From contig CAXFCR010000001.1 in assembly GCA_964001325.1 (NCBI GenBank), forward strand, positions 398 to 64,397: a stretch of DNA of 64,000 bases. Direction: 5' to 3'. Within the stretch, counting starts at the first letter, position 1; each line of letters starts with the position of its first letter. This document shows, piece by piece, positions 1 to 64,000 of the stretch. The position numbers were made by a program, and so were the translations under genes. The notes below the pieces were generated by a model. It had not been told where the DNA came from. It worked only from the letters and a program-made list of their open reading frames with translations, and did no database searches. This stretch comes from an uncultured Gammaproteobacteria bacterium (lineage in GTDB: Bacteria; Pseudomonadota; Gammaproteobacteria; Enterobacterales; UBA3532).

Positions 1-1
1 G

Positions 2-418
2 GAGTGGGTGAAACCGATTATGGTGGGAGCTGCGTGTGGCGCATTTTGCCGCATGTTTGGTGCAGATGTTTTTACGTCGCTACTCACTGTTTTGGCCACC
101 ACCGTGGCGATGTTTATTCGTCATTACTTTCTAAAAAGGCACTATAACTTGCTTTTAGTGGTTGTAATTACCGCATTTAGTGCTTCAGTGATTCTTTCTG
201 TTGCTAGAAAGCTACCATTGGACTTCGATCTGGCGTTGGCTCAGTCTGCTGCCGTTCTGTGTCTGGTACCAGGAGTTCCTCTAATAAATGCAGTTACTGA
301 TTTAATCAAAGGTCATGTGACCATTGGTTTGGCAAAGGGCGTGAAGGCAACCATGATCACCATAGCTATTGCCGTAGGACTAATGATCTCATTCGCCTTT
401 GCTGGGCTGGGAGGGTAA
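2..418 (+). CDS. Threonine/serine exporter family (ThrE/YjjP-like) membrane protein, C-terminal part; the 5' end lies outside the window
   Basis: The frame is open from the window edge. The product is polytopic and hydrophobic and is immediately followed (TAA-ATG abutting) by a YjjB-like partner, the usual two-gene arrangement. Confidence 0.55.
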   Translation, partial: EWVKPIMVGAACGAFCRMFGADVFTSLLTVLATTVAMFIRHYFLKRHYNLLLVVVITAFSASVILSVARKLPLDFDLALAQSAAVLCLVPGVPLINAVTDLIKGHVTIGLAKGVKATMITIAIAVGLMISFAFAGLGG

Positions 419-877
419 ATGGCGTTGTTGCAAGACTTTATATTGGCGGCTGTCGCTGCTATTGGCTTCGGGATGCTTTTTAATATCCCTTGGCGCTTCG
501 TTGTATTTTGTGGCTTGATTGGAGGCCTAGGGCATGGTCTGCGGTTTTGGCTACATGTGAATAATGGTTTTTCACTTGAGCTGGCTACACTGGTCGGTGC
601 TACTCTCATTGGCTTCTCAAGCTATTTCCTGGGGCGGCGATTTCGTGTTCCGCAATTGATCTTCGCTATTGCTGCTGTTATCCCGATGATTCCAGGCACC
701 TATGCCTATCAAACAATGATTGGTGCGGCTGAATTGGTCAGTGAGGGTGGTGGTACTCCGGAAATGCTGGTCAATACTTCAGTAACGGCATTGAAAACGG
801 CATTTATCATAGCTGCTTTAGCGATTGGCGTTGCCGTTCCTCAGTTGGTCTTGAATAGAAAAAGCCCGATTGTTTAA
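419..877 (+). CDS. Threonine/serine exporter family protein, YjjB-like small subunit (152 aa, about 4 TM)
   Basis: Size, hydrophobic profile and pairing with the upstream ThrE-like ORF. Its start abuts the previous stop. Confidence 0.55.
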   Translation: MALLQDFILAAVAAIGFGMLFNIPWRFVVFCGLIGGLGHGLRFWLHVNNGFSLELATLVGATLIGFSSYFLGRRFRVPQLIFAIAAVIPMIPGTYAYQTMIGAAELVSEGGGTPEMLVNTSVTALKTAFIIAALAIGVAVPQLVLNRKSPIV

Positions 878-926
878 TCGGGTATATTGTTCAGTCAAGT
901 AAGCTGTCTAATCAAGAATAAAGTTG

Positions 927-975
927 TTTGGAACCTCGCCAGCCAGTCGAGCAAGCGACTGGTTGGCGGAATTTT
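927..975 (+). terminator. Putative intrinsic terminator between the convergent exporter and mdh genes
   Basis: A 13-bp stem cgccagccagtcg / cgactggttggcg (one G-U pair), followed by gaatttt. Confidence 0.4.
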
Positions 976-998
976 AGTTAACCATGTGTTTAGCTAAC

Positions 999-1976
999 TT
1001 AGAAAAGATCGCTGCAAGTCTCTTTTTCAGAAAGAAGCTCTGCTTCACTTTCTTTCATTTTTTGCTGAATGAAGTCGTCTACTTCCAGATCTGTGATAAT
1101 GGTGTAGTCGCCATTTGCACAGGTGACAGGGTATGAGTAGATAAGCCCTTCTTCGATACCATAGCTTCCGTCACTCGGTACCGCCATGCTGACCCAGTCA
1201 CCTTCTTCAGTACCCAGTACCCAGCTGTTCATATGGTCAACGATGCCATTTGCAGCAGAGGCGGCACTAGAAGCTCCGCGAGCAGCGATAACAGCAGCGC
1301 CTCGCTTAGCTACTGTTGGAATGAAGTCCCCTTGAGCCCAATCTTTTTCGACGCAGTCTAAAGCTGCTTTGCCATCAACGAGGGTATAAGTAACGTCTGG
1401 AACCTGTGTTGTTGAGTGGTTGCCCCAAATGGTCATCTTTTTAACTGAAGCAATGGGGGCCTCGGCTCGTGCAGCTAATTGGTATATTGCACGGTTGTGA
1501 TCCAAGCGGGTAAGCGCAGTAATATTGCGCTGATTCAAATCAGGTGCATTTTTGGCTAAGATGTAAGCGTTGGTATTGGCTGGGTTACCAACCACACAAA
1601 TCTTGATGTCTTTGTTAGCCACATCATTAATTACCTTGCCAAGACTACTAAAGATTCTTCCGTTGTCTTTCAGAAGATCACTACGTTCCATACCAGGGCC
1701 ACGCGGCTTGGCTCCAACCAGCAAGCCTATATCTGCATCTTTAAATGCAACAGCAGGATCGTCGGTTGTAATAATGTCAGCAACTAAAGGGAATGCACAA
1801 TCGTTTACTTCCATTGCTACTGCTTCCAACGTTTTTAATGCCGGAGTTATTTCAAGTAGTTGGAGAATGACAGGTTGATCCTTACCCAGCATATCGCCAC
1901 TAGCAATGCGGAAGATAAGCGAGTAACAAATTTGACCTGCTGCGCCTGTAATGGCTATTCGTACCGGTTGTTTCAT
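999..1976 (-). CDS. mdh: Malate dehydrogenase (LDH-like type, 325 aa)
   Basis: N-terminal Rossmann motif ITGAAGQI, the GNPANTN motif, and length typical of the approximately 326-aa MDH family. Confidence 0.93.
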
Positions 1977-2090
1977 TCTGTCTCCTGTAAAAATTTCAGT
2001 TTGTTAAATTAACCAAGGTAGATGATGTGTTACTGTGGGTAGCCTTAACTCTTTAAACCAAGATAAACAGGCTCTAATATACATCCTGTG

Positions 2091-4535
2091 CTAAAAAATA
2101 GCTTCTGTCGACTGGGTATTTTCGCCTTTGTCTTGTATCTGTGACGCTCCGAGTTGTTCCGGGAGGTTTTCTTTATTGAAGTATTCAAAAATGGCATTTT
2201 CCTGCTCATCACTAGCGCGCAAGCCGGATTGAGGATCTATTTTTACACTGACCACATTTGATGGCTGCTTCATATGAACTTCAGGACCATCGCCGACCAC
2301 TTGCTTCATGTAGTGCATCCAAATAGGTAAGGCTGCTTTACTACCGTATTCACGACGTCCGAGCGAGCGGCTGTGATCGTCGAAACCAACCCAGGCTGTG
2401 GCTACTATACCGCCAGTATATCCCGAAAACCAAGCATCTCTAGCGTTGTTGGTTGTTCCTGTTTTGCCCGCTAGATCACTACGTTTCAATGCTTTGGCAC
2501 GTGTTGCGGTGCCTCGGCGAACGACGTCTTTTAACAGGTTGTCAATTAGAAAGGCGGTATCCTGAGCCATAACGCGTTTCGCTCGTTGTTGTTCTGGTAC
2601 AAGTGACTGGCAAACAGGGGGAAGGTCATCTGCATCATCCGCAGATGCGCTTTTTGCTGTTTCACATAATGCTTGTTGAGATGCATACGGCAAGCAGTTA
2701 GTACAAACCTGAACGGGCGCGCTTTGATAAAGCACATTGCCATCTGTATCGGTGACTCTATCAATCAAAGTAGGCTCAACTTTATAGCCGCCATTGGCGA
2801 GAGTCGCATAGTGAGAAACCAGTTCTAAGGGGGTGATGGACATGGTGCCTAAAGCGAGTGTCGCATTACGAGGAAGCTCTGATCGCTCAAAGCCTAAACT
2901 TTCAAGGTAATTTATTGCGTGCTCTATCCCCATGGCCTCGAGTAGCCTGACTGACACAAGGTTCGTGGAGTTTCTCAGCGCAACACGCAGCCTTGTTGGG
3001 CCTCGGAATTTCCCGCCAGCATTTTCTGGTCTCCACTCTGCTTCCAGCTGCTGATCGTAAAAGCTAATCGGTGCGTCATTGATGAGGCTTGCCGGAGTAA
3101 ACCCCTTGTCGAAGGCAGCAGCGTATACAAATGGCTTGATATTTGAACCTGGTTGGCGGAGAGCTTGGGTGGCTCGGTTAAACTTACTTTCGAAGTAGTC
3201 ATAGCCACCAACCAAGGCCTTTACGTACCCAGTATAAGGGTCCATAGCAACGAAAGCGCCTTGTACCTCTGGTAGTTGCCCAAGCTGCCATGATTCGCCC
3301 TCTTGGTAGACGTAGACAATATCACCTTGTGATAACACATCGCTGGCTTGCTTCGGCGCGTTACCATATCTGTTATCACTAATATATTTCTTAGCCCAGC
3401 TGATTCCTGTCCATTCTAGGGATATTTGCAAAGAATCTCTGGTCAAGAGCGTTGCTGACTTATCCTTTACCTCGATGACAATGGCTGGTTGCAAGGAGCC
3501 AATCCGAGCAATAGTATTCAATTGAGCTATACGTTCATCGTTATCCTGGCTCGACACCTGACTGATTGGCCCTTTATAACCATGGCGCCGATCATATTCT
3601 TGAAGGCCTTTGTGCATTGCGTCAATGGCTGATCGTTGTGAGGCGCTATCCATTGATAGATAAAGTTCGTATCCATCGGTAAAGGCTATCTCGCCAAAAG
3701 TCTCTTTGGCGAAGCGGCGACCAATTTCTGCAATATAGGGAGCACTATAGGCAATTTCTGATCCGTGGTAGTAAGTTGCCACCGGGGCATCTAATGCGTT
3801 GCGGTATTCGTCCTCTGAAATGACTTCTTCTACGTACAATCTGCGCAACACGTGCCTTCTGCGCTCTTTAGCACGCTCTGGATGGCTGATAGGGTTATAG
3901 GTCGAAGGGGCTTTGGGTAATCCTGCAATGATAGCCATTTCTGGCAGGGTTAATTCATTAACATCTTTACCGTAATATACTTGAGCGGCAGCACCGATAC
4001 CGTAGGCTCTATGGCCAAGGAATATTTTGTTGAGATAGAGTTCAAGAATTTCGTCTTTGGACAATACCTGCTCTATTCTTATCGCAAGAATAATTTCTCT
4101 AAGTTTGCGGGAGATGGTCCTTTCTCGAGTCAAAAAGAAATTACGTGCTACTTGCATGGTAATGGTACTTGCACCTTGGCGAGGGCTATTCGTTAAAATA
4201 TCAGCAACAATTGCGCGCAAAATCCCTTTGAAGTCGACGCCAATATGGTAGTAAAAACGCTGGTCTTCAGTGACTAGAAATGCATCAATCAGTCTTGCTG
4301 GGGTGTTTTCGATCGGAACAGGTATACGCTTTTTTTCTCCATGCTCCGCAATCAAATCCCCGTCTCGCGAATATATTCTCAACGGTGTTTGTAATCGCGT
4401 ATCTTTAAGCGTTTCTACGTCAGGTAAGTCCTTGGCGTAGTGGCGATAAACGAAATAACCTGCAATGGCGCCAGTAATCATTCCAACCAAGCAGAGGATA
4501 AGAAACCAGCGTAAAATAGTTAAAAAGCGTTGCAT
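2091..4535 (-). CDS. mrcA: Penicillin-binding protein 1A (bifunctional transglycosylase/transpeptidase)
   Basis: N-terminal TM, glycosyltransferase-51 motifs (EDQRFYYH, RKLREI), and transpeptidase SxxK (GSNIKP) and KTGT motifs. It is divergent from pilM, as ponA is in Pseudomonas. Confidence 0.95.
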   Translation of the reverse strand: MQRFLTILRWFLILCLVGMITGAIAGYFVYRHYAKDLPDVETLKDTRLQTPLRIYSRDGDLIAEHGEKKRIPVPIENTPARLIDAFLVTEDQRFYYHIGVDFKGILRAIVADILTNSPRQGASTITMQVARNFFLTRERTISRKLREIILAIRIEQVLSKDEILELYLNKIFLGHRAYGIGAAAQVYYGKDVNELTLPEMAIIAGLPKAPSTYNPISHPERAKERRRHVLRRLYVEEVISEDEYRNALDAPVATYYHGSEIAYSAPYIAEIGRRFAKETFGEIAFTDGYELYLSMDSASQRSAIDAMHKGLQEYDRRHGYKGPISQVSSQDNDERIAQLNTIARIGSLQPAIVIEVKDKSATLLTRDSLQISLEWTGISWAKKYISDNRYGNAPKQASDVLSQGDIVYVYQEGESWQLGQLPEVQGAFVAMDPYTGYVKALVGGYDYFESKFNRATQALRQPGSNIKPFVYAAAFDKGFTPASLINDAPISFYDQQLEAEWRPENAGGKFRGPTRLRVALRNSTNLVSVRLLEAMGIEHAINYLESLGFERSELPRNATLALGTMSITPLELVSHYATLANGGYKVEPTLIDRVTDTDGNVLYQSAPVQVCTNCLPYASQQALCETAKSASADDADDLPPVCQSLVPEQQRAKRVMAQDTAFLIDNLLKDVVRRGTATRAKALKRSDLAGKTGTTNNARDAWFSGYTGGIVATAWVGFDDHSRSLGRREYGSKAALPIWMHYMKQVVGDGPEVHMKQPSNVVSVKIDPQSGLRASDEQENAIFEYFNKENLPEQLGASQIQDKGENTQSTEAIF

Positions 4536-4742
4536 ATGTTATGAAAAGTTGTCCTTTGGCTCTGAGATACGAAAAAAGGCCATTAATTTGCGAACGTAGT
4601 ATACCTGTAAAAGTTCAACTTTGTTCAAAATTTGCTATATTTTCCTTGATACTGTGTGAAGACTTGCCATAATGTTCACTAGAGCAGAAATGCCAAAAGC
4701 TTTACAACAATAAATAACAACTAATAACCTAGCGAGCGGTGA

Positions 4743-5800
<1,058 letters not shown>

Positions 5801-5801
<1 letters not shown>

Positions 5802-6358
5802 TGGCAAATATAAACCTGCTACCTTGGCGTGAAGAGCGTCGGCGAGAGCTGCAAAATCAGTATCTGACTCAGCTCGGTGTAAGTGTCGTTGTAGCTGCGC
5901 TAATCGCGTTCGGCGGATTCAGCTTTGTGCAAGGTCAAATCAACAACCAGAACGCAAGAAATAAGTTCCTTGAGCAAGAAATTGCCGTATTAGATAAGCA
6001 GATTAAAGAAATACAGGAACTGGAGAAAAAGCGTGAAGAGCTTGAAACTCGAATGAATATCATCCAACAACTTGAAAAAAGCCGTCCTGAGATTGTACGT
6101 CTTTTCGATGAGATGGTTCGGGTCATGCCTAGCGAAGTATCAGTTTCTGAGATTTCCCGTAACCAGCAGACATTGGTGGTTAAGGGGCTGGCTGGAGCAA
6201 ATACTCGTGTAGCCAAATTTATGCGAAACCTCGATGAATCAGAGGTCTACGGCAAACCGGATTTGAAGTTTATTTCTCAACAGAAAAATGATGAAGCGCT
6301 AAATAACTATGAGCTAACCGTGTCTCTTGCAAAATCTGAGACGGATAAAGATGAATAA
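5801..6358 (+). CDS. pilN: Type IV pilus inner-membrane component PilN
   Basis: The INLLPWRE N-terminal motif, one TM and a coiled coil. The likely start ATG at 5801 overlaps the pilM stop by 1 nt; the tracked ORF start at 5768 is probably too early. Confidence 0.9.
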
Positions 6359-6379
6359 CAAAAGTGGGGTTTAGCATCT

Positions 6380-6973
6380 ATGGATATAGGACAAGAGATT
6401 CAGAAGTTAAATGAGCTAGACTTCAATAATATGGGGTCTTGGCCATTTTTTGGTCGCTTATTTGTCATTCTAGTCGGAATGGCGGCAGTTATTGGGGCGG
6501 GGTATTGGTTTTTTGTTAAAGACAAGTTGGTAGAACTCGATAGCGTGCAGAAAAAAGAGAGTGAGCTTAGAGCCGTTTTCGAAACCAAACAAAAGAAAGC
6601 AGCTAACCTGGAAGCTTACAGAGCACAAATGAAAGATATGGAGGAAAGCTTCAGCGTCTTACTCCAACAGTTGCCAAAGAAAACAGAAGTTCCTGGATTG
6701 CTGGAAGACATATCCTATGTTGGTGCAACCAGCGGTTTAAGTTTTAATAAAATTCAACTGCAAGGTGAGCGTAGCGTTGATTTTTATAAGGAGCTTCCTA
6801 TCGAAATTCAAGTTAGTGGCAACTATCATTCCATCGGGGACTTTGTTAGTGAGGTTGCGCAATTACCTCGGATTGTTACCCTGCATAATTTTAAATTATC
6901 AAAATCGAAGAATAGCGATGAATTAGACATGTCTATCACGGCAAAGACTTATCGTTATGACTCTGAAGGGTGA
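6380..6973 (+). CDS. pilO: Type IV pilus inner-membrane component PilO
   Basis: 197 aa with a single TM and coiled coil, in the expected position within the cluster. Confidence 0.88.
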   Translation: MDIGQEIQKLNELDFNNMGSWPFFGRLFVILVGMAAVIGAGYWFFVKDKLVELDSVQKKESELRAVFETKQKKAANLEAYRAQMKDMEESFSVLLQQLPKKTEVPGLLEDISYVGATSGLSFNKIQLQGERSVDFYKELPIEIQVSGNYHSIGDFVSEVAQLPRIVTLHNFKLSKSKNSDELDMSITAKTYRYDSEG

Positions 6974-7512
6974 TAATAATGAATGTAAAAATGATTAAAG
7001 TTGTTACTCTGCTGGGCTTGTCGGTGTTGTTTACTGGTTGCTTACAGGATGATATGTCTGATCTAAAGAGCTATGTATCAGACATTAAAAAGCGGCCAGG
7101 TGGTCCAATACCAAAGATTCCTGAAATCAAAACGTTTCCGGGGTTTGAATACGCAGCTTCTGACTTGAGAAGCCCCTTTGTTCACAACGAGCCTGAGGAG
7201 CAACCTCTGACCGAAGGTGGACCGACAGAATGCCCTCACCCTGACAAGGATAGACCTAAGGAAGAGTTGGAGCGGTTCGAAATCGACACCTTGGCTATGG
7301 CCGGAACTGTTAGTGTAGGGGACGGATATTATGGCTTGGTGAAAGACAAAGAGGGAATCGTCTATAAAGTCCAAGTAAGTAATCACCTAGGAAGGAATAA
7401 CGGAATGATCTCTGAGATTACTGAAACTACTATCGATATTGTCGAAATTGTTCCGGATGGCAAAGGTTGTTGGAAAGAGCGATTAGTTACCCTAACGTTG
7501 GCAGAAGAGTAG
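6970..7512 (+). CDS. pilP: Type IV pilus lipoprotein PilP
   Basis: Lipobox LFTGC after a signal peptide, and position between pilO and pilQ. The start may be 6979 or 6991. Confidence 0.85.
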   Translation: MIIMNVKMIKVVTLLGLSVLFTGCLQDDMSDLKSYVSDIKKRPGGPIPKIPEIKTFPGFEYAASDLRSPFVHNEPEEQPLTEGGPTECPHPDKDRPKEELERFEIDTLAMAGTVSVGDGYYGLVKDKEGIVYKVQVSNHLGRNNGMISEITETTIDIVEIVPDGKGCWKERLVTLTLAEE

Positions 7513-7529
7513 CCAGGAGTATATTAGCA

Positions 7530-9752
7530 ATGAGCAGCAAGGCTATGATTAATAAAAAATTCAGAAAAACAAAACACCAATGCTTGGCCCTCTTGACCAG
7601 TTTGGCTACATCAGTCGGTTTGGTGGACGCTGCAGTCCTAGAGTCTGTAGACTATAATGTACTGCCGGGAGATCAGGTCTCTTTTACCTTGTCTCTGGAC
7701 GAGAGTACGCAGGAACCGAGAATATTCACGACGGAGAACCCCGCACGAATTGTCTTGGATTTTGAGGGCGTTTCTAGTGCGGTTCGCCTAAAAACTCAAA
7801 GCGTTAATGTTGGAGCAACCCAAAATATCACCGCCGTAGAGGCTGGTGGTAAAACAAGGGTTGTCGTCGGGTTATCGAATATGGTGCCTTACGCAACTCA
7901 AGCAGATGGCGCCAGTTATAAATTGGTTGTTGGGGGAAGTAACCCTGACAAAAATGTTTCTGGAGGCAGTGACGTCGCTCAACCTGTAAAAGTCTCTTCT
8001 GCTTCTAAGGTACTGCCAGCCAATAAGGCAATGCCAGCCAAAGCGGAGAATGAAACTTACTCGAATCATGATATACAGGCCTTTGATTTCAGGAGAGGTG
8101 AGGCCGGAAGTGGCCGTGTAATGGTTACATTGCGCAATACCACTGTGACCGCTGATATGCGCCAGGAAGGGGGCGCTGTAGTTGTTGATTTTCCTGATGC
8201 CAATGCAAACCCTGATTTGCTGAGAAGATTGGATGTTACTGATTTTGCTACTCCGGTTGGTACTATTCAGTTTAAGGGGCGCCAGAATGGTACTCGCTTA
8301 GTAATAGACCCAATTGAGGACTACACTCACATTGCTTACCAGTCGGGCAATACCTTCATTGTTGAAGTTAAGCCTCTGACTGAGGAAGAGGAAGACATAA
8401 GAGCCCAAGCTGAGTTTCAGTATACTGGCGAGAAAATGTCATTAAATTTCCAAGATATTGAGGTAAGGGCGGTTTTGCAGTTGATTGCTGATTTGACTGA
8501 GCTAAACCTTGTGGCGAGTGACTCTGTTAATGGTCGTATAACATTGCGTCTAAATAACGTTCCTTGGGACCAGGCACTGGATATTATTCTTAAAACTAAA
8601 GGGCTTGATAAGCGCCAGAATGGTAATGTGCTAATGGTCGCGCCAACAGATGAGTTAGCTGCTCAAGAGCGACAATTGGCTGAGGCTACTCAACAACAAG
8701 AGCAGATTGCTCAGTTATATACAGAGTATATAGAAATTAATTATGCGAATGCAGCGGAAATCAAGGCCTTGCTTGAGGATGAAGGTGGCTCTTCTGGAGG
8801 TGGAGGAGAAGAAAGTGACGGTGGTGGACTGCTTTCAGCTCGCGGTACCGTGAATGTTGATGCAAGAACCAACACCTTGATTGTGCGAGAAACTGCCGAT
8901 AGATTAAGCGAAATACGTACACTTATTCGTCAAATCGACATTCCTGTTGAGCAAGTTTTGATCGAGTCACGCATTGTAGTAGCAACTGAAGAATTTACCG
9001 AAGAGTTTGGTGCGCGACTTGGTCTCAGTGGAACACAAATAGGTACCAATACCAACTACTCCAGTGCCGGTAACTTGACGTCTGCAAATGAGTTTATCAA
9101 CGGATTCCGTCAACTTGACTTAACGGGAGAAGGCTTTGAATTCGATCCTAACGACTCTTTGAATGTCAACTTACCTGCTGCAAACCCGCAAGCGTCGAGT
9201 ATAGGGTTTGAGTTGTGGCGTTTAGGTGATAACTTGTTATTGGACTTGGAATTGTCTGCTCTAGAAACTGAAGGTGCTGGTGAAGTTGTCGGGAGTCCTA
9301 AGCTGCTCACCGCCGACAAACAAGAAGCATACATCGAAGCCGGTGAAGAAATACCTTACCCTGTTGCAACGGCTAGCGGGGCTACTGCGATAGCGTTTAA
9401 GAAAGCAGTACTTAGTCTAAAAGTTACTCCCCAAATTACCTCTGATGAGCGAATCATTATGGATTTGGTAGTAAATCAGGATACTAGGGGAACAAATGTT
9501 GCTATCGGTAATGGTCAGTTTGTAACTATTAATACGCAAGAGATTGCGACGCAAGTACTGGTTGATAATGGCGAAACTATTGTGTTAGGCGGCGTATTCA
9601 CTCAAACTAAGAACAATAGCTTGGATAAAACCCCTTTGCTTGGTGATCTACCTGCAGTAGGGTGGCTATTTAAACGTAAGTCTAAGATAGATGATAAACG
9701 TGAATTGCTGATCTTTATTACACCGAAGATTATTGATCAAGCGCTCAATTAG
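7530..9752 (+). CDS. pilQ: Type IV pilus secretin PilQ
   Basis: Signal peptide, AMIN-like N-terminal region, secretin C-terminal domain (VLGGVF...PLLGDLP..LF), and a Gly/Ser/Glu-rich insert. The ATG at 7530 is preferred over the tracked 7467 start, which overlaps pilP. Confidence 0.93.
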   Translation: MSSKAMINKKFRKTKHQCLALLTSLATSVGLVDAAVLESVDYNVLPGDQVSFTLSLDESTQEPRIFTTENPARIVLDFEGVSSAVRLKTQSVNVGATQNITAVEAGGKTRVVVGLSNMVPYATQADGASYKLVVGGSNPDKNVSGGSDVAQPVKVSSASKVLPANKAMPAKAENETYSNHDIQAFDFRRGEAGSGRVMVTLRNTTVTADMRQEGGAVVVDFPDANANPDLLRRLDVTDFATPVGTIQFKGRQNGTRLVIDPIEDYTHIAYQSGNTFIVEVKPLTEEEEDIRAQAEFQYTGEKMSLNFQDIEVRAVLQLIADLTELNLVASDSVNGRITLRLNNVPWDQALDIILKTKGLDKRQNGNVLMVAPTDELAAQERQLAEATQQQEQIAQLYTEYIEINYANAAEIKALLEDEGGSSGGGGEESDGGGLLSARGTVNVDARTNTLIVRETADRLSEIRTLIRQIDIPVEQVLIESRIVVATEEFTEEFGARLGLSGTQIGTNTNYSSAGNLTSANEFINGFRQLDLTGEGFEFDPNDSLNVNLPAANPQASSIGFELWRLGDNLLLDLELSALETEGAGEVVGSPKLLTADKQEAYIEAGEEIPYPVATASGATAIAFKKAVLSLKVTPQITSDERIIMDLVVNQDTRGTNVAIGNGQFVTINTQEIATQVLVDNGETIVLGGVFTQTKNNSLDKTPLLGDLPAVGWLFKRKSKIDDKRELLIFITPKIIDQALN

Positions 9753-9773
9753 TAGCTCTCAAGCGATAGCGTT

Positions 9774-9806
9774 AAAAACGCTGACTATTTCATAGTCAGC
9801 GTTTTT
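9774..9806 (+). terminator. Intrinsic terminator after pilQ
   Basis: Stem acgctgactat / atagtcagcgt with loop ttc, followed by a T5 run. Confidence 0.7.
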
Positions 9807-9847
9807 AGTTTCTAGATACTTAACAATTTCAATTGACGAATAGGTAA

Positions 9848-10369
9848 ATGCTAGGACGAAAAAATATATTTCTTATTGGCCCGATGGGCGCAGGTAAAAG
9901 TACCATAGGGAAACAGCTTGCTAAGCAACTTCGGTTAGATTTTGTCGATTCAGATAAAGAAATCGAAAAACGCACTGGAGCAGATATCTCTTGGATATTC
10001 GATGTCGAAGGGGAAGCCGGTTTTCGTAAGCGCGAGACCCAGATGATCGATGAGTTGACCTTGCGTCAAGGTGTCGTTCTGGCGACTGGAGGTGGCGCAA
10101 TAATATCTGCTGATAACCGGCGTTTTTTGAGCGCCCGTGGCACAGTTGTGTATCTAAAGGCTACCATTGATCAGCAGGTTGAGCGTACTTGGCGTGATAA
10201 ATCGCGTCCTTTGTTACAAACAGACGACCCCAAGCAGACGTTAATCGATCTAATGGATAAACGTGGCCCTCTTTATGAGGAAGTGGCAGATATTGTGATG
10301 GAAACTGATGAGCAAGGAATTCGCACTGTTTCATCTAAGATTATTAATCAATTGGAAAATCTCGCGTAA
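9848..10369 (+). CDS. aroK: Shikimate kinase
   Basis: Walker A motif GPMGAGKST, 173 aa, directly upstream of aroB. Confidence 0.95.
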
Positions 10370-11457
10370 TGCAAACTATCAATGTCGATTTGGGTGAGCG
10401 CTCTTACCCCATTTACATCGGCTCTAGTCTTTATAATGAGCTAGGGCTTTATGTTGAGCATGTTCGTGGCAATCAAATAGCAATCGTAACTAACGAAACT
10501 ATCGCACCTCTTTATTTAGAAAGCCTTAATGCTACATTAACTGATAGTGGAAAGTTTAAGGTTGTTGATAGCATTATTTTGCCTGATGGTGAAGAGTACA
10601 AATCGTTGAGCACGCTCGATAATATCTTTTCCGAGCTTCTGAAGCAAAAACACAATCGCACTACAACGGTCGTTGCTTTAGGGGGAGGAGTGATCGGTGA
10701 TATGGCAGGCTTTGCCGCAGCATGCTATCAGCGTGGCGTTGATTTTATCCAAGTGCCTACTACGCTACTATCTATGGTCGATTCATCCGTTGGCGGGAAA
10801 ACTGCGGTTAATCACCCATTGGGCAAGAATATGATTGGAGCGTTTTATCAGCCAAGAGCAGTTATTGCGGATTTGCTAGTGCTAGAAACCCTTGAGCAAC
10901 GAGAGCTGTCTGCAGGTCTTGCTGAAGTGATTAAATATGGAATTATTTACGACCAAAATTTCTTCGATTGGCTTGAAAAGAATATTGGTAAGCTAATCGC
11001 CCTTGACCCTGAAGCATTGATATTCGCAATTAAGCGCTCTTGTCAGATTAAGGCTGAGATAGTGGCTCAGGATGAAAAAGAGCACGGTTCCCGAGCCCTA
11101 CTAAATTTAGGGCATACATTTGGCCACGCTATTGAGACTGCTCTTGGCTATGGTGTCATGCTTCATGGTGAAGCCGTGGCTGTGGGCACCCATATTGCTG
11201 CATTGACGTCTGAGTCGTTAGGGCTAATCACAAAGGAGATGGTCAAGCGGATCAAAGACCTATTAGTCGCTGCGCAGCTACCGATATATGTACCAGGAAA
11301 TATATCTAATGAACGTTTTTTCGAGCTAATGGCTGTAGATAAAAAGGTTTTGGATGGCACGTTACGACTCATATTGCCGACGAGTATTGGTACGTCAAAA
11401 ATAGCGGAGAATGTTGATCGGCTATTAATCGATAGGGCGATAGACGCGGCTAGATAA
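10369..11457 (+). CDS. aroB: 3-dehydroquinate synthase
   Basis: The [14 protein letters not shown] and HGEAVA motifs, 362 aa. The start overlaps the aroK stop. Confidence 0.95.
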
Positions 11458-11460
11458 TCT

Positions 11461-13038
11461 ATGAATTCGAGCTCTTATGCTAGCACTCGCTCTAAGGCTG
11501 GGAGCTCCGGACCCCCTCCATTTATCTCTAAGGAAATGCTGAAACATCGCGATTTCCTAGCTCACATGTTGTCGTATAGCGACTTGTCATTGGTGGTTTC
11601 CGGTGTTGAAGGGATTGGCAAAACTTCTTTTGTGGATTGGCTAAAAGCAGAGAACTCAGGCCTGTCTTGGCATTTGTTGGAAGCGACTGATGTAAGTAGC
11701 CGAGAATTATTGATTCAACATTTATGTTTACAGCTGCACATCAAGCCCCCGACCAAGTTGGAAAATTACGATCAATGGTTTATTTCAATTCTTGATGGTT
11801 ATCAAAGCGATAGCCCAGTTATTGTTGTTATTGATGACGCTGAAGCTCTTAGTCTTGAATGCCTGGCGTTGGTAGCAACATTTATTCTGCTACAGAAAAA
11901 AGCGAATAAGCTAACAACCCGTTTCGTATTAACAGGAAAGCCAACGCTTGAGGTCAATTTACGCAGGCTAACGGATTTTGAGCGGTTGAGCTCGCAGCTT
12001 CATTTCATACGATTAAAGGGTATAAACAAAGAAGAGCTAGTTAACTATATCAAATATCAGCTCAATCACTCTCATACAGGAGCAAGGATAGATGCTAATG
12101 AAACAACTCTGTCATTATTATATGCAAATACTAACGGAGCATTCTCTAAGCTAAATGAGGCGATAGGTAAGCTAGTTTCAGGCTATGAACTTGAGGTAAG
12201 ACAAAAGGCTCGATGGTTAACTTATGTCTATTACAGTATCGGATTGATTATATCAATAAGCTTATATTTTATTATTGAAATACCCAATGATTCTATGGAG
12301 AAGAATATTGAGCTACGTAAACGATTGGCTGACAGAGAGCCAATAGAGTCTGTTGCTACTAATGTGGAGCGGAGCTCTCTTTATCCCCATTCCGTTGCTG
12401 ATGAAAATAGAAAAGCTAGTCAGCAATCCCCCACCAAATCCACAAATAATAAAATTATTGATAAGCAAGAAGAAGCTGTTGATACGGCCAAAATTACAAT
12501 AGATAAATCTGACTCTGAGGGCAGCGCAACGGGCAATTCATCAGTAGAGAAGCCGAAGGCGAATATTACGGCCACCGCACCAGAAGTTATTGTTGAGACT
12601 AGTTCCGATTTTTCTACACAGTCCGATTCTTCTGCACAGGTAGCTACTAGCATACCTGCTCCTGCTACGGCAACAGGAATACAAGCACCAGCTGAACAAA
12701 AAGAGGCGGCAGTACCGGCTGCAGAACTATCTAATCGCTATACTGTAGACGAGTTATTTCTTTTGGAGCAGGCCAAAGAGAGTTATACCAATCAGGTGAT
12801 TGCTATGGCATCCTTAAGTGCTGCAAAAAAATATATAGAAAAACACAGTCTGCCCGAAACTGCATATGTCTATCGTCGGAAGGTCAAAGATAAAGTATAC
12901 TTTGCAGTTGTTGTCGGAATATTTTCTACAAAAAAAGAAGCACTTAAGGCAGCGAAGGTCGAGTTGAGACCTAAACTGGGTAGTGATAGTTTGACCAAAC
13001 GCCTTTCTGATATTCACGCTTCCCTAGACGGCAGTTAA
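11461..13038 (+). CDS. AAA-ATPase (ExeA-like) + TM + low-complexity linker + C-terminal SPOR domain protein (DamX-position gene)
   Basis: P-loop GVEGIGKTS, a central TM (YYSIGLIISISLYFII), a Ser/Thr/Ala-rich linker and a SPOR-like C-terminus (YFAVVVGIFSTKKEALKA). It occupies the same aroB-to-gltB slot as in Pseudomonas. Confidence 0.7.
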   Translation: MNSSSYASTRSKAGSSGPPPFISKEMLKHRDFLAHMLSYSDLSLVVSGVEGIGKTSFVDWLKAENSGLSWHLLEATDVSSRELLIQHLCLQLHIKPPTKLENYDQWFISILDGYQSDSPVIVVIDDAEALSLECLALVATFILLQKKANKLTTRFVLTGKPTLEVNLRRLTDFERLSSQLHFIRLKGINKEELVNYIKYQLNHSHTGARIDANETTLSLLYANTNGAFSKLNEAIGKLVSGYELEVRQKARWLTYVYYSIGLIISISLYFIIEIPNDSMEKNIELRKRLADREPIESVATNVERSSLYPHSVADENRKASQQSPTKSTNNKIIDKQEEAVDTAKITIDKSDSEGSATGNSSVEKPKANITATAPEVIVETSSDFSTQSDSSAQVATSIPAPATATGIQAPAEQKEAAVPAAELSNRYTVDELFLLEQAKESYTNQVIAMASLSAAKKYIEKHSLPETAYVYRRKVKDKVYFAVVVGIFSTKKEALKAAKVELRPKLGSDSLTKRLSDIHASLDGS

Positions 13039-13167
13039 CAAATGATTATTGCTCTAAATCAATAATCAAGGTAAGATCCGCCGTTCCCTCGAATATATCT
13101 ATAAATTCCCCTGGACAGGATCTGTCCGATAATATGGCGCGCCTGTCCAATTTGACACCAGGGAGAT

Positions 13168-19064
<5,897 letters not shown>

Positions 19065-19100
19065 TTAACGTTACTCACGCTTAGTGAATACTATTAGCAT

Positions 19101-19127
19101 GAAAGCCGGGGTTATCCCGGCTTTGTG
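19101..19127 (+). terminator. Hairpin after gltD (weak terminator)
   Basis: Stem aagccggg / cccggctt with loop gtta. Only a weak U-tract follows. Confidence 0.4.
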
Positions 19128-19144
19128 CTGTATGAGGCAATAGC

Positions 19145-20215
19145 ATGACCGATCTAAAAAACGACTTATACTTGCGAGCATTAGCCAAGCAACCCGTGCC
19201 CCGTACACCTGTCTGGATGATGAGACAAGCAGGGCGCTATTTGCCAGAATACAGGGCTACTCGAGCCAAAGCTGGCGATTTTATGAGCCTGTGTCGCAAT
19301 GCAGAGTTGGCCTGTGAAGTCACACTGCAGCCACTGGAACGCTATCCCTTGGATGCTGCTATCTTGTTTTCGGATATTTTAACCATTCCTGATGCGATGG
19401 GATTGGGGCTTTATTTTGAAACGGGCGAGGGGCCAAAATTTGAACGACCACTCCGTAGTATGAGTGATATCGAAAAACTTCCAGTACCTGATCCTGAGGA
19501 TGAGTTAGGTTATGTGATGAATGCGGTGAAAACTATCCGTGGTGCGCTTGATGGTCGAGTTCCATTGATTGGCTTTTCAGGAAGCCCTTGGACTCTGGCG
19601 ACCTACATGTGTGAAGGTGGCAGTAGCAAGACGTTTCGCTACACGAAGGAGCTGATGTATCGTCATCCGGAGGCGCTTCACCTTCTACTGGATAAACTGG
19701 CAGATTCGGTTATTGACTATCTCAACGCTCAGGTCGCAAATGGCGCTCAGTCATTAATGATTTTTGATACCTGGGGCGGAGTATTAACGCCGAGAGACTA
19801 TAAAGCGTTTTCTCTATTCTATATGACAAAAATCGTTGCTGGCTTAAATCGTGAGAACGAAGGACGCAAGGTTCCCGTAACGTTATTTACCAAGAACGGA
19901 GGCCAGTGGTTGGATCAAATGGCCAGAAGCGGTTGTGATGCCCTTGGTGTTGACTGGACAACCGATTTGGAAACGGCTCGCACCCTGGTTGATGGTCAGG
20001 TGGCACTGCAGGGTAATATGGACCCTTCAATGCTCTACGGAACCCCCGAGCGGATCAGGGAAGAAGTAAAGCGCATACTGAAAAGTTATGGTAAAGGCAG
20101 TGGGCACGTTTTTAATCTGGGTCATGGTATTCACCCAGATATCGATCCTGAAAATGTACGCGTGTTCATTGATTCTGTTGCCGAGTTTAGCGCTCAGTAC
20201 CACCAAGGTTGTTAA
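19145..20215 (+). CDS. hemE: Uroporphyrinogen decarboxylase
   Basis: [15 protein letters not shown] signature, 356 aa. Confidence 0.97.
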
Positions 20216-20216
20216 G

Positions 20217-20699
20217 GTGCATAAAGCCATATATCCAGGTACTTTTGATCCCATAACTCTGGGTCATCAGGACATTATCCGTCGAGGTTTGCATTTGTTT
20301 GAGCATGTCGTGGTAGCTGTTGCTGATAGCAAAAGTAAAGCGCCATGTTTTTCTCTTGAAGAACGTGTTGGCTTGATCAAGCAGGCATTCAAAGATGAGC
20401 CACGTGTTGATGTGGTCAGCTTTCGAGGGCTGTTGGTCGACTTAGCTCAAAAGTACGAAGCGACCGTTTTATTGCGTGGGCTGCGTGGTGTAGCGGATTA
20501 TGAATACGAACAGCAGATGGCGAATATGAATTATCATTTAAACGAGCAGTTGGAAACGGTATTTTTGTCTTCGCGCCACCATCGCTCTTTTGTTTCTTCC
20601 ACCTTAGTGCGCGAAGTTGCGACCATGCGTGGTGATGTCTCTGCGCTTGTACCTACGTGTGTCGCGGAGGCGTTGGCACACAAGTTTCCTAAAGCTTGA
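20217..20699 (+). CDS. coaD: Phosphopantetheine adenylyltransferase
   Basis: The AIYPGTFDPITLGH motif. The GTG at 20217 lies 1 nt after the hemE stop; the tracked 20088 start would overlap hemE. Confidence 0.92.
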   Translation: MHKAIYPGTFDPITLGHQDIIRRGLHLFEHVVVAVADSKSKAPCFSLEERVGLIKQAFKDEPRVDVVSFRGLLVDLAQKYEATVLLRGLRGVADYEYEQQMANMNYHLNEQLETVFLSSRHHRSFVSSTLVREVATMRGDVSALVPTCVAEALAHKFPKA

Positions 20700-20706
20700 G
20701 TATTGA

Positions 20707-20976
<270 letters not shown>

Positions 20977-20996
20977 GCTGGTTCTAATCGATTTCA

Positions 20997-21812
20997 TTAT
21001 TGCTGGCAATTAGGGCAATAGAAGCTCCGGCGCTGCCCTAAAACAATAGCCTCTATTGGCGTTTGGCAGACCATGCACGGGGCGTTTAGTCTGCCATAAA
21101 CCATTAGCTCTTGGGCGAAGTAGCCCGGGCTTCCATCGGCAGAGTAAAAGTCCTTTAATGTTGTTCCACCGACGTCAACCGCTTTGCTAATGACTCGTAT
21201 AATGGCTTGGTGGAGCTTGTGTACCTCGTCAGCACTAAGACTGCATGCGCTGCGTTTGGGGCTGATACCTGCGGCAAAAAGAGATTCGTTGGCGTAAATA
21301 TTCCCCACCCCCACAACGACCTGGTTATCCATAATAACCTGTTTAATAGCAGCTTTTCGGCGTGCGAGTTGGGCCATGAATTCTTCCAGAAAAAAAGCTT
21401 CCGGTGTCGGTTCTGGGCCTAGGCGAGCAATATAGCCGAGTTGTTCCGGATCGCTCTCCCATTGCCAAAAGCCGAAGCGCCGTGGATCGTTATAGCGAAT
21501 CAATGTCCCGTTGTTTAGTATGAGATCAATATGATCGTGCTTTTTTTGGGGGGAGGCATGAGAGGTTATGCTTAGCTTGCCTGACATCCCTAGATGAATG
21601 ATCAACGACTTATTTGCTGTGGTAGGGATAATTAGATATTTGGCCCTGCGACGAACGGATAATATCCTTGCGCCAGTCAGCTCTTTAGCTAAGTGCGAAG
21701 GCACGGGATAACGCAATTTTGATTGACGAATGATTATCTCGTCGACGCTTGCTTGTGTCATTGCTGGAGAAATACCCCGGCGAATGGTTTCAACTTCTGG
21801 AAGCTCGGGCAT
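20997..21812 (-). CDS. mutM: Formamidopyrimidine-DNA glycosylase
   Basis: N-terminal PELPEVE, a C-terminal zinc finger (CxxC...CPNCQ), 271 aa. Confidence 0.95.
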   Translation of the reverse strand: MPELPEVETIRRGISPAMTQASVDEIIIRQSKLRYPVPSHLAKELTGARILSVRRRAKYLIIPTTANKSLIIHLGMSGKLSITSHASPQKKHDHIDLILNNGTLIRYNDPRRFGFWQWESDPEQLGYIARLGPEPTPEAFFLEEFMAQLARRKAAIKQVIMDNQVVVGVGNIYANESLFAAGISPKRSACSLSADEVHKLHQAIIRVISKAVDVGGTTLKDFYSADGSPGYFAQELMVYGRLNAPCMVCQTPIEAIVLGQRRSFYCPNCQQ

Positions 21813-21813
21813 G

Positions 21814-22242
21814 TTATCGATTCAGTTCGTTCATAAGTTGCTGTACTTGCTGATCAGGAGCTAACTGGTATACCACTGATTGACTGCTACGGTATAGCCA
21901 TATAGCGTTTGGGGATAGCTGAATGAATAACGATTCGCTCATCCCATCGATATAATACACCGTTATCTCTGTTATCCCTTTAGGCAAGCTACGGTAGTTA
22001 CTTTGGCTGATATAAGACAGGTTTTGCCATACTTCAATCGTATGATCTTCGGATAGGTGCTGCTCATCAATACCTAGCTTTTGGATAGGCTTTGTGAATA
22101 TCCGCGAAGTCACATCGCTACTATTGTTGAGAGTATTATGATTTAATCGCTTACTGACCGCCAGCAGGGTAATTATCATCACCAAAGTGACGAATATCAT
22201 TAGGTTCAGCCAGTGACGTCGAGTCATCGTTGATTGTGTCAT
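21814..22242 (-). CDS. Hypothetical membrane-anchored protein (142 aa), translationally abutting mutM
   Basis: A single N-terminal TM (WLNLMIFVTLVMIITLLAV). Its stop is 1 nt from the mutM start. I recognised no family. Confidence 0.45.
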   Translation of the reverse strand: MTQSTMTRRHWLNLMIFVTLVMIITLLAVSKRLNHNTLNNSSDVTSRIFTKPIQKLGIDEQHLSEDHTIEVWQNLSYISQSNYRSLPKGITEITVYYIDGMSESLFIQLSPNAIWLYRSSQSVVYQLAPDQQVQQLMNELNR

Positions 22243-22321
22243 AGCCAGTGAGATTAACCTAAACCAACTATTTTGACCAGCTATCCAAGGCTATTGAGTC
22301 ACCTATAAGGAGTTGCGCATC

Positions 22322-24319
22322 ATGACTAAATGTATAATTGGCATCGATACCGGCGGTACATTTACCGACTTTGTACTCTTGCGTGACGGTGAAGTAATCA
22401 CACATAAAGTGCTATCAACGCCAGATAGTCCTGAACGTGCGATTTTAAAAGGCTTGGATGAATTGGGACTGGCCAATAGCCCTATCGACATGATACATGG
22501 CTCCACCGTCGCGACTAACGCGGCATTAGAAGGCAAAGGCGTGAAAACGCTCTATATTGCCAATGTTGGATTAGAAGATGTTTTAAGTATTGGTAGACAG
22601 CAGCGTCGGTCACTATATTCGCTAGCACCGACACCGCGAGCAAAGCCTGTTCCAAGCGAGTGTTGCGTTGGAGTAGCTGCTAGAACGGCCGCTGATGGTT
22701 GTGATATTCAAGTGTTACAGGCTAAAGGTTTGGAGTTGCTCAATCGCTATCTAAAACATGAGCGTCCCTCTGCAGTGGCGATTAATCTGGTTTTTTCCTT
22801 TGTAAACGACCAGCAAGAGCTAGCGTTGGAGGAGTGGTTGAATCAACATTGGCCACAACTATTTGTCAGTCGTTCGTCTAAAGTGTTGCCTGAATACCGA
22901 GAGTACGAGCGAGGGATTGCTACGTGGCTTAATGCTTGTTTGGGGCCGCTGATGCAAGGATATCTACTTCGCCTGGAGCAAGGTGTTAAACAGCTACACC
23001 CAAACTACACTATGGCGATGATGCAGTCGAGCGGAGAAACTCTGGATATAGCTCAAGCGGCTGAGCAAAGTGTCCGGCTACTACTATCGGGACCAGCGGG
23101 AGGTGTTGCTGCGGTGAACTATCTAGCCTGTGAACTGGGGGAAGAGCGCCTGCTTAGCTTTGATATGGGAGGAACATCTACGGATGTCGCCGTATACAAC
23201 CAAGGAATAGGTCTGACCACAGAGGGTAGAATTGGCGAGTATCCGGTCGCTGTCCCTATGGTCGACATGCATACCATAGGTGCGGGTGGTGGTTCGATTG
23301 GCCATGTTGATGACGGCGGGTGTTTGCGCGTCGGGCCTGGATCTGCGGGGGCTATGCCTGGGCCAGCTTGCTATGGCAAAGGTGGAGAATTACCTACGGT
23401 GACTGATGCTAACCTTTACTTGGGCTACTTGCCGCACTTTACATTATTGGCCGGAGGTATGCCTGTAAATCTTGAGGGCGCGGAGAGAGCATTGACTGAG
23501 CTTGCTTCGCAGCTTGGGGTTAGCGTTGAAGAAGCTGCGAGCGGTATTCTTGAGCTGGCGAATGAAAATATGGCAGCGGCTTTACGAGTCATGTCTGTTG
23601 AGCGAGGTCTGCTTCCGAGTACCTTTACCTTGGTTTGTTTTGGTGGTGCTGGAGGTTTGCACCTTTGCGCATTGGCAGAAAAGCTGGGGATGAGTAAAGC
23701 CATTATTCCCCAGTTTGGTGGTGTGCTTTCGGCTTTTGGGATGCTGGTCGCGCCTAAAGGGGGGCAATGGTCACGAAGTTGGTGTTGAACATTATCTAGT
23801 TGTGATGCATTGGCAATCGATACGCTCTTTACCGACATCGAGCAGCAAATCATCCGAGAACGTGGAAAGCAAGCTCTGGATGGTGCAGAGATGATACGCA
23901 GTGTTGATTGCCGGTACAGTGGGCAAACCAGTACGATTACCCTGCCGTTTGAGTCGTTTGAAAAACTATCAATAGCATTTCACGCACGACATAAGTATCA
24001 ATTTGGTCACCAGCTTGCGGTGGATATCGAGATAGTGACTTTGCGAGTGCAGTTGAATCAGCCTGCGTCTCCAGTATCTTTGCCTTGCGCAGAAAAACAA
24101 AGTGATATCATTATATTGGGAAGGCAAAAGCTGGTTGGCGAAGGCGCTGAGGTTGACGTGATCAAGCGCAGCTCTATGTTCAGTGGTTACACCGCAAGGG
24201 GGCCGTTAATTATTGCTGAAGATACAACGACCCACTTTGTTAAGCCGGGCTGGTGTGTGAAGGTGTTGAATAGTGGGCACTTGAGTTTGGATAGAGTAGA
24301 ACCTAGCCCAGCGACTTAG
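22322..24319 (+). pseudogene. Hydantoinase/oxoprolinase A-family (HyuA-like) gene interrupted by one in-frame TGA (23786-23788)
   Basis: The N-terminal GIDTGGTFTDFV motif and the later GGTSTD motif. The tracked ORFs 22313-23788 and 23810-24319 are in the same frame, and together they total about 667 codons, the normal family length. An AAGGAG SD lies 10 nt before the ATG at 22322. Confidence 0.7.
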
Positions 24320-25544
24320 CCAGCTCCTCAGCTTTGGTTACGCTGTCAATATAGGCTTGGCTAAATAGCTCGCACTTGGATTGAACATTTTTGCTGTCGC
24401 CAATGACTATGTTATCCCAGCGTTCCCAATGCCCGGTTTCATAGGCAAGTACACAATCAAGAATATTACCAATATCGCCAGACTTATTCAGGATGCCATC
24501 TCGCACCATGTCGGCAAGAGGGATAGAGGAGAGTGCTTCTTCGAGAGGCATATCCAGCACGGCGTCTAAACCTGAGAATAACCCAGCAGTGAAAAATACA
24601 TGGCCGTTAGGGTACCTTAGCTTTTCGGCGACACTTTGACACATATGGCCACGGATAAACAGGGTCTGGAACAGCGATGATGGTTTATCCGAAACACTGC
24701 TCAACGCTAACAGGGTAAGCCAACTACGAAGCTGCATTAGCCCAATAAATACAATTGCTTCCTTAACACTTTCAATGGTTCTGGGCAGTCCGAATGCTGC
24801 GGAATTGATTATTTTTAACAATTTGTAGGTTAGAGCGGTATCCTGAGTCATCAGCCGCTCTATGTTTTCGGGCGTTACATTCGGGTCTTGAAGCTCTTGA
24901 AGAATACGTAGCGCAATCGTGCCACTGGTTTTGATTTTTTTGCCCGTCATAATTTTGGGGCGGCTTAAAAAATAGCCCTGGAAAAGTTCAAACCCAATGT
25001 CTAGACAATGCTGGAACTCTTCGTGGGTCTCGACTTTTTCCGCCAGCAACTTTGCAGGAAGGGGTTTTAATAGCTTCATGTGTTGCTGCAGTCGAGCGCG
25101 ATCCATTGCCATCAGGTCAATTTTTATATAGTCGACCAGCGGCAGCAATGGATCATATTGACGACTATAGTTGAAATCATCAAGTGCGATTTTATAGCCC
25201 TGCGCTGAGGTTTTTTTCACCCAGCTAACCAGGCTTGGGGTCACTGGAACGGTTTCCAGAATTTCGAAAACGATGTGATCTTTAGGGAAGGGAAGGTTGT
25301 CAGGCAGGGCAATGAGCTGTTCCGACATGTTTACAAATGCAGGGTTTCCGGCAGTGATCAACTCAATATTGGAAGCGTAAGCGTTTATAAGGACTTCAGA
25401 GCTGGCCTTGGCATCGTCTAGTATTTCTGCACGGTTCAGGCTATCTCCGCGAAATAGAAGCTCGTAGGCAACCACATTGAGTTTTCTGTCGTAGATTGGC
25501 TGGCGAGCGAGCAGTATATCGCTATCCTCAACAACTACCGTCAT
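24303..25544 (-). CDS. EAL-like + HDOD domain signalling protein
   Basis: N-terminal LARQPIYDR...YELLFR EAL-type signature and a C-terminal HDOD-like region, 413 aa. Confidence 0.82.
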   Translation of the reverse strand: MTVVVEDSDILLARQPIYDRKLNVVAYELLFRGDSLNRAEILDDAKASSEVLINAYASNIELITAGNPAFVNMSEQLIALPDNLPFPKDHIVFEILETVPVTPSLVSWVKKTSAQGYKIALDDFNYSRQYDPLLPLVDYIKIDLMAMDRARLQQHMKLLKPLPAKLLAEKVETHEEFQHCLDIGFELFQGYFLSRPKIMTGKKIKTSGTIALRILQELQDPNVTPENIERLMTQDTALTYKLLKIINSAAFGLPRTIESVKEAIVFIGLMQLRSWLTLLALSSVSDKPSSLFQTLFIRGHMCQSVAEKLRYPNGHVFFTAGLFSGLDAVLDMPLEEALSSIPLADMVRDGILNKSGDIGNILDCVLAYETGHWERWDNIVIGDSKNVQSKCELFSQAYIDSVTKAEELAKSLG

Positions 25545-25674
25545 AGAGTCTACCCTTTATTGTGTAAAAATTACGATGATGAACGCCGTATTGGGAGCCG
25601 AATTGCATTCTCGATGGCGCGCCTTAACAATAAGGATAGAAATCAATCAGTGGAAAGTAAATGTGTTGAGAATA

Positions 25675-25706
25675 AAAAAAGCCCCGCGTGATGCGGGGCT
25701 TTTTTG
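25675..25706 (-). terminator. Intrinsic (bidirectional-looking) terminator after rpmG
   Basis: Stem gccccgc / gcggggc with loop gtgat, flanked by an A-run and a T-run. Confidence 0.75.
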
Positions 25707-25727
25707 CGTTCGGAGGCGAGCAAAAAT

Positions 25728-25883
25728 TTACTTGATTTTTGCCTCTTTAAACACCACGTGTTTACGAACGACTGGATCGTACTTTTTGAATTCCAGCTTA
25801 TCTGGAGTAGTACGTTTGTTTTTGGTTGTGGTGTAGAAAAAACCTGTATCGGCAGTAGATACCAGCTTGATTTTATCTCTCAT
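25728..25883 (-). CDS. rpmG: 50S ribosomal protein L33 (51 aa; below the ORF-track cutoff)
   Basis: Manual translation gives [51 protein letters not shown], directly downstream of rpmB. Confidence 0.95.
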
Positions 25884-25895
25884 GATAATACCCTC

Positions 25896-26132
25896 TTAAA
25901 CCTTTTCGCCACGCGCGCGAAGGTCAGCCAAAACCGTATCGATGCCTTTCTTATCGATAATACGCAAACCTTTAGATGAAACACGAAGTTTCACAAAACG
26001 GTTCTCGCTAGCCACCCAAAAACGGTGAGAATGAAGATTAGGTAAAAAACGACGACGAGTCGTATTGTGTGCGTGTGAAACATTGTTTCCTGTAACAGGA
26101 CGTTTTCCTGTTACTTGACATACTTTAGACAT
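25896..26132 (-). CDS. rpmB: 50S ribosomal protein L28
   Basis: [21 protein letters not shown]... The canonical start is 5 codons inside the tracked ORF. Confidence 0.95.
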
Positions 26133-26301
26133 TAATTTGGCCTCCAAAAACGTTGAAAAAGCGTCTGCCCCTAATTCAAAGGCCGCACATGTTATATGAT
26201 CAAAGGCGATTGATCAAGCCTATTTTGCCTGCAAAAGCGCTATTAGCTTTGGCTTTACTTTCACCATGCTAAATATGGCGCAAATGCATATATCTGGTGT
26301 G

Positions 26302-26976
26302 CTATAACAGTCCATGTTCCGCGAATGAAAATGGTGCTTCGTCGCCAATGATTAAATGGTCCAGTACCTTTACATCGAGTAACGCCAGCGTTTGTTGCAA
26401 TGTTTTGGTGATTCGGATGTCGCTGTCGCTGGCTTGCACGTGGCCGGATGGGTGATTATGGGCGAATATAATGGCTGAGGCATTCAGTTTGAGTGCATGT
26501 TGAGCCACAATTCGAGGATAGACTTGAGCGCCATCGACGGTGCCATAAAAAAGCTCCTTAAAGCTAATAACCCGGTGTTGTGTATCCAGAAATAAACCAC
26601 AAAAGACTTCGCTAGGTAGATGGCGCAGCTGCAGGGTAAGAAAGTCTTTGGCGCTGTCGGGATCGGTAATGGCTGAGCCTTTATCTCGCGAGCACAATAA
26701 ATAACGGCGTGACATTTCAAGGCAAGCCTGAAGTTGCACATATTTTGCTTGGCCCAAGCCTCGATGACTGCAAAAAGCATCATATTCTGCTTCGATTAGT
26801 GAACGTAAACTTCCGAACTCACCCAATAAGCGTCGAGCCAGGTCGACGGCAGACTCCCCCTGAACACCAACGCGTAAGAAAATGGCAAGAAGTTCAGCAT
26901 CAGAGAGAGAGTTGGCACCTTGTGCTAGCAGTTTTTCTCGTGGCCGCTCCTGAGCTGGCCAGTCCTGTATCGACAT
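26302..26976 (-). CDS. radC: RadC/YicR-family JAB-domain protein
   Basis: The HNHPSG JAMM motif, an N-terminal HhH-like region, 224 aa, and conserved neighbourhood with rpmBG and coaBC. Confidence 0.9.
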   Translation of the reverse strand: MSIQDWPAQERPREKLLAQGANSLSDAELLAIFLRVGVQGESAVDLARRLLGEFGSLRSLIEAEYDAFCSHRGLGQAKYVQLQACLEMSRRYLLCSRDKGSAITDPDSAKDFLTLQLRHLPSEVFCGLFLDTQHRVISFKELFYGTVDGAQVYPRIVAQHALKLNASAIIFAHNHPSGHVQASDSDIRITKTLQQTLALLDVKVLDHLIIGDEAPFSFAEHGLL

Positions 26977-27031
26977 CTTGCATCCTTGTATATACCTATC
27001 CTTGATATGCGTATAATAATCGGATACGTCA

Positions 27032-28330
27032 TTGGGTAAAATCTCTTTTTTATTATCAAGTGGTGATTTTTTGGAATTACAAGGTGATCTGGAGTTACAG
27101 GGTAAAAAGGTATTGCTGGGAGTGGCTGGAGGAATTGCCGCTTATAAGTCGCATGAGTTGGTAAGACTTTTAATTAAAGTGGGGGCTGATGTTCGGGTGG
27201 TATTGACGCAAAATGCGCGTCACTTTGTGTCTGAAACCAGCCTGCAGGCATTATGTGGTCACAGTGTTCGTTGTGACATCTTTGATGAGCACGCAGAGGC
27301 AGCCATGGGGCATATTGAATTGGCCAGGTGGGCTGATCTCATTTGTATTGCGCCAGCTACAGCTAACTTGATGGCGCGTCTAGCGACAGGAATGGCAGAT
27401 GAGTTGCTGACCACGTTATGCTTGGCTTCAAGTTGCCCAATTGTTGTTGCACCGGCTATGAATATGCATATGTGGGCACATCCTGCTACTCAGGCGAACG
27501 TGTCGACATTAACCAGCTTTGGGTATCACCTCGTTGGGCCTGCAAGTGGTGAGCAGGCGTGCGGGGATATTGGCCCTGGAAGAATGATTGAGCCATCACA
27601 GATTTTTTCTTATTTATTGTCTATAGTTAACTCAAAAGCGTTGGGAGGTGCATTAAGGGGGCGTACGGTGATGATTACCGCCGGGCCGACCAGGGAAGCA
27701 ATTGATCCCGTGCGCTATATTACCAATCATAGCTCTGGAAAAATGGGCTATGCGTTGGCTCAGGCCGCCTTAAATAGCGGAGCGTCAGTCATTTTAGTCT
27801 CTGGTCCCGTCGCTTTGGAACCGCCGGTTGGAGCAACGCTAATATCTGTAGAAAGTGCATTGGACATGCAAAGGGCCTGCCTGAGCCAAGTTGAAGGCTG
27901 TGATATTTTTATTGGTTGTGCGGCTGTGGCTGACTATCGAGCCAAAACATTACAGCCGCAAAAAATGAAAAAGTCGGGTGATAATAATGAGGTTATCGCG
28001 CTGGAGCTAGTTGCTAATCCCGATATCTTAGCGACGGTTGCTGCTATGGAGCATCCTCCTTTTTGTGTCGGTTTTGCCGCTGAAACCCAAAATGTCGAGG
28101 AATATGCCAGGCAAAAGCTGGTAGCCAAAAAATTGAAGGTGATTGCCGCCAATCATGTTGGCATAGAAGGGCAGGGTTTCAATAGTGATGATAACGCTTT
28201 GATAGTATTAAGTGGTTCGCGACGATACGAAATAGCGAAAGCCAGTAAATCCAAGGTGGCAAATGATTTGATGCGCCTTATTGCCGATGAGTATCTGGCT
28301 GGATCAGCAGAAATAAAGAACAAGATGTAA
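27032..28330 (+). CDS. coaBC: Bifunctional phosphopantothenoylcysteine decarboxylase / phosphopantothenate-cysteine ligase
   Basis: [17 protein letters not shown] followed by [23 protein letters not shown]. No in-frame ATG lies near the 5' end. Candidate starts are TTG 27032, TTG 27071 and CTG 27089. Confidence 0.92.
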
Positions 28331-28340
28331 TGGAACAAGC

Positions 28341-28799
28341 ATGAAACAATCGATTGAACTGAAAATTCTGGACAAAAGAATAGGTGATATTTGGCCTCTA
28401 CCTTCCTACGGTACAGAAGGTGCGGCAGGGTTGGATTTGCGAGTGGTCGCGGATGAAACAATAACATTGGGAGCGGGCGAAACAACGTTACTAAAAACAG
28501 GTATCGCTATCCATATAGGTGAGCCAAACCTGGCAGCGGTTATTTTGCCTCGCTCGGGTCTGGGTCATAAAAAAGGGATTGTATTGGGCAATCTTGTTGG
28601 GTTGATTGACTCCGATTACCAAGGTGAGTTAATGGTCTCTTGCTGGAATCGTTCACCGGATAGCTATCAAATTCAGCCGGGAGAACGCATTGCTCAACTG
28701 GTTTTTGTGCCTGTGGTTCAAGCGGAATTTAGTATCGTCGATGATTTTGAACAAAGCCACCGCGGGGCGGGTGGTTTTGGGCATACCGGTAAGCACTGA
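28341..28799 (+). CDS. dut: dUTP diphosphatase
   Basis: 152 aa with [17 protein letters not shown] and [10 protein letters not shown] motifs. Confidence 0.95.
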
Positions 28800-28862
28800 G
28801 CGATACCCAAGGCTTCCGAGAGCACTTAGCTGATTTTTACCATTTGGGGGTTCGACAAGAAT

Positions 28863-31463
28863 ATGTTGGGAAAAAATAAAGCGGTTAAGAAAAAAGAAAT
28901 AAAAGATAAGCAGCCCGATCAGGACGGGACACCAGCCAAGACTAAAGCCAAGAAGCCGCAGGCCAAGTCTAAAGAGGCGTCTTCCTTAATTAAGGTTCTT
29001 ACCATTCTCAGCATCAGTTTTCTGGTGTTGGCCGGATTTTGTTTTTACATGATCCAATTAAAGACGCCAGCTGAAGTCAACTTACGATTAGGTGAAAGTC
29101 AGGCCAGTGCATTACGTGACAGCGTATCGTTATTTTTATTGCAAGAAACGGAGAAGCTTGAAAGTGCTGGTAAGGCTGTCTATGCCTCAACCTCGGATGT
29201 GGAAAAATCTGCTGCAGTATTGCAGCAGATTTTTGCAGCAGCTGAAGGAGTTCGCATTATTGCGCGCGATCATAAAGAGACAATGACTGACGTTGTTCCT
29301 CCCATTACAAATATTATCCTGGCTAAATCTCGCCGAGTCATTGAGTCCAAAAGAGTGTTGCCCGAGGTGATTTCCCATCAAGGGAAAAAACTGTTTATTG
29401 TTGTGGCCAAAATATCTGAACAACATGCGGCTATAGCTGCTTTTCCCCTTAACTATGTTAAATCTGAGCTGGATAAGGTACTCCAAGTATCTGGAGCACT
29501 GGATGTCTATCAGGATTTTTCAGGCGTAGAAACGATTGCAGCGAGCCTCGGTAAAGGCAAAGGTTCTGCTGAACAGGGGGTTGTGGTAGCCATTAAAGAT
29601 TCGCCATGGAAAGTGCGGTACTGGTTGGAAAGCCGATTTAGCTTATTGCTAAGTGCCCTTTTTATTATCGGAGCGTTGGCTGGAACGGCGTTCATGCTCA
29701 TTCTTACTATTGCGGTTGCCGATAAACTTCAGCGCAAAACCGTTCGCGATGATGTTGAGGGTGTATTGAAGTTTATTGAAAAAGTCCTTGAAAATCCGAC
29801 CGCTGAAGTGCGCACCACAACAAAGTCACAGTTGTTTGAAGATCTTGCTCTGGGGTTGAGGCACATTATTCGAGATGCTTTTGTTAAAATGCGTGCAGAA
29901 ATGCAGCCTAAAGAAAAAATGAGCGATATGCCAATGCGGCGGCGTCGAGATTTAGAAGATGACATGGATGAAGATGAGGATGGCACCTCGGAGAAGACCA
30001 AGGATATTGTCGAAGATGTTTTTGCTTTTGATGAAGATGAGCCATCCGAACAGGAGAGTGAACCAACTCAGGCGCAGGGACCAGGTTTCTCGGTTCACCA
30101 ACAAATATTCCGTGCATATGATATTCGTGGAGTAGTCGATCAGGAAATTACAGAAGAAGACGCATACCAGATTGGCCGTGCCATCGGTACCGAGGCGCAA
30201 AACAGGGGACAACAGGGCGTTATAGTTGGTCGTGATGGGCGTCTATCTGGGCCTAAGTTGATGAACGCCGTCTCAGAAGGCATATTGGACAGTGGGGCGA
30301 ACGTCATAGATATTGGCGAAGTGCCGTCGCCAGTGTTGTATTTCGCGACGGAAAAACTTGCCTATCAGTCTGGAGTCATTGTTACCGGCAGTCATAACCC
30401 GCCAGAATATAACGGTTTCAAAGTGGTCATTGGGAATCAGGCGTTGTTTGGGCCGGAGATTGCCGACCTGCACCGTCGAATCGTTAATAACGAGATGTTG
30501 TCAGGGCGTGGAAGTAAGGAAGTTGTCGATAATATTGTTGAGCTTTATCTTGAGGAGATCACCAATGATGTGGCATTGGCTCAGGAGTTAAAGGTCGTTG
30601 TAGACTGTGGCAATGGTGTGGCAGGGCGTGTTGCACCAGATCTGCTAAAGGCTCTCGGCTGCGAAGTTGTGGAGTTGCATTGTGAGGTGGATGGTTCATT
30701 CCCGAATCACCATCCAGACCCTAGCAAGCCTGACAATTTAGATGATCTAATTCAAGCTGTTGCTCAGCACAAAGCGAGCATTGGTTTGGCCTTTGATGGC
30801 GATGGCGATCGCCTTGGGGTAGTGGACTCTTCGGGTAAAATCATTTGGCCTGATCGGCAAATGATGCTGTATGCCATGGACATGCTCTCTCGCAATCCTG
30901 GAGCTGATGTGGTTTTTGATGTTAAGTGTTCGCGGCATTTAAGTCAGGTAATTTCTGGTTGTGGTGGTCGTCCCGTAATGTGGAAGACCGGGCATTCATT
31001 AATCAAAGCCAAGATGCGTGAAACCGAGGCTTTATTGGGCGGAGAGTGCAGTGGCCATTTTTTCTTTAAAGAACGCTGGTTTGGTTTCGACGATGGAATA
31101 TACAGCGCAGCGCGCTTGCTAGAAATCTTGGCGGCAGACTTCCGTGATTCTGAGGATATATTTCAAGCGCTGCCAGAAGGTGTAGTAACGCCAGAAATGA
31201 CCATCGAAATCCCAGATGAGCGCAAATTCGACTACATGGAAAAGTTGGCGGTTGTGGCAGAGTTTGAAGGCGGTGAAGTTTCTACTGTCGATGGCATACG
31301 GGTTGATTTTGAAGAAGGTTGGGGATTGGTCAGGGCCTCGAATACTACGCCTGCACTGGTAGTCAGATTTGAGGGCGAGGATGAAGGACAGCTCGAACGC
31401 ATTAAGGCTATTTTCCGTGAAAAAATGCTTGAGGTGGATAGCTCGCTTGTTTTGCCCTTTTAG
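28863..31463 (+). CDS. algC: Phosphomannomutase/phosphoglucomutase (AlgC core, residues about 414-866) fused to a roughly 410-aa N-terminal two-TM module
   Basis: The core begins at IFRAYDIRG and contains the catalytic TGSHNPPEYNGFK, FDGDGDR and GECSGH motifs. The N-terminus has a Lys-rich tail, TM1 (res about 42-66), a roughly 190-aa loop, TM2 (about 259-285) and an acidic linker. Confidence 0.9.
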   Translation: MLGKNKAVKKKEIKDKQPDQDGTPAKTKAKKPQAKSKEASSLIKVLTILSISFLVLAGFCFYMIQLKTPAEVNLRLGESQASALRDSVSLFLLQETEKLESAGKAVYASTSDVEKSAAVLQQIFAAAEGVRIIARDHKETMTDVVPPITNIILAKSRRVIESKRVLPEVISHQGKKLFIVVAKISEQHAAIAAFPLNYVKSELDKVLQVSGALDVYQDFSGVETIAASLGKGKGSAEQGVVVAIKDSPWKVRYWLESRFSLLLSALFIIGALAGTAFMLILTIAVADKLQRKTVRDDVEGVLKFIEKVLENPTAEVRTTTKSQLFEDLALGLRHIIRDAFVKMRAEMQPKEKMSDMPMRRRRDLEDDMDEDEDGTSEKTKDIVEDVFAFDEDEPSEQESEPTQAQGPGFSVHQQIFRAYDIRGVVDQEITEEDAYQIGRAIGTEAQNRGQQGVIVGRDGRLSGPKLMNAVSEGILDSGANVIDIGEVPSPVLYFATEKLAYQSGVIVTGSHNPPEYNGFKVVIGNQALFGPEIADLHRRIVNNEMLSGRGSKEVVDNIVELYLEEITNDVALAQELKVVVDCGNGVAGRVAPDLLKALGCEVVELHCEVDGSFPNHHPDPSKPDNLDDLIQAVAQHKASIGLAFDGDGDRLGVVDSSGKIIWPDRQMMLYAMDMLSRNPGADVVFDVKCSRHLSQVISGCGGRPVMWKTGHSLIKAKMRETEALLGGECSGHFFFKERWFGFDDGIYSAARLLEILAADFRDSEDIFQALPEGVVTPEMTIEIPDERKFDYMEKLAVVAEFEGGEVSTVDGIRVDFEEGWGLVRASNTTPALVVRFEGEDEGQLERIKAIFREKMLEVDSSLVLPF

Positions 31464-31526
31464 GTTCCATGCGGGGTTGTTTGAGTGACAGTTTAGTGAA
31501 AGAGCACGATGATATTGATTATTTGA

Positions 31527-31554
31527 TTGACTCATTACAGGGGCTATGTATACT
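31527..31554 (+). promoter_or_regulatory. Candidate sigma70 promoter for the csp gene (TTGACT-N16-TATACT), giving a 5'UTR of about 135 nt
   Basis: TTGACT at 31527-31532 and TATACT at 31549-31554. A GTACAGA match to the E. coli cspA cold-box core lies at 31586-31592. Confidence 0.4.
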
Positions 31555-31695
31555 GAAGGAGCCTGAATAGTGGCTATGTTTATGTGTACAGATTTTGAAA
31601 TACCTCCCGTTAGTGTTAGTTCATCGTCCTGCCTTTCATTAATATATCCCGAGTTCAGACACGTTATTTGTTTATTTTTATTAAGGAAATGATTT

Positions 31696-31902
31696 ATGTC
31701 TACGATCACCGGACAAGTCAAATTTTTCAACGAGTCTAAAGGTTTTGGCTTTATTCAACGTGAAAACGGGCCTGACGTATTTGTTCATTTTAGCGCTATT
31801 CAAAGTAGCGGCTTCAAAACTTTGTCAGAAGGTCAAAAAGTTGAGTTCACTGTTACTGAAGGTCAAAAAGGCCCTCAAGCTGAGAACGTTGTTCCGTTAT
31901 AA
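31696..31902 (+). CDS. Cold-shock domain protein (CspA family, 68 aa)
   Basis: The [15 protein letters not shown] (RNP1) and VFVHFSAI (RNP2) motifs. Confidence 0.95.
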
Positions 31903-31926
31903 TTAGCGGTTACACGACTTTTGAGA

Positions 31927-31957
31927 ACCCGTCAGCAGCCGCTAGCGGGTTTTTTTA
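31927..31957 (+). terminator. Intrinsic terminator after csp
   Basis: Imperfect stem acccg...cgggt followed by a T7 run. Confidence 0.6.
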
Positions 31958-32010
31958 TGCTTCAGTGTTTTTGATTATGGCTAGGAAAAGAATACTGAAG
32001 CATAAAGTTA

Positions 32011-32056
32011 ACAGACATAAAAAAAGAGAGGTTAACCTCTCTTTTTTTATGTCTGT
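32011..32056. terminator. Perfect 46-bp palindrome, a likely bidirectional terminator
   Basis: acagacataaaaaaagagagg ttaa cctctctttttttatgtctgt, with 21-bp arms and A/T runs on both sides of a GC-poor stem. Confidence 0.55.
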
Positions 32057-32085
32057 ATTAAATGCTATATCTGCACTAGAGCTTC

Positions 32086-32409
32086 TCAGTGAAACGTACT
32101 CAGTACAGATGCTTGGATCATTTCATCATAAGCCTCTTGGCTACAGTCCTGAATATCTAACTGGTTATCCAGTTTTTCTGTCCAGTTGAGCAGCTCTTGC
32201 AATCCCGAAGGTGTAAATGGGATATGCGGGGCGCAGGTACGAAGCAGTTCCAGTTTAGCTAGCAGAGTGGAGCGAGTCAGCTCGTTAATTTGTGGCTGCT
32301 CAGCCACGCGCAGCGATAGCGCACGACAAATATCAACGAATTCTAGCTTGAACACACCCATTGCAGATTCAATTTTTGAGAAAGAAAGGACTTCAGACAT
32401 CATTATCAC
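32086..32409 (-). CDS. Hypothetical cytoplasmic protein (about 105 aa), family not recognised
   Basis: An ORF with an AAAGGTGAT SD before the ATGATG start and a helical, acidic C-terminus. It has no recognisable motif. Confidence 0.45.
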   Translation of the reverse strand: MIMMSEVLSFSKIESAMGVFKLEFVDICRALSLRVAEQPQINELTRSTLLAKLELLRTCAPHIPFTPSGLQELLNWTEKLDNQLDIQDCSQEAYDEMIQASVLSTFH

Positions 32410-32674
32410 CTTTTGACCATTTTATAATTAAACACGACTCCTGATACACCGCGTAGAGTGTGCTGCTCCCTTTTCCATTGTGCGCGGGTCTCGCGCAAAC
32501 TATGGTTATCGATTGACATGTTAACTTATTTGCTGGCAGCAGGGAGAGGGAATATGGCATTGTACGAAAATTACCCCACCATTACCCCATAGCTCCTTTC
32601 AGGTTAAAATTTATACCAAGCATAACCATTTTTGATTGTCTTGGTAAAGAAATACGTATAAAAAACAACCATCC

Positions 32675-32968
32675 TTATTGCAGCACGGTTCTTGATTCTG
32701 TTTGCTGATAGCCGTCTGTTTGTTGATAACCGTCTGTTTGTTGATAACAAAGGTGGATTTGTCGCTTTGACTTTAAGGTATTGCACTGATTGCAAAAGTA
32801 ACTGACAGCGCCACAAGCCGCAAGCTTTTCCAGTGTTGCGCCACATTGATCGCAGCATGCCTTTTGTTCGATATAGCTATCGCAATGCTCGCAAAACAAA
32901 CCATCGGATTTATGCTGATGGCCACCGCGATGATTGCAAGGAGCTACAGTGTGAGATGGATTAAGCAT
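32675..32968 (-). CDS. yfgJ: YfgJ-family zinc-ribbon protein with a C-terminal (YQQTDG)x3 repeat tail
   Basis: CEHCDSY...KACCDQCGATLEKLAACGAVSYFCNQC parallels E. coli YfgJ (ALCPDCHQPLQVLKACGAVDYFCQ). Confidence 0.72.
   Translation of the reverse strand: MLNPSHTVAPCNHRGGHQHKSDGLFCEHCDSYIEQKACCDQCGATLEKLAACGAVSYFCNQCNTLKSKRQIHLCYQQTDGYQQTDGYQQTESRTVLQ
32698..32750. repeat. 18-bp tandem repeat x about 2.9 inside the yfgJ 3' end
   Basis: ctgtttgctgatagccgt / ctgtttgttgataaccgt / ctgtttgttgataac. Confidence 0.9.
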
Positions 32969-33069
32969 ATTTGACCTCCTCGATGAGTGACTAGGGTTAG
33001 TTTACTGGGAGAAGGTCAAGGTAAATATGATTTATGTCAAAAAACTGCGGCGAGCAGGGCATGTTTTGC

Positions 33070-33228
33070 TTATTTTTTGGACTTTAATAAGCGGTAAGCA
33101 ATATAGACGGCTAAAGGCGCTGCTGCCACTATGCCTAAATCTTCGGCATGCCAATGAAGCCAAAGCTCGTCGTGCGCCAGTGCGGGAAATGAAGCGGTTG
33201 CTAAAAGTAAAGTAGCGTATTTTTTCAT
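33070..33228 (-). CDS. Candidate small exported or membrane peptide (52 aa) with a His-rich mature N-terminus; not in the ORF track
   Basis: Manual translation gives MKKYATLLLATASFPALA|HDELWLHWHAEDLGIVAAAPLAVYIAYRLLKSKK. This reads as a Sec-type signal with an AxA site, a HxxxxxHxH segment, one TM and a KSKK anchor. The start is 13 nt after the hydrogenase protease stop. Confidence 0.35.
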   Translation of the reverse strand: MKKYATLLLATASFPALAHDELWLHWHAEDLGIVAAAPLAVYIAYRLLKSKK

Positions 33229-33241
33229 TGTGGTTTACCTG

Positions 33242-33712
33242 TTAAGCACTACGAGGTCGGCGGTGGCGACTAAACCACCGCGAAACTTCGTGCTTGATTG
33301 CATTTAAAAGTTGAGATCGGTTGTAATACGGAATGCTGTCTTCAGTCTTCTCATTAATATCAATACCAAACAGCACCAGGTTGTCAGGCTTCATACTTAA
33401 CGTCGCTGCAAGGCGAATACCATCGCATACGCCAACGCCATGGGAAGACATGCGTGAGACGACTTCCGGAAGCTCCTCTTCGTTAAGACGAAGCACCGTT
33501 CCATAGGGAAAGTCGCCCTGTATCGCATCCACTAGAATAGCAAATGCGCAGTCGCTAATATGATTAGGAATATTGGCTGGCGTATCACACTTTTCCAGTG
33601 CGATACGTCCCGGCCATCGCTGAGCCAAGTTTCGAAGTTCATCAATACAGTCCCAGCCGAGGCGATCCGCACCGTGCGGAGACCCTATTCCTAAAATCAA
33701 TATTTCACTCAC
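33242..33712 (-). CDS. Hydrogenase maturation endopeptidase (HoxW/HycI family)
   Basis: 156 aa starting LILGIGSPHGADRLGW. The start overlaps the large-subunit stop by 8 nt. Confidence 0.85.
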   Translation of the reverse strand: MSEILILGIGSPHGADRLGWDCIDELRNLAQRWPGRIALEKCDTPANIPNHISDCAFAILVDAIQGDFPYGTVLRLNEEELPEVVSRMSSHGVGVCDGIRLAATLSMKPDNLVLFGIDINEKTEDSIPYYNRSQLLNAIKHEVSRWFSRHRRPRSA

Positions 33713-35018
33713 GATGCACCTTTAAGTCTAAAAAGTGGGTTGAGCAAGAAATGCACGGATCATAATTACGAATAATCATCTCGCAGTGCTTTCGTAGCTC
33801 ATCATCTTCGTGGTCCAGCCCCAGCCGTTCTACCGAGGTTTTTAGATTGTCCTCAATGCGCTGCTGGTTCTGACTAGTGGGAGGGATCATTGTCGCAGCT
33901 GCAACGCGGCCATCATCATTTATTTCGAAGCGATGATAGATCATTCCGCGAGGCGCTTCGGTACAGTGATGGCCAATGCCTGCCCTAGGTGTGTACTCAA
34001 CGAAAGGGCTTTTCGGCAACTGGTATTGTTTAAGAATACGTAACGATTCCCAGACTGAGTAGTAACACTCAATAGCCCGTGCTAGAACATTGTCGAACAT
34101 ATTTTTGCTTGGAAACTTCTTGTTGCAGTCGGCGACAAGCTCGCGAATTTCTTCAGGCAACTGGTGGAAGTTCAGGTTTACCCGTGCCAACGGACCAAGG
34201 AAATAGGACTTGCCATCAAGCAATGAGTAGTAAGCCGTAGAATGAGGAACCTGGTGTTCCCTGAAGTGAGCAGGATAGTCCTCAAAGGTCAGGTTCAATC
34301 CATGATCACTGATCAAACGGCCTTCGTTGATTCCGTATTCTTTTGGATGGTAAATAGCGACGCTGGCAAAGTCTTGTTCGTCTTCTGGCAGAGCGAGCTG
34401 AGCTGTCCATTCGACAAGACCTTTACAATCCTCCAGTGCAGCTTCTAGCTTATCAACCATTTCATTGATTTCGCTAATTGCGGGCGCACGATGGAAACCT
34501 CCTATTCGTAAGCCAATAGGGTGGACGGAGCGTCCGCCAAGCAGCTTGAGGAGATCGTTGCCTAGCCCTTGTAAGCGCATACCGCGTTTTACCGTTTCTG
34601 GATGGTGTTCTGCCATATTAATGGCATTGTCGAACCCTAAAAAGTCGGGCGTGGCAAGAAGGTGAATATGTAGCGCATGGCTCTGAAGCCATTCACCTGC
34701 ATACATGACTCGGCGCATATCATGCACCCAAGGGCCAGGATCAACTTGAAAAACTTTCTCAATCGCAATGGTTGAGGTCATCTGGTAGGCGATAGGGCAG
34801 ATTCCACATACGCGAGCAGCAATTGCCGAAACTTCGCTGTATTCTTGGCCTTCGAGAAACTTCTCGAATAATCGCGGTGGCTCGAATATTTTGAGGTGCA
34901 GTTGCTCGACTTTACCGTCTCGAGCTGTGAATTCTAATGCGCCTTCACCTTCCACCCTCACCATAACAGGGACATTGATATCGATGTCGCGATTTGGATC
35001 TGTGTTAGTCGTGGTCAT
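33705..35018 (-). CDS. [NiFe] hydrogenase large (alpha) subunit, group 3-type
   Basis: N-terminal RVCGICPIAY (RxCGxC) and C-terminal DPCISCSTH motifs, followed by a 9-aa tail (FLDLKVHRE). 437 aa. Confidence 0.92.
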   Translation of the reverse strand: MTTTNTDPNRDIDINVPVMVRVEGEGALEFTARDGKVEQLHLKIFEPPRLFEKFLEGQEYSEVSAIAARVCGICPIAYQMTSTIAIEKVFQVDPGPWVHDMRRVMYAGEWLQSHALHIHLLATPDFLGFDNAINMAEHHPETVKRGMRLQGLGNDLLKLLGGRSVHPIGLRIGGFHRAPAISEINEMVDKLEAALEDCKGLVEWTAQLALPEDEQDFASVAIYHPKEYGINEGRLISDHGLNLTFEDYPAHFREHQVPHSTAYYSLLDGKSYFLGPLARVNLNFHQLPEEIRELVADCNKKFPSKNMFDNVLARAIECYYSVWESLRILKQYQLPKSPFVEYTPRAGIGHHCTEAPRGMIYHRFEINDDGRVAAATMIPPTSQNQQRIEDNLKTSVERLGLDHEDDELRKHCEMIIRNYDPCISCSTHFLDLKVHRE

Positions 35019-35830
35019 GACTCGATTTCTCCTAGTTTAATGCGACGCTCATGTTTTTCATTCCAGATCTTGGTCGCATCACTAAAGACTGGGGCGGCAT
35101 TGTTAATAGATGCAAAGCGTCGGGCCACAGCGTCTGCGGCTAAACCAAAGCCTTCAAACCGGTTGCCGAGTGATGCTGTATTGGGATTTTCTGACGGGCC
35201 ATAACAGCTATAGCAAGGGGCACCGAAGGATGGGCATAATGCGCCACACCCGGTTCGGGTGACTGGTCCCATGCAAGCGGCTTGTTGTGTGACCAACACG
35301 CAAACGTTGTTCTTGCGTTTACAATCCTGGCAGACTTTTTCATTGGGATCGACAGGACGAACACCAAACAATAGGGAGCGCACAGCGGCCAGCATTTGTT
35401 TAACATCGACAGGGCAACCCCAAAGCTCGAAGTCAACTTTGACATGGTTCGCTATTGCGGCTGAAGTAGCCAAGGTTTCGATGTATTCCGGTTTGGCGTA
35501 GACTGACTGCATCCAGGCATCGGTATCGGCATTGTTTCTAAGTGCCTGGATTCCTCCTGTGGTAGCGCAGGCACCTACAGTAACCAGAAAGCGGCTATTT
35601 GCGCGAATGTCGTGGAGTCGATCGACATCTTCTGGCGTTGTTACACTGCCTTCGATAAATGCAATATCAACCCTGTCTTCTGGAGCCAGAGGGCCAGCTT
35701 CGACGAAGTGGACAATATCGACCAGCTCACTTAAAGTAATTAAATCTTCGCCCATATTAATAAAAGCGAGCTGGCAGCCCGAACACGAGGCGAATTTGTG
35801 AACGGCGATTCTCGGTTTTGAACGCGCCAT
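35015..35830 (-). CDS. [NiFe] hydrogenase small (delta) subunit, group 3-type
   Basis: The sequence starts MARSKPRIAVHKFASCSGCQ, continues with VGACATTGGI, and has C-terminal Cys clusters. There is no Tat signal. The likely start is 35830, inside the tracked ORF. Confidence 0.9.
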   Translation of the reverse strand: MARSKPRIAVHKFASCSGCQLAFINMGEDLITLSELVDIVHFVEAGPLAPEDRVDIAFIEGSVTTPEDVDRLHDIRANSRFLVTVGACATTGGIQALRNNADTDAWMQSVYAKPEYIETLATSAAIANHVKVDFELWGCPVDVKQMLAAVRSLLFGVRPVDPNEKVCQDCKRKNNVCVLVTQQAACMGPVTRTGCGALCPSFGAPCYSCYGPSENPNTASLGNRFEGFGLAADAVARRFASINNAAPVFSDATKIWNEKHERRIKLGEIES

Positions 35831-35831
35831 A

Positions 35832-36668
35832 TTAGAACCCCCTATGACGTAGTAGTTCTTCCACTTCCGGATATGAGAATACCGGACCATCTTTACATAC
35901 AAACTGGCTGCCAAATTGGCAATGGCCGCAATGGCCAACCGCGCATTGCATGTTTCTTTCCATGCTCAAATAGATGTTTTTGGGATCGACATTCAGGTCG
36001 ATCAATGTTCTAGCCGTTCCTGACATCATTGCGTCTGGGCCGCAAACCATGACTACACAGTTGTCTTTATCGTAGTCAGCTTTGTCGAATAGCACTGCGA
36101 CACGACCTAGCTCCCATTGGGGCCACTGGGTCTTTTCGCGACTGGCCGCCAACAGGATTTGGGTATTGGGTACCCGTCGCCACTCGTCATACTGTGGCTC
36201 CCACAGTACGTCGTGACGGTGTTTCACCGATTGCATGATAACCAGCTTGCCATATTCTTCACGCTTGCCAATGACGTAGCGAATAGAAGATACAACGGGA
36301 GCACAACCCAAGCCTGCAGTCACAAAGACGATGTCTTTGCCCTTGGCTTCATCAAGCGGCCAGCCGCGGCCAAAAGGTCCGCGCAGTCCCATCTTATCGC
36401 CTACTTGTAATCCCATCATGGCATTGGTAACACGACCGACTGCTCGGATAGTATGGACAAGCAGTTCGCCGTCATTTGACATGATTGAAATAGGAACTTC
36501 GCCTACACCATAGAGATAAAGCATATTGAACTGACCATGCTTGAAGGTGTAACTTTTCGCTATTTCGGGATCGGTGAATTTAATCTTAAAGGTATAGACG
36601 TCTGGCGTTTCCTGAACGCGTTCGACGATCTCTACTTCATGAGGAATGTAACAATTATTGGTTGTCAT
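35832..36668 (-). CDS. Hydrogenase gamma subunit: FAD/NAD(P)-binding oxidoreductase with C-terminal [2Fe-2S] (AsrB/HydG-like)
   Basis: An FNR-like fold with C-terminal CAVGHCGHCQ...C. The likely start ATG 36668 overlaps the beta gene by 14 nt. Confidence 0.85.
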   Translation of the reverse strand: MTTNNCYIPHEVEIVERVQETPDVYTFKIKFTDPEIAKSYTFKHGQFNMLYLYGVGEVPISIMSNDGELLVHTIRAVGRVTNAMMGLQVGDKMGLRGPFGRGWPLDEAKGKDIVFVTAGLGCAPVVSSIRYVIGKREEYGKLVIMQSVKHRHDVLWEPQYDEWRRVPNTQILLAASREKTQWPQWELGRVAVLFDKADYDKDNCVVMVCGPDAMMSGTARTLIDLNVDPKNIYLSMERNMQCAVGHCGHCQFGSQFVCKDGPVFSYPEVEELLRHRGF

Positions 36669-37818
36669 CGAGCAGCTCCGGTCCAACAATGCGAGTGGCT
36701 TCGCGTACAAAGTCGATTTGTGCCGGACACCAGGTGGTGCAGCGGCCGCATCCAACACACCCGATGCGGTCATATTGTTCGACCCAGGTGGCTAGCTTGT
36801 GTGTCATCCATTGGCGGTAGCGTAGTTTGGTATTTTCTCGCACCACTTCACCAACGATATAACTGTGATCCTGGTTAAAACAGGAATCCCATTCGCGATA
36901 GTGGCTGCTTGATTTCCCGTCGAGCTCCGGCTTTTCGACTTCTCGATGACAGAAGCAGGTTGGGCATACCGCAGTACAGTTGCCACAAGATAAACAACGC
37001 TCCGCAATCTCGTCCCAGATCGGATTATCCAACTGGGTCAATAATTTCGCATGTAAATCTTCATGTAAAAGCTTGGTTGACTGGCTGGCGGCCACGCTTT
37101 TTATCTGGCGTTCAGCTTCATCTAATTGCAAGCTGGATGCTTCGGTGGTGGCAAGGGTGTTCACGATGGTCGTGCCTTCATCGCTGCCAGCACGAATCAG
37201 AAAGCCTTCTTCGAGTTCGTCGAGAAGCAGGTCGTAGCCATCGAGAATTTCCGGTCCATCGCCCGTGGATTCGCAAAAGCAGGTATCGGCGCAATGGCTG
37301 CAATTCACGCCAACGAGAAATAACTTTTCCCGTCTTTCCGCATAGTACTCATCGCGATAAGTATTATGCAAAAAATGCTGATCCTGAATTTTAAGAGCCG
37401 CAATATCGCAGGCCCTTACACCAATAATGGCCGTTAACGGCGCATTGGGTTCGCCGGGTTTAAACACAAACCCGTTGTCGGTTTCAGAAACCTGCCAAAG
37501 CGTTTCTGTTGATGCATAAACATAGGGTTTGATGGCGCTATGTCCATTGGCCCAGCTAAAATTTCTTACGCCACCGGTGTGGGATAGCTGATAGCTACCG
37601 GGGGCTTGCTTTTCTTGAACACCAACGGGCAATTCGTCAAAGGAGCCAAGTTCAGTATAGGTTATTGCGCCGAGATCGACCTTGGGGCCGACAACGCGAT
37701 AACCCTTATTCGACAGCGTGTCATACAGCTGTGACAAGGATGAACGTGGCAAGAAGTGAGTGGCTGGCACTGGATACCTCCGTGAGTATGTGAGCAGTTT
37801 TCTCAGTACAGGATACAT
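36655..37818 (-). CDS. Hydrogenase beta subunit: 4Fe-4S dicluster protein (AsrA/HydB-like)
   Basis: The CLSCGNCTAVCPTCFC and CVGCGRCTTWCP motifs, 387 aa. It is the first gene of a beta-gamma-delta-alpha operon. Confidence 0.85.
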   Translation of the reverse strand: MYPVLRKLLTYSRRYPVPATHFLPRSSLSQLYDTLSNKGYRVVGPKVDLGAITYTELGSFDELPVGVQEKQAPGSYQLSHTGGVRNFSWANGHSAIKPYVYASTETLWQVSETDNGFVFKPGEPNAPLTAIIGVRACDIAALKIQDQHFLHNTYRDEYYAERREKLFLVGVNCSHCADTCFCESTGDGPEILDGYDLLLDELEEGFLIRAGSDEGTTIVNTLATTEASSLQLDEAERQIKSVAASQSTKLLHEDLHAKLLTQLDNPIWDEIAERCLSCGNCTAVCPTCFCHREVEKPELDGKSSSHYREWDSCFNQDHSYIVGEVVRENTKLRYRQWMTHKLATWVEQYDRIGCVGCGRCTTWCPAQIDFVREATRIVGPELLDDNQ

Positions 37819-37899
37819 TTTGGCTGAAACTTAGGTGTTAATTGATTGAGCAAGATCAAGTTTTCTTAGAATATTCCGACTAAAGTTGTGGTTATTCTG

Positions 37900-37913
37900 T
37901 TGATATTTGTCAA
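37900..37913. promoter_or_regulatory. Candidate FNR/CRP-family box TTGATatttGTCAA in the hydrogenase/hyp divergent region
   Basis: A 9/10 match to TTGAT-N4-ATCAA, centred about 88 nt upstream of the beta-subunit ATG and 12 nt upstream of the hypC ATG. Confidence 0.25.
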
Positions 37914-37924
37914 ACGAGGTTTTT

Positions 37925-38176
37925 ATGTGTTTGGGCATACCCATGCAAATTGAGTCGTTGGAAGAAAATGGGGTGGCAAAGTGCCATGCTGACGGCGTGA
38001 GGCGAGAGGTAAGTATTTCATTACTTGGAGAAAATTCGGTTGAGGTTGGTGACTTTGTGATGGTACATGTAGGCTACGCCATTCAAAAAGTATCGCCAGT
38101 GTTTGCTCGTTCGGCCTGGGAGACCACGGCCAAAATGCAGGCAGCAGGCGAGACTGATCAAATATCGGAAGTGTAG
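37925..38176 (+). CDS. hypC: Hydrogenase maturation chaperone HypC/HupF
   Basis: MCLGIPMQI N-terminus with the essential Cys2. The tracked start 37907 is too early. Confidence 0.9.
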   Translation: MCLGIPMQIESLEENGVAKCHADGVRREVSISLLGENSVEVGDFVMVHVGYAIQKVSPVFARSAWETTAKMQAAGETDQISEV

Positions 38177-38178
38177 TT

Positions 38179-38544
38179 ATGCATGAGCTATCCGTATGTC
38201 GTCAATTAGTTCAACAATTGACCCAATTGGCTCAAAAGCATCAAGCCACCAAGATCACGCTGGTAGAGCTATCCGTCGGGGCATTGTCGGGCATCGAACC
38301 TGATTTGTTAAAAATGGCCTTTCCTATGGCAGTCAAAGGTAGTGTTGCGGAAGACGCGACACTCAGCATTGTCTGTCAGCCCGTAACCGTAAAGTGTCGC
38401 GACTGCCACAAGGAGTCTGAAGTAGCGACTAATCAACTGACTTGTCCGCATTGTGCCAGCCATCAAACCCAGCTGACTGGCGGAGATGCGATGTTACTAA
38501 CCCGCTTTTCGATGCGGCAGGAAGAGGAGAATCATTGTGTGTGA
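38179..38544 (+). CDS. hypA: Hydrogenase nickel-insertion protein HypA
   Basis: MHELS N-terminus and a CxxC...CxxC zinc site (CRDCH...CPHCAS). Confidence 0.9.
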   Translation: MHELSVCRQLVQQLTQLAQKHQATKITLVELSVGALSGIEPDLLKMAFPMAVKGSVAEDATLSIVCQPVTVKCRDCHKESEVATNQLTCPHCASHQTQLTGGDAMLLTRFSMRQEEENHCV

Positions 38545-39298
38545 TAACTGTGGTTGCAATATTACTCATGGCAACGAGCATTTGTTGGGTGAAGGAGGAA
38601 AGCTCCATCAGGTTCATGGAGAGCTATCCGTTGAAGTACTGGAAAACCTGTTACATGAAAATGATCACCAGGCCAGCCACAACCGCGAGCATTTTGAAAA
38701 GCACAGGGTGCTGGCTATCAATCTCATGTCTTCGCCAGGGTCAGGAAAAACAACATTATTGCAAAAGGCTTTGCCTGTTTTAGGCAAAAAGTACCGTGTT
38801 GCAGTGGTTGAAGGCGATCTGGAAACAGAAAACGATGCCCAGCGGCTTCGCGATGCGGGCGTTGAGGCCATTCAAATCACTACCGGCAGTGCTTGTCATC
38901 TGGATTCGCATATGGTGCACGATGCACTTCACAAACTGAACCTGGCCGAGCTGGATATCGTTTTCATAGAAAATGTAGGTAACCTCGTTTGCCCAGCCAG
39001 TTTTGATTTGGGGCATCACTTGAATGTTGTCATGCTATCGGTTACGGAAGGGGATGATAAACCATCAAAGTATCCGGTTATGTTTCGCGCTGCCGATTTG
39101 ATGTTAATCACCAAAACCGACTTGTTGCCATATTTGGATGACTTTAGTTGCGAGCGTGCTGAAATGGCCATGAGTCAACTAGCTAAACCCATTGAAATTA
39201 TACAAGTATCGGCGCGCAATGAAGAGAGTTATGCGCCTTGGATTGCTTGGATTGAGCAGCAATGGAAAACACGTTATGAGGTAGCTCAGAGCGCATGA
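38537..39298 (+). CDS. hypB: Hydrogenase nickel-incorporation GTPase HypB
   Basis: N-terminal CDNCGC (CxxCGC) site and a G1 motif SSPGSGKTT. 253 aa. Confidence 0.93.
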   Translation: MCDNCGCNITHGNEHLLGEGGKLHQVHGELSVEVLENLLHENDHQASHNREHFEKHRVLAINLMSSPGSGKTTLLQKALPVLGKKYRVAVVEGDLETENDAQRLRDAGVEAIQITTGSACHLDSHMVHDALHKLNLAELDIVFIENVGNLVCPASFDLGHHLNVVMLSVTEGDDKPSKYPVMFRAADLMLITKTDLLPYLDDFSCERAEMAMSQLAKPIEIIQVSARNEESYAPWIAWIEQQWKTRYEVAQSA

Positions 39299-40389
39299 AA
39301 AATATTACCGAAGCAAAAAAATGGATGCACAAGATCAAAGAGTTGGATCTTCCCGATACGCCCATTCGCATCATGAATGTTTGTGGCGGGCATGAGCGTT
39401 CGATTACCCATGCTGGCTTGCGGGGCGTTTTGCCTGAACAGGTGGAGTTAGTTCCTGGTCCCGGATGTCCTGTCTGTGTCTGTCCAGAAGAAGATGTTTA
39501 TGCGGCTATCCAGGTTAGCTTAAATCACGACGTAACGCTGGTCGCTTTTGGCGATATGCTCCGAGTGCCGGTCAATGTACCAAGGTCGCAGGCTCGTTCG
39601 CTGGAGGAAGCCAAAGCCAAAGGTGCGGATATTCGGCCCATCGCCTCACCGATGGAAGCTGTTGCCATCGCTGATGCCAACCCTAATCGAACAGTGGTTT
39701 TTTTCGCGGCTGGTTTTGAAACGACTATGGCTCCAGTGGCCGCAATGCTTGCCTTCGAAGAGCGTCCAAATCTAAAAGTTTTGATCAGCGGTCGTCTCAC
39801 ATGGCCTGCAGTTGCCTTATTGCTCGACAGTGATTCACCAGGATTTGATTGCCTGGTTGCTCCTGGGCATGTTGCGACAGTCATGGGCGGTGATGAATGG
39901 CGCTTCGTTGCCGAAAAACACAAGCTGCCAGCAGCTGTTGCCGGTTTTGAGCCAGATAGCTTGTTAGCCGCCTTTTATTCGACATTACGGCAGTTTACTG
40001 AAGGCTCAGCTTTCCTTGATAATTGCTATCAGGAGTTGGTCACCGATGAGGGAAATCAGCCAGCTCAAAGTATTATGCAACGCGTATTTAAGGTAACCGA
40101 CGCCAATTGGCGAGGAATTGGTATCATTCCTCAGTCGGGTTTTGAGCTCGCTGAAGCTTATCAACACCTGGATGCTCGAAATGACTATCCCGCCTATCAT
40201 GAAGAAGCGCGTCAAAAAGCCGGTGAAAACCCTCCAGGCTGCGACTGTGCCCAGGTGGTTCTAGCCAAGATCCGTCCGAATGAATGCCGGTTGTATGGTA
40301 AAGCATGCACGCCAAGAACACCCTATGGGCCTTGTATGGTCTCCGATGAGGGAGCCTGTCGGATCTGGTGGGCTGGCGGACTAAGATAA
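39295..40389 (+). CDS. hypD: Hydrogenase Fe(CN)2CO assembly protein HypD
   Basis: The GPGCPVCV motif and C-terminal Cys cluster, 364 aa. Confidence 0.95.
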   Translation: MKNITEAKKWMHKIKELDLPDTPIRIMNVCGGHERSITHAGLRGVLPEQVELVPGPGCPVCVCPEEDVYAAIQVSLNHDVTLVAFGDMLRVPVNVPRSQARSLEEAKAKGADIRPIASPMEAVAIADANPNRTVVFFAAGFETTMAPVAAMLAFEERPNLKVLISGRLTWPAVALLLDSDSPGFDCLVAPGHVATVMGGDEWRFVAEKHKLPAAVAGFEPDSLLAAFYSTLRQFTEGSAFLDNCYQELVTDEGNQPAQSIMQRVFKVTDANWRGIGIIPQSGFELAEAYQHLDARNDYPAYHEEARQKAGENPPGCDCAQVVLAKIRPNECRLYGKACTPRTPYGPCMVSDEGACRIWWAGGLR

Positions 40390-40394
40390 GCGCT

Positions 40395-42686
40395 ATGTCC
40401 AGTAGTATCCATGCACGAACTCTCACTGTTAGCGGTAAGGTGCAAGGCGTCGGTTTTCGTCCGTTTGTCTATCAGCTTTCGACGCAGCTGGGCCTAACTG
40501 GCTGGGTTGAAAATCGCTGTGGTGAGGTGGCGATTTGGTGGGAGGGTATTGAAGCATCGTTGGATGCTGCTATAGGTAGGCTGATCACGGAGGCTCCACC
40601 TTTAGCTCAGCCTGTGATCAGTCAAATAGATACCGCCACATCTGTAGGCTTTGCTCGTTTTGAAATTAGAGCGAGTTGTCAGTCTGAGCATGTCGATATT
40701 CATTTGCCTGCAGATTTTTTTATGTGCCCAAAGTGCCAAGCTGAGTTAACAGAAAAGGGCAATCGGCGTCATGAATATCCTTTTATCAACTGCACCCACT
40801 GTGGGCCACGCTATACCATTATTGAGGCGTTGCCTTATGATCGTCCCTCCACGACGATGGCTGGCTTTCCATTGTGTGAGGCTTGTGCAAGCGAGTACAG
40901 CAATCCCGGTGACCGGCGATTTCATGCTCAGCCGATAGCCTGTCCAGATTGCGGGCCTCAACTTGAATATATCGAGAAACAACAAAAAATCACCGAAAAT
41001 ACAGAAGCAATTGCTGCGACGGTTAGTGCGTTGCGACGTGGCTGCATCATTGCCGTAAAGGGCATAGGTGGCTATCACTTGTTGGCTGATGCTTTAAACG
41101 ATGAAGCCATTGCCAGGTTGCGTGCTCGAAAACAGCGTCCCGATAAACCCTTTGCGGTTATGTTTCCTTGGTTGGGAGGTGATGGCACCGAAGACATTCA
41201 ACGCTATACAACTCCAAGCTCACGAGAATTGGCATTACTGTGCAGCCATGAGCGGCCAATTGTGTTGGTGGAGGCGGGGCAAGAACAACGGGCACAAGCG
41301 CTTAGCCGTCGAGTATCGGGTGCGTTGGGGCGAATCGGTGTCATGCTGCCTTACAGCCCTTTACATTTTCTATTGCTGCGTTCCTTTAATGGGCCATTGG
41401 TGGCGACGTCAGGCAATATCAGTGGCGAACCCGTAATTATTGATAATAGGATGGCGGAGCAACGATTGGCACGTTTTGCCGATGCTATGCTGCATCACAA
41501 CCGACCTATCGTGCGTCCCGCGGATGATAGCGTTGTTCAAGTTATTGCTAACCGGCAGGCTCCTATCCGGCTCGGACGAGGGACGGCTCCTTTGGAAGGG
41601 CGACTGCCTTTTACTTTGGATGAGCCGGTTGTCGCCTTTGGAGCGCAGCAGAAAAACACCTTATGCCTGGCTTGGAGAGATCGGTTTGTTCTGTCGCCAC
41701 ACATTGGTGATATGGGAGCTCGTCGTAGCTTGGAGGTATTGCAGGGTGTTTGTGATGACCTAAGCCGGCTTTATCAAGTGAAGCCGAAACAGTGCTTAAT
41801 CGATCATCATCCAAGCTATAGCTACCGGCGTATTGCCGAGCGCAATGATTGGCAAGTTCATAAAGTGTGGCACCACCATGCTCACGCCAGCGCTCTGTGT
41901 GCGGAGCATTGCGCTGATGATTGGCTGATTTTTTCTTGGGATGGCGTTGGTTTTGGGCCGGATAAAACCCTATGGGGTGGTGAGGCTTTTACTGGGCAGC
42001 CCGGTAATTGGGCGCGCATAGCGACGATTCAGCCATTTCGTCTACCTGGCGGTGACAAAGTGTTTAACGAGCCATGGCGCGTGGCGGCAGCGCTACTGTG
42101 GGAGGCCGGAATCGAAGAGCCTCGTGCATTGCCGGAGCAGGCGGTCTTGTTAGAGCGGGCATGGGCCAATCAGATACAATCGCCCCAAACCAGCTCGATA
42201 GGGCGGCTATTTGACGGTGTGGCATGGCTACTAGGTATTGTTGATGATACCTCCTTTGACGGCCAAGCTCCGATGCTGCTGCAACGCCATGCAGAGGCTT
42301 TTGCTTCAAAAGCGACACCGGCTGATTGGGATAGAGCCAATAGCATGGCTGAAAGTTCAATAACGCGGAAAGATGAATTCATGAAATTGAATTGGTCTGA
42401 TTGGCTAGCTGAACTCTGTTATGGAGAACGAAGTGTCAACGAGCGGGCCTGGTATTTTCATGCCTTGTTGGTGGAATATATCCTGATTGTTGCTCACAGC
42501 CAAAGTGTGCTTAAACCCGCTATTGGCTTGACAGGTGGGGTGTTTCAGAACCGGCTTTTAGTCAATATGTTTAGCCATCGCGCCAAGCAATATCGGTTTG
42601 ATTGGTATACCGGCCGTCAATATCCAGTGAATGATGGTGCGCTAAGTCTTGGTCAGGTACTGGAGTGGGGCGCGATGCGTACTTGA
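40395..42686 (+). CDS. hypF: Carbamoyltransferase HypF
   Basis: An acylphosphatase domain (VSGKVQGVGFRPF), two Zn-finger pairs (CPKC..., CTHCGPRY, CEAC, CPDCGP), and YrdC-like and Kae1-like domains. Confidence 0.95.
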   Translation: MSSSIHARTLTVSGKVQGVGFRPFVYQLSTQLGLTGWVENRCGEVAIWWEGIEASLDAAIGRLITEAPPLAQPVISQIDTATSVGFARFEIRASCQSEHVDIHLPADFFMCPKCQAELTEKGNRRHEYPFINCTHCGPRYTIIEALPYDRPSTTMAGFPLCEACASEYSNPGDRRFHAQPIACPDCGPQLEYIEKQQKITENTEAIAATVSALRRGCIIAVKGIGGYHLLADALNDEAIARLRARKQRPDKPFAVMFPWLGGDGTEDIQRYTTPSSRELALLCSHERPIVLVEAGQEQRAQALSRRVSGALGRIGVMLPYSPLHFLLLRSFNGPLVATSGNISGEPVIIDNRMAEQRLARFADAMLHHNRPIVRPADDSVVQVIANRQAPIRLGRGTAPLEGRLPFTLDEPVVAFGAQQKNTLCLAWRDRFVLSPHIGDMGARRSLEVLQGVCDDLSRLYQVKPKQCLIDHHPSYSYRRIAERNDWQVHKVWHHHAHASALCAEHCADDWLIFSWDGVGFGPDKTLWGGEAFTGQPGNWARIATIQPFRLPGGDKVFNEPWRVAAALLWEAGIEEPRALPEQAVLLERAWANQIQSPQTSSIGRLFDGVAWLLGIVDDTSFDGQAPMLLQRHAEAFASKATPADWDRANSMAESSITRKDEFMKLNWSDWLAELCYGERSVNERAWYFHALLVEYILIVAHSQSVLKPAIGLTGGVFQNRLLVNMFSHRAKQYRFDWYTGRQYPVNDGALSLGQVLEWGAMRT

Positions 42687-42738
42687 GCAAACAATACCTA
42701 CTTGAACTAACAATACCTACTTGAACTAACAATAGATG
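42681..42738. repeat. 19-20 bp tandem repeat x3 starting at the hypF stop codon
   Basis: tacttgagcaaacaatacc / tacttgaactaacaatacc / tacttgaactaacaatag. Confidence 0.85.
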
Positions 42739-42781
42739 AAAGAACTTGTCCTAAAAAATAATTGATATAGAGGAATACCCA

Positions 42782-43786
42782 ATGCAGGATAAATATATTC
42801 GGTTGGCTCATGGCAACGGTGGTCGGTTGATGCGCGAGCTGATTGATAGCTTGATAAGTCCTTACCTACCCAAAGATCTGGATACAACGCTGGACGCATC
42901 GCCCGTGCCAGTGCGCAGCGGTATGGAAATGCTGATGTCTACCGACAGTTTTACAGTACAGCCGCTTTTCTTTCCCGGAGGTAATATTGGTCACTTAGCC
43001 GTGCATGGCACGGTAAACGATTTGGCCGTTAGTGGTGCTGAACCGTCCCATCTGACATTGAATCTGGTCCTGGAAGAAGGCTTGGCTGCTTCTGAATTAG
43101 AGATTGTTATGGCGGGTTTTGCTGAAGCGGCTAATGCGGCTGGTGTTAAAGTCTGTGCCGGTGATACCAAAGTGGTGCCTAAGGGGCAGGGCAGTGGTAT
43201 TTATATGGTGACTACTGGCATAGGTTGGAAGTCTCCAGAGCTTGAGCTGTCGATGCATTGCATTCAGGCTGGGGACAAGATCGTTGTTAGTGGCTCGGTT
43301 GGCGATCATGGGATTGCGGTAATGATGGCGCGGGAGCAATTCGGACTTAGTGGTGACGTTAAGTCGGACGCCGCCTGCGTCTTGCCCTTTACACGTGTCG
43401 GGCGCGATATTTCTGGCGTGCGTTTTATGCGCGATCCAACCAGAGGTGGGGTTGCTACCGTTTTACATGAACTACAAATAACCACTGAGCTGGGTATAGA
43501 AATAGATGAGTCTGCGGTGCCAGTAAAGCCTGCGGTGCGTTCGGTTTGTGATCTGTTAGGCTATGATCCATATTATTTAGCGTGCGAAGGTCGAGTTGTC
43601 GCCGTAGTTGCTGCTGAGCACGCTGAGGCGTTGGTTGCCCAGTGGCGAGCTCTACCTGACGGTCAGGAAGCTGCGATTATAGGAGAGTTTGTTGCGGCGC
43701 AGGATGGGGTTTGGTTAAACACTCCACTAGGTGGCCAACGCTACCTGGAGCAGTTGGAAGACGAGCCCTTGCCAAGGATTTGTTAG
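42782..43786 (+). CDS. hypE: Hydrogenase maturation protein HypE
   Basis: A PurM-like fold, 334 aa, ending in the PRIC motif. Confidence 0.95.
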   Translation: MQDKYIRLAHGNGGRLMRELIDSLISPYLPKDLDTTLDASPVPVRSGMEMLMSTDSFTVQPLFFPGGNIGHLAVHGTVNDLAVSGAEPSHLTLNLVLEEGLAASELEIVMAGFAEAANAAGVKVCAGDTKVVPKGQGSGIYMVTTGIGWKSPELELSMHCIQAGDKIVVSGSVGDHGIAVMMAREQFGLSGDVKSDAACVLPFTRVGRDISGVRFMRDPTRGGVATVLHELQITTELGIEIDESAVPVKPAVRSVCDLLGYDPYYLACEGRVVAVVAAEHAEALVAQWRALPDGQEAAIIGEFVAAQDGVWLNTPLGGQRYLEQLEDEPLPRIC

Positions 43787-44013
43787 TAGAAACCTGCGTC
43801 GGATCAAATCTTGGTGCAGTTATTATTGAGATAAGCCGAACTTATAATATACAATACTGTCATAATCAGTGGTTATCATTGACTTGCTTGGATAGTTAAA
43901 GTTGAGCGATAGATAACCACTAATCAGAAGAAAATCAGCTCTTATCCGTGTAGGTAAAGCGTTAGCTACTAAATATTGTCTATAATATAAGCAATTGTTG
44001 GCACTTTGTCGCA

Positions 44014-44454
44014 ATGCAGGATGAGGATCTGATTATGCAAGGTCATAACAGTGAACAACGTGGCGTATTTTCTGTGGATGAAATGGATTTTAACCTTCAG
44101 GCGCAGTTTCGTCCGCTAAAAACAATGCATGTGGTTAACGTTCCCGTGCAGATGTCAGCCGATCTTGGCGAGAGCATGTCTGATGTCGCTTTCTTTACCT
44201 GGCAGGTTGTCAGCTTGAGCGATCAACGTGTGATTAGCGAGTCTATTGGTACATCACGCTACTTTTCTTTTATTCCCAAATCATCAGGTAATTACGCGGT
44301 CAGTTTGACGGTTGAAGACGCCTCTGGTCTGCAAGATACCTATGTCGACTGTATTGAAGTCATTGAGCATCCAGTTATACTCGATGACGAGCGGGATCAA
44401 ATGGATGAAGGTGAATTGGCGACTTGGAGTTCCAGTCAAGATACAAGGCTATAG
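44014..44454 (+). CDS. Hypothetical protein with a PKD/Ig-like domain signature and no signal peptide
   Basis: FFTWQV....SGNYAVSLTVEDASG resembles the PKD consensus (W...G.Y.V.LTV.D..G). The start could be 44035. Confidence 0.45.
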   Translation: MQDEDLIMQGHNSEQRGVFSVDEMDFNLQAQFRPLKTMHVVNVPVQMSADLGESMSDVAFFTWQVVSLSDQRVISESIGTSRYFSFIPKSSGNYAVSLTVEDASGLQDTYVDCIEVIEHPVILDDERDQMDEGELATWSSSQDTRL

Positions 44455-44465
44455 TACTCTCAACT

Positions 44466-45002
44466 ATGGAAAGCTACTATGACAAGGATATATACCTTCC
44501 TGCGCTGAATAGCCAAGGAGAAATAACGGGAGGGGTTGAGCGCTGGAAAGCTCATCGTGAAGGGATTCTTCATCAAGCTTTTACTCTCGCGCTAACTTTT
44601 GAAGGTAAAGTGCTATGCCAAAAGCGCCATCATCCGGTTTTTGGTGGCTTTTGGGATCTTTCCGCTTCATCACATCCTCAGTGGCAAAATGGCGTTGTAG
44701 TTCGCTCTATTGATATGCTGTTACCTACGGTAGAACGCGAATGGTCTCTTCCCGAGGGCTTTGTCATGGAGCAGCCGCGCCGATTGGGCGAAATTAAGTA
44801 TAAGGCTCAGCATCACGACTTTATAGAGCATGAGCTTTGTGAGTTTTTTTGTGCGGAGATTAATCTTATTCCCGGTTATCAACCCGAAGTTGCGAGCGAC
44901 CAGCAGTGTTGTTTACCCCAAAATATTCAGAGTTTAACCCCCCTCGCTCCTTGGGTTGAAGAAGCCATCAACGCTGGTGTTTTGGCTGAGCTAGATATTT
45001 GA
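44466..45002 (+). CDS. Type-1 isopentenyl-diphosphate isomerase-like Nudix-fold protein with the catalytic Cys replaced by Ser
   Basis: It aligns by eye to E. coli Idi: LNSQGE..G..ER..AH, LHQAF, W(D)LSASSHPQ (E. coli has WTNSVCGHPQ) and IEHELCEFF (E. coli has VENEVCPVF). Confidence 0.65.
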   Translation: MESYYDKDIYLPALNSQGEITGGVERWKAHREGILHQAFTLALTFEGKVLCQKRHHPVFGGFWDLSASSHPQWQNGVVVRSIDMLLPTVEREWSLPEGFVMEQPRRLGEIKYKAQHHDFIEHELCEFFCAEINLIPGYQPEVASDQQCCLPQNIQSLTPLAPWVEEAINAGVLAELDI

Positions 45003-45025
45003 AGTGGTGCTTAGGTAGACGCGGG

Positions 45026-45487
45026 TCAAGAGTGATTGGCTGCTTGCTCTGTAATCTCAACACTGGGTAGCAGGCGCTGCATTAAAAAATCAGGCTTTTT
45101 CAAAAAATCCGCTAGCGTATATTCGTTTAATACCGCCATAAATGCGCGTGTCGCTTTATTCAGCACCCCAAATAGCTGGCAGCTTCCCGCAATTGGGCAG
45201 GCAACTTGCTCACAGTCTATAGGACAAAGTGTCGTTTCAAAGTCTGTTACGACTTGACCAATGACAATAGACTCGGCGGGCTTCCCAAGCATTACGCCAC
45301 CATTTTTACCGCGCACCGTATCTAAATAACCTAACGAGCCCAGCTTGTGTACCACTTTGATTAAATGGTTGTGAGACATATTAAACTGACGCCCGATTTC
45401 GGTCACCGAGACTCGCTCGCCTTCCGGCTGCAATCCAACATATAGCAGGGTGCGGAGGGCGAAATCGGTATGTCTGGTCAGTTGCAT
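45026..45487 (-). CDS. nsrR: Rrf2-family NO-sensing repressor NsrR
   Basis: MQLTRHTDFALRTLLY...VRGKNGG..LGKPA..I.IG.VV closely parallels E. coli NsrR. A Cys cluster (CPIDCEQVACPIAGSC) is present. Confidence 0.85.
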   Translation of the reverse strand: MQLTRHTDFALRTLLYVGLQPEGERVSVTEIGRQFNMSHNHLIKVVHKLGSLGYLDTVRGKNGGVMLGKPAESIVIGQVVTDFETTLCPIDCEQVACPIAGSCQLFGVLNKATRAFMAVLNEYTLADFLKKPDFLMQRLLPSVEITEQAANHS

Positions 45488-45502
45488 ATAATTGCCTGTT
45501 GC

Positions 45503-46471
45503 TTAGGGTGCCGAATGAACAAATACGTCCGCATGTATACGTTGGAAACTGGCGCCATTTAAAAATAATTGCTTGCGTAGTTTCTCTATTATATCCGGCG
45601 CGCCACAAAGGTAAATATGTGACTGCTTCAATGGCAACGGCTGATCGAGCACAAGTTGATCCAGAGCAAGCGTTTGGACGCCATCGGGCTGATCATCGCT
45701 CGGTTTTAATACTGAGAAGTGCAATTGAAGTTGTGGGTGCTTAGAGGAAAGCGCTTTTAGTTCGTTAATATAATACAGCGTATCTGTGTTATAGGCACCG
45801 ATAAACGCATGCATCTCTCCTTGATGTTCATGGGCAATGGCATCTTGGATAATGCCGTAAAGTGGCGCTAATCCAGTTCCTGTGCCAATAAATACGAGGG
45901 GGCATTCGACATCATCAACGCCATAGCAGCACTCACCCATTGGCCCTTGAATGCGCAGAGTGTCACCAACGGTCAGCTTATGCGCCCAATCACTAAAAGC
46001 GCCGTCTGGAATATGTTTGATATGAAATTCGATTTCTTTGTCATCATTGGGAGGATTGGCAATAGAGTAGCTTCGACCAGTTTCGCCATCGCGCCACAGA
46101 GTCACATACTGGCCAGCAATAAAGTCCATATCAGCCCGAACCTTTAATCGATAGACTTGCTTGGCCAGCCAGGTAATGTCTGTGATGGTTGCTTCGCTGG
46201 TTATTTGTGACTGATCAGGCAGGACTACCGTCATATCTTCCGTTGGTAAACAGGAGCATGCTAGAAACATATTCTGGCGCTTTTGGGCTGGTTTCAATCC
46301 GTTTTGTGCTGCCTGTGGTGGGGTGCCTTCCTGACAAATCATCATGCATGAGTGGCACACACCCGAACGACAGCTGTGTGGTATCCGGTGTCCGGCATCG
46401 AGCAGGGTATCCAATAACGGAGCATCTGGAGTCGCGTCAATGGTTTCAGACTGATACGTTACAACTGGCAT
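45503..46471 (-). CDS. 2Fe-2S ferredoxin + FNR-like FAD/NAD(P)H oxidoreductase (322 aa)
   Basis: An N-terminal CRSGVCHSC...C plant-type Fd motif, the RSYSIAN flavin motif, GPMG, and the GTGTGLAPL NAD(P)-binding motif. Confidence 0.85.
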   Translation of the reverse strand: MPVVTYQSETIDATPDAPLLDTLLDAGHRIPHSCRSGVCHSCMMICQEGTPPQAAQNGLKPAQKRQNMFLACSCLPTEDMTVVLPDQSQITSEATITDITWLAKQVYRLKVRADMDFIAGQYVTLWRDGETGRSYSIANPPNDDKEIEFHIKHIPDGAFSDWAHKLTVGDTLRIQGPMGECCYGVDDVECPLVFIGTGTGLAPLYGIIQDAIAHEHQGEMHAFIGAYNTDTLYYINELKALSSKHPQLQLHFSVLKPSDDQPDGVQTLALDQLVLDQPLPLKQSHIYLCGAPDIIEKLRKQLFLNGASFQRIHADVFVHSAP

Positions 46472-46510
46472 GTGGTCTCCTAAACTTGAAGAGCTGAAGG
46501 TGGAGGTGGA

Positions 46511-46592
46511 AGCTATAGCCGAGTTGTGCTCGGCTATAGCTTTACTATCTTTGTCGTGAGAATGTACCGACTTTGTCGTGAGGATGTACCGA
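46511..46592. repeat. Perfect 13-bp-stem hairpin plus a 22-bp direct repeat x2 between glbN and the reductase gene
   Basis: agctatagccgag ttgtg ctcggctatagct (46511-46541); ctttgtcgtgagaatgtaccga / ctttgtcgtgaggatgtaccga (46549-46592). Confidence 0.85.
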
Positions 46593-46603
46593 TTCGCCAG
46601 AAC

Positions 46604-46960
46604 TTAGCGGTTTAGCACATCGTCGCGAACGCTATTGGCTATCCCGGCAATCTCTGCAATATCTGCCTCGGCAACGCCCAGTTCCTGCAAGGTGGCACCT
46701 AGGTTTTCAATAACGGCGTCGAGGTGGACATCGTTGAGTTTCATATGTTTATGGCCTTCACGCAAGTCTTTGCCACTGTATTTATTTGGCCCGCCGAAAA
46801 CCATTGTGAGGAAAGCCTTTTGCTTTTGGGCTTGCGCAGCCATGTCAACGCCATCAAAAAACTCGCTGATACGGTCGTCCGAAAGGATCTTGCGGTAGAA
46901 AATGTCAACGGCAGCGTCTACGGCTTTCTCGCCACCAATTCGTTCATAGAGTGTGCTCAT
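46604..46960 (-). CDS. glbN: Group I truncated (2-on-2) haemoglobin, GlbN/trHbN type
   Basis: STLYERIGGEKAVDAAVDIFYRKILSDDRISEFF...KQKAFLT..FGGP..Y.G closely parallels cyanobacterial GlbN. 118 aa. Confidence 0.92.
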   Translation of the reverse strand: MSTLYERIGGEKAVDAAVDIFYRKILSDDRISEFFDGVDMAAQAQKQKAFLTMVFGGPNKYSGKDLREGHKHMKLNDVHLDAVIENLGATLQELGVAEADIAEIAGIANSVRDDVLNR

Positions 46961-47051
46961 AATCGTCTCCTGGGTTGTCTAGTCCACTATTAAGTGGCAT
47001 AAATAGCTGAGTTGTTTGTTCGTGGTATGCGAATGCAAGGGTTATTCCATA

Positions 47052-47074
47052 TAGATGTATTTAGTATGCAACAA
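47052..47074. promoter_or_regulatory. Candidate NsrR operator upstream of glbN
   Basis: tAGATGtATTTaGTATGCAaCaa compared with the remembered consensus AAGATGCATTT-N-AAATGCATCTT gives about 15/22 matches. The centre is about 100 nt upstream of the glbN ATG. Confidence 0.3.
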
Positions 47075-47181
47075 ATAATATAGTCGTATTCATGGATGTT
47101 GGCAAGTGGGGGATAGGTTTGGTTTGCCCTGGTATGGTGCGGCTCGATTTATGTTGGTGCGGTTTTTAAGGTGAGGATATT

Positions 47182-47922
47182 ATGCAGTTGGAACAAGATT
47201 TCGTTGCGCTGGTGACAGGGTGCAGTAGGCGTTGTGGCGCACTGTTGGCTTCACAGCTAAAGCAAGCGGGGGCCGATGTCATTGGACACTTTCGAACCAT
47301 GACTGACGATGTGGAGAGGCTTGATGCAATGGGGTGCACCATGATTCAGGCTGATTTAACGAACCACGATCAACTGCTACACATGATTGACTACATCATG
47401 AAGCACTATTCACATCTGTCTTTGCTTATTCATAATGCGTCGAGTTTTGAAGTGGTTGACTCCGACTACCAGGCTTCGCTGAAGCAGTTGCAACACTTTA
47501 TTGATGTTCATGTTTCGGCCCCCTTCGCCATCAATGAAGCATTGAGTCCATTGTTGTTGAAGTGCCCTCAGCAGCACGCAAATTTGATCCACATTACTGA
47601 TATATATGTCGACAATCCCGCTCCAAAATATCGCTCCTATTGTGCGGCTAAGGCAGGGCTACATAGCCTGTATATGTCGTATGCTAAACTATTGGCCCCC
47701 AAAGTTAGGGTGAATGCTATCCAGCCTGGTCCGGTACAGTTTTTACCAAGTCATACCCAACAACAGCAGCAGGACATTCTGGGGCAAACATTACTCAACG
47801 TCGAAGGTGGATATGGTCCGATCTATGAAGCCGTTAAATTCCTGGTGCTGAACCCTTATGTGACTGGTGCCTCCATCAAGGTAGATGGTGGCAGGTCGTT
47901 GACCGAATGGAAGTCCGTTTAG
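47182..47922 (+). CDS. folM: SDR-family dihydromonapterin/pteridine reductase (FolM-like)
   Basis: VTGCSRRCG (E. coli FolM has ITGGGRRIG), IQADL, LIHNASS, Y..AKA, and a VDGGRSL C-terminus. It clusters with folE. Confidence 0.78.
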   Translation: MQLEQDFVALVTGCSRRCGALLASQLKQAGADVIGHFRTMTDDVERLDAMGCTMIQADLTNHDQLLHMIDYIMKHYSHLSLLIHNASSFEVVDSDYQASLKQLQHFIDVHVSAPFAINEALSPLLLKCPQQHANLIHITDIYVDNPAPKYRSYCAAKAGLHSLYMSYAKLLAPKVRVNAIQPGPVQFLPSHTQQQQQDILGQTLLNVEGGYGPIYEAVKFLVLNPYVTGASIKVDGGRSLTEWKSV

Positions 47923-48336
47923 ATTGAGAACAATATCGGTGTTGTAATCGGCTTGCTCGCCTTGTAGAGCTTGATTACACGCTTTCAGGTAAGGCTCGTT
48001 TGAGCGGAAGCTTCTGGCCTTTTCTGGTGAGCCGTTGAATAAAATATCAAGGTCTAGCACCCTGTCTTTTACTTTGCTGAGAGGATCGTTACGATTGCGC
48101 CCAAGATATGTTTCGACCTGGCAGAGCTGCTTTTTAGTTTCAGTGGCGGCCTGAGACGTATGAAACGCCACTATACCGTTAATGAATCGTTTGTCGGAAG
48201 ATAGCAGCCCGACTGGCACAGTGTAAATTAGCTGACTAACCCATAGTCGCTCATACAAATGCGCCAGCCGTTCCATGGCTAGAGGAATATGCGTTTCCGG
48301 ACTTATGTTACTGCCAAGAGCACAAATGTAAAACAC
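47791..48336 (-). CDS. Divergent HPPK (FolK)-like protein, 181 aa, whose tail overlaps the folM 3' end by 132 nt
   Basis: The N-terminal 100 aa align to FolK (ALGSN..., GR.R.....R.LDLDIL), but the C-terminal PHY...R region is not recognisable. A canonical folK exists at 54466-54969. Confidence 0.55.
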   Translation of the reverse strand: MFYICALGSNISPETHIPLAMERLAHLYERLWVSQLIYTVPVGLLSSDKRFINGIVAFHTSQAATETKKQLCQVETYLGRNRNDPLSKVKDRVLDLDILFNGSPEKARSFRSNEPYLKACNQALQGEQADYNTDIVLNLNGLPFGQRPATIYLDGGTSHIRVQHQEFNGFIDRTISTFDVE

Positions 48337-48339
48337 GGA

Positions 48340-48957
48340 TCAGCCAAAGATCGGCTTGTTATGCGGGCCAATCTGTTGCAGAAACTCCTGGCGGGCCGCT
48401 TCTGAGCTTTTAAACTCACCGACCAAGGCGCTGGTTGTTGTCTCTGAGGAATGTTTCTCGACACCACGCATCATCATGCACATATGAATAGCTGTCATTT
48501 GTACGGCGACGCCGCGGGGTTTGAGAATGTCGTTAATGGCATCAGCAATTTGCTTCGACAGGTTCTCTTGAATTTGCAGGCGCCGAGCATACATATCAAC
48601 AATTCGAGCCAGCTTGGATAAACCTAACACCTTGCCATTCGGGTAGTATGCGACATGGCAGTACCCTAGAAACGGTAGCATGTGGTGTTCACATTGTGAG
48701 AAAAACTCGATATTTTTTACCAAGACCATATTGTCGTTGTCGCTGCTAAACACCGCTCCGTTAATCACATCATCCAGTGATTGCTCATAGCCACCGGTTA
48801 AATAGCGAATGGCTTTAGCGGCGCGTTTGGGAGTATCGACCAACCCTTCGCGCTTGGTATCTTCGCCGATGTCGGTCAATATGTTGGTATAGGCTTGTTC
48901 TAATCCGTGGTTGTGATCACTAATAACGGTGATTTTGTCTGCTGAGGGTTTGCTCAT
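48340..48957 (-). CDS. folE: GTP cyclohydrolase I (FolE type I)
   Basis: The [12 protein letters not shown] and ARRLQIQE motifs, 205 aa. Confidence 0.95.
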
Positions 48958-49094
48958 ATTCTGTTCGTGTCATTTTCAAAGTAATGGCGCAGTGTAAACC
49001 AAGCCCGCACCTTTGAAAACTTATTCGCAGTGTTTGGGGCAGGAAGCAGCTTATGGTAAGGTCGCTGAATACCTTTAAACGAAAGGAATGACGA

Positions 49095-49955
49095 ATGAAA
49101 AAAGTATGTTTTGGCTTGGTTGCCATGTTGGTCTTGGCGATGACCCAAGGTGTTTATGCTGCCAATTCATTGTGGAAAGTGAGCGATGGCAATAAGTACC
49201 TGTATATTATGGGGTCTGTTCACTTATTGAAGCCATCAGATTATCCGCTGGCTGAAGAGATTGAGCAGGCGTTCCTGGATAGTGATGTGCTGGTTATGGA
49301 AGTAGCCAACCCTGATGATCCGGCGCAGGCAATGAAGATGATGCAAAAAGGCACCTTGCCACAAGGAAAAACATTGAAATCGGTCTTGAGTAGCGAGGCC
49401 TATGGTCAAGCGGAGGCCATGGCAAAAAAGATCGGCATGCCTTTGGCTCCCTTTGAGTCTTATAAACCTTGGTTATTTAGCATGATGACATCGGTGACCT
49501 TGATGATGAAAAGTGGCTATTCACCAGAAATGGGCGTTGATCTTTATTTCTATCGCAAAGCGAAGCAGCGCCAAATAGGTATTAAAGGGCTGGAAACGTT
49601 GGATCAGCAGTTTGCTATGCTTGATAATGTTGGGAGTCGCTATCCTAATGAGTTTATTATGCAAACCGCATCGGAATTAGACAGTATTTTGCCTATGGTC
49701 GATCAAATGGTTGAGGCGTGGAAAAAAGGTCAGCCCGAAGCTATTGATGAGCTGATGAACCAAAGCATGCATGATTACCCTGAACTGGAAAAGACGCTGC
49801 TAGCCGACCGTAACGTCCGCTGGATTCCAAAAATTATGGAGTTTTTATCCAGCTCTAGCGTCCACTTTGTCGTGTTTGGGGCAGGCCATTTAGCTGGCGA
49901 AAAGGGGGTTCTGGCCCTGTTGAAAAAGCAAAATGTTCAGATAAAACAGCTTTGA
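49095..49955 (+). CDS. TraB/GumN-family periplasmic protein
   Basis: Signal peptide, LWKVSDG..YLYIMGSVHLL N-terminal signature and a GAGHLAG C-terminal motif. Confidence 0.78.
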   Translation: MKKVCFGLVAMLVLAMTQGVYAANSLWKVSDGNKYLYIMGSVHLLKPSDYPLAEEIEQAFLDSDVLVMEVANPDDPAQAMKMMQKGTLPQGKTLKSVLSSEAYGQAEAMAKKIGMPLAPFESYKPWLFSMMTSVTLMMKSGYSPEMGVDLYFYRKAKQRQIGIKGLETLDQQFAMLDNVGSRYPNEFIMQTASELDSILPMVDQMVEAWKKGQPEAIDELMNQSMHDYPELEKTLLADRNVRWIPKIMEFLSSSSVHFVVFGAGHLAGEKGVLALLKKQNVQIKQL

Positions 49956-50118
49956 TTTTTTGAGCGCTATAGCAAGCCAGTATTTTGTATTCATATTTGC
50001 ACAGCTAAACTCAAAAAAAGCTGGAGGCTGGGGCGAAAACTGGTAGAATACTGAACTAATTTTTGGCGGCTGAATTAGTGATCGGTCGCCATTCATCAAC
50101 TATAGTAGGAGTACGACT

Positions 50119-50388
50119 ATGTCACTAAATGCAGAAGACAAGGCTAAAATCGTTGCAGACCTAGCGCGTGGCGAAGGCGATACAGGTTCACCTGAAGTTC
50201 AGGTTGGATTGTTAACCGCACGTATTAACGACTTGCAAGACCATTTTAAAGCGAATAAGAAAGACAACCACTCTCGTCGTGGTTTGCTACGAATGGTTAG
50301 TCAACGTCGTAAGTTGCTAGACTATCTGAAGCGAAAAGATGTCGAACGATATAACAGCTTAATCGCTAAACTCGGTATTCGCCGATAA
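50119..50388 (+). CDS. rpsO: 30S ribosomal protein S15
   Basis: 89 aa with TGSPEVQV and HSRRGLL..V..RRKLL.YL. Confidence 0.97.
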
Positions 50389-50405
50389 GTTTAGAGAGTT
50401 GTTCC

Positions 50406-50439
50406 AAGGCCTTGCAATTGCAAGGCCTTTTCGCTTTTG
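50406..50439 (+). terminator. rpsO terminator/attenuator hairpin ahead of the pnp leader
   Basis: A perfect 24-nt palindrome aaggccttgcaattgcaaggcctt followed by a T-rich tract. Confidence 0.7.
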
Positions 50440-50504
50440 GGCGATAGAAAGTTGTACGTACGTAAATGAAAAGAAAGTAGAAAGTAATCAATAAGGAATC
50501 GCGA

Positions 50505-52610
50505 GTGAATCCAATTAGAAAAGAATTTCAGTATGGCAATCATACTGTGACATTAGAGACCGGCGTTGTTGCTCGTCAAGCTACAGCGGCCGTGTTAGTA
50601 AGTTTTGACGATACGACAGTTTTAGTAACTGTTGTTGCGCAGAAAGAAGCAGACCCTGCCAAGAGCTTTTTTCCGTTAACGGTAAATTACCAAGAACGCG
50701 CCTATGCGGCAGGCAAAATTCCAGGCGGCTTTTTTAAACGTGAAGGCCGACCATCTGAAAAAGAAACATTGACAGCTCGACTCATCGACCGCCCCATTCG
50801 TCCGCTATTCCCTGACGGATTCATGAATGAAGTGCAAGTTATTGCGACGGTTCTTTCCAGCAATCAAGATCAAGATCCGGACCTGGCTTCGATGATAGGG
50901 GTTTCCGCTGCACTTGAAATTTCTGGCGTTCCTTTTAACGGGCCGCTTGGTGCAGCTCGCGTTGGCTATAAAGATGGATCGTATATCCTGAATCCTGGAT
51001 ATTCTGCAATCGCGGATTCTGATCTGGATCTGGTGGTTGCCGGAACCGAAAATGCTGTATTGATGGTTGAATCTGAAGCTAAATCGCTTCCTGAAGATGT
51101 CATGCTTGGTGCCGTGGTCTATGGCCATGAGCAGCTTCAGGTAGCAATCAATGCAATTAAAGAGTTTGCTGCAGAAGTTAATACTCCCAAGTGGGAGTGG
51201 ACTCCTGCTGAAGATAATGCTGACCTTAAGGCAAAGGTCGCTGAAATTGCTCAGGGAGCAGTGAAAGAAGCCTTTACTATTGCGGACAAGCTTGTTCGTA
51301 AAGATCGCTTGAACGAAATTAAAGAGCAGGTTGTTAGCAGCCTTGTTAACGAAGATGATGAAAATGGACCAGAGAAAGGCGAAGTCTGTGATCTTCTAGG
51401 TAAGATTGAGAAATCGACCGTTCGTGAAGCTATTTTGAATGGTGAGCCACGCATCGATGGTCGTGACAATGACATGATCCGAGCGATCTACGTTAAGACC
51501 AATGTGCTGCCTAAAACACACGGTTCGGCACTGTTTACTCGGGGTGAGACGCAGGCATTAGTCGTTACCACGTTGGGTACGGATAAAGATACTCAGATTA
51601 TTGATGCGCTTGAAGGTGAGAGTCGCTCCAACTTCATGTTGCACTACAACTTCCCTCCATATTCTGTTGGTGAAACCGGCATGGTCGGCAGCCCTAAGCG
51701 TCGCGAAATCGGTCATGGTCGTTTGGCTAAACGTGGTGTGCAGGCGGTTATGCCAAAAGGTGATGAGTTCCCATACACCGTTCGTGTTGTTTCTGAAATA
51801 ACCGAGTCAAATGGCTCCAGCTCTATGGCCAGTGTTTGTGGGGCAAGCCTTGCAATGATGGATGCTGGTGTACCTTTAAAAGCGCCTGTTGCTGGTATTG
51901 CAATGGGATTGATTAAAGAGGGTGATCGTTACGCGGTGCTTTCTGACATCATGGGTGACGAGGATCACTTGGGTGATATGGACTTTAAAGTCGCTGGTAC
52001 CTCAACTGGTATTACTGCTTTGCAAATGGATATCAAGATCGACGGTATCACCAAAGAAATTATGGAAGTGGCTTTGCGTCAGGCACAAGCTGGTCGCTTA
52101 CATATCCTAGAAGTGATGAATCAGGCGATCAATGTAGCCCGTGATGATGTTTCTGAATTTGCACCACGCATTATTTCTTTCAAAATAAATCCAGAGAAAA
52201 TCCGTGATGTTATTGGTAAAGGTGGCGCGACAATTCGCCAGCTAACCGAAGAGACTGGTACAACGATTGATTTGGCTGATGATGGTGAAGTTAAGATCTT
52301 CGCTGTCGACTTGGCTCAAGGCGAGAACGCTCGTAAGAAAATCGAAGCTATTACTGCTGAAATCGAGCCTGGTACTGTTTATTTCGGTAAAGTCAGCAAG
52401 ATCATGGATTTTGGTGCATTTGTAAATGTTCTTCCAGGCAAGGATGGTTTAGTTCATATTTCACAAATCAGTGACGAACGAGTTGAGAAAGTAACTGATG
52501 TTCTTCAAGAAGGACAAGAAGTATGGGTTAAATGCCTGGAGTTAGACCGTCAAGGACGTGTGAAGCTTTCCATGAAAGCAGTGACAGAAGAAGAAAAAGT
52601 TCGCGACTAG
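50505..52610 (+). CDS. pnp: Polynucleotide phosphorylase (GTG start)
   Basis: [19 protein letters not shown], two RNase PH domains, and KH and S1 domains. 701 aa. Confidence 0.97.
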
Positions 52611-52633
52611 CGGCTTATTCTTTTAGGCGTCAG

Positions 52634-52664
52634 GAAGCAGGGTTTATGACCCTGCTTTTTTTTT
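52634..52664 (+). terminator. Intrinsic terminator after pnp
   Basis: Stem gaagcaggg / ccctgcttt followed by a T-run. Confidence 0.8.
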
Positions 52665-52672
52665 GCTTATCG

Positions 52673-52789
52673 CTCATCAGGTAGCGGCTAGTTTACTTTC
52701 AGAAAACGCCGTGAATACATCCATGTAGGCTCGGGCGCGGGTCCATCCGCGCAACGTTTCTGATAGCAAACTAGCCGCTACCTGATGAG
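52673..52789. repeat. 117-bp palindromic intergenic element (about 35-bp imperfect arms and a 46-nt structured core)
   Basis: Arm 1 is ctcatcaggtagcggctagtttactttcagaaaacg and arm 2 is cgtttctgatagcaaactagccgctacctgatgag. The first 22 bp pair perfectly. Confidence 0.75.
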
Positions 52790-52797
52790 CAAAAAAC

Positions 52798-53649
52798 TTA
52801 TGTTCGATGAACCTGTATATTATCAATCAGACGGGTTTTACCCAGGAATGCTGCAGCACAAATTACTAGGTTGTGGCTTTCTGCAGATGCTGGTTCTAGG
52901 GTGTGTGCATCACAAATTTCAAAGTAGTCGGTACGAAACCCTGCCTGATTAAGCTTATCGATATAGCCTTTCTCTAGGGCCTTATGATCAACGCCTGTGT
53001 GTTTAAGCTCTCGGGCGCAGTCTTGAAGGCAGCGATAGAGTTGAGCCGCCTGCTCTTTTTGATCCTGGGTAAGGTAGCCATTACGAGAGCTCTTGGCTAA
53101 GCCTGAGGGTTCACGCACTGTGGGGACGCCAACAATGGTGATAGGTAATGCCAAGTCATGGGTGAGCTTACGAATCACCTGTAACTGCTGAAAATCTTTT
53201 TCACCAAATATAGCGAAATCAGGCTGTACCATATTAAATAGCTTGGTGACAACGGTGGCGACGCCGTCAAAGTGTCCGGGGCGGCTGCCGCCGCAGAGGC
53301 ATTCTGTCAGGCCGGGTACAATAACCTGAGTATGGTTCTTTTGGTTGTCACCATACATGTCTGCGACCGTTGGCGTAAACACAAAATCCACGCCTTCGGC
53401 TTGCAAAGCCTGGCAGTCTGCCTCCAATGTTCGTGGGTAGTTGTCTAAGTCTTCATTTGCACCAAATTGCAGTGGATTCACAAAAATGCTGACAACAACA
53501 AGTTCTCCCAGCTGTTTGGCGCGTTTAACCAGCTCAAGGTGACCTGAGTGCAGATTCCCCATCGTAGGAACAAAGCACAAAGACTGCTCATCTTGACGGG
53601 CTTGTTTTAGTGTATCGCGTAACACGTCGATTTTCGAAATAATTTCCAT
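52798..53649 (-). CDS. panC: Pantoate-beta-alanine ligase
   Basis: PTMGNLHSGHL motif, 283 aa. Confidence 0.95.
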   Translation of the reverse strand: MEIISKIDVLRDTLKQARQDEQSLCFVPTMGNLHSGHLELVKRAKQLGELVVVSIFVNPLQFGANEDLDNYPRTLEADCQALQAEGVDFVFTPTVADMYGDNQKNHTQVIVPGLTECLCGGSRPGHFDGVATVVTKLFNMVQPDFAIFGEKDFQQLQVIRKLTHDLALPITIVGVPTVREPSGLAKSSRNGYLTQDQKEQAAQLYRCLQDCARELKHTGVDHKALEKGYIDKLNQAGFRTDYFEICDAHTLEPASAESHNLVICAAAFLGKTRLIDNIQVHRT

Positions 53650-53672
53650 AACAGGCTTCCTGTCTACAAGGA

Positions 53673-54503
53673 TCAGTGAAAGCTGTGGGCCGCACCAGGA
53701 AAGGTTCCTGCTTTGACTTCACTTACATAGCGTCCAAAGGCATCGCTAATGTCGCTGGCCTCGGTCATAAAGTTCTTAACAAACTTGGGTGGCTTACCTA
53801 GATTTAAGCCCAACATATCGTGCATGACCAGAACCTGACCGTCGGTAACATTGCCTGCACCGATGCCAATAACAGGGATCTGCAGCTCGTTGGTCACTTC
53901 TTGGGCTAATGGGGTTGGGACACATTCAAGTACCAGCAGTTGACACCCTGCTGCTTCCAGCGCCATTGCATCTTGGATTAGCTTTTCTGCGGCTGCAGCT
54001 TCTTTTCCTTGAACCTTATATCCGCCCATCGCGTTGACCGACTGTGGGGTAAGACCCAAATGCCCACAGACTGGCGTTCCCAGCTCAACCAGCGCCTGGA
54101 TTAAGTTACTGTGCCGCTGTCCGCCTTCAAGCTTAATCATATGCGCACCAGCCTGCATCAGCTTTTGAGCATTTGCCAAGCCTTGCTCATAGGTGGCATA
54201 GCTCATAAAAGGCAGATCGGCGACGATGAAAGCGCGTTGGGTACCGCGCTTAACGGCTGCTACGTGATAAGCCATGTCGTCGATGCTGACAGGAAGTGTG
54301 CTGTCATGCCCTTGTAATACCATGCCCAAGGAGTCGCCAACGAGAATCATCTCAACTCCATTGGCTTCCATGGTGGCGGCAAATGTTGCGTCATAGGCCG
54401 TTAGCGTAGCAATCTTTTCGCCATTGTCTTTCATCTGCTGCAATGCTTTGATAGTCACTTTGCTGTTAGCCACGTTCAATTTTCTCCAGGTCGTTGGTGT
54501 CAA
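53673..54503 (-). CDS. panB: 3-methyl-2-oxobutanoate hydroxymethyltransferase
   Basis: The [12 protein letters not shown] and KLEGG motifs. The start could be GTG 54473, which avoids the overlap with folK. Confidence 0.93.
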
Positions 54504-54969
54504 ATGGTCGCGCCAGTTCTGTTAGCGCTATCGATACATGTGTATCGTTGCTAAAACGTATACTTAAATTAGGGGCAATTTCCAAAAGTGGTAAGATAAC
54601 AAAGTTTCGCTCGCGCATGCCATAATGAGGAACGACTAGGTCGGGATGTTGAATTACCTGGTCAGCAAAAAGCAAAATGTCGAGGTCGAGGGTTCTTGGC
54701 CCCCAGCGCTCTTCCTTTCTCTCACGTCCACATTGCAGCTCAATGGCCTGAAGTTGGCCCAATAGTGAGAGGGGATCAAGCAGGGTGTCGACTGAACATA
54801 CGGCGTTGACATAGTCGGGTTGATCTTGTGGACCCATCGGTTTATTGCGATAAAAACTGGAAGTCTCTAGAAGCGTGGTTTGAGGCAGCTGTGCAACAAG
54901 CTGGAGTGCTTGCTCCAGTTGGCTTACTGGATGTGCCAGGTTGCTGCCGAGCCCAATGTAGCTAATCAT
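54466..54969 (-). CDS. folK: 2-amino-4-hydroxy-6-hydroxymethyldihydropteridine diphosphokinase
   Basis: The [20 protein letters not shown] and [13 protein letters not shown] motifs. Confidence 0.93.
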
Positions 54970-56345
54970 GAGTCTGACGGTTTTGGCGCTTGCTTGCGCC
55001 GATTACGAGATGGACGTTTACGGCGACGTCCAGCCTTTGGGTTAGTCCGCTGCTCGCGGTTGATCATGGCGTTTTGTTCTTGCTCATCCGCTGTTTGAAA
55101 AGCTGTCCACCACTCTGCTAGTTGATTATCTATTTCGCCGATCTTGGCACGAAGTAGCAGTAAGTCGTAGGCGGCGCGAAAACGTTTTTGCTCCAGAAGC
55201 TGGCGGGTTTTACGATTCTTTCGCTGTTCAAATCGAACCTGCAATGACCATATTTCGCGCATTGCTGAAGTGAAATGCTTGGGAATAGACACGCTTTGAG
55301 CCTGGCGACCAAGGACGATGCTGATGGCTTGCTGGAAAGCGGGTACCTTGGGTTCACCGCGTTCAATAAAATGATTCGCCATGCCCTGAACACTATGCCA
55401 AAGCAAAGCCGCGTTGATAAAGGCTGGGCTGACCGGGCGTTCCTGATTGACTCTGCTATCCGTTCCTTGCATCGCTAACTCCAGCAATTGCTGGGTTTTC
55501 TGCCCTTGAGGGCCTGCCAACTGTTCAGCCGTTTGCGGATAGAGTGGGGCGAATAGTTCATAACGTTGCAGTGACAAGAACGTGTTGTGACCTGCACCAC
55601 TCAGGAACAGCTTATTGCTTTCTTCGAACAAGCGAGCTGGAGGAATGTCTTTTAGCAAGTGAGCCAGATGGTGTATCTGTGATGCGGTTTCGGGAGCAAT
55701 GACAAAACCAAGCTTTTCGGCAAACCGAACGGCTCGAAGCATCCGAACCGGATCTTCGCGAAAGCGGGTTTCCGGATCGCCAATGATTTGGATGCGTTGC
55801 TTTTCAATATCCTTTAGAGCACCAGCGTAATCGAGAAGGTGAAAATCTTTTATTGAATAGTAAAGTGCATTGACGGTGAAGTCTCGCCTGACAACGTCAT
55901 CTTCAATAGTTCCATAAACGTTATCACGGAGAATACGGCCAGAGTCGTTGGTTTCTGCCCGCCCTTTAACTGGAGTGGGGTTACCGGCGCGGAAGGTGGC
56001 GACTTCAATAATTTCTCGACCAAAGGTGATATGAACCAGTTTGAAGCGGCGACCAATAATCCGGCTATTGCGGAATAGCGCTTTGATTTGTTCGGGTTTC
56101 GCATCTGTAGCGATATCGAAATCTTTTGGCGATTTTTGCAGTAGCAGATCGCGTAAACAACCGCCGACCAGATAGGCTTCATGACCTGCTTTGTTTAGCC
56201 GATGGAGGACTTTAATCGCATTGTCGCTGATTTGTTTGCGGGATATGGAATGTTGGGCTCGTGGAATAACAAGAGGTTGAAGCCCTGATGCATTGTTTCC
56301 TTTTCGAATAAGGTTCCGGCAATTATGCCATAATTTATTTAGAAT
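54966..56345 (-). CDS. pcnB: Poly(A) polymerase I; full length requires a non-canonical start (proposed ATT at 56345)
   Basis: The manually translated frame is open from 56366 and encodes VIPRAQHSISRKQISDNAIKVLHRLNKAGHEAYLVGGCLRDLLL..PKDFD upstream of the tracked Met at 55742. An in-frame TAA lies at 56367-56369, and a GGAG sits 7 nt before the ATT. Confidence 0.82.
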   Translation of the reverse strand: MLNKLWHNCRNLIRKGNNASGLQPLVIPRAQHSISRKQISDNAIKVLHRLNKAGHEAYLVGGCLRDLLLQKSPKDFDIATDAKPEQIKALFRNSRIIGRRFKLVHITFGREIIEVATFRAGNPTPVKGRAETNDSGRILRDNVYGTIEDDVVRRDFTVNALYYSIKDFHLLDYAGALKDIEKQRIQIIGDPETRFREDPVRMLRAVRFAEKLGFVIAPETASQIHHLAHLLKDIPPARLFEESNKLFLSGAGHNTFLSLQRYELFAPLYPQTAEQLAGPQGQKTQQLLELAMQGTDSRVNQERPVSPAFINAALLWHSVQGMANHFIERGEPKVPAFQQAISIVLGRQAQSVSIPKHFTSAMREIWSLQVRFEQRKNRKTRQLLEQKRFRAAYDLLLLRAKIGEIDNQLAEWWTAFQTADEQEQNAMINREQRTNPKAGRRRKRPSRNRRKQAPKPSDS

Positions 56346-56413
56346 GGTCCTACTCCACTGTTCCCGTTAAGTTGTATCTGGCTAATTGTTCCAATTTGTG
56401 GGCGCATATTGTA

Positions 56414-57325
56414 CTACAAATTATTCGTGCGTACAGCCGTAGCATTTTTTCTAAAATGCTCAATAAGATGATGTTCCTTGGGCCAAAGCCCAATTCCCCA
56501 GCTCAATTGTTGTTCGCAGCCTGAACTCGCTATATCTTTCGGTGGCGGAAGGCCTAAAAAGGTCAGTGCCTGAGCCAGTTGCTGGCGCTTGTCATCGTCG
56601 GTGACCGCCGGGGCAAAGGTTTGCTTGCTCAGCTTGTTGCCATATTCATCGAGTACCAGCGGGATATGCCCATATTGCGGAGCCGACTTGCCAAATAGCT
56701 CGAATAGTTGGCATTGGCGCGGCGTGAAACTTATTAGATCCTGACCACGTACAACATGGCTGATGGACTGTTCAATATCGTCGATCACGACAACTAGCTG
56801 GTATGCAAAGAAGCCATCGCGGCGTTTAATAATATAATCTTCGACTACTTCATCCGGAGGAAGGTTGACTGGGCCAAGGCACTTATCGACGAAGTGAGTC
56901 GAGCAGGAAGGCATCTTAATTCTAATCGCGTGTGAAGCTGAGGCGGGCAGGTTTTTATCACGGCAGAAGCCGGGATAGGGACCGGGGTAGTTGCGTAATT
57001 TCTTACGACTGCACTCACACCAGTAAACCTCTTTCTGCTGGATAAGCGCATCTAAATATTGTTGATAAAGTGGTAGGCGCTGAGTTTGATACACAACCTC
57101 TCCGTCCCACTCCAATCCATAATGCTCGAGCATCGATAGGATGGACGATGCATGCTCGGGTTTGCAACGATTGGCATCTATATCTTCAATACGAACCAGC
57201 CAAGCACCTTGGTTGGCTTTGGCATCAAGGTAGCTGGCCAAGGCGGCGACCAGTGAGCCAAAGTGTAAAGGGCCTGTTGGCGATGGCGCAAAACGGCCGA
57301 TATAGTTTGGAGGAGTCTGAGGCAA
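56414..57325 (-). CDS. gluQ: Glutamyl-Q tRNA(Asp) synthetase
   Basis: GRFAPSPTGPLHFGS (HIGH-like) motif, 303 aa with no anticodon-binding domain, located downstream of dksA as in E. coli. Confidence 0.93.
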   Translation of the reverse strand: MPQTPPNYIGRFAPSPTGPLHFGSLVAALASYLDAKANQGAWLVRIEDIDANRCKPEHASSILSMLEHYGLEWDGEVVYQTQRLPLYQQYLDALIQQKEVYWCECSRKKLRNYPGPYPGFCRDKNLPASASHAIRIKMPSCSTHFVDKCLGPVNLPPDEVVEDYIIKRRDGFFAYQLVVVIDDIEQSISHVVRGQDLISFTPRQCQLFELFGKSAPQYGHIPLVLDEYGNKLSKQTFAPAVTDDDKRQQLAQALTFLGLPPPKDIASSGCEQQLSWGIGLWPKEHHLIEHFRKNATAVRTNNL

Positions 57326-57464
57326 TAGGCTAAATAGAAATCTGTTACAGTATTCCGACGAATACTAAAGACTGTTAATGAAAGATAAACAGCCTCTAGA
57401 CAGGGGACGGGAAACTGATGTTTTCCGTCCCAGACATTTGTCGCTGTATACTACCTGCGCCGCC

Positions 57465-57905
57465 TTAGTGATTAAACTGGCGCTCTTTAATCTCTTGCAG
57501 TGATTTACAGTCGACACACAGGTCGGCGGTAGGTCTAGCCTCCAAACGGCGAATGCCAATTTCGATGCCGCATGCTTCACAATAGCCGTATTCGTCGGTT
57601 TCGTTCAGTTTTGTTAAGGTCTTTTCAATTTTTCTAATCAGCTTGCGCTCACGATCACGAGTCCGTAGCTCTAAGCTGAATTCCTCTTCCTGTGCTGCAC
57701 GATCGACAGGGTCGGGAAAGTTCGCTGCATCATCTTTCATGTGATGGACTGTGCGGTCGACTTCTTCCATCAATTGCTTTTTCCAACCTTCGAGGATGCT
57801 GCGAAAATGCGCCCGCTGCTCATCATTCATGTACTCTTCATTTGCTTCTGGCTCGTACGGGGCGATGCCTATTACGCCTAGATTGGCGGTCGATTTGCTT
57901 GGCAT
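57465..57905 (-). CDS. dksA: RNA polymerase-binding transcription factor DksA
   Basis: A coiled coil with a DxxDxA tip (DPVDRAAQEE) and a C4 zinc finger (CEACG...CVDC). The likely start is the MPSKST Met. Confidence 0.95.
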   Translation of the reverse strand: MPSKSTANLGVIGIAPYEPEANEEYMNDEQRAHFRSILEGWKKQLMEEVDRTVHHMKDDAANFPDPVDRAAQEEEFSLELRTRDRERKLIRKIEKTLTKLNETDEYGYCEACGIEIGIRRLEARPTADLCVDCKSLQEIKERQFNH

Positions 57906-58118
57906 GTGCTTTTCTCCACGACACAATTTAAATTGAGGGCGGACTTGATACCAGAATTAGTGAGGAAAGGCAATAATAATGTTCAACAAATAACGCTATG
58001 AATAACATAACGAAATGTTGCCAATACTATTGGCTAACCGACGCATTTCAGCGACCAAGAGCGCCCCGCTATCGCCTGTTTATCAGCGCGTTACCGCAGG
58101 CTATTCATCTATTATAGA

Positions 58119-58853
58119 TCAGTTTTCAATGATGACAGGTAATCGACATGCCCATGACAAACCTGTCGATGAAATCGCTGCTTTCCAGGCAATGATTTGA
58201 ACGCCTTTTTGGGCGGCAAGGGTTAGGAGACGTGCATATTCGGGGTCGACGTGCTTTGCGGCCGCGACCCGCTCAATGCCGCTGTGCATAACTGCGAAAA
58301 ACAAGGTTGCTGAGCCACCTTGCTCAACGATGGACATTAATTCCTGTAAGTGCTTTTGCCCACGAAGGGAAACGGCGTCGGGAAAGTATCCATTGCCCTG
58401 ATCATTTAACGTTACGCTTTTTACTTCAACATAATGGATGTGCTGCTCATCTGTGAGCAGTCCAAAGTCGAGACGGCTGTTGCCAAATTTAATTTCTGAA
58501 ATGACCCGGTTAAATGGCGGAAGGCCACTTAAGGTTCCGGTTGCGAGTTGTTTGGCGAGTAATTGATTGGCTCGTTGGGTGTTTACAACTATCCAGTGGC
58601 CATCATTAGTCAGGCTTAGCTCCCAGGTATGAGGGTACTTGCGCTTGCTATTGGTGCTTTGAGAGTAGTAAACCTGATAGCCCGGCTCAGCACATCCAGT
58701 CATTGCGCCGGTATTTGGGCAGTGGATCGTCAGCTCGTCAACCTCGTTCGTTGAGCCTTGATTCACGGCAATATTGGCCAAAAACCGTTTGTAGCGCTTA
58801 ATCAGAGTGCCCTGCGCCAGTGGCGGCATGAAGGATATTAAGGGCGTTGCCAA
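58119..58853 (-). CDS. sfsA: Sugar fermentation stimulation protein SfsA
   Basis: G.LIKRYKRFLA N-terminal signature, 244 aa. Confidence 0.88.
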   Translation of the reverse strand: MATPLISFMPPLAQGTLIKRYKRFLANIAVNQGSTNEVDELTIHCPNTGAMTGCAEPGYQVYYSQSTNSKRKYPHTWELSLTNDGHWIVVNTQRANQLLAKQLATGTLSGLPPFNRVISEIKFGNSRLDFGLLTDEQHIHYVEVKSVTLNDQGNGYFPDAVSLRGQKHLQELMSIVEQGGSATLFFAVMHSGIERVAAAKHVDPEYARLLTLAAQKGVQIIAWKAAISSTGLSWACRLPVIIEN

Positions 58854-59170
58854 AATACCTCTCCGTTTTCTACGCTCAGCTCTATTGTACTGAGTTGTTC
58901 ACCGTTGCAAGGCCCCCAAATGCAGACACCGGTCTTTGGTTCGAATAGCGCGCCATGCATCGAGCACTGTAGATAGTCGCCATCACGGCTCATAAAGTCG
59001 TCGTTGCCCCATTCCAACGGAATGCCCATATGTGGGCATTGATTGATGTAACCATATGCCTGGTTGCCGTTGCGAAATACAAAAATGTTCACTGTGTCGA
59101 TAGTGAAGGCCTTGGCTTGGCCGTCGGGAATATCGTCGAGTGATATCAGGAAGTGCTTACTGTTAGCCAT
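58838..59170 (-). CDS. Small Rieske [2Fe-2S] domain protein (about 110 aa)
   Basis: CPHMG...(17)...CSMHGALF Rieske ligand pattern. The likely start is the MANSKHF Met. Confidence 0.8.
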   Translation of the reverse strand: MANSKHFLISLDDIPDGQAKAFTIDTVNIFVFRNGNQAYGYINQCPHMGIPLEWGNDDFMSRDGDYLQCSMHGALFEPKTGVCIWGPCNGEQLSTIELSVENGEVFWQRP

Positions 59171-59391
59171 GATTCTCCTTGCGAAAAACGATAAATTATG
59201 ATAAATCTTAACTTTATATTCGCTTATTGTACGAGATTCACCTCGATTGTGTAGGATGAATTGCTTAAGAAGCATTGCTCAATGAAAATGGATTCTCTAT
59301 CAAGAAAGCCCAGTTTAGCAAGATAAGCAAGTTTGTAGAGTAAGCTAGCAGATTACCGTTAAATAGATGATTTAGTGTAAAGCATTTAAAC

Positions 59392-59469
59392 ATGATGAAA
59401 CGATTAGTTGTTGTGATTAGCATCCTCATTAGCTTGGTGGTTATTCCATCGGGCGGGGGGCGCTATTAA
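59392..59469 (+). CDS. ilv operon leader peptide (25 aa, 12 branched-chain residues)
   Basis: Manual translation gives MMKRLVVVISILISLVVIPSGGGRY. It lies 84 nt upstream of ilvG and is followed by antiterminator and terminator alternatives. Confidence 0.75.
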   Translation: MMKRLVVVISILISLVVIPSGGGRY

Positions 59470-59500
59470 TCGTTGCATCGTATCGAGACGATTAACAAAA

Positions 59501-59529
59501 CCCCCGCCTACCAGCGGGGGTTTTTTTTT
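59501..59529 (+). terminator. ilv attenuator terminator
   Basis: Stem cccccgc / gcggggg with loop ctacca, followed by T9. The upstream ggcggggg (59453-59460) can pair instead with cccccgcc (59501-59508). Confidence 0.8.
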
Positions 59530-59552
59530 ACTTAAACGAAGGTAGGTGATTT

Positions 59553-61286
59553 ATGAAGGTTTCTGGCGCGAGGTACATTGTTAACCATCTGGCTGAGCAA
59601 GGGGTTGAGGTGGTTTTTGGGTATCCTGGTGGTGCAATTATGCCGTTGTATGATGCGCTCATCGAAGCCCCATTCAAACATGTACTGACGCGCCACGAGC
59701 AGGGAGCTGCGCTGGCAGCCGACGGTTATGCCCGTGCCTCGGGTAGGGTCGGAGTATGCATGGCAACATCAGGGCCGGGCGCGACTAATTTAGTGACGGG
59801 GATAGCCAATGCTTTTCTCGACTCGATACCAATGGTGGCGATTACTGGCCAGGTCGCCAGCCCATTAATCGGCACTGATGCATTTCAAGAGGTTGATGTA
59901 TTAGGGATCACCTTGCCGGTTGTGAAACATAACTTTTTGGTGACAGAGCCATCTGAACTTCCGCGTGTACTAAGCGAGGCCTTTCGTTTAGCTGGAGAAG
60001 GGCGGCCAGGGCCAGTACTGGTCGACATCGCTAAAGATGCCATGATAAATGAGTTTGAGGTCGTGCCACACCACCTACCTGAAGATAGAGCGGAGATCGC
60101 CTCCCAGTCGACTCTTGAGCGAGCACGCCAATTACTGGCCGAGGCCAAAAAGCCAGTCTTGTACTGTGGCGGCGGTATCGTGCTTTCAGAGTCGACCGAG
60201 GCTGTGCGTCGCTTTGTTGATATTACCCAGATCCCTACAGTTTCTACCTTGAAGGCGCTTGGTGTTGTTCCTGCATCGCATCCGATGTGGTTAGGCATGT
60301 TAGGTATGCACGGTACCAAGCAAGCCAACTTCGCCGTGCATGATTGCGATTTGCTTATTTGTGTTGGTGCGCGATTTGATGATCGAGCCACGGGAAAATT
60401 GGCTGAGTTTGCCGCTAATGCCAGTATCATTCACCTCGATATCGATCCGGCTGAGATTAACAAACTAAAACAAACCACCATTTCTTTAATTGGCGATTTG
60501 GCCGATAGTTTGTCTCGGTTGCAAATGCCATTGCATAATATTGATGAGTGGCGCGAAGAGTGTTTAGAGAATAAAATGCAGCACGCTTGGCGCTACGATG
60601 CGCCGGGGAAAGGTATCTATGCGCCTAAATTGCTTAATCAATTGTCGCAGATGTGTGATAGCCAAACCCATATTTCCTGTGATGTGGGACAGCATCAGAT
60701 GTGGGTGGCCCAACATTACCGTTTTAGTCAGCCGCGACAGCACTTAACCTCTGGCGGTCTAGGAACCATGGGCTATGGCCTGCCCGCGGCGATTGGCGCC
60801 AAGTATGCTAACCCTGAGGCTCATTCCATTGTGGTGTCGGGGGATGGCTCGATAATGATGAATATTCAGGAGCTGGCGACTTTAAAACGCTACGGCATAC
60901 CGGTAAAAATTATCTTGTTTGATAATCAGGTGCTGGGAATGGTGCGGCAGTGGCAAGAACTGTTTTTCGCTGAGCGCTATAGCGAAATTGATTTATCCGA
61001 TAATCCTGAGTTTACTCAAGTTGCTCAAGCCTTTGGGATAAAAGCGCGCTACATCGACCGAGCTGACCAGGTTGAGGAAGCGTTGGAGGCGCTTTTGGCT
61101 GAGCCGGAAGCGATGTTGTTGCACGTAAAAATCGATGCCAAAGAAAATGTGTGGCCGCTGGTTCCACCAGGCAAAGCCAATGCAGCCATGTTGGATGGTA
61201 AAAAAGGGTTGGATGGCGAAAAAGGGTTAGATGGTAAAAATGGGCTAGATGCCAAAAAAGGCTTAGATGGGGAGAATGCCGCATGA
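59553..61286 (+). CDS. ilvG: Acetolactate synthase large subunit (IlvG-type) with a C-terminal (LDGKKG)x5 repeat tail
   Basis: ThDP enzyme motifs (GYPGGAI, GLGTMGYGLPAAIGA, GDGS..MN). 577 aa against roughly 548 aa typical. Confidence 0.94.
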   Translation: MKVSGARYIVNHLAEQGVEVVFGYPGGAIMPLYDALIEAPFKHVLTRHEQGAALAADGYARASGRVGVCMATSGPGATNLVTGIANAFLDSIPMVAITGQVASPLIGTDAFQEVDVLGITLPVVKHNFLVTEPSELPRVLSEAFRLAGEGRPGPVLVDIAKDAMINEFEVVPHHLPEDRAEIASQSTLERARQLLAEAKKPVLYCGGGIVLSESTEAVRRFVDITQIPTVSTLKALGVVPASHPMWLGMLGMHGTKQANFAVHDCDLLICVGARFDDRATGKLAEFAANASIIHLDIDPAEINKLKQTTISLIGDLADSLSRLQMPLHNIDEWREECLENKMQHAWRYDAPGKGIYAPKLLNQLSQMCDSQTHISCDVGQHQMWVAQHYRFSQPRQHLTSGGLGTMGYGLPAAIGAKYANPEAHSIVVSGDGSIMMNIQELATLKRYGIPVKIILFDNQVLGMVRQWQELFFAERYSEIDLSDNPEFTQVAQAFGIKARYIDRADQVEEALEALLAEPEAMLLHVKIDAKENVWPLVPPGKANAAMLDGKKGLDGEKGLDGKNGLDAKKGLDGENAA

Positions 61287-61290
61287 TAAA
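61201..61290. repeat. 18-bp tandem repeat x5 at the ilvG 3' end, spanning the ilvM start
   Basis: ttggatggtaaaaaaggg / ttggatggcgaaaaaggg / ttagatggtaaaaatggg / ctagatgccaaaaaaggc / ttagatggggagaatgcc. Confidence 0.92.
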
Positions 61291-61534
61291 TTTCACTATT
61301 TATATTGAAGCAAAGATTCAAGACGCTATAGTAGAGCGCATTTTACGCACAGTGCGGCATCGCGGATACCAGCTGCGAGGAATGGAGCTAGCTGTGCATG
61401 GGGCAGCATATAGTATGACGCTAACGTTGGCGGGTACGCGTGGTGAGCCTTATTTAGTCAAGCAATTGGAAAAACTGGTTGATGTAGAATCTGTGACCAG
61501 TCAAAGCGAGGTGAAATATGCCAAAACAGCCTAA
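61283..61534 (+). CDS. ilvM: Acetolactate synthase II small subunit
   Basis: ERILRTVRHRGYQL....LEKLVDVESV parallels E. coli IlvM (ERVLRVVRHRGF...LNKLVDVAHV). Confidence 0.87.
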   Translation: MINFTIYIEAKIQDAIVERILRTVRHRGYQLRGMELAVHGAAYSMTLTLAGTRGEPYLVKQLEKLVDVESVTSQSEVKYAKTA

Positions 61535-63110
61535 GGTTTTTACCTATGACACGACGTTGCGTGATGGCGCACAGCGAAAGGGCATCAGTTACAGCCTGGA
61601 CGATAAGCTAAAAATCACCCGCTTACTGGATGAGTTTGGCATTCACTACATCGAAGGTGGTTGGCCGGGTTCAAACCCTAAAGATGCTGAATACTTCGAG
61701 CAAGCGGCAAAACTAAACCTCAAACAAGCAAAAGTTGCAGCATTTGGCAGTACTCGTCGTGTCAATCAAGATGTCGCGACGGATATGCAAGTCAAGGCGC
61801 TGGTTGATTCGAAAGCACAGGTGATTACGGTAGTGGCAAAAAGTTGGCCACTGCATGTTACCGAAGTCTTGCGCACGACTTTAGAAGAAAACCTTGCCAT
61901 GATCCGCGATACCGTCGCATATCTTAAGAGTCATGAGCGCGAAGTCGTGCTGGATGCCGAGCATTTCTTTGATGGCTACCGCGCTGATAGCCAATACGCC
62001 ATAGAGTGTTTAAAAGTCGCTCAAGAAGCAGGGGCCGACTGGATTGCTCTGTGTGATACCAATGGTGGAAGTTTGCCATCATGGATCAGCCAGGTTATTA
62101 ACGATTTGAAGGGCCATATCAATATTCCATTGGGTATTCATGCCCATAATGATGCCGAGCTTGCGGTCGCTAACTCGATCGCCGCGGTTGAAGCTGGGGC
62201 AACGATGATCCAAGGTACCATCAATGGCTATGGTGAACGTTGCGGTAACGCCAACCTGACCTCGATTATCCCGACACTCAGTTTAAAAATGGGCTGTGAA
62301 GCTATCGATGAAGATGCGCTAACCGGATTGACTGAGTTGTCGCGTGCGGTTTGCGAGATAGCCAACCTTAACCCTGATCCGCACTGGCCCTATGTTGGCA
62401 CCGCGGCCTTTGCTCATAAGGGTGGTATACATGTTGCGGCTATCGAGAGAATTGCCGCCAGTTATGAACATATCCCTCCGGATACTGTAGGCAATGGACG
62501 TGAAATAGTGATCTCTGAGCTGTCAGGTCGAGGTAATGTGCGTATGCGCGCCGCTGAGCTTGGGTTAAGCGTTGAGGGGCATGAGAAAGAAGTGCTGGAT
62601 GCGATCAAGGAGATGGAAGGGCAGGGCCTTTCGGTTGAATCGGCGGAAGGAACATTTGAATTATTGATTCGACGTCGCTTAGCTGGATATCAAGCGCCAT
62701 TTGAAATTCTCGATCTGGTCGTCCAGTCGGAGCGTCGGTGTGGTGCGCATATTCTTTGCTCCCAGGCGACAGTGAAAATGAAAGTCGGTGGTGAGATTTA
62801 CCACACGGTCGCCGAGTCTACCGGACCGGTTCAGGCCATTGACGATGCGATGCGTAAAGCCTTATGTGAAGTCTATCCACAGGTTAATGAAGTACACCTG
62901 GTAGATTATAAGGTCAGGATTCTCGATCCGGAATCTGCGACTGCAGCAACCACGCGGGTGTTGGTCGAAGCTGGATACAAAGAGCAGCGCTGGAACAGCG
63001 TCGGCTGTTCTCAGAATATTATTGATGCAAGTGGTCAGGCTCTGGCGGATAGCTTAGAGCTATTTTTATTACGATTTCTAGAGCGAGGAGAAGTATCCGA
63101 TGGCGATTAA
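61518..63110 (+). CDS. cimA: (R)-citramalate synthase (LeuA/CimA family, 530 aa)
   Basis: YDTTLRDGAQ, a HAHND-type metal site, and a C-terminal LeuA-dimer/regulatory domain. Its length and N-terminus fit the CimA clade rather than LeuA. Confidence 0.82.
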   Translation: MPKQPKVFTYDTTLRDGAQRKGISYSLDDKLKITRLLDEFGIHYIEGGWPGSNPKDAEYFEQAAKLNLKQAKVAAFGSTRRVNQDVATDMQVKALVDSKAQVITVVAKSWPLHVTEVLRTTLEENLAMIRDTVAYLKSHEREVVLDAEHFFDGYRADSQYAIECLKVAQEAGADWIALCDTNGGSLPSWISQVINDLKGHINIPLGIHAHNDAELAVANSIAAVEAGATMIQGTINGYGERCGNANLTSIIPTLSLKMGCEAIDEDALTGLTELSRAVCEIANLNPDPHWPYVGTAAFAHKGGIHVAAIERIAASYEHIPPDTVGNGREIVISELSGRGNVRMRAAELGLSVEGHEKEVLDAIKEMEGQGLSVESAEGTFELLIRRRLAGYQAPFEILDLVVQSERRCGAHILCSQATVKMKVGGEIYHTVAESTGPVQAIDDAMRKALCEVYPQVNEVHLVDYKVRILDPESATAATTRVLVEAGYKEQRWNSVGCSQNIIDASGQALADSLELFLLRFLERGEVSDGD

Positions 63111-64000
63111 AGAGCCTGAACTGATTTGGCACAACGGTAAGTTGATCCCATGGGGGGATGCCAAGGTACATGTGTTAACCCATGCTATTCATTATGGTTC
63201 ATCGGTATTTGAAGGTATTCGTGCCTATCATACACCTAAGGGCACGGCGATATTTCGTCTTGACGAGCACGTTCAGCGCTTGTTTGATTCTGGACGTGTA
63301 TATCGCATGGCAATTCCTTTTGATAAAGATACGTTAATGCAGGCATGTCGTGATGTTGTACGTGAAAACGGTTTGGACAGTGCCTACTTACGCCCCGTTG
63401 CCTTCTTTGGATATGGCGGCCTTGGATTATTGCCAAAGGATACTACGCCGGTTGAAGTCTCTATAGCAGCCTTTGAGTGGGGGGCTTATCTCGGTGATGA
63501 TAGTTTGGAAAATGGTGTTGATGTTGGCGTCACCTCTTGGAACCGCCTGGCTCCTAATACTATCCCTACCGGAGCGAAAGCTGGTGGAAACTATCTATCG
63601 TCCATCCTTATTGCTGGCGAAGCGCGCCGTCATGGCTACACCGAAGGCATTGCGCTGGATCACAACAATCAGGTCAGTGAAGGGGCTGGTGAGAATATAT
63701 TTATCGTCAAAAATGGAGTGATCTACACGCCACCTACCAGCAGCTGTTTGTTGCCAGGTATTACGCGAAACACATTAATGACGCTGGCGAAGGATCTGGG
63801 ATACGAGGTTGTAGAGCAAAACATTCAGCGCGAGGCCATGTATCTGGCTGATGAGATGTTTATGTGCGGCACGGCTGCAGAACTGGTGCCTGTTCGTTCG
63901 GTTGATGCAATAAAAGTGGGTACTGGCACTCGTGGTGATATTACTGGCCAGATCCAAAAAGCTTTCTTCGGCCTTTTTAACGGCACGACCGAAGATAAGT
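63100..64000 (+). CDS. ilvE: Branched-chain amino acid aminotransferase, 3' end beyond the window (not in the ORF track)
   Basis: Manual translation gives [43 protein letters not shown]...AGGNYLSS...EGAGENIF...GITR, open to the window edge. Confidence 0.93.
   Translation, partial: [300 protein letters not shown]

Follow-up and report, generated by a model that had tools for sequence, protein, structure and literature searches.

A predicted group 3b [NiFe]-hydrogenase cassette with its own maturation genes in a marine gammaproteobacterium of the Kangiellaceae

The gene order beta-gamma-delta-alpha, together with the subunit types it encodes, defines the cytosolic, NAD(P)-coupled, bidirectional [NiFe]-hydrogenases of group 3b, as in Pyrococcus hydBGDA and mycobacterial Hyh. 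Sulfhydrogenase I (SHI, HydBGDA; PDB 9nez and 9e15) of P. furiosus and Hyh of T. kodakarensis (5yxy) have this four-subunit composition and order, the NiFe motifs and the cytoplasmic location in common with the cassette described here. As with Mycobacterium smegmatis Hyh (Hyd3) and the related actinobacterial group 3b clusters, the present enzyme is a bacterial one, from a host whose family is known as aerobic. These actinobacterial clusters share the order beta-gamma-delta-alpha-protease with the cassette, the alpha subunit of which is 43% identical to a Rhodococcus plasmid copy (for example on plasmid RQCS_2 of Rhodococcus qingshengii), but differ in that a cNMP-binding gene separates beta from gamma, in lacking an adjacent hyp set and in being part of a hypoxia module (ppsA, TAG synthase, USP). 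M. smegmatis Hyh is a hypoxia-induced, H2-evolving enzyme of an obligate aerobe, with the same proposed role as a hypoxic redox valve that is considered below (10.1101/2023.09.11.557286).

Group 3b clusters have already been reported in marine Gammaproteobacteria, with hyp genes beside the structural genes in a different arrangement (PMC7285500), further reports concerning N. oceani AFC132, Marinobacter and Luminiphilus, and Tara Oceans data have already been surveyed for group 3b genes (PMC10305171). The closest sequences to the cassette, with alpha subunits 65-73% identical, are those of Teredinibacter haidensis, Teredinibacter purpureus, Reinekea marinisedimentorum and Alteromonadaceae Bs31; Reinekea keeps only hypC beside the structural genes. 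Compared with these marine gammaproteobacterial cassettes, the host family (Kangiellaceae) and the flanks differ, and a 19-nt repeat in three copies at the hypF stop and a trailing 52-aa ORF are specific to the present lineage. A literature search for a group 3b hydrogenase in Kangiellaceae returned no match. The family would be one more among the many nominally aerobic marine bacteria with a cytoplasmic NAD(P)-linked hydrogenase, a point of use when the metabolism of Tara Oceans MAGs is annotated and when marine H2 cycling is modelled.

Hydrogenase and maturation genes

The conserved cassette unit occupies 33242-43786 (10.5 kb) of the 64-kb window, as the whole stretch of DNA analysed is called here, and holds 11 intact ORFs, each with the expected Pfam or NCBIfam family. 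The locus very probably encodes a functional, cytoplasmic, heterotetrameric group 3b [NiFe]-hydrogenase of a type that can, with the same good confidence, be likened to Pyrococcus sulfhydrogenase and mycobacterial Hyh, along with a dedicated endopeptidase gene and the full HypCABDFE set. The features are as follows.

33070-33228, minus strand: orphan ORF of 52 aa, separated by 13 nt from the protease gene upstream of it (no Pfam match)
33242-33712, minus strand: endopeptidase of the HycI/HybD family, 156 aa (PF01750, 30.6 bits; TIGR00072, 47.5 bits, at cutoff)
33705-35018, minus strand: alpha, large catalytic [NiFe] subunit, 437 aa (PF00374, 85 bits; ShyA, HydA; 5yxy, 9nez_D)
35015-35830, minus strand: delta, small subunit, 271 aa (PF01058; HydD, 167 bits; 9nez_A, 151.5 bits)
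35832-36668, minus strand: gamma, AsrB/PyrK-like FAD/NAD(P)-binding subunit with a C-terminal 2Fe-2S site, 278 aa (PF00175, PF10418)
36655-37770, minus strand: beta, AsrA-like poly-ferredoxin with 16 Cys, 371 aa from GTG (PF17179, 104 bits)
37771-37924, no strand assigned: divergent hyh/hyp promoter region, 154 nt, with two FNR-like boxes (sequence scan)
37925-38176, plus strand: hypC, 83 aa, N-terminal MCLGIP (PF01455, 80 bits)
38179-38544, plus strand: hypA, 121 aa, starting MHE, with a CxxC...CxxC zinc site (PF01155, 108 bits)
38537-39298, plus strand: hypB, 253 aa, GTPase domain (PF02492, 83 bits)
39295-40389, plus strand: hypD, 364 aa (PF01924, 425 bits)
40368-42686, plus strand: hypF, 772 aa from GTG, all five domains (PF00708, PF07503, PF01300, PF17788, PF22521)
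42675-42734, no strand assigned: 19-nt tandem repeat in three copies, duplicating the hypF stop region (repeat analysis)
42782-43786, plus strand: hypE, 334 aa, C-terminal PRIC (PF00586, PF02769)
43794-43819, plus strand: terminator-like hairpin at the end of the hyp operon (sequence)

A preliminary description of this DNA had read it as a minus-strand beta, gamma, delta, alpha and endopeptidase operon facing a divergent plus-strand hypC-A-B-D-F-E set, and all of these genes proved to be present and intact. The translational overlaps of 4-14 nt that it gave hold for beta/gamma (14 nt), delta/alpha (4 nt) and alpha/protease (8 nt), but gamma and delta are separated by a 1-nt gap. The alpha subunit carries the motifs RVCGIC (residues 69-74) and DPCISCSTH (residues 420-428), in which Cys71, Cys74, Cys422 and Cys425 are the predicted NiFe ligands, and ends in a tail of nine residues, FLDLKVHRE, after His428. 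The delta subunit has 12 Cys, which would suffice for three 4Fe-4S clusters, and an N-terminus, MARSKPRIAVHKF, the MARSKP start of which agrees with public gene calls; its first 40 residues contain no RRxF or twin-arginine motif of a Tat signal, as had been stated for the small subunit. For beta, an alternative ATG start at 37818 would give 387 aa, the public gene call being 371 aa.

Assignment of the enzyme to group 3b is supported by the matches of the subunits to the SHI chains, the alpha bit scores, the NiFe-ligand motifs, the C-terminal tail and the Hyp motifs. Among solved structures, each of the four structural subunits is matched best by the corresponding chain of P. furiosus sulfhydrogenase I (9nez), with 153 bits for beta against 9nez_B (HydB 170 bits) and 186 bits for gamma against 9nez_C (HydG 195 bits, NF006220 221 bits), with T. 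kodakarensis 5yxy (221 bits) standing beside 9nez_D (215 bits) for alpha. Against solved structures in the PDB, alpha scores 212-221 bits with group 3b, 129-151 with 3c (Mvh 151), 117 with 3d (Hox) and at most 114 with 3a (Frh 114), groups 1 and 2 reaching at most 84; among NCBIfam models it scores 264 bits with ShyA and 238 with HydA, against 115 each for VhuA and FrhA. Models and structures of 3b thus outscore those of 3a, 3c and 3d, and alpha does not fall outside 3b, in agreement with the class first proposed. Since its identity to characterised archaeal 3b large subunits (about 31%) barely exceeds that to the 3c enzyme MvhA (28%), the class rests on profile and bit scores and subunit composition rather than on a full reference phylogeny, the group references in the neighbour-joining tree of alpha being two 3b and one 3c. 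The diaphorase module pairs an AsrA-like Fe-S protein, beta, with an AsrB-like protein for FAD, NAD(P) and 2Fe-2S, gamma, and is not of the FrhB, MvhD/Hdr or HoxEFU type. Besides this low identity of alpha, the NCBIfam equivalog scores are all far below their cutoffs, and the subunits are therefore not orthologous equivalogs of the archaeal proteins; the host here, moreover, is a mesophilic marine bacterium, and the cassette differs from the archaeal systems in carrying its own protease and hyp genes.

The [NiFe] maturation set is complete, comprising HypA-F and the endopeptidase, with Pfam families all above cutoffs and key motifs intact. HypB has an N-terminal CDNCGC nickel site and a His-rich N-terminal region (15 His in the protein), and the public gene call for hypF starts at an ATG at 40395, giving 763 aa. 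Judging from this gene set, HypC, HypD, HypE and HypF would provide the Fe(CN)2CO unit, HypA and HypB would insert nickel, and the endopeptidase would remove the nine-residue alpha tail after His428. The hypF-hypE spacer of 95 nt is widened by the tandem repeat and measures 14-25 nt in two relatives (L090 and L091). No nickel transporter was found among the window ORFs of at least 120 aa, which bears out the earlier remark that a nickel permease is missing from the window. The kind of cassette is already well known, and the enzyme type is routine and already annotated in public records, where the alpha protein, from a Tara Oceans Kangiellaceae MAG of an uncultured bacterium represented by metagenomes only, is named "Ni/Fe hydrogenase subunit alpha"; the established picture of hydrogenases and how they mature stays as it was.

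Distribution and origin

The junctions between hydrogenase and housekeeping genes are identical in at least three independent assemblies, and the cassette is therefore not an assembly chimera. It is exceedingly improbable that errors of binning or assembly joined it to the Kangiellaceae housekeeping genes, or that it is a decaying relic. In favour of such a reading are the NCBI MAG contig PANT01000034, which stops inside the beta gene, and the odd tandem repeat where hypF ends. Against it, the cassette is complete in two JGI contigs, of 66.7 kb and 21 kb, and in one of these has its housekeeping neighbours on either side, the left-flank junction is reproduced in one ENA and one NCBI contig, codon usage is homogeneous, and 11 of 11 ORFs are full length with the catalytic and maturation motifs that were checked intact.

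As far as sequence comparison goes, the cassette recurs across several gammaproteobacterial orders in differing neighbourhoods. The identical, collinear 11-gene divergent architecture, between unrelated flanks and with no flank genes in common, is present in L090 and L091, the carriers being a Teredinibacter haidensis-type contig and one other genome. The closest homologues of alpha belong to other gammaproteobacterial orders, and homologues of 41-46% identity come from plasmid records, among them those of Burkholderia, Rhodococcus and Pandoraea; the single Rhodococcus locus that was opened holds a beta-gamma-delta-alpha-protease set. The three nearest relatives recovered (L085, L086 and L088) retain coaBC(-dut)-pgm-slmA synteny with radC nearby but are only remotely related, pgm having 44-49% identity across most of the gene, and none has a hydrogenase within 10 kb of pgm; the locus is thus missing from the syntenic site in these relatives, and the universal conservation that would have spoken against the preliminary description was not seen. 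This distribution fits a mobile or patchily kept module.

Composition offers no sign of an island, the GC content of the cassette (0.496 against 0.469, sd 0.025) and its synonymous-codon distance (1.95, with control blocks at 1.5-3.0) being like those of the rest of the window. Nor were mobility signatures seen, there being no tRNA, no integrase or transposase among the annotated flank genes and no direct repeats flanking the cassette beyond chance 14-19-mers. Codon usage being ordinary and such signatures missing, a gain of the cassette from elsewhere would have to lie far back. The earlier idea of an acquired module has the backing of the patchy distribution and the differing contexts elsewhere, and none from composition or mobility genes; on the basis of the former two observations, the cassette was probably gained by this lineage, and not recently.

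A doubtful but tenable alternative is that the cassette is ancestral, passed down vertically from an early gammaproteobacterial ancestor with many losses elsewhere and no horizontal gain. Codon usage and GC indistinguishable from the flanks, the missing integrase, tRNA and flanking repeats, and nearest alpha relatives that are all marine Gammaproteobacteria are in keeping with such a history. It is opposed by the unrelated context of the cassette in each genome, its absence beside pgm in the three nearest relatives despite kept pgm-slmA synteny, and the plasmid-borne homologues; in addition, no named Kangiella, Pleionea or Aliikangiella is found among the best 120 alpha matches, and a Chloroflexota protein (58%) is as close to alpha as one from Legionella (57%).

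Divergent promoter and candidate physiological role

The promoter region between beta and hypC contains the FNR-like boxes TTGAGCAAGATCAA (37846-37859) and TTGATATTTGTCAA (37900-37913), each with one mismatch. Scanning the whole 64 kb for TTGAT-N4-ATCAA with at most one mismatch gave seven sites against 3.9 expected, two of the seven lying in the divergent promoter. A similar box, TTGATATAGCTCAA, is situated 95 nt upstream of beta in L090, and none was seen in L091 or L092. The putative boxes hint at induction of the operon under low oxygen, and are found here instead of the DosR control under which actinobacterial Hyh stands.

By homology to SHI, the NiFe site (Cys71/74/422/425) would exchange electrons with the NAD(P)+/NAD(P)H couple, by a route running through the three delta clusters, the beta 4Fe-4S clusters and the 2Fe-2S cluster and FAD of gamma. 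The most likely physiological role, suggested by M. smegmatis Hyh and the putative FNR-like boxes, is that of a low-oxygen redox valve, through which surplus NAD(P)H would be relieved by H2 release, for instance in oxygen-poor water or within particles; given available H2, the opposite direction, from H2 to NAD(P)H, would be possible. The earlier portrayal of the host as apparently aerobic rests on what is known of Kangiellaceae, considered to be strictly aerobic open-ocean bacteria, and not on anything legible in the window. A further-reaching and unlikely proposal is that a lineage of this family captured an FNR-controlled, H2-evolving 3b cassette and ferments reductant to H2 in sinking particles or oxygen-minimum water. 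If this were true, such heterotrophs would be an overlooked biological H2 source of the pelagic ocean.

It is possible, if somewhat doubtful, that the same enzyme works mainly in the uptake direction, drawing NAD(P)H from ambient or locally produced H2 instead of venting H2, an idea put forward for Nitrospina and some nitrifiers. Enzymes of group 3b run in both directions, marine Nitrospina and N. oceani AFC132 have been proposed to oxidise H2 reversibly with NAD(P)+ (PMC7285500), and seawater contains H2, which marine bacteria consume (PMC10305171). However, M. smegmatis Hyh, the sole bacterial 3b enzyme to have been tested by genetics, produces H2 under hypoxia (10.1101/2023.09.11.557286), and a passage in the supplement of PMC10305171 places 3b among fermentation-linked hydrogenases. 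The putative FNR-like boxes likewise fit low-oxygen induction, and no uptake hydrogenase or RuBisCO was seen within the 64-kb window; a redox valve is thus preferred to uptake. A chiefly sulfhydrogenase function, in which NAD(P)H or H2 would serve to reduce elemental sulfur or polysulfide to H2S, is highly unlikely: even in Pyrococcus, as far as we know, the enzyme is not credited with sulfur reduction as its physiological task, and no sulfur-metabolism genes accompany the cassette within the window. Sulfur reduction is nonetheless a side activity of the homologous Pyrococcus enzymes that has been cited for marine 3b enzymes (PMC7285500), and beta and gamma are AsrA/AsrB-like.

Cassette boundaries and neighbourhood

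The left edge had previously been set at 33070, a position that falls in the 52-aa orphan ORF and hence outside the cassette conserved in other genomes. This ORF has a signal-peptide-like N-terminus, the motif HDELWLHWH and one hydrophobic helix; it matched only itself among 5.8 billion proteins and is missing from the cassettes of L090, L091 and L092. Its membership of the operon is uncertain, and the His-rich membrane peptide might be a lineage-specific accessory for nickel handling. The description of the cassette as bounded by small orphan genes is apt for this ORF but not for the left side as a whole, where a cold-shock protein of the usual kind (PF00313) and one of the Zn_ribbon_6 family (PF07191) are encoded. 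AT-rich, repeat-containing DNA had also been noted, and the stretch at 31-33 kb does have 43% GC against about 47% for the window, but the repeats are not of the mobile-element type, those near the cassette being short local tandem repeats and one terminator palindrome. Farther off in the window, the type IV pilus genes pilMNOPQ at 4746-9752 agree with the portrayal of the host as pilus-bearing.

Gene content and class of the hydrogenase

The eleven genes named in the preliminary description are borne out by the ORF listing and by profile searches, so that the observation is confirmed. Longest-ORF coordinates overstate three of the genes, and boundaries are taken instead from public calls on identical sequence together with conserved N-termini.

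Structural genes and the first maturation gene of the cassette, with supporting profiles and calls
33242-33712, minus strand: endopeptidase (PF01750; TIGR00072)
33705-35018, minus strand: alpha, large subunit (PF00374)
35015-35830, minus strand: delta, small subunit, 271 aa (PF01058; public gene calls and conserved N-termini)
35832-36668, minus strand: gamma, 278 aa (PF00175 and PF10418; public gene calls and conserved N-termini)
36655-37770, minus strand: beta, 371 aa (PF17179; public gene calls and conserved N-termini)
37925-38176, plus strand: hypC, 83 aa, beginning MCLGIP (Pfam; public gene calls and conserved N-termini)

On the plus strand, hypC, hypA, hypB, hypD, hypF and hypE diverge from beta, each scoring far above its Pfam cutoff. 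The 4-14 nt overlaps described for the structural genes are essentially right, with three junctions overlapping by 14 nt (beta/gamma), 4 nt (delta/alpha) and 8 nt (alpha/protease), although gamma and delta are separated by a 1-nt gap. Alpha carries RVCGIC at residues 69-74 and DPCISCSTH at residues 420-428, which together provide the four cysteine ligands; the 9 residues beyond His428 form the tail on which the protease would act. Cysteines number 12 in delta, 8 in gamma, some of them in a C-terminal cluster, and 16 in beta, where they include two CxxCxxCxxxCP motifs. The maturation proteins likewise keep their hallmarks: CDNCGC and a His-rich N-terminal region in HypB, a C-terminal PRIC in HypE, and the five-domain architecture of HypF. 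The N-terminus of delta, MARSKPRIAV, contains no twin-arginine motif, and a periplasmic uptake hydrogenase is rejected for want of a Tat signal.

Subunit composition and the nearest characterised relatives agree in supporting assignment of the predicted enzyme to group 3b, as the preliminary description had proposed. Among NCBIfam models, alpha scores highest on two sulfhydrogenase models, ShyA (264 bits) and HydA (238 bits), against 115 bits for VhuA and FrhA; delta scores highest on HydD/ShyD and beta on HydB/ShyB, while HydG ranks second for gamma. All of these scores fall far short of the equivalog cutoffs, which is to be expected of distantly related bacterial homologues. Against all PDB chains, the best matches of alpha are the cytosolic hydrogenase of T. 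kodakarensis (5yxy, 221 bits) and sulfhydrogenase I (SHI) of P. furiosus (9nez, 215 bits), compared with 151 bits for Mvh (3c), 117 for Hox (3d) and at most 114 for Frh (3a). Beta, gamma and delta each find their best PDB match in the corresponding chain of 9nez (153, 186 and 151.5 bits, respectively); a literature search found no paper on the cryo-EM of SHI. In plain identity, alpha reaches 31% to archaeal 3b references versus 28% to MvhA, and the neighbour-joining tree, with references rebuilt from PDB alignments and sparse outgroups, serves for identities and the near-neighbour clade only, not for 3b monophyly. Groups 3a, 3c and 3d are rejected on account of wrong partner subunits and lower scores.

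This group 3b cassette is already annotated and routine in kind, and its alpha subunit is identical to a public record named as Ni/Fe hydrogenase subunit alpha. Group 3b is listed in HydDB as a widespread fermentative class (PMC5037454), and three marine Gammaproteobacteria, N. oceani AFC132, Marinobacter and Luminiphilus, have been described as carrying clusters of this group with adjacent hyp genes (PMC7285500). Metagenomes and metatranscriptomes of Tara Oceans have served to quantify group 3b genes, and a tree has been built that includes group 3 and 4 hydrogenase sequences of Tara MAGs (PMC10305171 and its supplement). A literature search found no paper linking Kangiellaceae with a hydrogenase. 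Novelty is limited to the Kangiellaceae host and to small features particular to the lineage, namely a 19-nt x 3 repeat at the hypF stop and an orphan 52-aa ORF.

Genomic linkage, distribution and origin

A 66.7-kb JGI contig, an ENA Tara contig, the NCBI assembly GCA_002707725.1 and a second JGI sample all carry the locus with these flanks. Since several independent assemblies agree, an assembly chimera is rejected, and the joining of the hydrogenase to housekeeping genes is no artefact of assembly. The rest of the window is an ordinary gammaproteobacterial core, including thrE, mdh, mrcA, pilMNOPQ, aroKB, gltBD, hemE, mutM and rpmBG as well as radC, coaBC, dut, pgm, csp, folE, pnp, panBC, folK, dksA and leuA.

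The divergent eleven-gene cassette is also present, collinear, in L090, a 5.68-Mb genome, and L091, a Teredinibacter haidensis-type contig, with identities ranging from 70-73% for alpha (the highest) to 26-31% for the protease (the lowest); neither shares any flank gene with the window. In Reinekea, hypC is the sole hyp gene still beside the structural genes. The best 120 alpha matches include Teredinibacter, Reinekea, Alteromonadaceae, Legionella, a tubeworm symbiont and even a Chloroflexota MAG, and no named Kangiella, Pleionea or Aliikangiella. Alpha homologues of 41-46% identity lie on plasmid records of Burkholderia, Pandoraea, Rhodococcus and others, and the beta-gamma-delta-alpha-protease set was confirmed at the single plasmid locus opened, that of Rhodococcus qingshengii (plasmid RQCS_2, NZ_AP023173.1 233586-250875). 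In this plasmid-borne representative of the Hyh-type group 3b clusters of actinobacteria, alpha is 43% identical to that in the window and the gene order is shared, but a cyclic-nucleotide-binding gene lies between beta and gamma, and ppsA, a TAG synthase and universal stress proteins flank the cluster, surroundings that look like a portable hypoxia-survival module.

The site of the cassette can be compared by way of pgm (phosphomannomutase/phosphoglucomutase, 28863-31463), which encodes 866 aa, roughly the first 400 of them an N-terminal extension common to many gammaproteobacterial homologues. The nearest relatives reached through this gene, L085, L086 and L088, have the order coaBC(-dut)-pgm-slmA with radC nearby, and none has a hydrogenase within 10 kb of pgm. 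In all three, slmA directly follows pgm; it is absent after pgm, and elsewhere, in the 64-kb window. Pleionea is the sole Kangiellaceae name among the top pgm matches, and the contig scan with pgm retrieved no close sister genome, being dominated by generic phosphomannomutase patterns with a best match of 56% over the C-terminal half only. The comparison is suggestive rather than decisive, as the three relatives are distant (44-49% identical across most of pgm).

The claim that the cassette was acquired is plausible, resting on its patchy distribution and on collinear copies with other flanks, though typical composition and the lack of mobility signatures speak against a recent island. GC content is 0.496 in the cassette versus 0.469 (sd 0.025), its synonymous-codon distance to the remaining window is 1.95, within the 1.5-3.0 of equal-sized control blocks, and no tRNA, att-like flanking direct repeat, integrase or transposase was found at the cassette. 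Vertical descent with repeated loss, to which this typical composition presents no obstacle, is the less likely reading in view of the same patchy distribution and differing flanks. The cassette was probably gained by this lineage, long enough ago for full amelioration.

Divergent promoter and proposed physiological role

The 154 nt between beta and hypC contain a pair of FNR-type boxes, TTGAGCAAGATCAA (37846-37859) and TTGATATTTGTCAA (37900-37913), each of which has a single mismatch. Under the same mismatch limit, the whole 64 kb contains 7 such sites versus 3.9 expected, and a chance occurrence of two in one intergenic region would be unlikely. In L090, the closest full cassette, TTGATATAGCTCAA precedes beta by 95 nt, while no FNR-type box was found in L091 or in the further comparison locus L092. 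An ATG at 37818 lies about 34 nt downstream of the first box. Were this box to function as a class II (-41.5) site, the transcript would begin beyond that ATG, which fits the downstream GTG start of beta chosen by gene callers.

By homology to SHI, the NiFe site would cleave or produce H2, with electrons passing through the clusters of delta, the 4Fe-4S clusters of beta and the 2Fe-2S cluster and FAD of gamma to the NAD(P)+/NAD(P)H couple. The best-studied bacterial member, Hyh of the obligate aerobe M. smegmatis, is hypoxia-induced and disposes of reductant as H2 (10.1101/2023.09.11.557286). This behaviour, taken with the FNR-like boxes, points by analogy to a low-oxygen redox valve as the most likely role. 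It is a reasonable alternative that the enzyme takes up H2 and so generates NAD(P)H, given that the enzyme class is bidirectional and that uptake of this kind has been suggested for marine Nitrospina and N. oceani (PMC7285500).

The preliminary description saw no nickel permease in the window; in agreement, none of the ORFs of at least 120 aa, all of which were scanned, encodes a nickel transporter. The Rfam scan of the window found no riboswitch, NiCo or other, near the cassette; its sole match is the ribosomal S15 leader (RF00114, 82 bits, 50062-50175) upstream of rpsO-pnp.

Boundary elements and neighbouring genes

The boundary DNA, described as repeat-containing, does hold repeats, but these resolve into a palindrome, an 18-nt repeat within an ORF and a terminator hairpin directly past hypE. 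The palindrome (32011-32056) is a perfect 46 bp whose 23-nt arms meet without a spacer; it falls between the cold-shock gene and a convergent 107-aa ORF, and is most likely a bidirectional terminator. The 18-nt x 3 repeat is in frame and forms QQTDGY units at the C-terminus of a Cys/His-rich double zinc-ribbon protein (PF07191, 32675-32968, minus strand). A 52-aa ORF (33070-33228, minus strand), 13 nt past the protease gene, has a signal-peptide-like start, a His-rich stretch, HDELWLHWH, and then one hydrophobic helix. It has no Pfam match, retrieves only itself among 5.8 billion proteins, and is absent from related cassettes; it is hence an orphan. Within the cassette, a 19-nt x 3 tandem repeat (42675-42734), whose unit occurs nowhere else in the window, duplicates the final hypF codons and stop, and stretches the hypF-hypE spacer to 95 nt, compared with 14-25 nt in L090 and L091.

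An apparent minus-strand operon (45026-46960) lies 1.2 kb to the right of hypE and looks like an NO or oxygen-stress module. In it a truncated haemoglobin (PF01152, 46604-46960) is followed, past a 22-nt x 2 tandem repeat (46549-46592), by a 2Fe-2S/FAD/NAD ferredoxin reductase (45503-46471) and then by an NsrR-like Rrf2 regulator (45026-45487). Further along, pcnB, encoding poly(A) polymerase, is apparently split on the minus strand (54966-56182): one ORF (54966-55742, 258 aa) has the RNA-binding and Arg-rich C-terminal domains only, and a 110-aa ORF (55850-56182) occupies the expected place of the catalytic head. The split may reflect a frameshift, a pseudogene or a sequencing error. Two HPPK-family ORFs (47791-48336 and 54466-54969) are present; a full folK is the one beside panB, and a weaker, partial-profile copy the one beside folE.

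Follow-up and report, generated by a model that had tools for sequence, protein, structure and literature searches.

A globin, a ferredoxin-type reductase and NsrR in one locus: a probable NsrR-repressed operon for a two-component NO dioxygenase

Introduction

To our knowledge, the protein that re-reduces group I truncated haemoglobins (trHbN) after NO oxidation is still unsettled, including that of Mycobacterium tuberculosis. A locus within the window, by which is meant the whole 64-kb stretch of DNA analysed here, puts this question in a concrete form: glbN, encoding a trHbN, is accompanied by a gene for a three-domain ferredoxin-FNR type reductase (Fd-FNR) and by nsrR, and it can be asked whether the three genes form a single functional unit in which the reductase serves the globin. 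An earlier note on this DNA had read the locus as a split, NsrR-repressed NO-detoxification system, and every part of that reading that lends itself to computational testing held, namely the conserved adjacency, the operator, the ligands and the haem-pocket residues. Judged from sequence, glbN, the reductase gene and nsrR probably constitute an NsrR-repressed, autoregulated operon that encodes a two-component NO dioxygenase. A literature search found no experimental paper on the globin-reductase pair.

Layout of the locus

Three co-directional minus-strand genes had been proposed, and open reading frames were found at exactly the places claimed for them, separated by spacers of 132 nt and 15 nt:

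46604-46960, minus strand: glbN, 118 aa, group I (N) truncated 2/2 haemoglobin
46472-46603: spacer between glbN and the reductase gene, 132 nt
45503-46471, minus strand: [2Fe-2S]-FAD-NAD reductase gene (Fd-FNR), 322 aa, three domains; Shine-Dalgarno sequence AGGAG 7 nt 5' of the ATG
45488-45502: spacer between the reductase gene and nsrR, 15 nt
45026-45487, minus strand: nsrR, 153 aa, putative [Fe-S] NO-sensing repressor of the Rrf2 family

The 64-kb window contains neither an HPP gene nor another globin gene, nor one resembling hmp.

The globin

The assignment of GlbN as a cyanoglobin-like protein of group I was borne out by a Pfam Bac_globin match (3e-21, residues 3-116) and by its solved relatives, the best of which are Tetrahymena trHbN (3aq5, 3.9e-36) and Synechocystis cyanoglobin (1s69, 9.9e-34). 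All of the top 19 solved matches belong to group I, descending from 3aq5 to the M. tuberculosis HbN entries at 2.4e-17 to 8.5e-16, whereas named group II proteins (2bkm, HbO 1ngk, 1ux8 and 2bmm) match far worse, at 4e-10 to 5e-05.

The key residues of GlbN are PheB9-TyrB10 (F21, Y22), GlnE7 (Q43), LysE10 (K46), GlnE11 (Q47) and the proximal HisF8 (H70), and each of these positions is 98-100% conserved among 68 reductase-linked globins. Four of them, Y22, Q43, Q47 and H70, align with Y25, Q46, Q50 and H73 of the Tetrahymena protein, for which deposited variants (3aq7-3aq9) alter single residues, with Q46E and Q50E among the matches listed. The combination of TyrB10, GlnE7, GlnE11 and HisF8 is associated with NO dioxygenation, and the set TyrB10, GlnE7 and GlnE11 also with stabilisation of bound O2.

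The reductase

The motifs that had been noticed in the 322-aa protein, CRSGVCHSC...C, RSYS and GTGTGLAPL, are all present in the translation and map to positions that do not vary in an alignment of 38 members of the reductase family: C34, C39, C42, C72, R133, Y135, S136, G198-T199-G200, A202 and P203. These residues mark out an N-terminal plant-type [2Fe-2S] ferredoxin domain (C34, C39, C42, C72), an FAD domain (R133-x-Y135-S136) and an NAD(P)H domain (G198-T-G-x-A-P203), in agreement with Pfam matches to Fer2 (1.4e-12), FAD_binding_6 (1.6e-12) and NAD_binding_1 (4.6e-16). The four [2Fe-2S] cysteines, RxYS and GTGxAP are those of three-domain reductases of the FNR superfamily (BenC/MMOR/GcoB type). 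The nearest solved structure is 5ogx (1.3e-32), deposited as 'Cytochrome P450 reductase', and BenC 1krh also matches (3.1e-23); we take 5ogx to be GcoB, the direct reductant of a haem protein, P450 GcoA. The best NCBIfam model, PRK05713 'iron-sulfur-binding ferredoxin reductase', scores 212.8 bits, under its equivalog cut-off of 338, and by this measure the reductase is related to that equivalog but lies outside it.

An apparently truncated form of the reductase in a sister strain, called by JGI as a 280-aa protein lacking Fer2, was set aside as a difference in gene calling only, since the strain and the window have the same DNA over the N-terminal part.

Conservation of the globin-reductase pair

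The adjacency of the two genes is not unique to the window genome. Neighbourhoods were compared at 80 reductase-homologue loci (37-44% identity, seven phyla), of which 78 could be assessed for an adjacent globin; in 69 of the 80 the gene immediately upstream, read in the same direction, encodes a globin, and an adjacent globin is missing from nine of the 78. An Rrf2 gene adjoins 35 of the 69 globin-reductase loci, and is downstream and co-directional, as in the window, in 17. Other recurrent neighbours are an HPP membrane protein and an HTH regulator, at 10 loci each, and a redox/cytochrome gene set at 7-8 loci. The 80 neighbourhoods show no recurrent oxygenase or other possible acceptor, and no partner gene apart from the globin and Rrf2 is present in more than 10 of them. 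The HPP-family gene, found beside the pair in loci L001-L007 and at 10 of the 80 loci, fits a nitrogen-oxide context, since the family is reported to transport nitrite (Maeda 2014, as cited in PMC7438415). Pairwise distances among the globins and among the reductases are correlated (Mantel r = 0.54, a value reached in 0 of 999 permutations), a correlation that is confounded by shared phylogeny.

These counts bear directly on the reading that adjacency has no functional meaning, whereby the Fd-FNR would supply electrons generally or serve an oxygenase encoded elsewhere, and housekeeping systems would reduce GlbN. The presence of the oxygenase reductases BenC, MMOR and T4moF among the solved relatives, together with the nine loci lacking an adjacent globin, lends this reading some colour, but it is very improbable given a globin directly upstream in so many loci from seven phyla with no recurring oxygenase. 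Simple synteny is likewise ruled out as the cause of the pairing, because the folE, SDR and Nudix-like genes that neighbour the pair in the window, and with them the HPPK-like, PKD and TraB genes, have no matches beside the pair in loci L001-L086. The folate/pterin genes, being unconserved in this position, are therefore placed outside the module.

Gene fusions between the globin and an Fd-FNR were also sought, as Rosetta-stone evidence. An exhaustive HMMER search with GlbN gave 4525 matches, and the ten long matches that were scanned against Pfam carry other partners: MCP/PAS, CheW, cytochrome c554-like, PNPOx and ankyrin domains. No globin/Fd-FNR fusion occurs among the 150 best globin relatives, and no globin domain among the 120 best reductase relatives.

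Some of these fusions raise a different explanation, namely that GlbN is a gas sensor and not an enzyme, with the reductase resetting its redox state. The trHbN domains fused to MCP signalling, PAS and CheW domains are 54-65% identical to GlbN, and because such close relatives are joined to chemotaxis signalling domains, a sensing role for globins of this kind does exist elsewhere. For the window locus a sensing role is extremely improbable, however, as a signalling output domain or partner is found neither in the operon nor recurrently beside it, and the locus already has a sensor of its own in NsrR.

Regulator and operator

The third gene product matches Pfam Rrf2 (8.9e-31), and its best NCBIfam model is NsrR at 136.3 bits, under the equivalog cut-off of 182, ahead of RirA (100.2) and IscR (49.5). 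Its best solved relative is NsrR of Streptomyces coelicolor (5n07), with whose D8, C93, C99 and C105 the regulator's D8, C92, C97 and C103 align; entry 5n08 has alanine in place of cysteine at just these cysteine positions. By this alignment the [4Fe-4S] ligands of Streptomyces NsrR are retained in the regulator.

The predicted control elements are as follows:

47077-47105, minus strand: promoter-like site, -35 TTGCCA (47105-47100), 17-nt spacer, -10 TATATT (47082-47077), 10/12 consensus matches
47052-47074, minus strand: predicted NsrR operator, TTGTTGCATACTAAATACATCTA, an 11-1-11 imperfect palindrome, TTGTTGCATAC-T-AAATACATCTA
45588-45615, minus strand: weak possible internal promoter, TTTACC-16-TATAAT, at the 3' end of the reductase gene and about 100 nt 5' of nsrR, 10/12 matches, number of such sites at chance level

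The earlier note was right to place an NsrR-box-like sequence 5' of glbN but wrong to call it partial, for the site is full, matching 16 of 22 positions of the consensus AAGATGYATTTNAAATRCATCTT and scoring 21.0 bits against a matrix built from 23 sites, all of them from other genomes and from related loci only. The highest score in any of 20 shuffled windows was 15.6 bits, and a matrix scan of the 64-kb window found no further NsrR site, the runner-up scoring 6.8. Promoter-like sites occur in the region at chance level (3 found, 3.7 expected), and the weight of the one at 47077-47105 therefore comes from its place relative to the NsrR box. Starting 2 nt past the -10 hexamer, the predicted operator would lie over the expected start of transcription.

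The same motif, AAGATGCATTT-N-AAATGCATCTT in the 11-1-11 arrangement, precedes glbN in many other loci. A score of at least 16/22 is attained in 26 of the 35 loci with an adjacent Rrf2 gene, against 3 of the 34 without one, and operator strength thus tracks the adjacent Rrf2/nsrR gene. Regulation by NsrR is not universal for the pair, because half of the globin-reductase loci lack both an adjacent nsrR and a clear box. The motif also resembles the box 5'-AAGATGTATTTTAAATACATCT-3' that lies 5' of the Hb gene of Acinetobacter baumannii, a gene shown to be regulated by NsrR (PMC11836069).

The operator and the haem pocket together weigh on a further explanation, in which the partnership is the same but the chemistry is another, the reductase keeping GlbN ferrous for anaerobic NO reduction, nitrite reduction, removal of peroxide or peroxynitrite, or buffering of O2 at low oxygen. 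Control through an NsrR-type operator speaks for NO as the signal, and in the closest solved relative the conserved set TyrB10, GlnE7 and GlnE11 is linked with stabilising O2 and with NO dioxygenation; another chemistry is on these grounds unlikely. It does draw some strength from the NiFe hydrogenase and hyp genes also found in the window, which suggest a low-oxygen lifestyle, from the HPP (nitrite transporter family) gene beside the pair in some genomes, and from the peroxidase and further activities proposed for group I globins (Gardner review, PMC3820574).

The intercistronic spacer

The spacer between glbN and the reductase gene had been described as structured, and it does fold well beyond expectation, at -43 kcal/mol (z = -4.26), a value equalled by 0 of 200 shuffles. 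Two elements lie within it:

46549-46592, minus strand: two tandem copies of a 22-nt unit, TCGGTACATYCTCACGACAAAG, directly after the glbN stop; none expected by chance
46509-46543, minus strand: intercistronic stem-loop with a perfect 14-bp stem and a 5-nt loop, its sense strand without a U tract

The copy number of the 22-nt unit differs between strains, with two copies in the window and three in the near-identical contig L087. Neither the unit nor the hairpin proved to be a dispersed repeat element, as neither is found elsewhere in the 64-kb window, and no Rfam match was obtained for the spacer or the leader at E <= 1. Analogous hairpins are present in 14 of 20 other loci whose spacers measure 45-250 nt. 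A terminator-like match was also recorded on the plus strand, antisense to the operon, and is regarded as non-functional there.

A hairpin in this position admits the explanation that the locus consists of two transcription units, most transcripts ending at 46509-46543, so that glbN would be monocistronic and the reductase gene and nsrR would be expressed separately and not induced by NO with glbN. The length of the spacer (132 nt, against a median globin-reductase gap of 21 nt elsewhere) is in keeping with such an arrangement, as are the perfect 14-bp stem, which could terminate transcription after glbN, and the equivalent hairpins of loci L060, L058 and L081, which are followed by a T run and resemble intrinsic terminators. 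In the window, by contrast, the sense strand carries no U tract past the stem and the interval between glbN and the reductase gene contains no promoter-like site; moreover, the gaps of 0-30 nt in most homologous loci imply co-transcription. Two separate units are on balance quite improbable, and transcription of the three genes as one NsrR-repressed operon, across the hairpin, is the preferred reading. The stem-loop would then most likely act as a partial terminator or as a barrier that stabilises the 3' end of the upstream mRNA, in either case raising the output of globin above that of reductase.

Proposed function

In the single-operon reading, holo-NsrR would occupy 47052-47074 in the absence of NO and, overlapping the transcription start, block expression. 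NO would damage the iron-sulfur cluster of NsrR, the repressor would leave, and the operon would be transcribed; with nsrR at the end of the operon, induction would also replenish the repressor. Oxy-ferrous GlbN would turn NO into nitrate and end in the ferric state, from which the reductase would return it by single electrons passed from NAD(P)H to FAD, to the [2Fe-2S] cluster and on to the haem, the ferredoxin domain serving as an added one-electron gate.

A wider proposal, which we advance only tentatively, is that the glbN/Fd-FNR pair may be an ancient, horizontally shared two-component NO dioxygenase present in at least seven bacterial phyla, that its reductase may be the long-sought physiological donor of group I trHbs, and that the recurrent stem-loop may set a high ratio of globin to reductase, here beside a strain-variable 22-nt repeat.

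Comparison with known systems

Group I trHbs with NO dioxygenase activity (Tetrahymena 3aq5, M. tuberculosis HbN 1idr, GlbN of Synechocystis and Synechococcus, and Chlamydomonas THB1 4xdi) share fold and family with the window GlbN (3.9e-36 to 2.4e-17) but are not known to have a genetically linked reductase, whereas the window GlbN has one. The window protein also lacks the pre-A extension of M. tuberculosis HbN and, as read from its sequence, has lysine and not histidine at E10, because of which the bis-histidyl ligation seen in Synechocystis GlbN would be missing. The reductases of oxygenase systems (5ogx, BenC 1krh, MMOR 1tvc, T4moF 4wqm and CarAd 7c3a) have the domain order and cofactor motifs of the window reductase and match it distantly, at 1.3e-32 to 3.6e-20; the conserved partner gene of the window reductase encodes a globin and not an oxygenase.

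Two further systems join a globin to a flavin reductase. Hmp of Escherichia coli (1gvh) combines a globin with an FNR-type FAD/NAD(P)H module for NO dioxygenation under NsrR repression, as is proposed for the window pair, and the FAD/NAD part of the window reductase matches Hmp (NCBIfam 5.7e-24; 1gvh 5.5e-13). In Hmp, however, the globin is of the 3/3 type and shares a single polypeptide with the flavin module, and there is no iron-sulfur cluster; the window encodes a 2/2 globin apart from its reductase, which is extended at the N terminus by a [2Fe-2S] (Fer2) domain. Because the reductase would restore ferric GlbN, the pair would accomplish in two polypeptides what Hmp does in one chain; it may thus work like Hmp while falling outside the flavohaemoglobin class. 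In Bradyrhizobium japonicum, Bjgb and Flp are likewise a stand-alone globin and a separate flavoprotein reductase encoded in one operon (narK-bjgb-flp-nasC), and bjgb or flp mutants show raised sensitivity to NO; the differences from the window system are that the single-domain globin Bjgb has the 3/3 fold, that Flp works with nitrate reductase as well, and that regulation is by NasS-NasT and not NsrR (PMC4724949).

The closest precedent is a prediction. [quoted passage not shown] 2005, PMC1274295), a prediction repeated in a later review (Gardner 2012, PMC3820574). No Legionella locus is among the 80 reductase-homologue loci compared here. The finding of the reductase adjoining glbN at 69 of those 80, often with a link to NsrR, makes it a concrete candidate for the trHbN electron donor and the 2005 prediction more than a one-genome curiosity. 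The practical value of the locus is as a ready-made system for the study of globin-reductase recognition, the concept itself not being new. By its published description the Legionella operon has the order of the window, glbN and then the ferredoxin-reductase gene with an NsrR site 5' of both; the prediction concerned one genome, a search for biochemical tests of it found none, and the window operon differs in having nsrR within it and a hairpin and variable repeat in its spacer. The window operon is thus a good example of a design that was already predicted for Legionella in 2005 and is widespread.

Operon layout and gene products

Three co-directional genes had been placed by the earlier note on the minus strand of the window, and all three reading frames proved exact. 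They are separated by spacers of 132 nt (glbN to reductase gene) and 15 nt (reductase gene to nsrR), and are listed here with two associated features:

46604-46960, minus strand, glbN, 118 aa, Pfam Bac_globin (3e-21)
45503-46471, minus strand, Fd-FNR reductase gene, 322 aa, Pfam Fer2, FAD_binding_6 and NAD_binding_1
45026-45487, minus strand, Rrf2 gene (nsrR), 153 aa, Pfam Rrf2 (8.9e-31)
47082-47077, minus strand, -10-like TATATT, paired with a -35-like TTGCCA
46549-46592, a 22-nt unit repeated twice in tandem, 5' of the spacer hairpin

Among truncated haemoglobins, GlbN belongs to group I. Its top solved relative is Tetrahymena trHbN (3aq5, 3.9e-36), and next come Synechocystis cyanoglobin (9.9e-34), Synechococcus GlbN, the Chlamydomonas globins and, at 2.4e-17, HbN of M. 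tuberculosis, whereas no named group II protein matches better than 4e-10. By alignment, Y22, Q43, Q47 and H70 are TyrB10, GlnE7, GlnE11 and HisF8 of Tetrahymena trHbN. The ferredoxin and FNR motifs quoted earlier for the reductase are present, and their columns do not vary in an alignment of 38 family members, the invariant residues being C34, C39, C42, C72, R133, Y135, S136 and G198-T-G-x-A-P203. The best NCBIfam model, PRK05713 'iron-sulfur-binding ferredoxin reductase', gives it 213 of the 338 bits required, so that the protein is a relative of that equivalog and not a member. Its nearest solved relative is 5ogx, deposited as cytochrome P450 reductase (1.3e-32), which we take to be GcoB, a direct reductase of a haem protein; BenC, MMOR, T4moF and CarAd follow, and the FAD/NAD half also resembles E. 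coli Hmp (1gvh, 5.5e-13). The regulator is likewise a relative of the NsrR equivalog and not a member, since the NsrR model, which ranks first and outscores those for RirA and IscR, reaches 136 of the 182 bits required. Its closest alignment is to S. coelicolor NsrR (5n07, 6.6e-17), with whose cluster ligands D8, C92, C97 and C103 coincide.

A predicted NsrR operator

The NsrR-box-like sequence suspected 5' of glbN was borne out, with 16/22 positions of the consensus AAGATGYATTTNAAATRCATCTT matched at 47074-47052. Scored with a symmetrised matrix built from the 23 best sites 5' of glbN in other genomes, the window excluded, the site reaches 21.0 bits and is the best in the 64 kb, where the second-best 23-mer scores 6.8; maxima in 20 shuffled windows ranged from 5.3 to 15.6. 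The predicted operator starts 2 nt past the -10-like TATATT, which is the placement expected of a repressor. Its right half-site, AAATACATCT, is the same as in the box 5'-AAGATGTATTTTAAATACATCT-3' found 5' of an A. baumannii haemoglobin gene shown to be NsrR-regulated (PMC11836069). Boxes of at least 16/22 occur upstream of glbN in 31 of 71 loci (69 from the genome scan described below, plus L001 and L004, two further homologous loci) against 8/400 random 280-nt control segments, and strong boxes track an adjoining Rrf2 gene (26/35 with Rrf2 versus 3/34 without).

Conservation of the globin-reductase pair

Apart from one 99% metagenome contig and one short 67% fragment, the nearest reductase homologues are only 46% identical. 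The first two sets of homologous loci inspected nevertheless keep the arrangement: L001-L003 consist of a Bac_globin gene, a 7-nt gap and the reductase gene, and in L004-L006 the same arrangement is followed by Rrf2. A profile scan taking one genome per species yielded 80 reductase loci (37-44% identity) in seven phyla, judged by record title: Pseudomonadota (gamma-, zeta- and betaproteobacteria), Planctomycetota, Acidobacteriota, Myxococcota, Hydrogenedentota, Sumerlaeota and Armatimonadota. The adjacency extends well beyond the window, with a co-directional globin gene directly 5' of the reductase in 69/80 loci; of the remaining 11, two break off at a contig end. In 35 of the 69 the pair is adjoined by an Rrf2 gene, downstream and co-directional as in the window (17), divergent upstream (17) or upstream co-directional (1).

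When all ORFs within 4 kb in the 80 loci were clustered all against all, the few recurrent families were the reductase (80 loci), the globin (70 loci, in one of which it lies about 5 kb from the reductase gene), the globin's antisense shadow ORF, Rrf2 (39), an HTH regulator (10), an HPP-family membrane protein (10) and a redox and cytochrome gene set (7-8). No oxygenase or other candidate acceptor was recurrent within 4 kb across these loci. The window's own neighbour genes have no counterparts in L001-L086, so it is the module itself that is conserved, and not as a result of synteny. Reductase-linked globins are 56-81% identical to window GlbN, far above the identity of their reductases to the window reductase; F21, Y22, K46, Q47 and H70 never vary, and 67/68 have Q43. 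Distances between the globins correlate with those between the reductases (Mantel r = 0.54, reached by 0/999 permutations), with a contribution from shared phylogeny.

Several loci vary in composition. The HPP-family gene (PF04982), absent from the window, often lies beside the pair (L001-L007 and 10 of L007-L086; e.g. L004 3565-4497), and nitrite transport activity is reported for one family member (Maeda 2014, as cited in PMC7438415). Ten loci (e.g. L024 4843-5469, from a Methylococcales MAG) carry, divergently 5' of the pair, a gene for a 208-aa winged-helix HTH_34/PadR-like protein that may be an alternative regulator. Neptuniibacter loci encode, 5' of the reductase, a 270-280-aa protein that combines two trHbN domains and is extended N-terminally by MGCFFSKLK, and zetaproteobacterial loci have two tandem glbN genes ahead of it (double or tandem globins: L009 5147-5989, L012 5178-5990, L020, L050, L081).

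The intercistronic spacer

The 132-nt glbN-reductase spacer, described earlier as structured, indeed folds far more stably than shuffles (z = -4.26), a stability that comes from a perfect 14-bp stem-loop at 46510-46542. This hairpin has no second copy in the window, no Rfam match and no U tract on the sense strand. In other loci the median gap is 21 nt, and among those with gaps of 45-250 nt, 14/20 fold at z < -2 against 6/60 random 100-nt segments; several of these long-gap hairpins resemble intrinsic terminators. Position is constant and sequence lineage-dependent, which suggests selection for intercistronic structure, most simply giving more globin than reductase.

The 22-nt unit is present in three copies (about 3733-3798) in L087, a near-identical sister-strain contig, and repeat number is therefore polymorphic between strains. 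A truncated L087 reductase (JGI call, 4001-4843, 280 aa, lacking Fer2, annotated 'NAD(P)H-flavin reductase') was rejected, as the DNA ahead of the called start does not differ from that of the window; the call begins at an internal Met and looks like an annotation artefact. At L087 1-317 an IS4-type DDE transposase lies beside a TraB/GumN gene, and the window has no transposase ORF at the corresponding place.

Other genes of the window

A pterin cluster (47182-48957), divergent from glbN, encodes a dihydromonapterin/pteridine-reductase-like SDR, an HPPK-like protein of which only the first 101 of 181 residues match, and folE. There is a second folK gene, this one full-length, at 54466-54969. 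The 221-nt intergenic region carrying the NsrR box is shared by glbN and the SDR gene, an adjacency not conserved in L001-L086. Within 33242-43786 is a four-gene NiFe hydrogenase cluster, with minus-strand genes for 4Fe-4S, FAD/NAD-type, small and large subunits, plus a maturation protease; then, directly upstream of the operon region, come the plus-strand genes hypA, hypB, hypD, hypF and hypE. The pcnB frame (poly(A) polymerase I, 54966-56366, minus strand) is open from 56366, and although ATG, GTG and TTG are all absent from its first 208 codons, these specify the conserved nucleotidyltransferase head (GGCLRDLLL...DFDIAT). No canonical start occurs before Met-227 at 55742, so a non-canonical start is required; ATT is found in frame at 56345 and 56309, and the start codon of E. 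coli pcnB is AUU.

Proposed function and relation to known systems

Gene content, motifs, the operator and operator conservation are observations; NO induction, co-transcription and electron transfer are inferred. The promoter would be repressed by NsrR until NO lifts repression; GlbN(Fe2+-O2) would then react with NO to give nitrate and Fe3+, Fe2+ would be regained via NAD(P)H, FAD, [2Fe-2S] and haem, and nsrR, as the operon's final gene, would provide negative feedback. Of 4525 globin relatives, the 150 best include no globin/Fd-FNR fusion; the fusions of trHbN domains found there are with MCP signalling/PAS, CheW, multihaem cytochrome c554-like and PNPOx-type flavin domains. Fused domains 53-65% identical to window GlbN occur in P0195, P0198, P0204, P0207, P0209, P0235 and P0267. 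Since close trHbN domains have sensing roles elsewhere, non-enzymatic readings of GlbN retain a small probability.

The predicted split NO dioxygenase is supported by comparative genomics and is not new. A glbN and ferredoxin reductase pair (glbN-lpg2536) was predicted by Rodionov et al. 2005 (PMC1274295) to be the only NsrR target of Legionella pneumophila, with Hmp-like oxidation of NO proposed, and from that prediction a review by Gardner in 2012 argued for ferredoxin reductases as truncated-globin electron donors (PMC3820574); our literature search found no experimental follow-up. What is added here is the breadth of conservation, a quantified operator and a recurrent intercistronic hairpin. 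An analogue with genetic support, Bjgb-Flp of Bradyrhizobium, has a 3/3 globin (PMC4724949). The operon pair is predicted to work like Hmp, yet it is not a member of the Hmp family, differing in its 2/2 globin, its separate polypeptides and its additional [2Fe-2S] domain.
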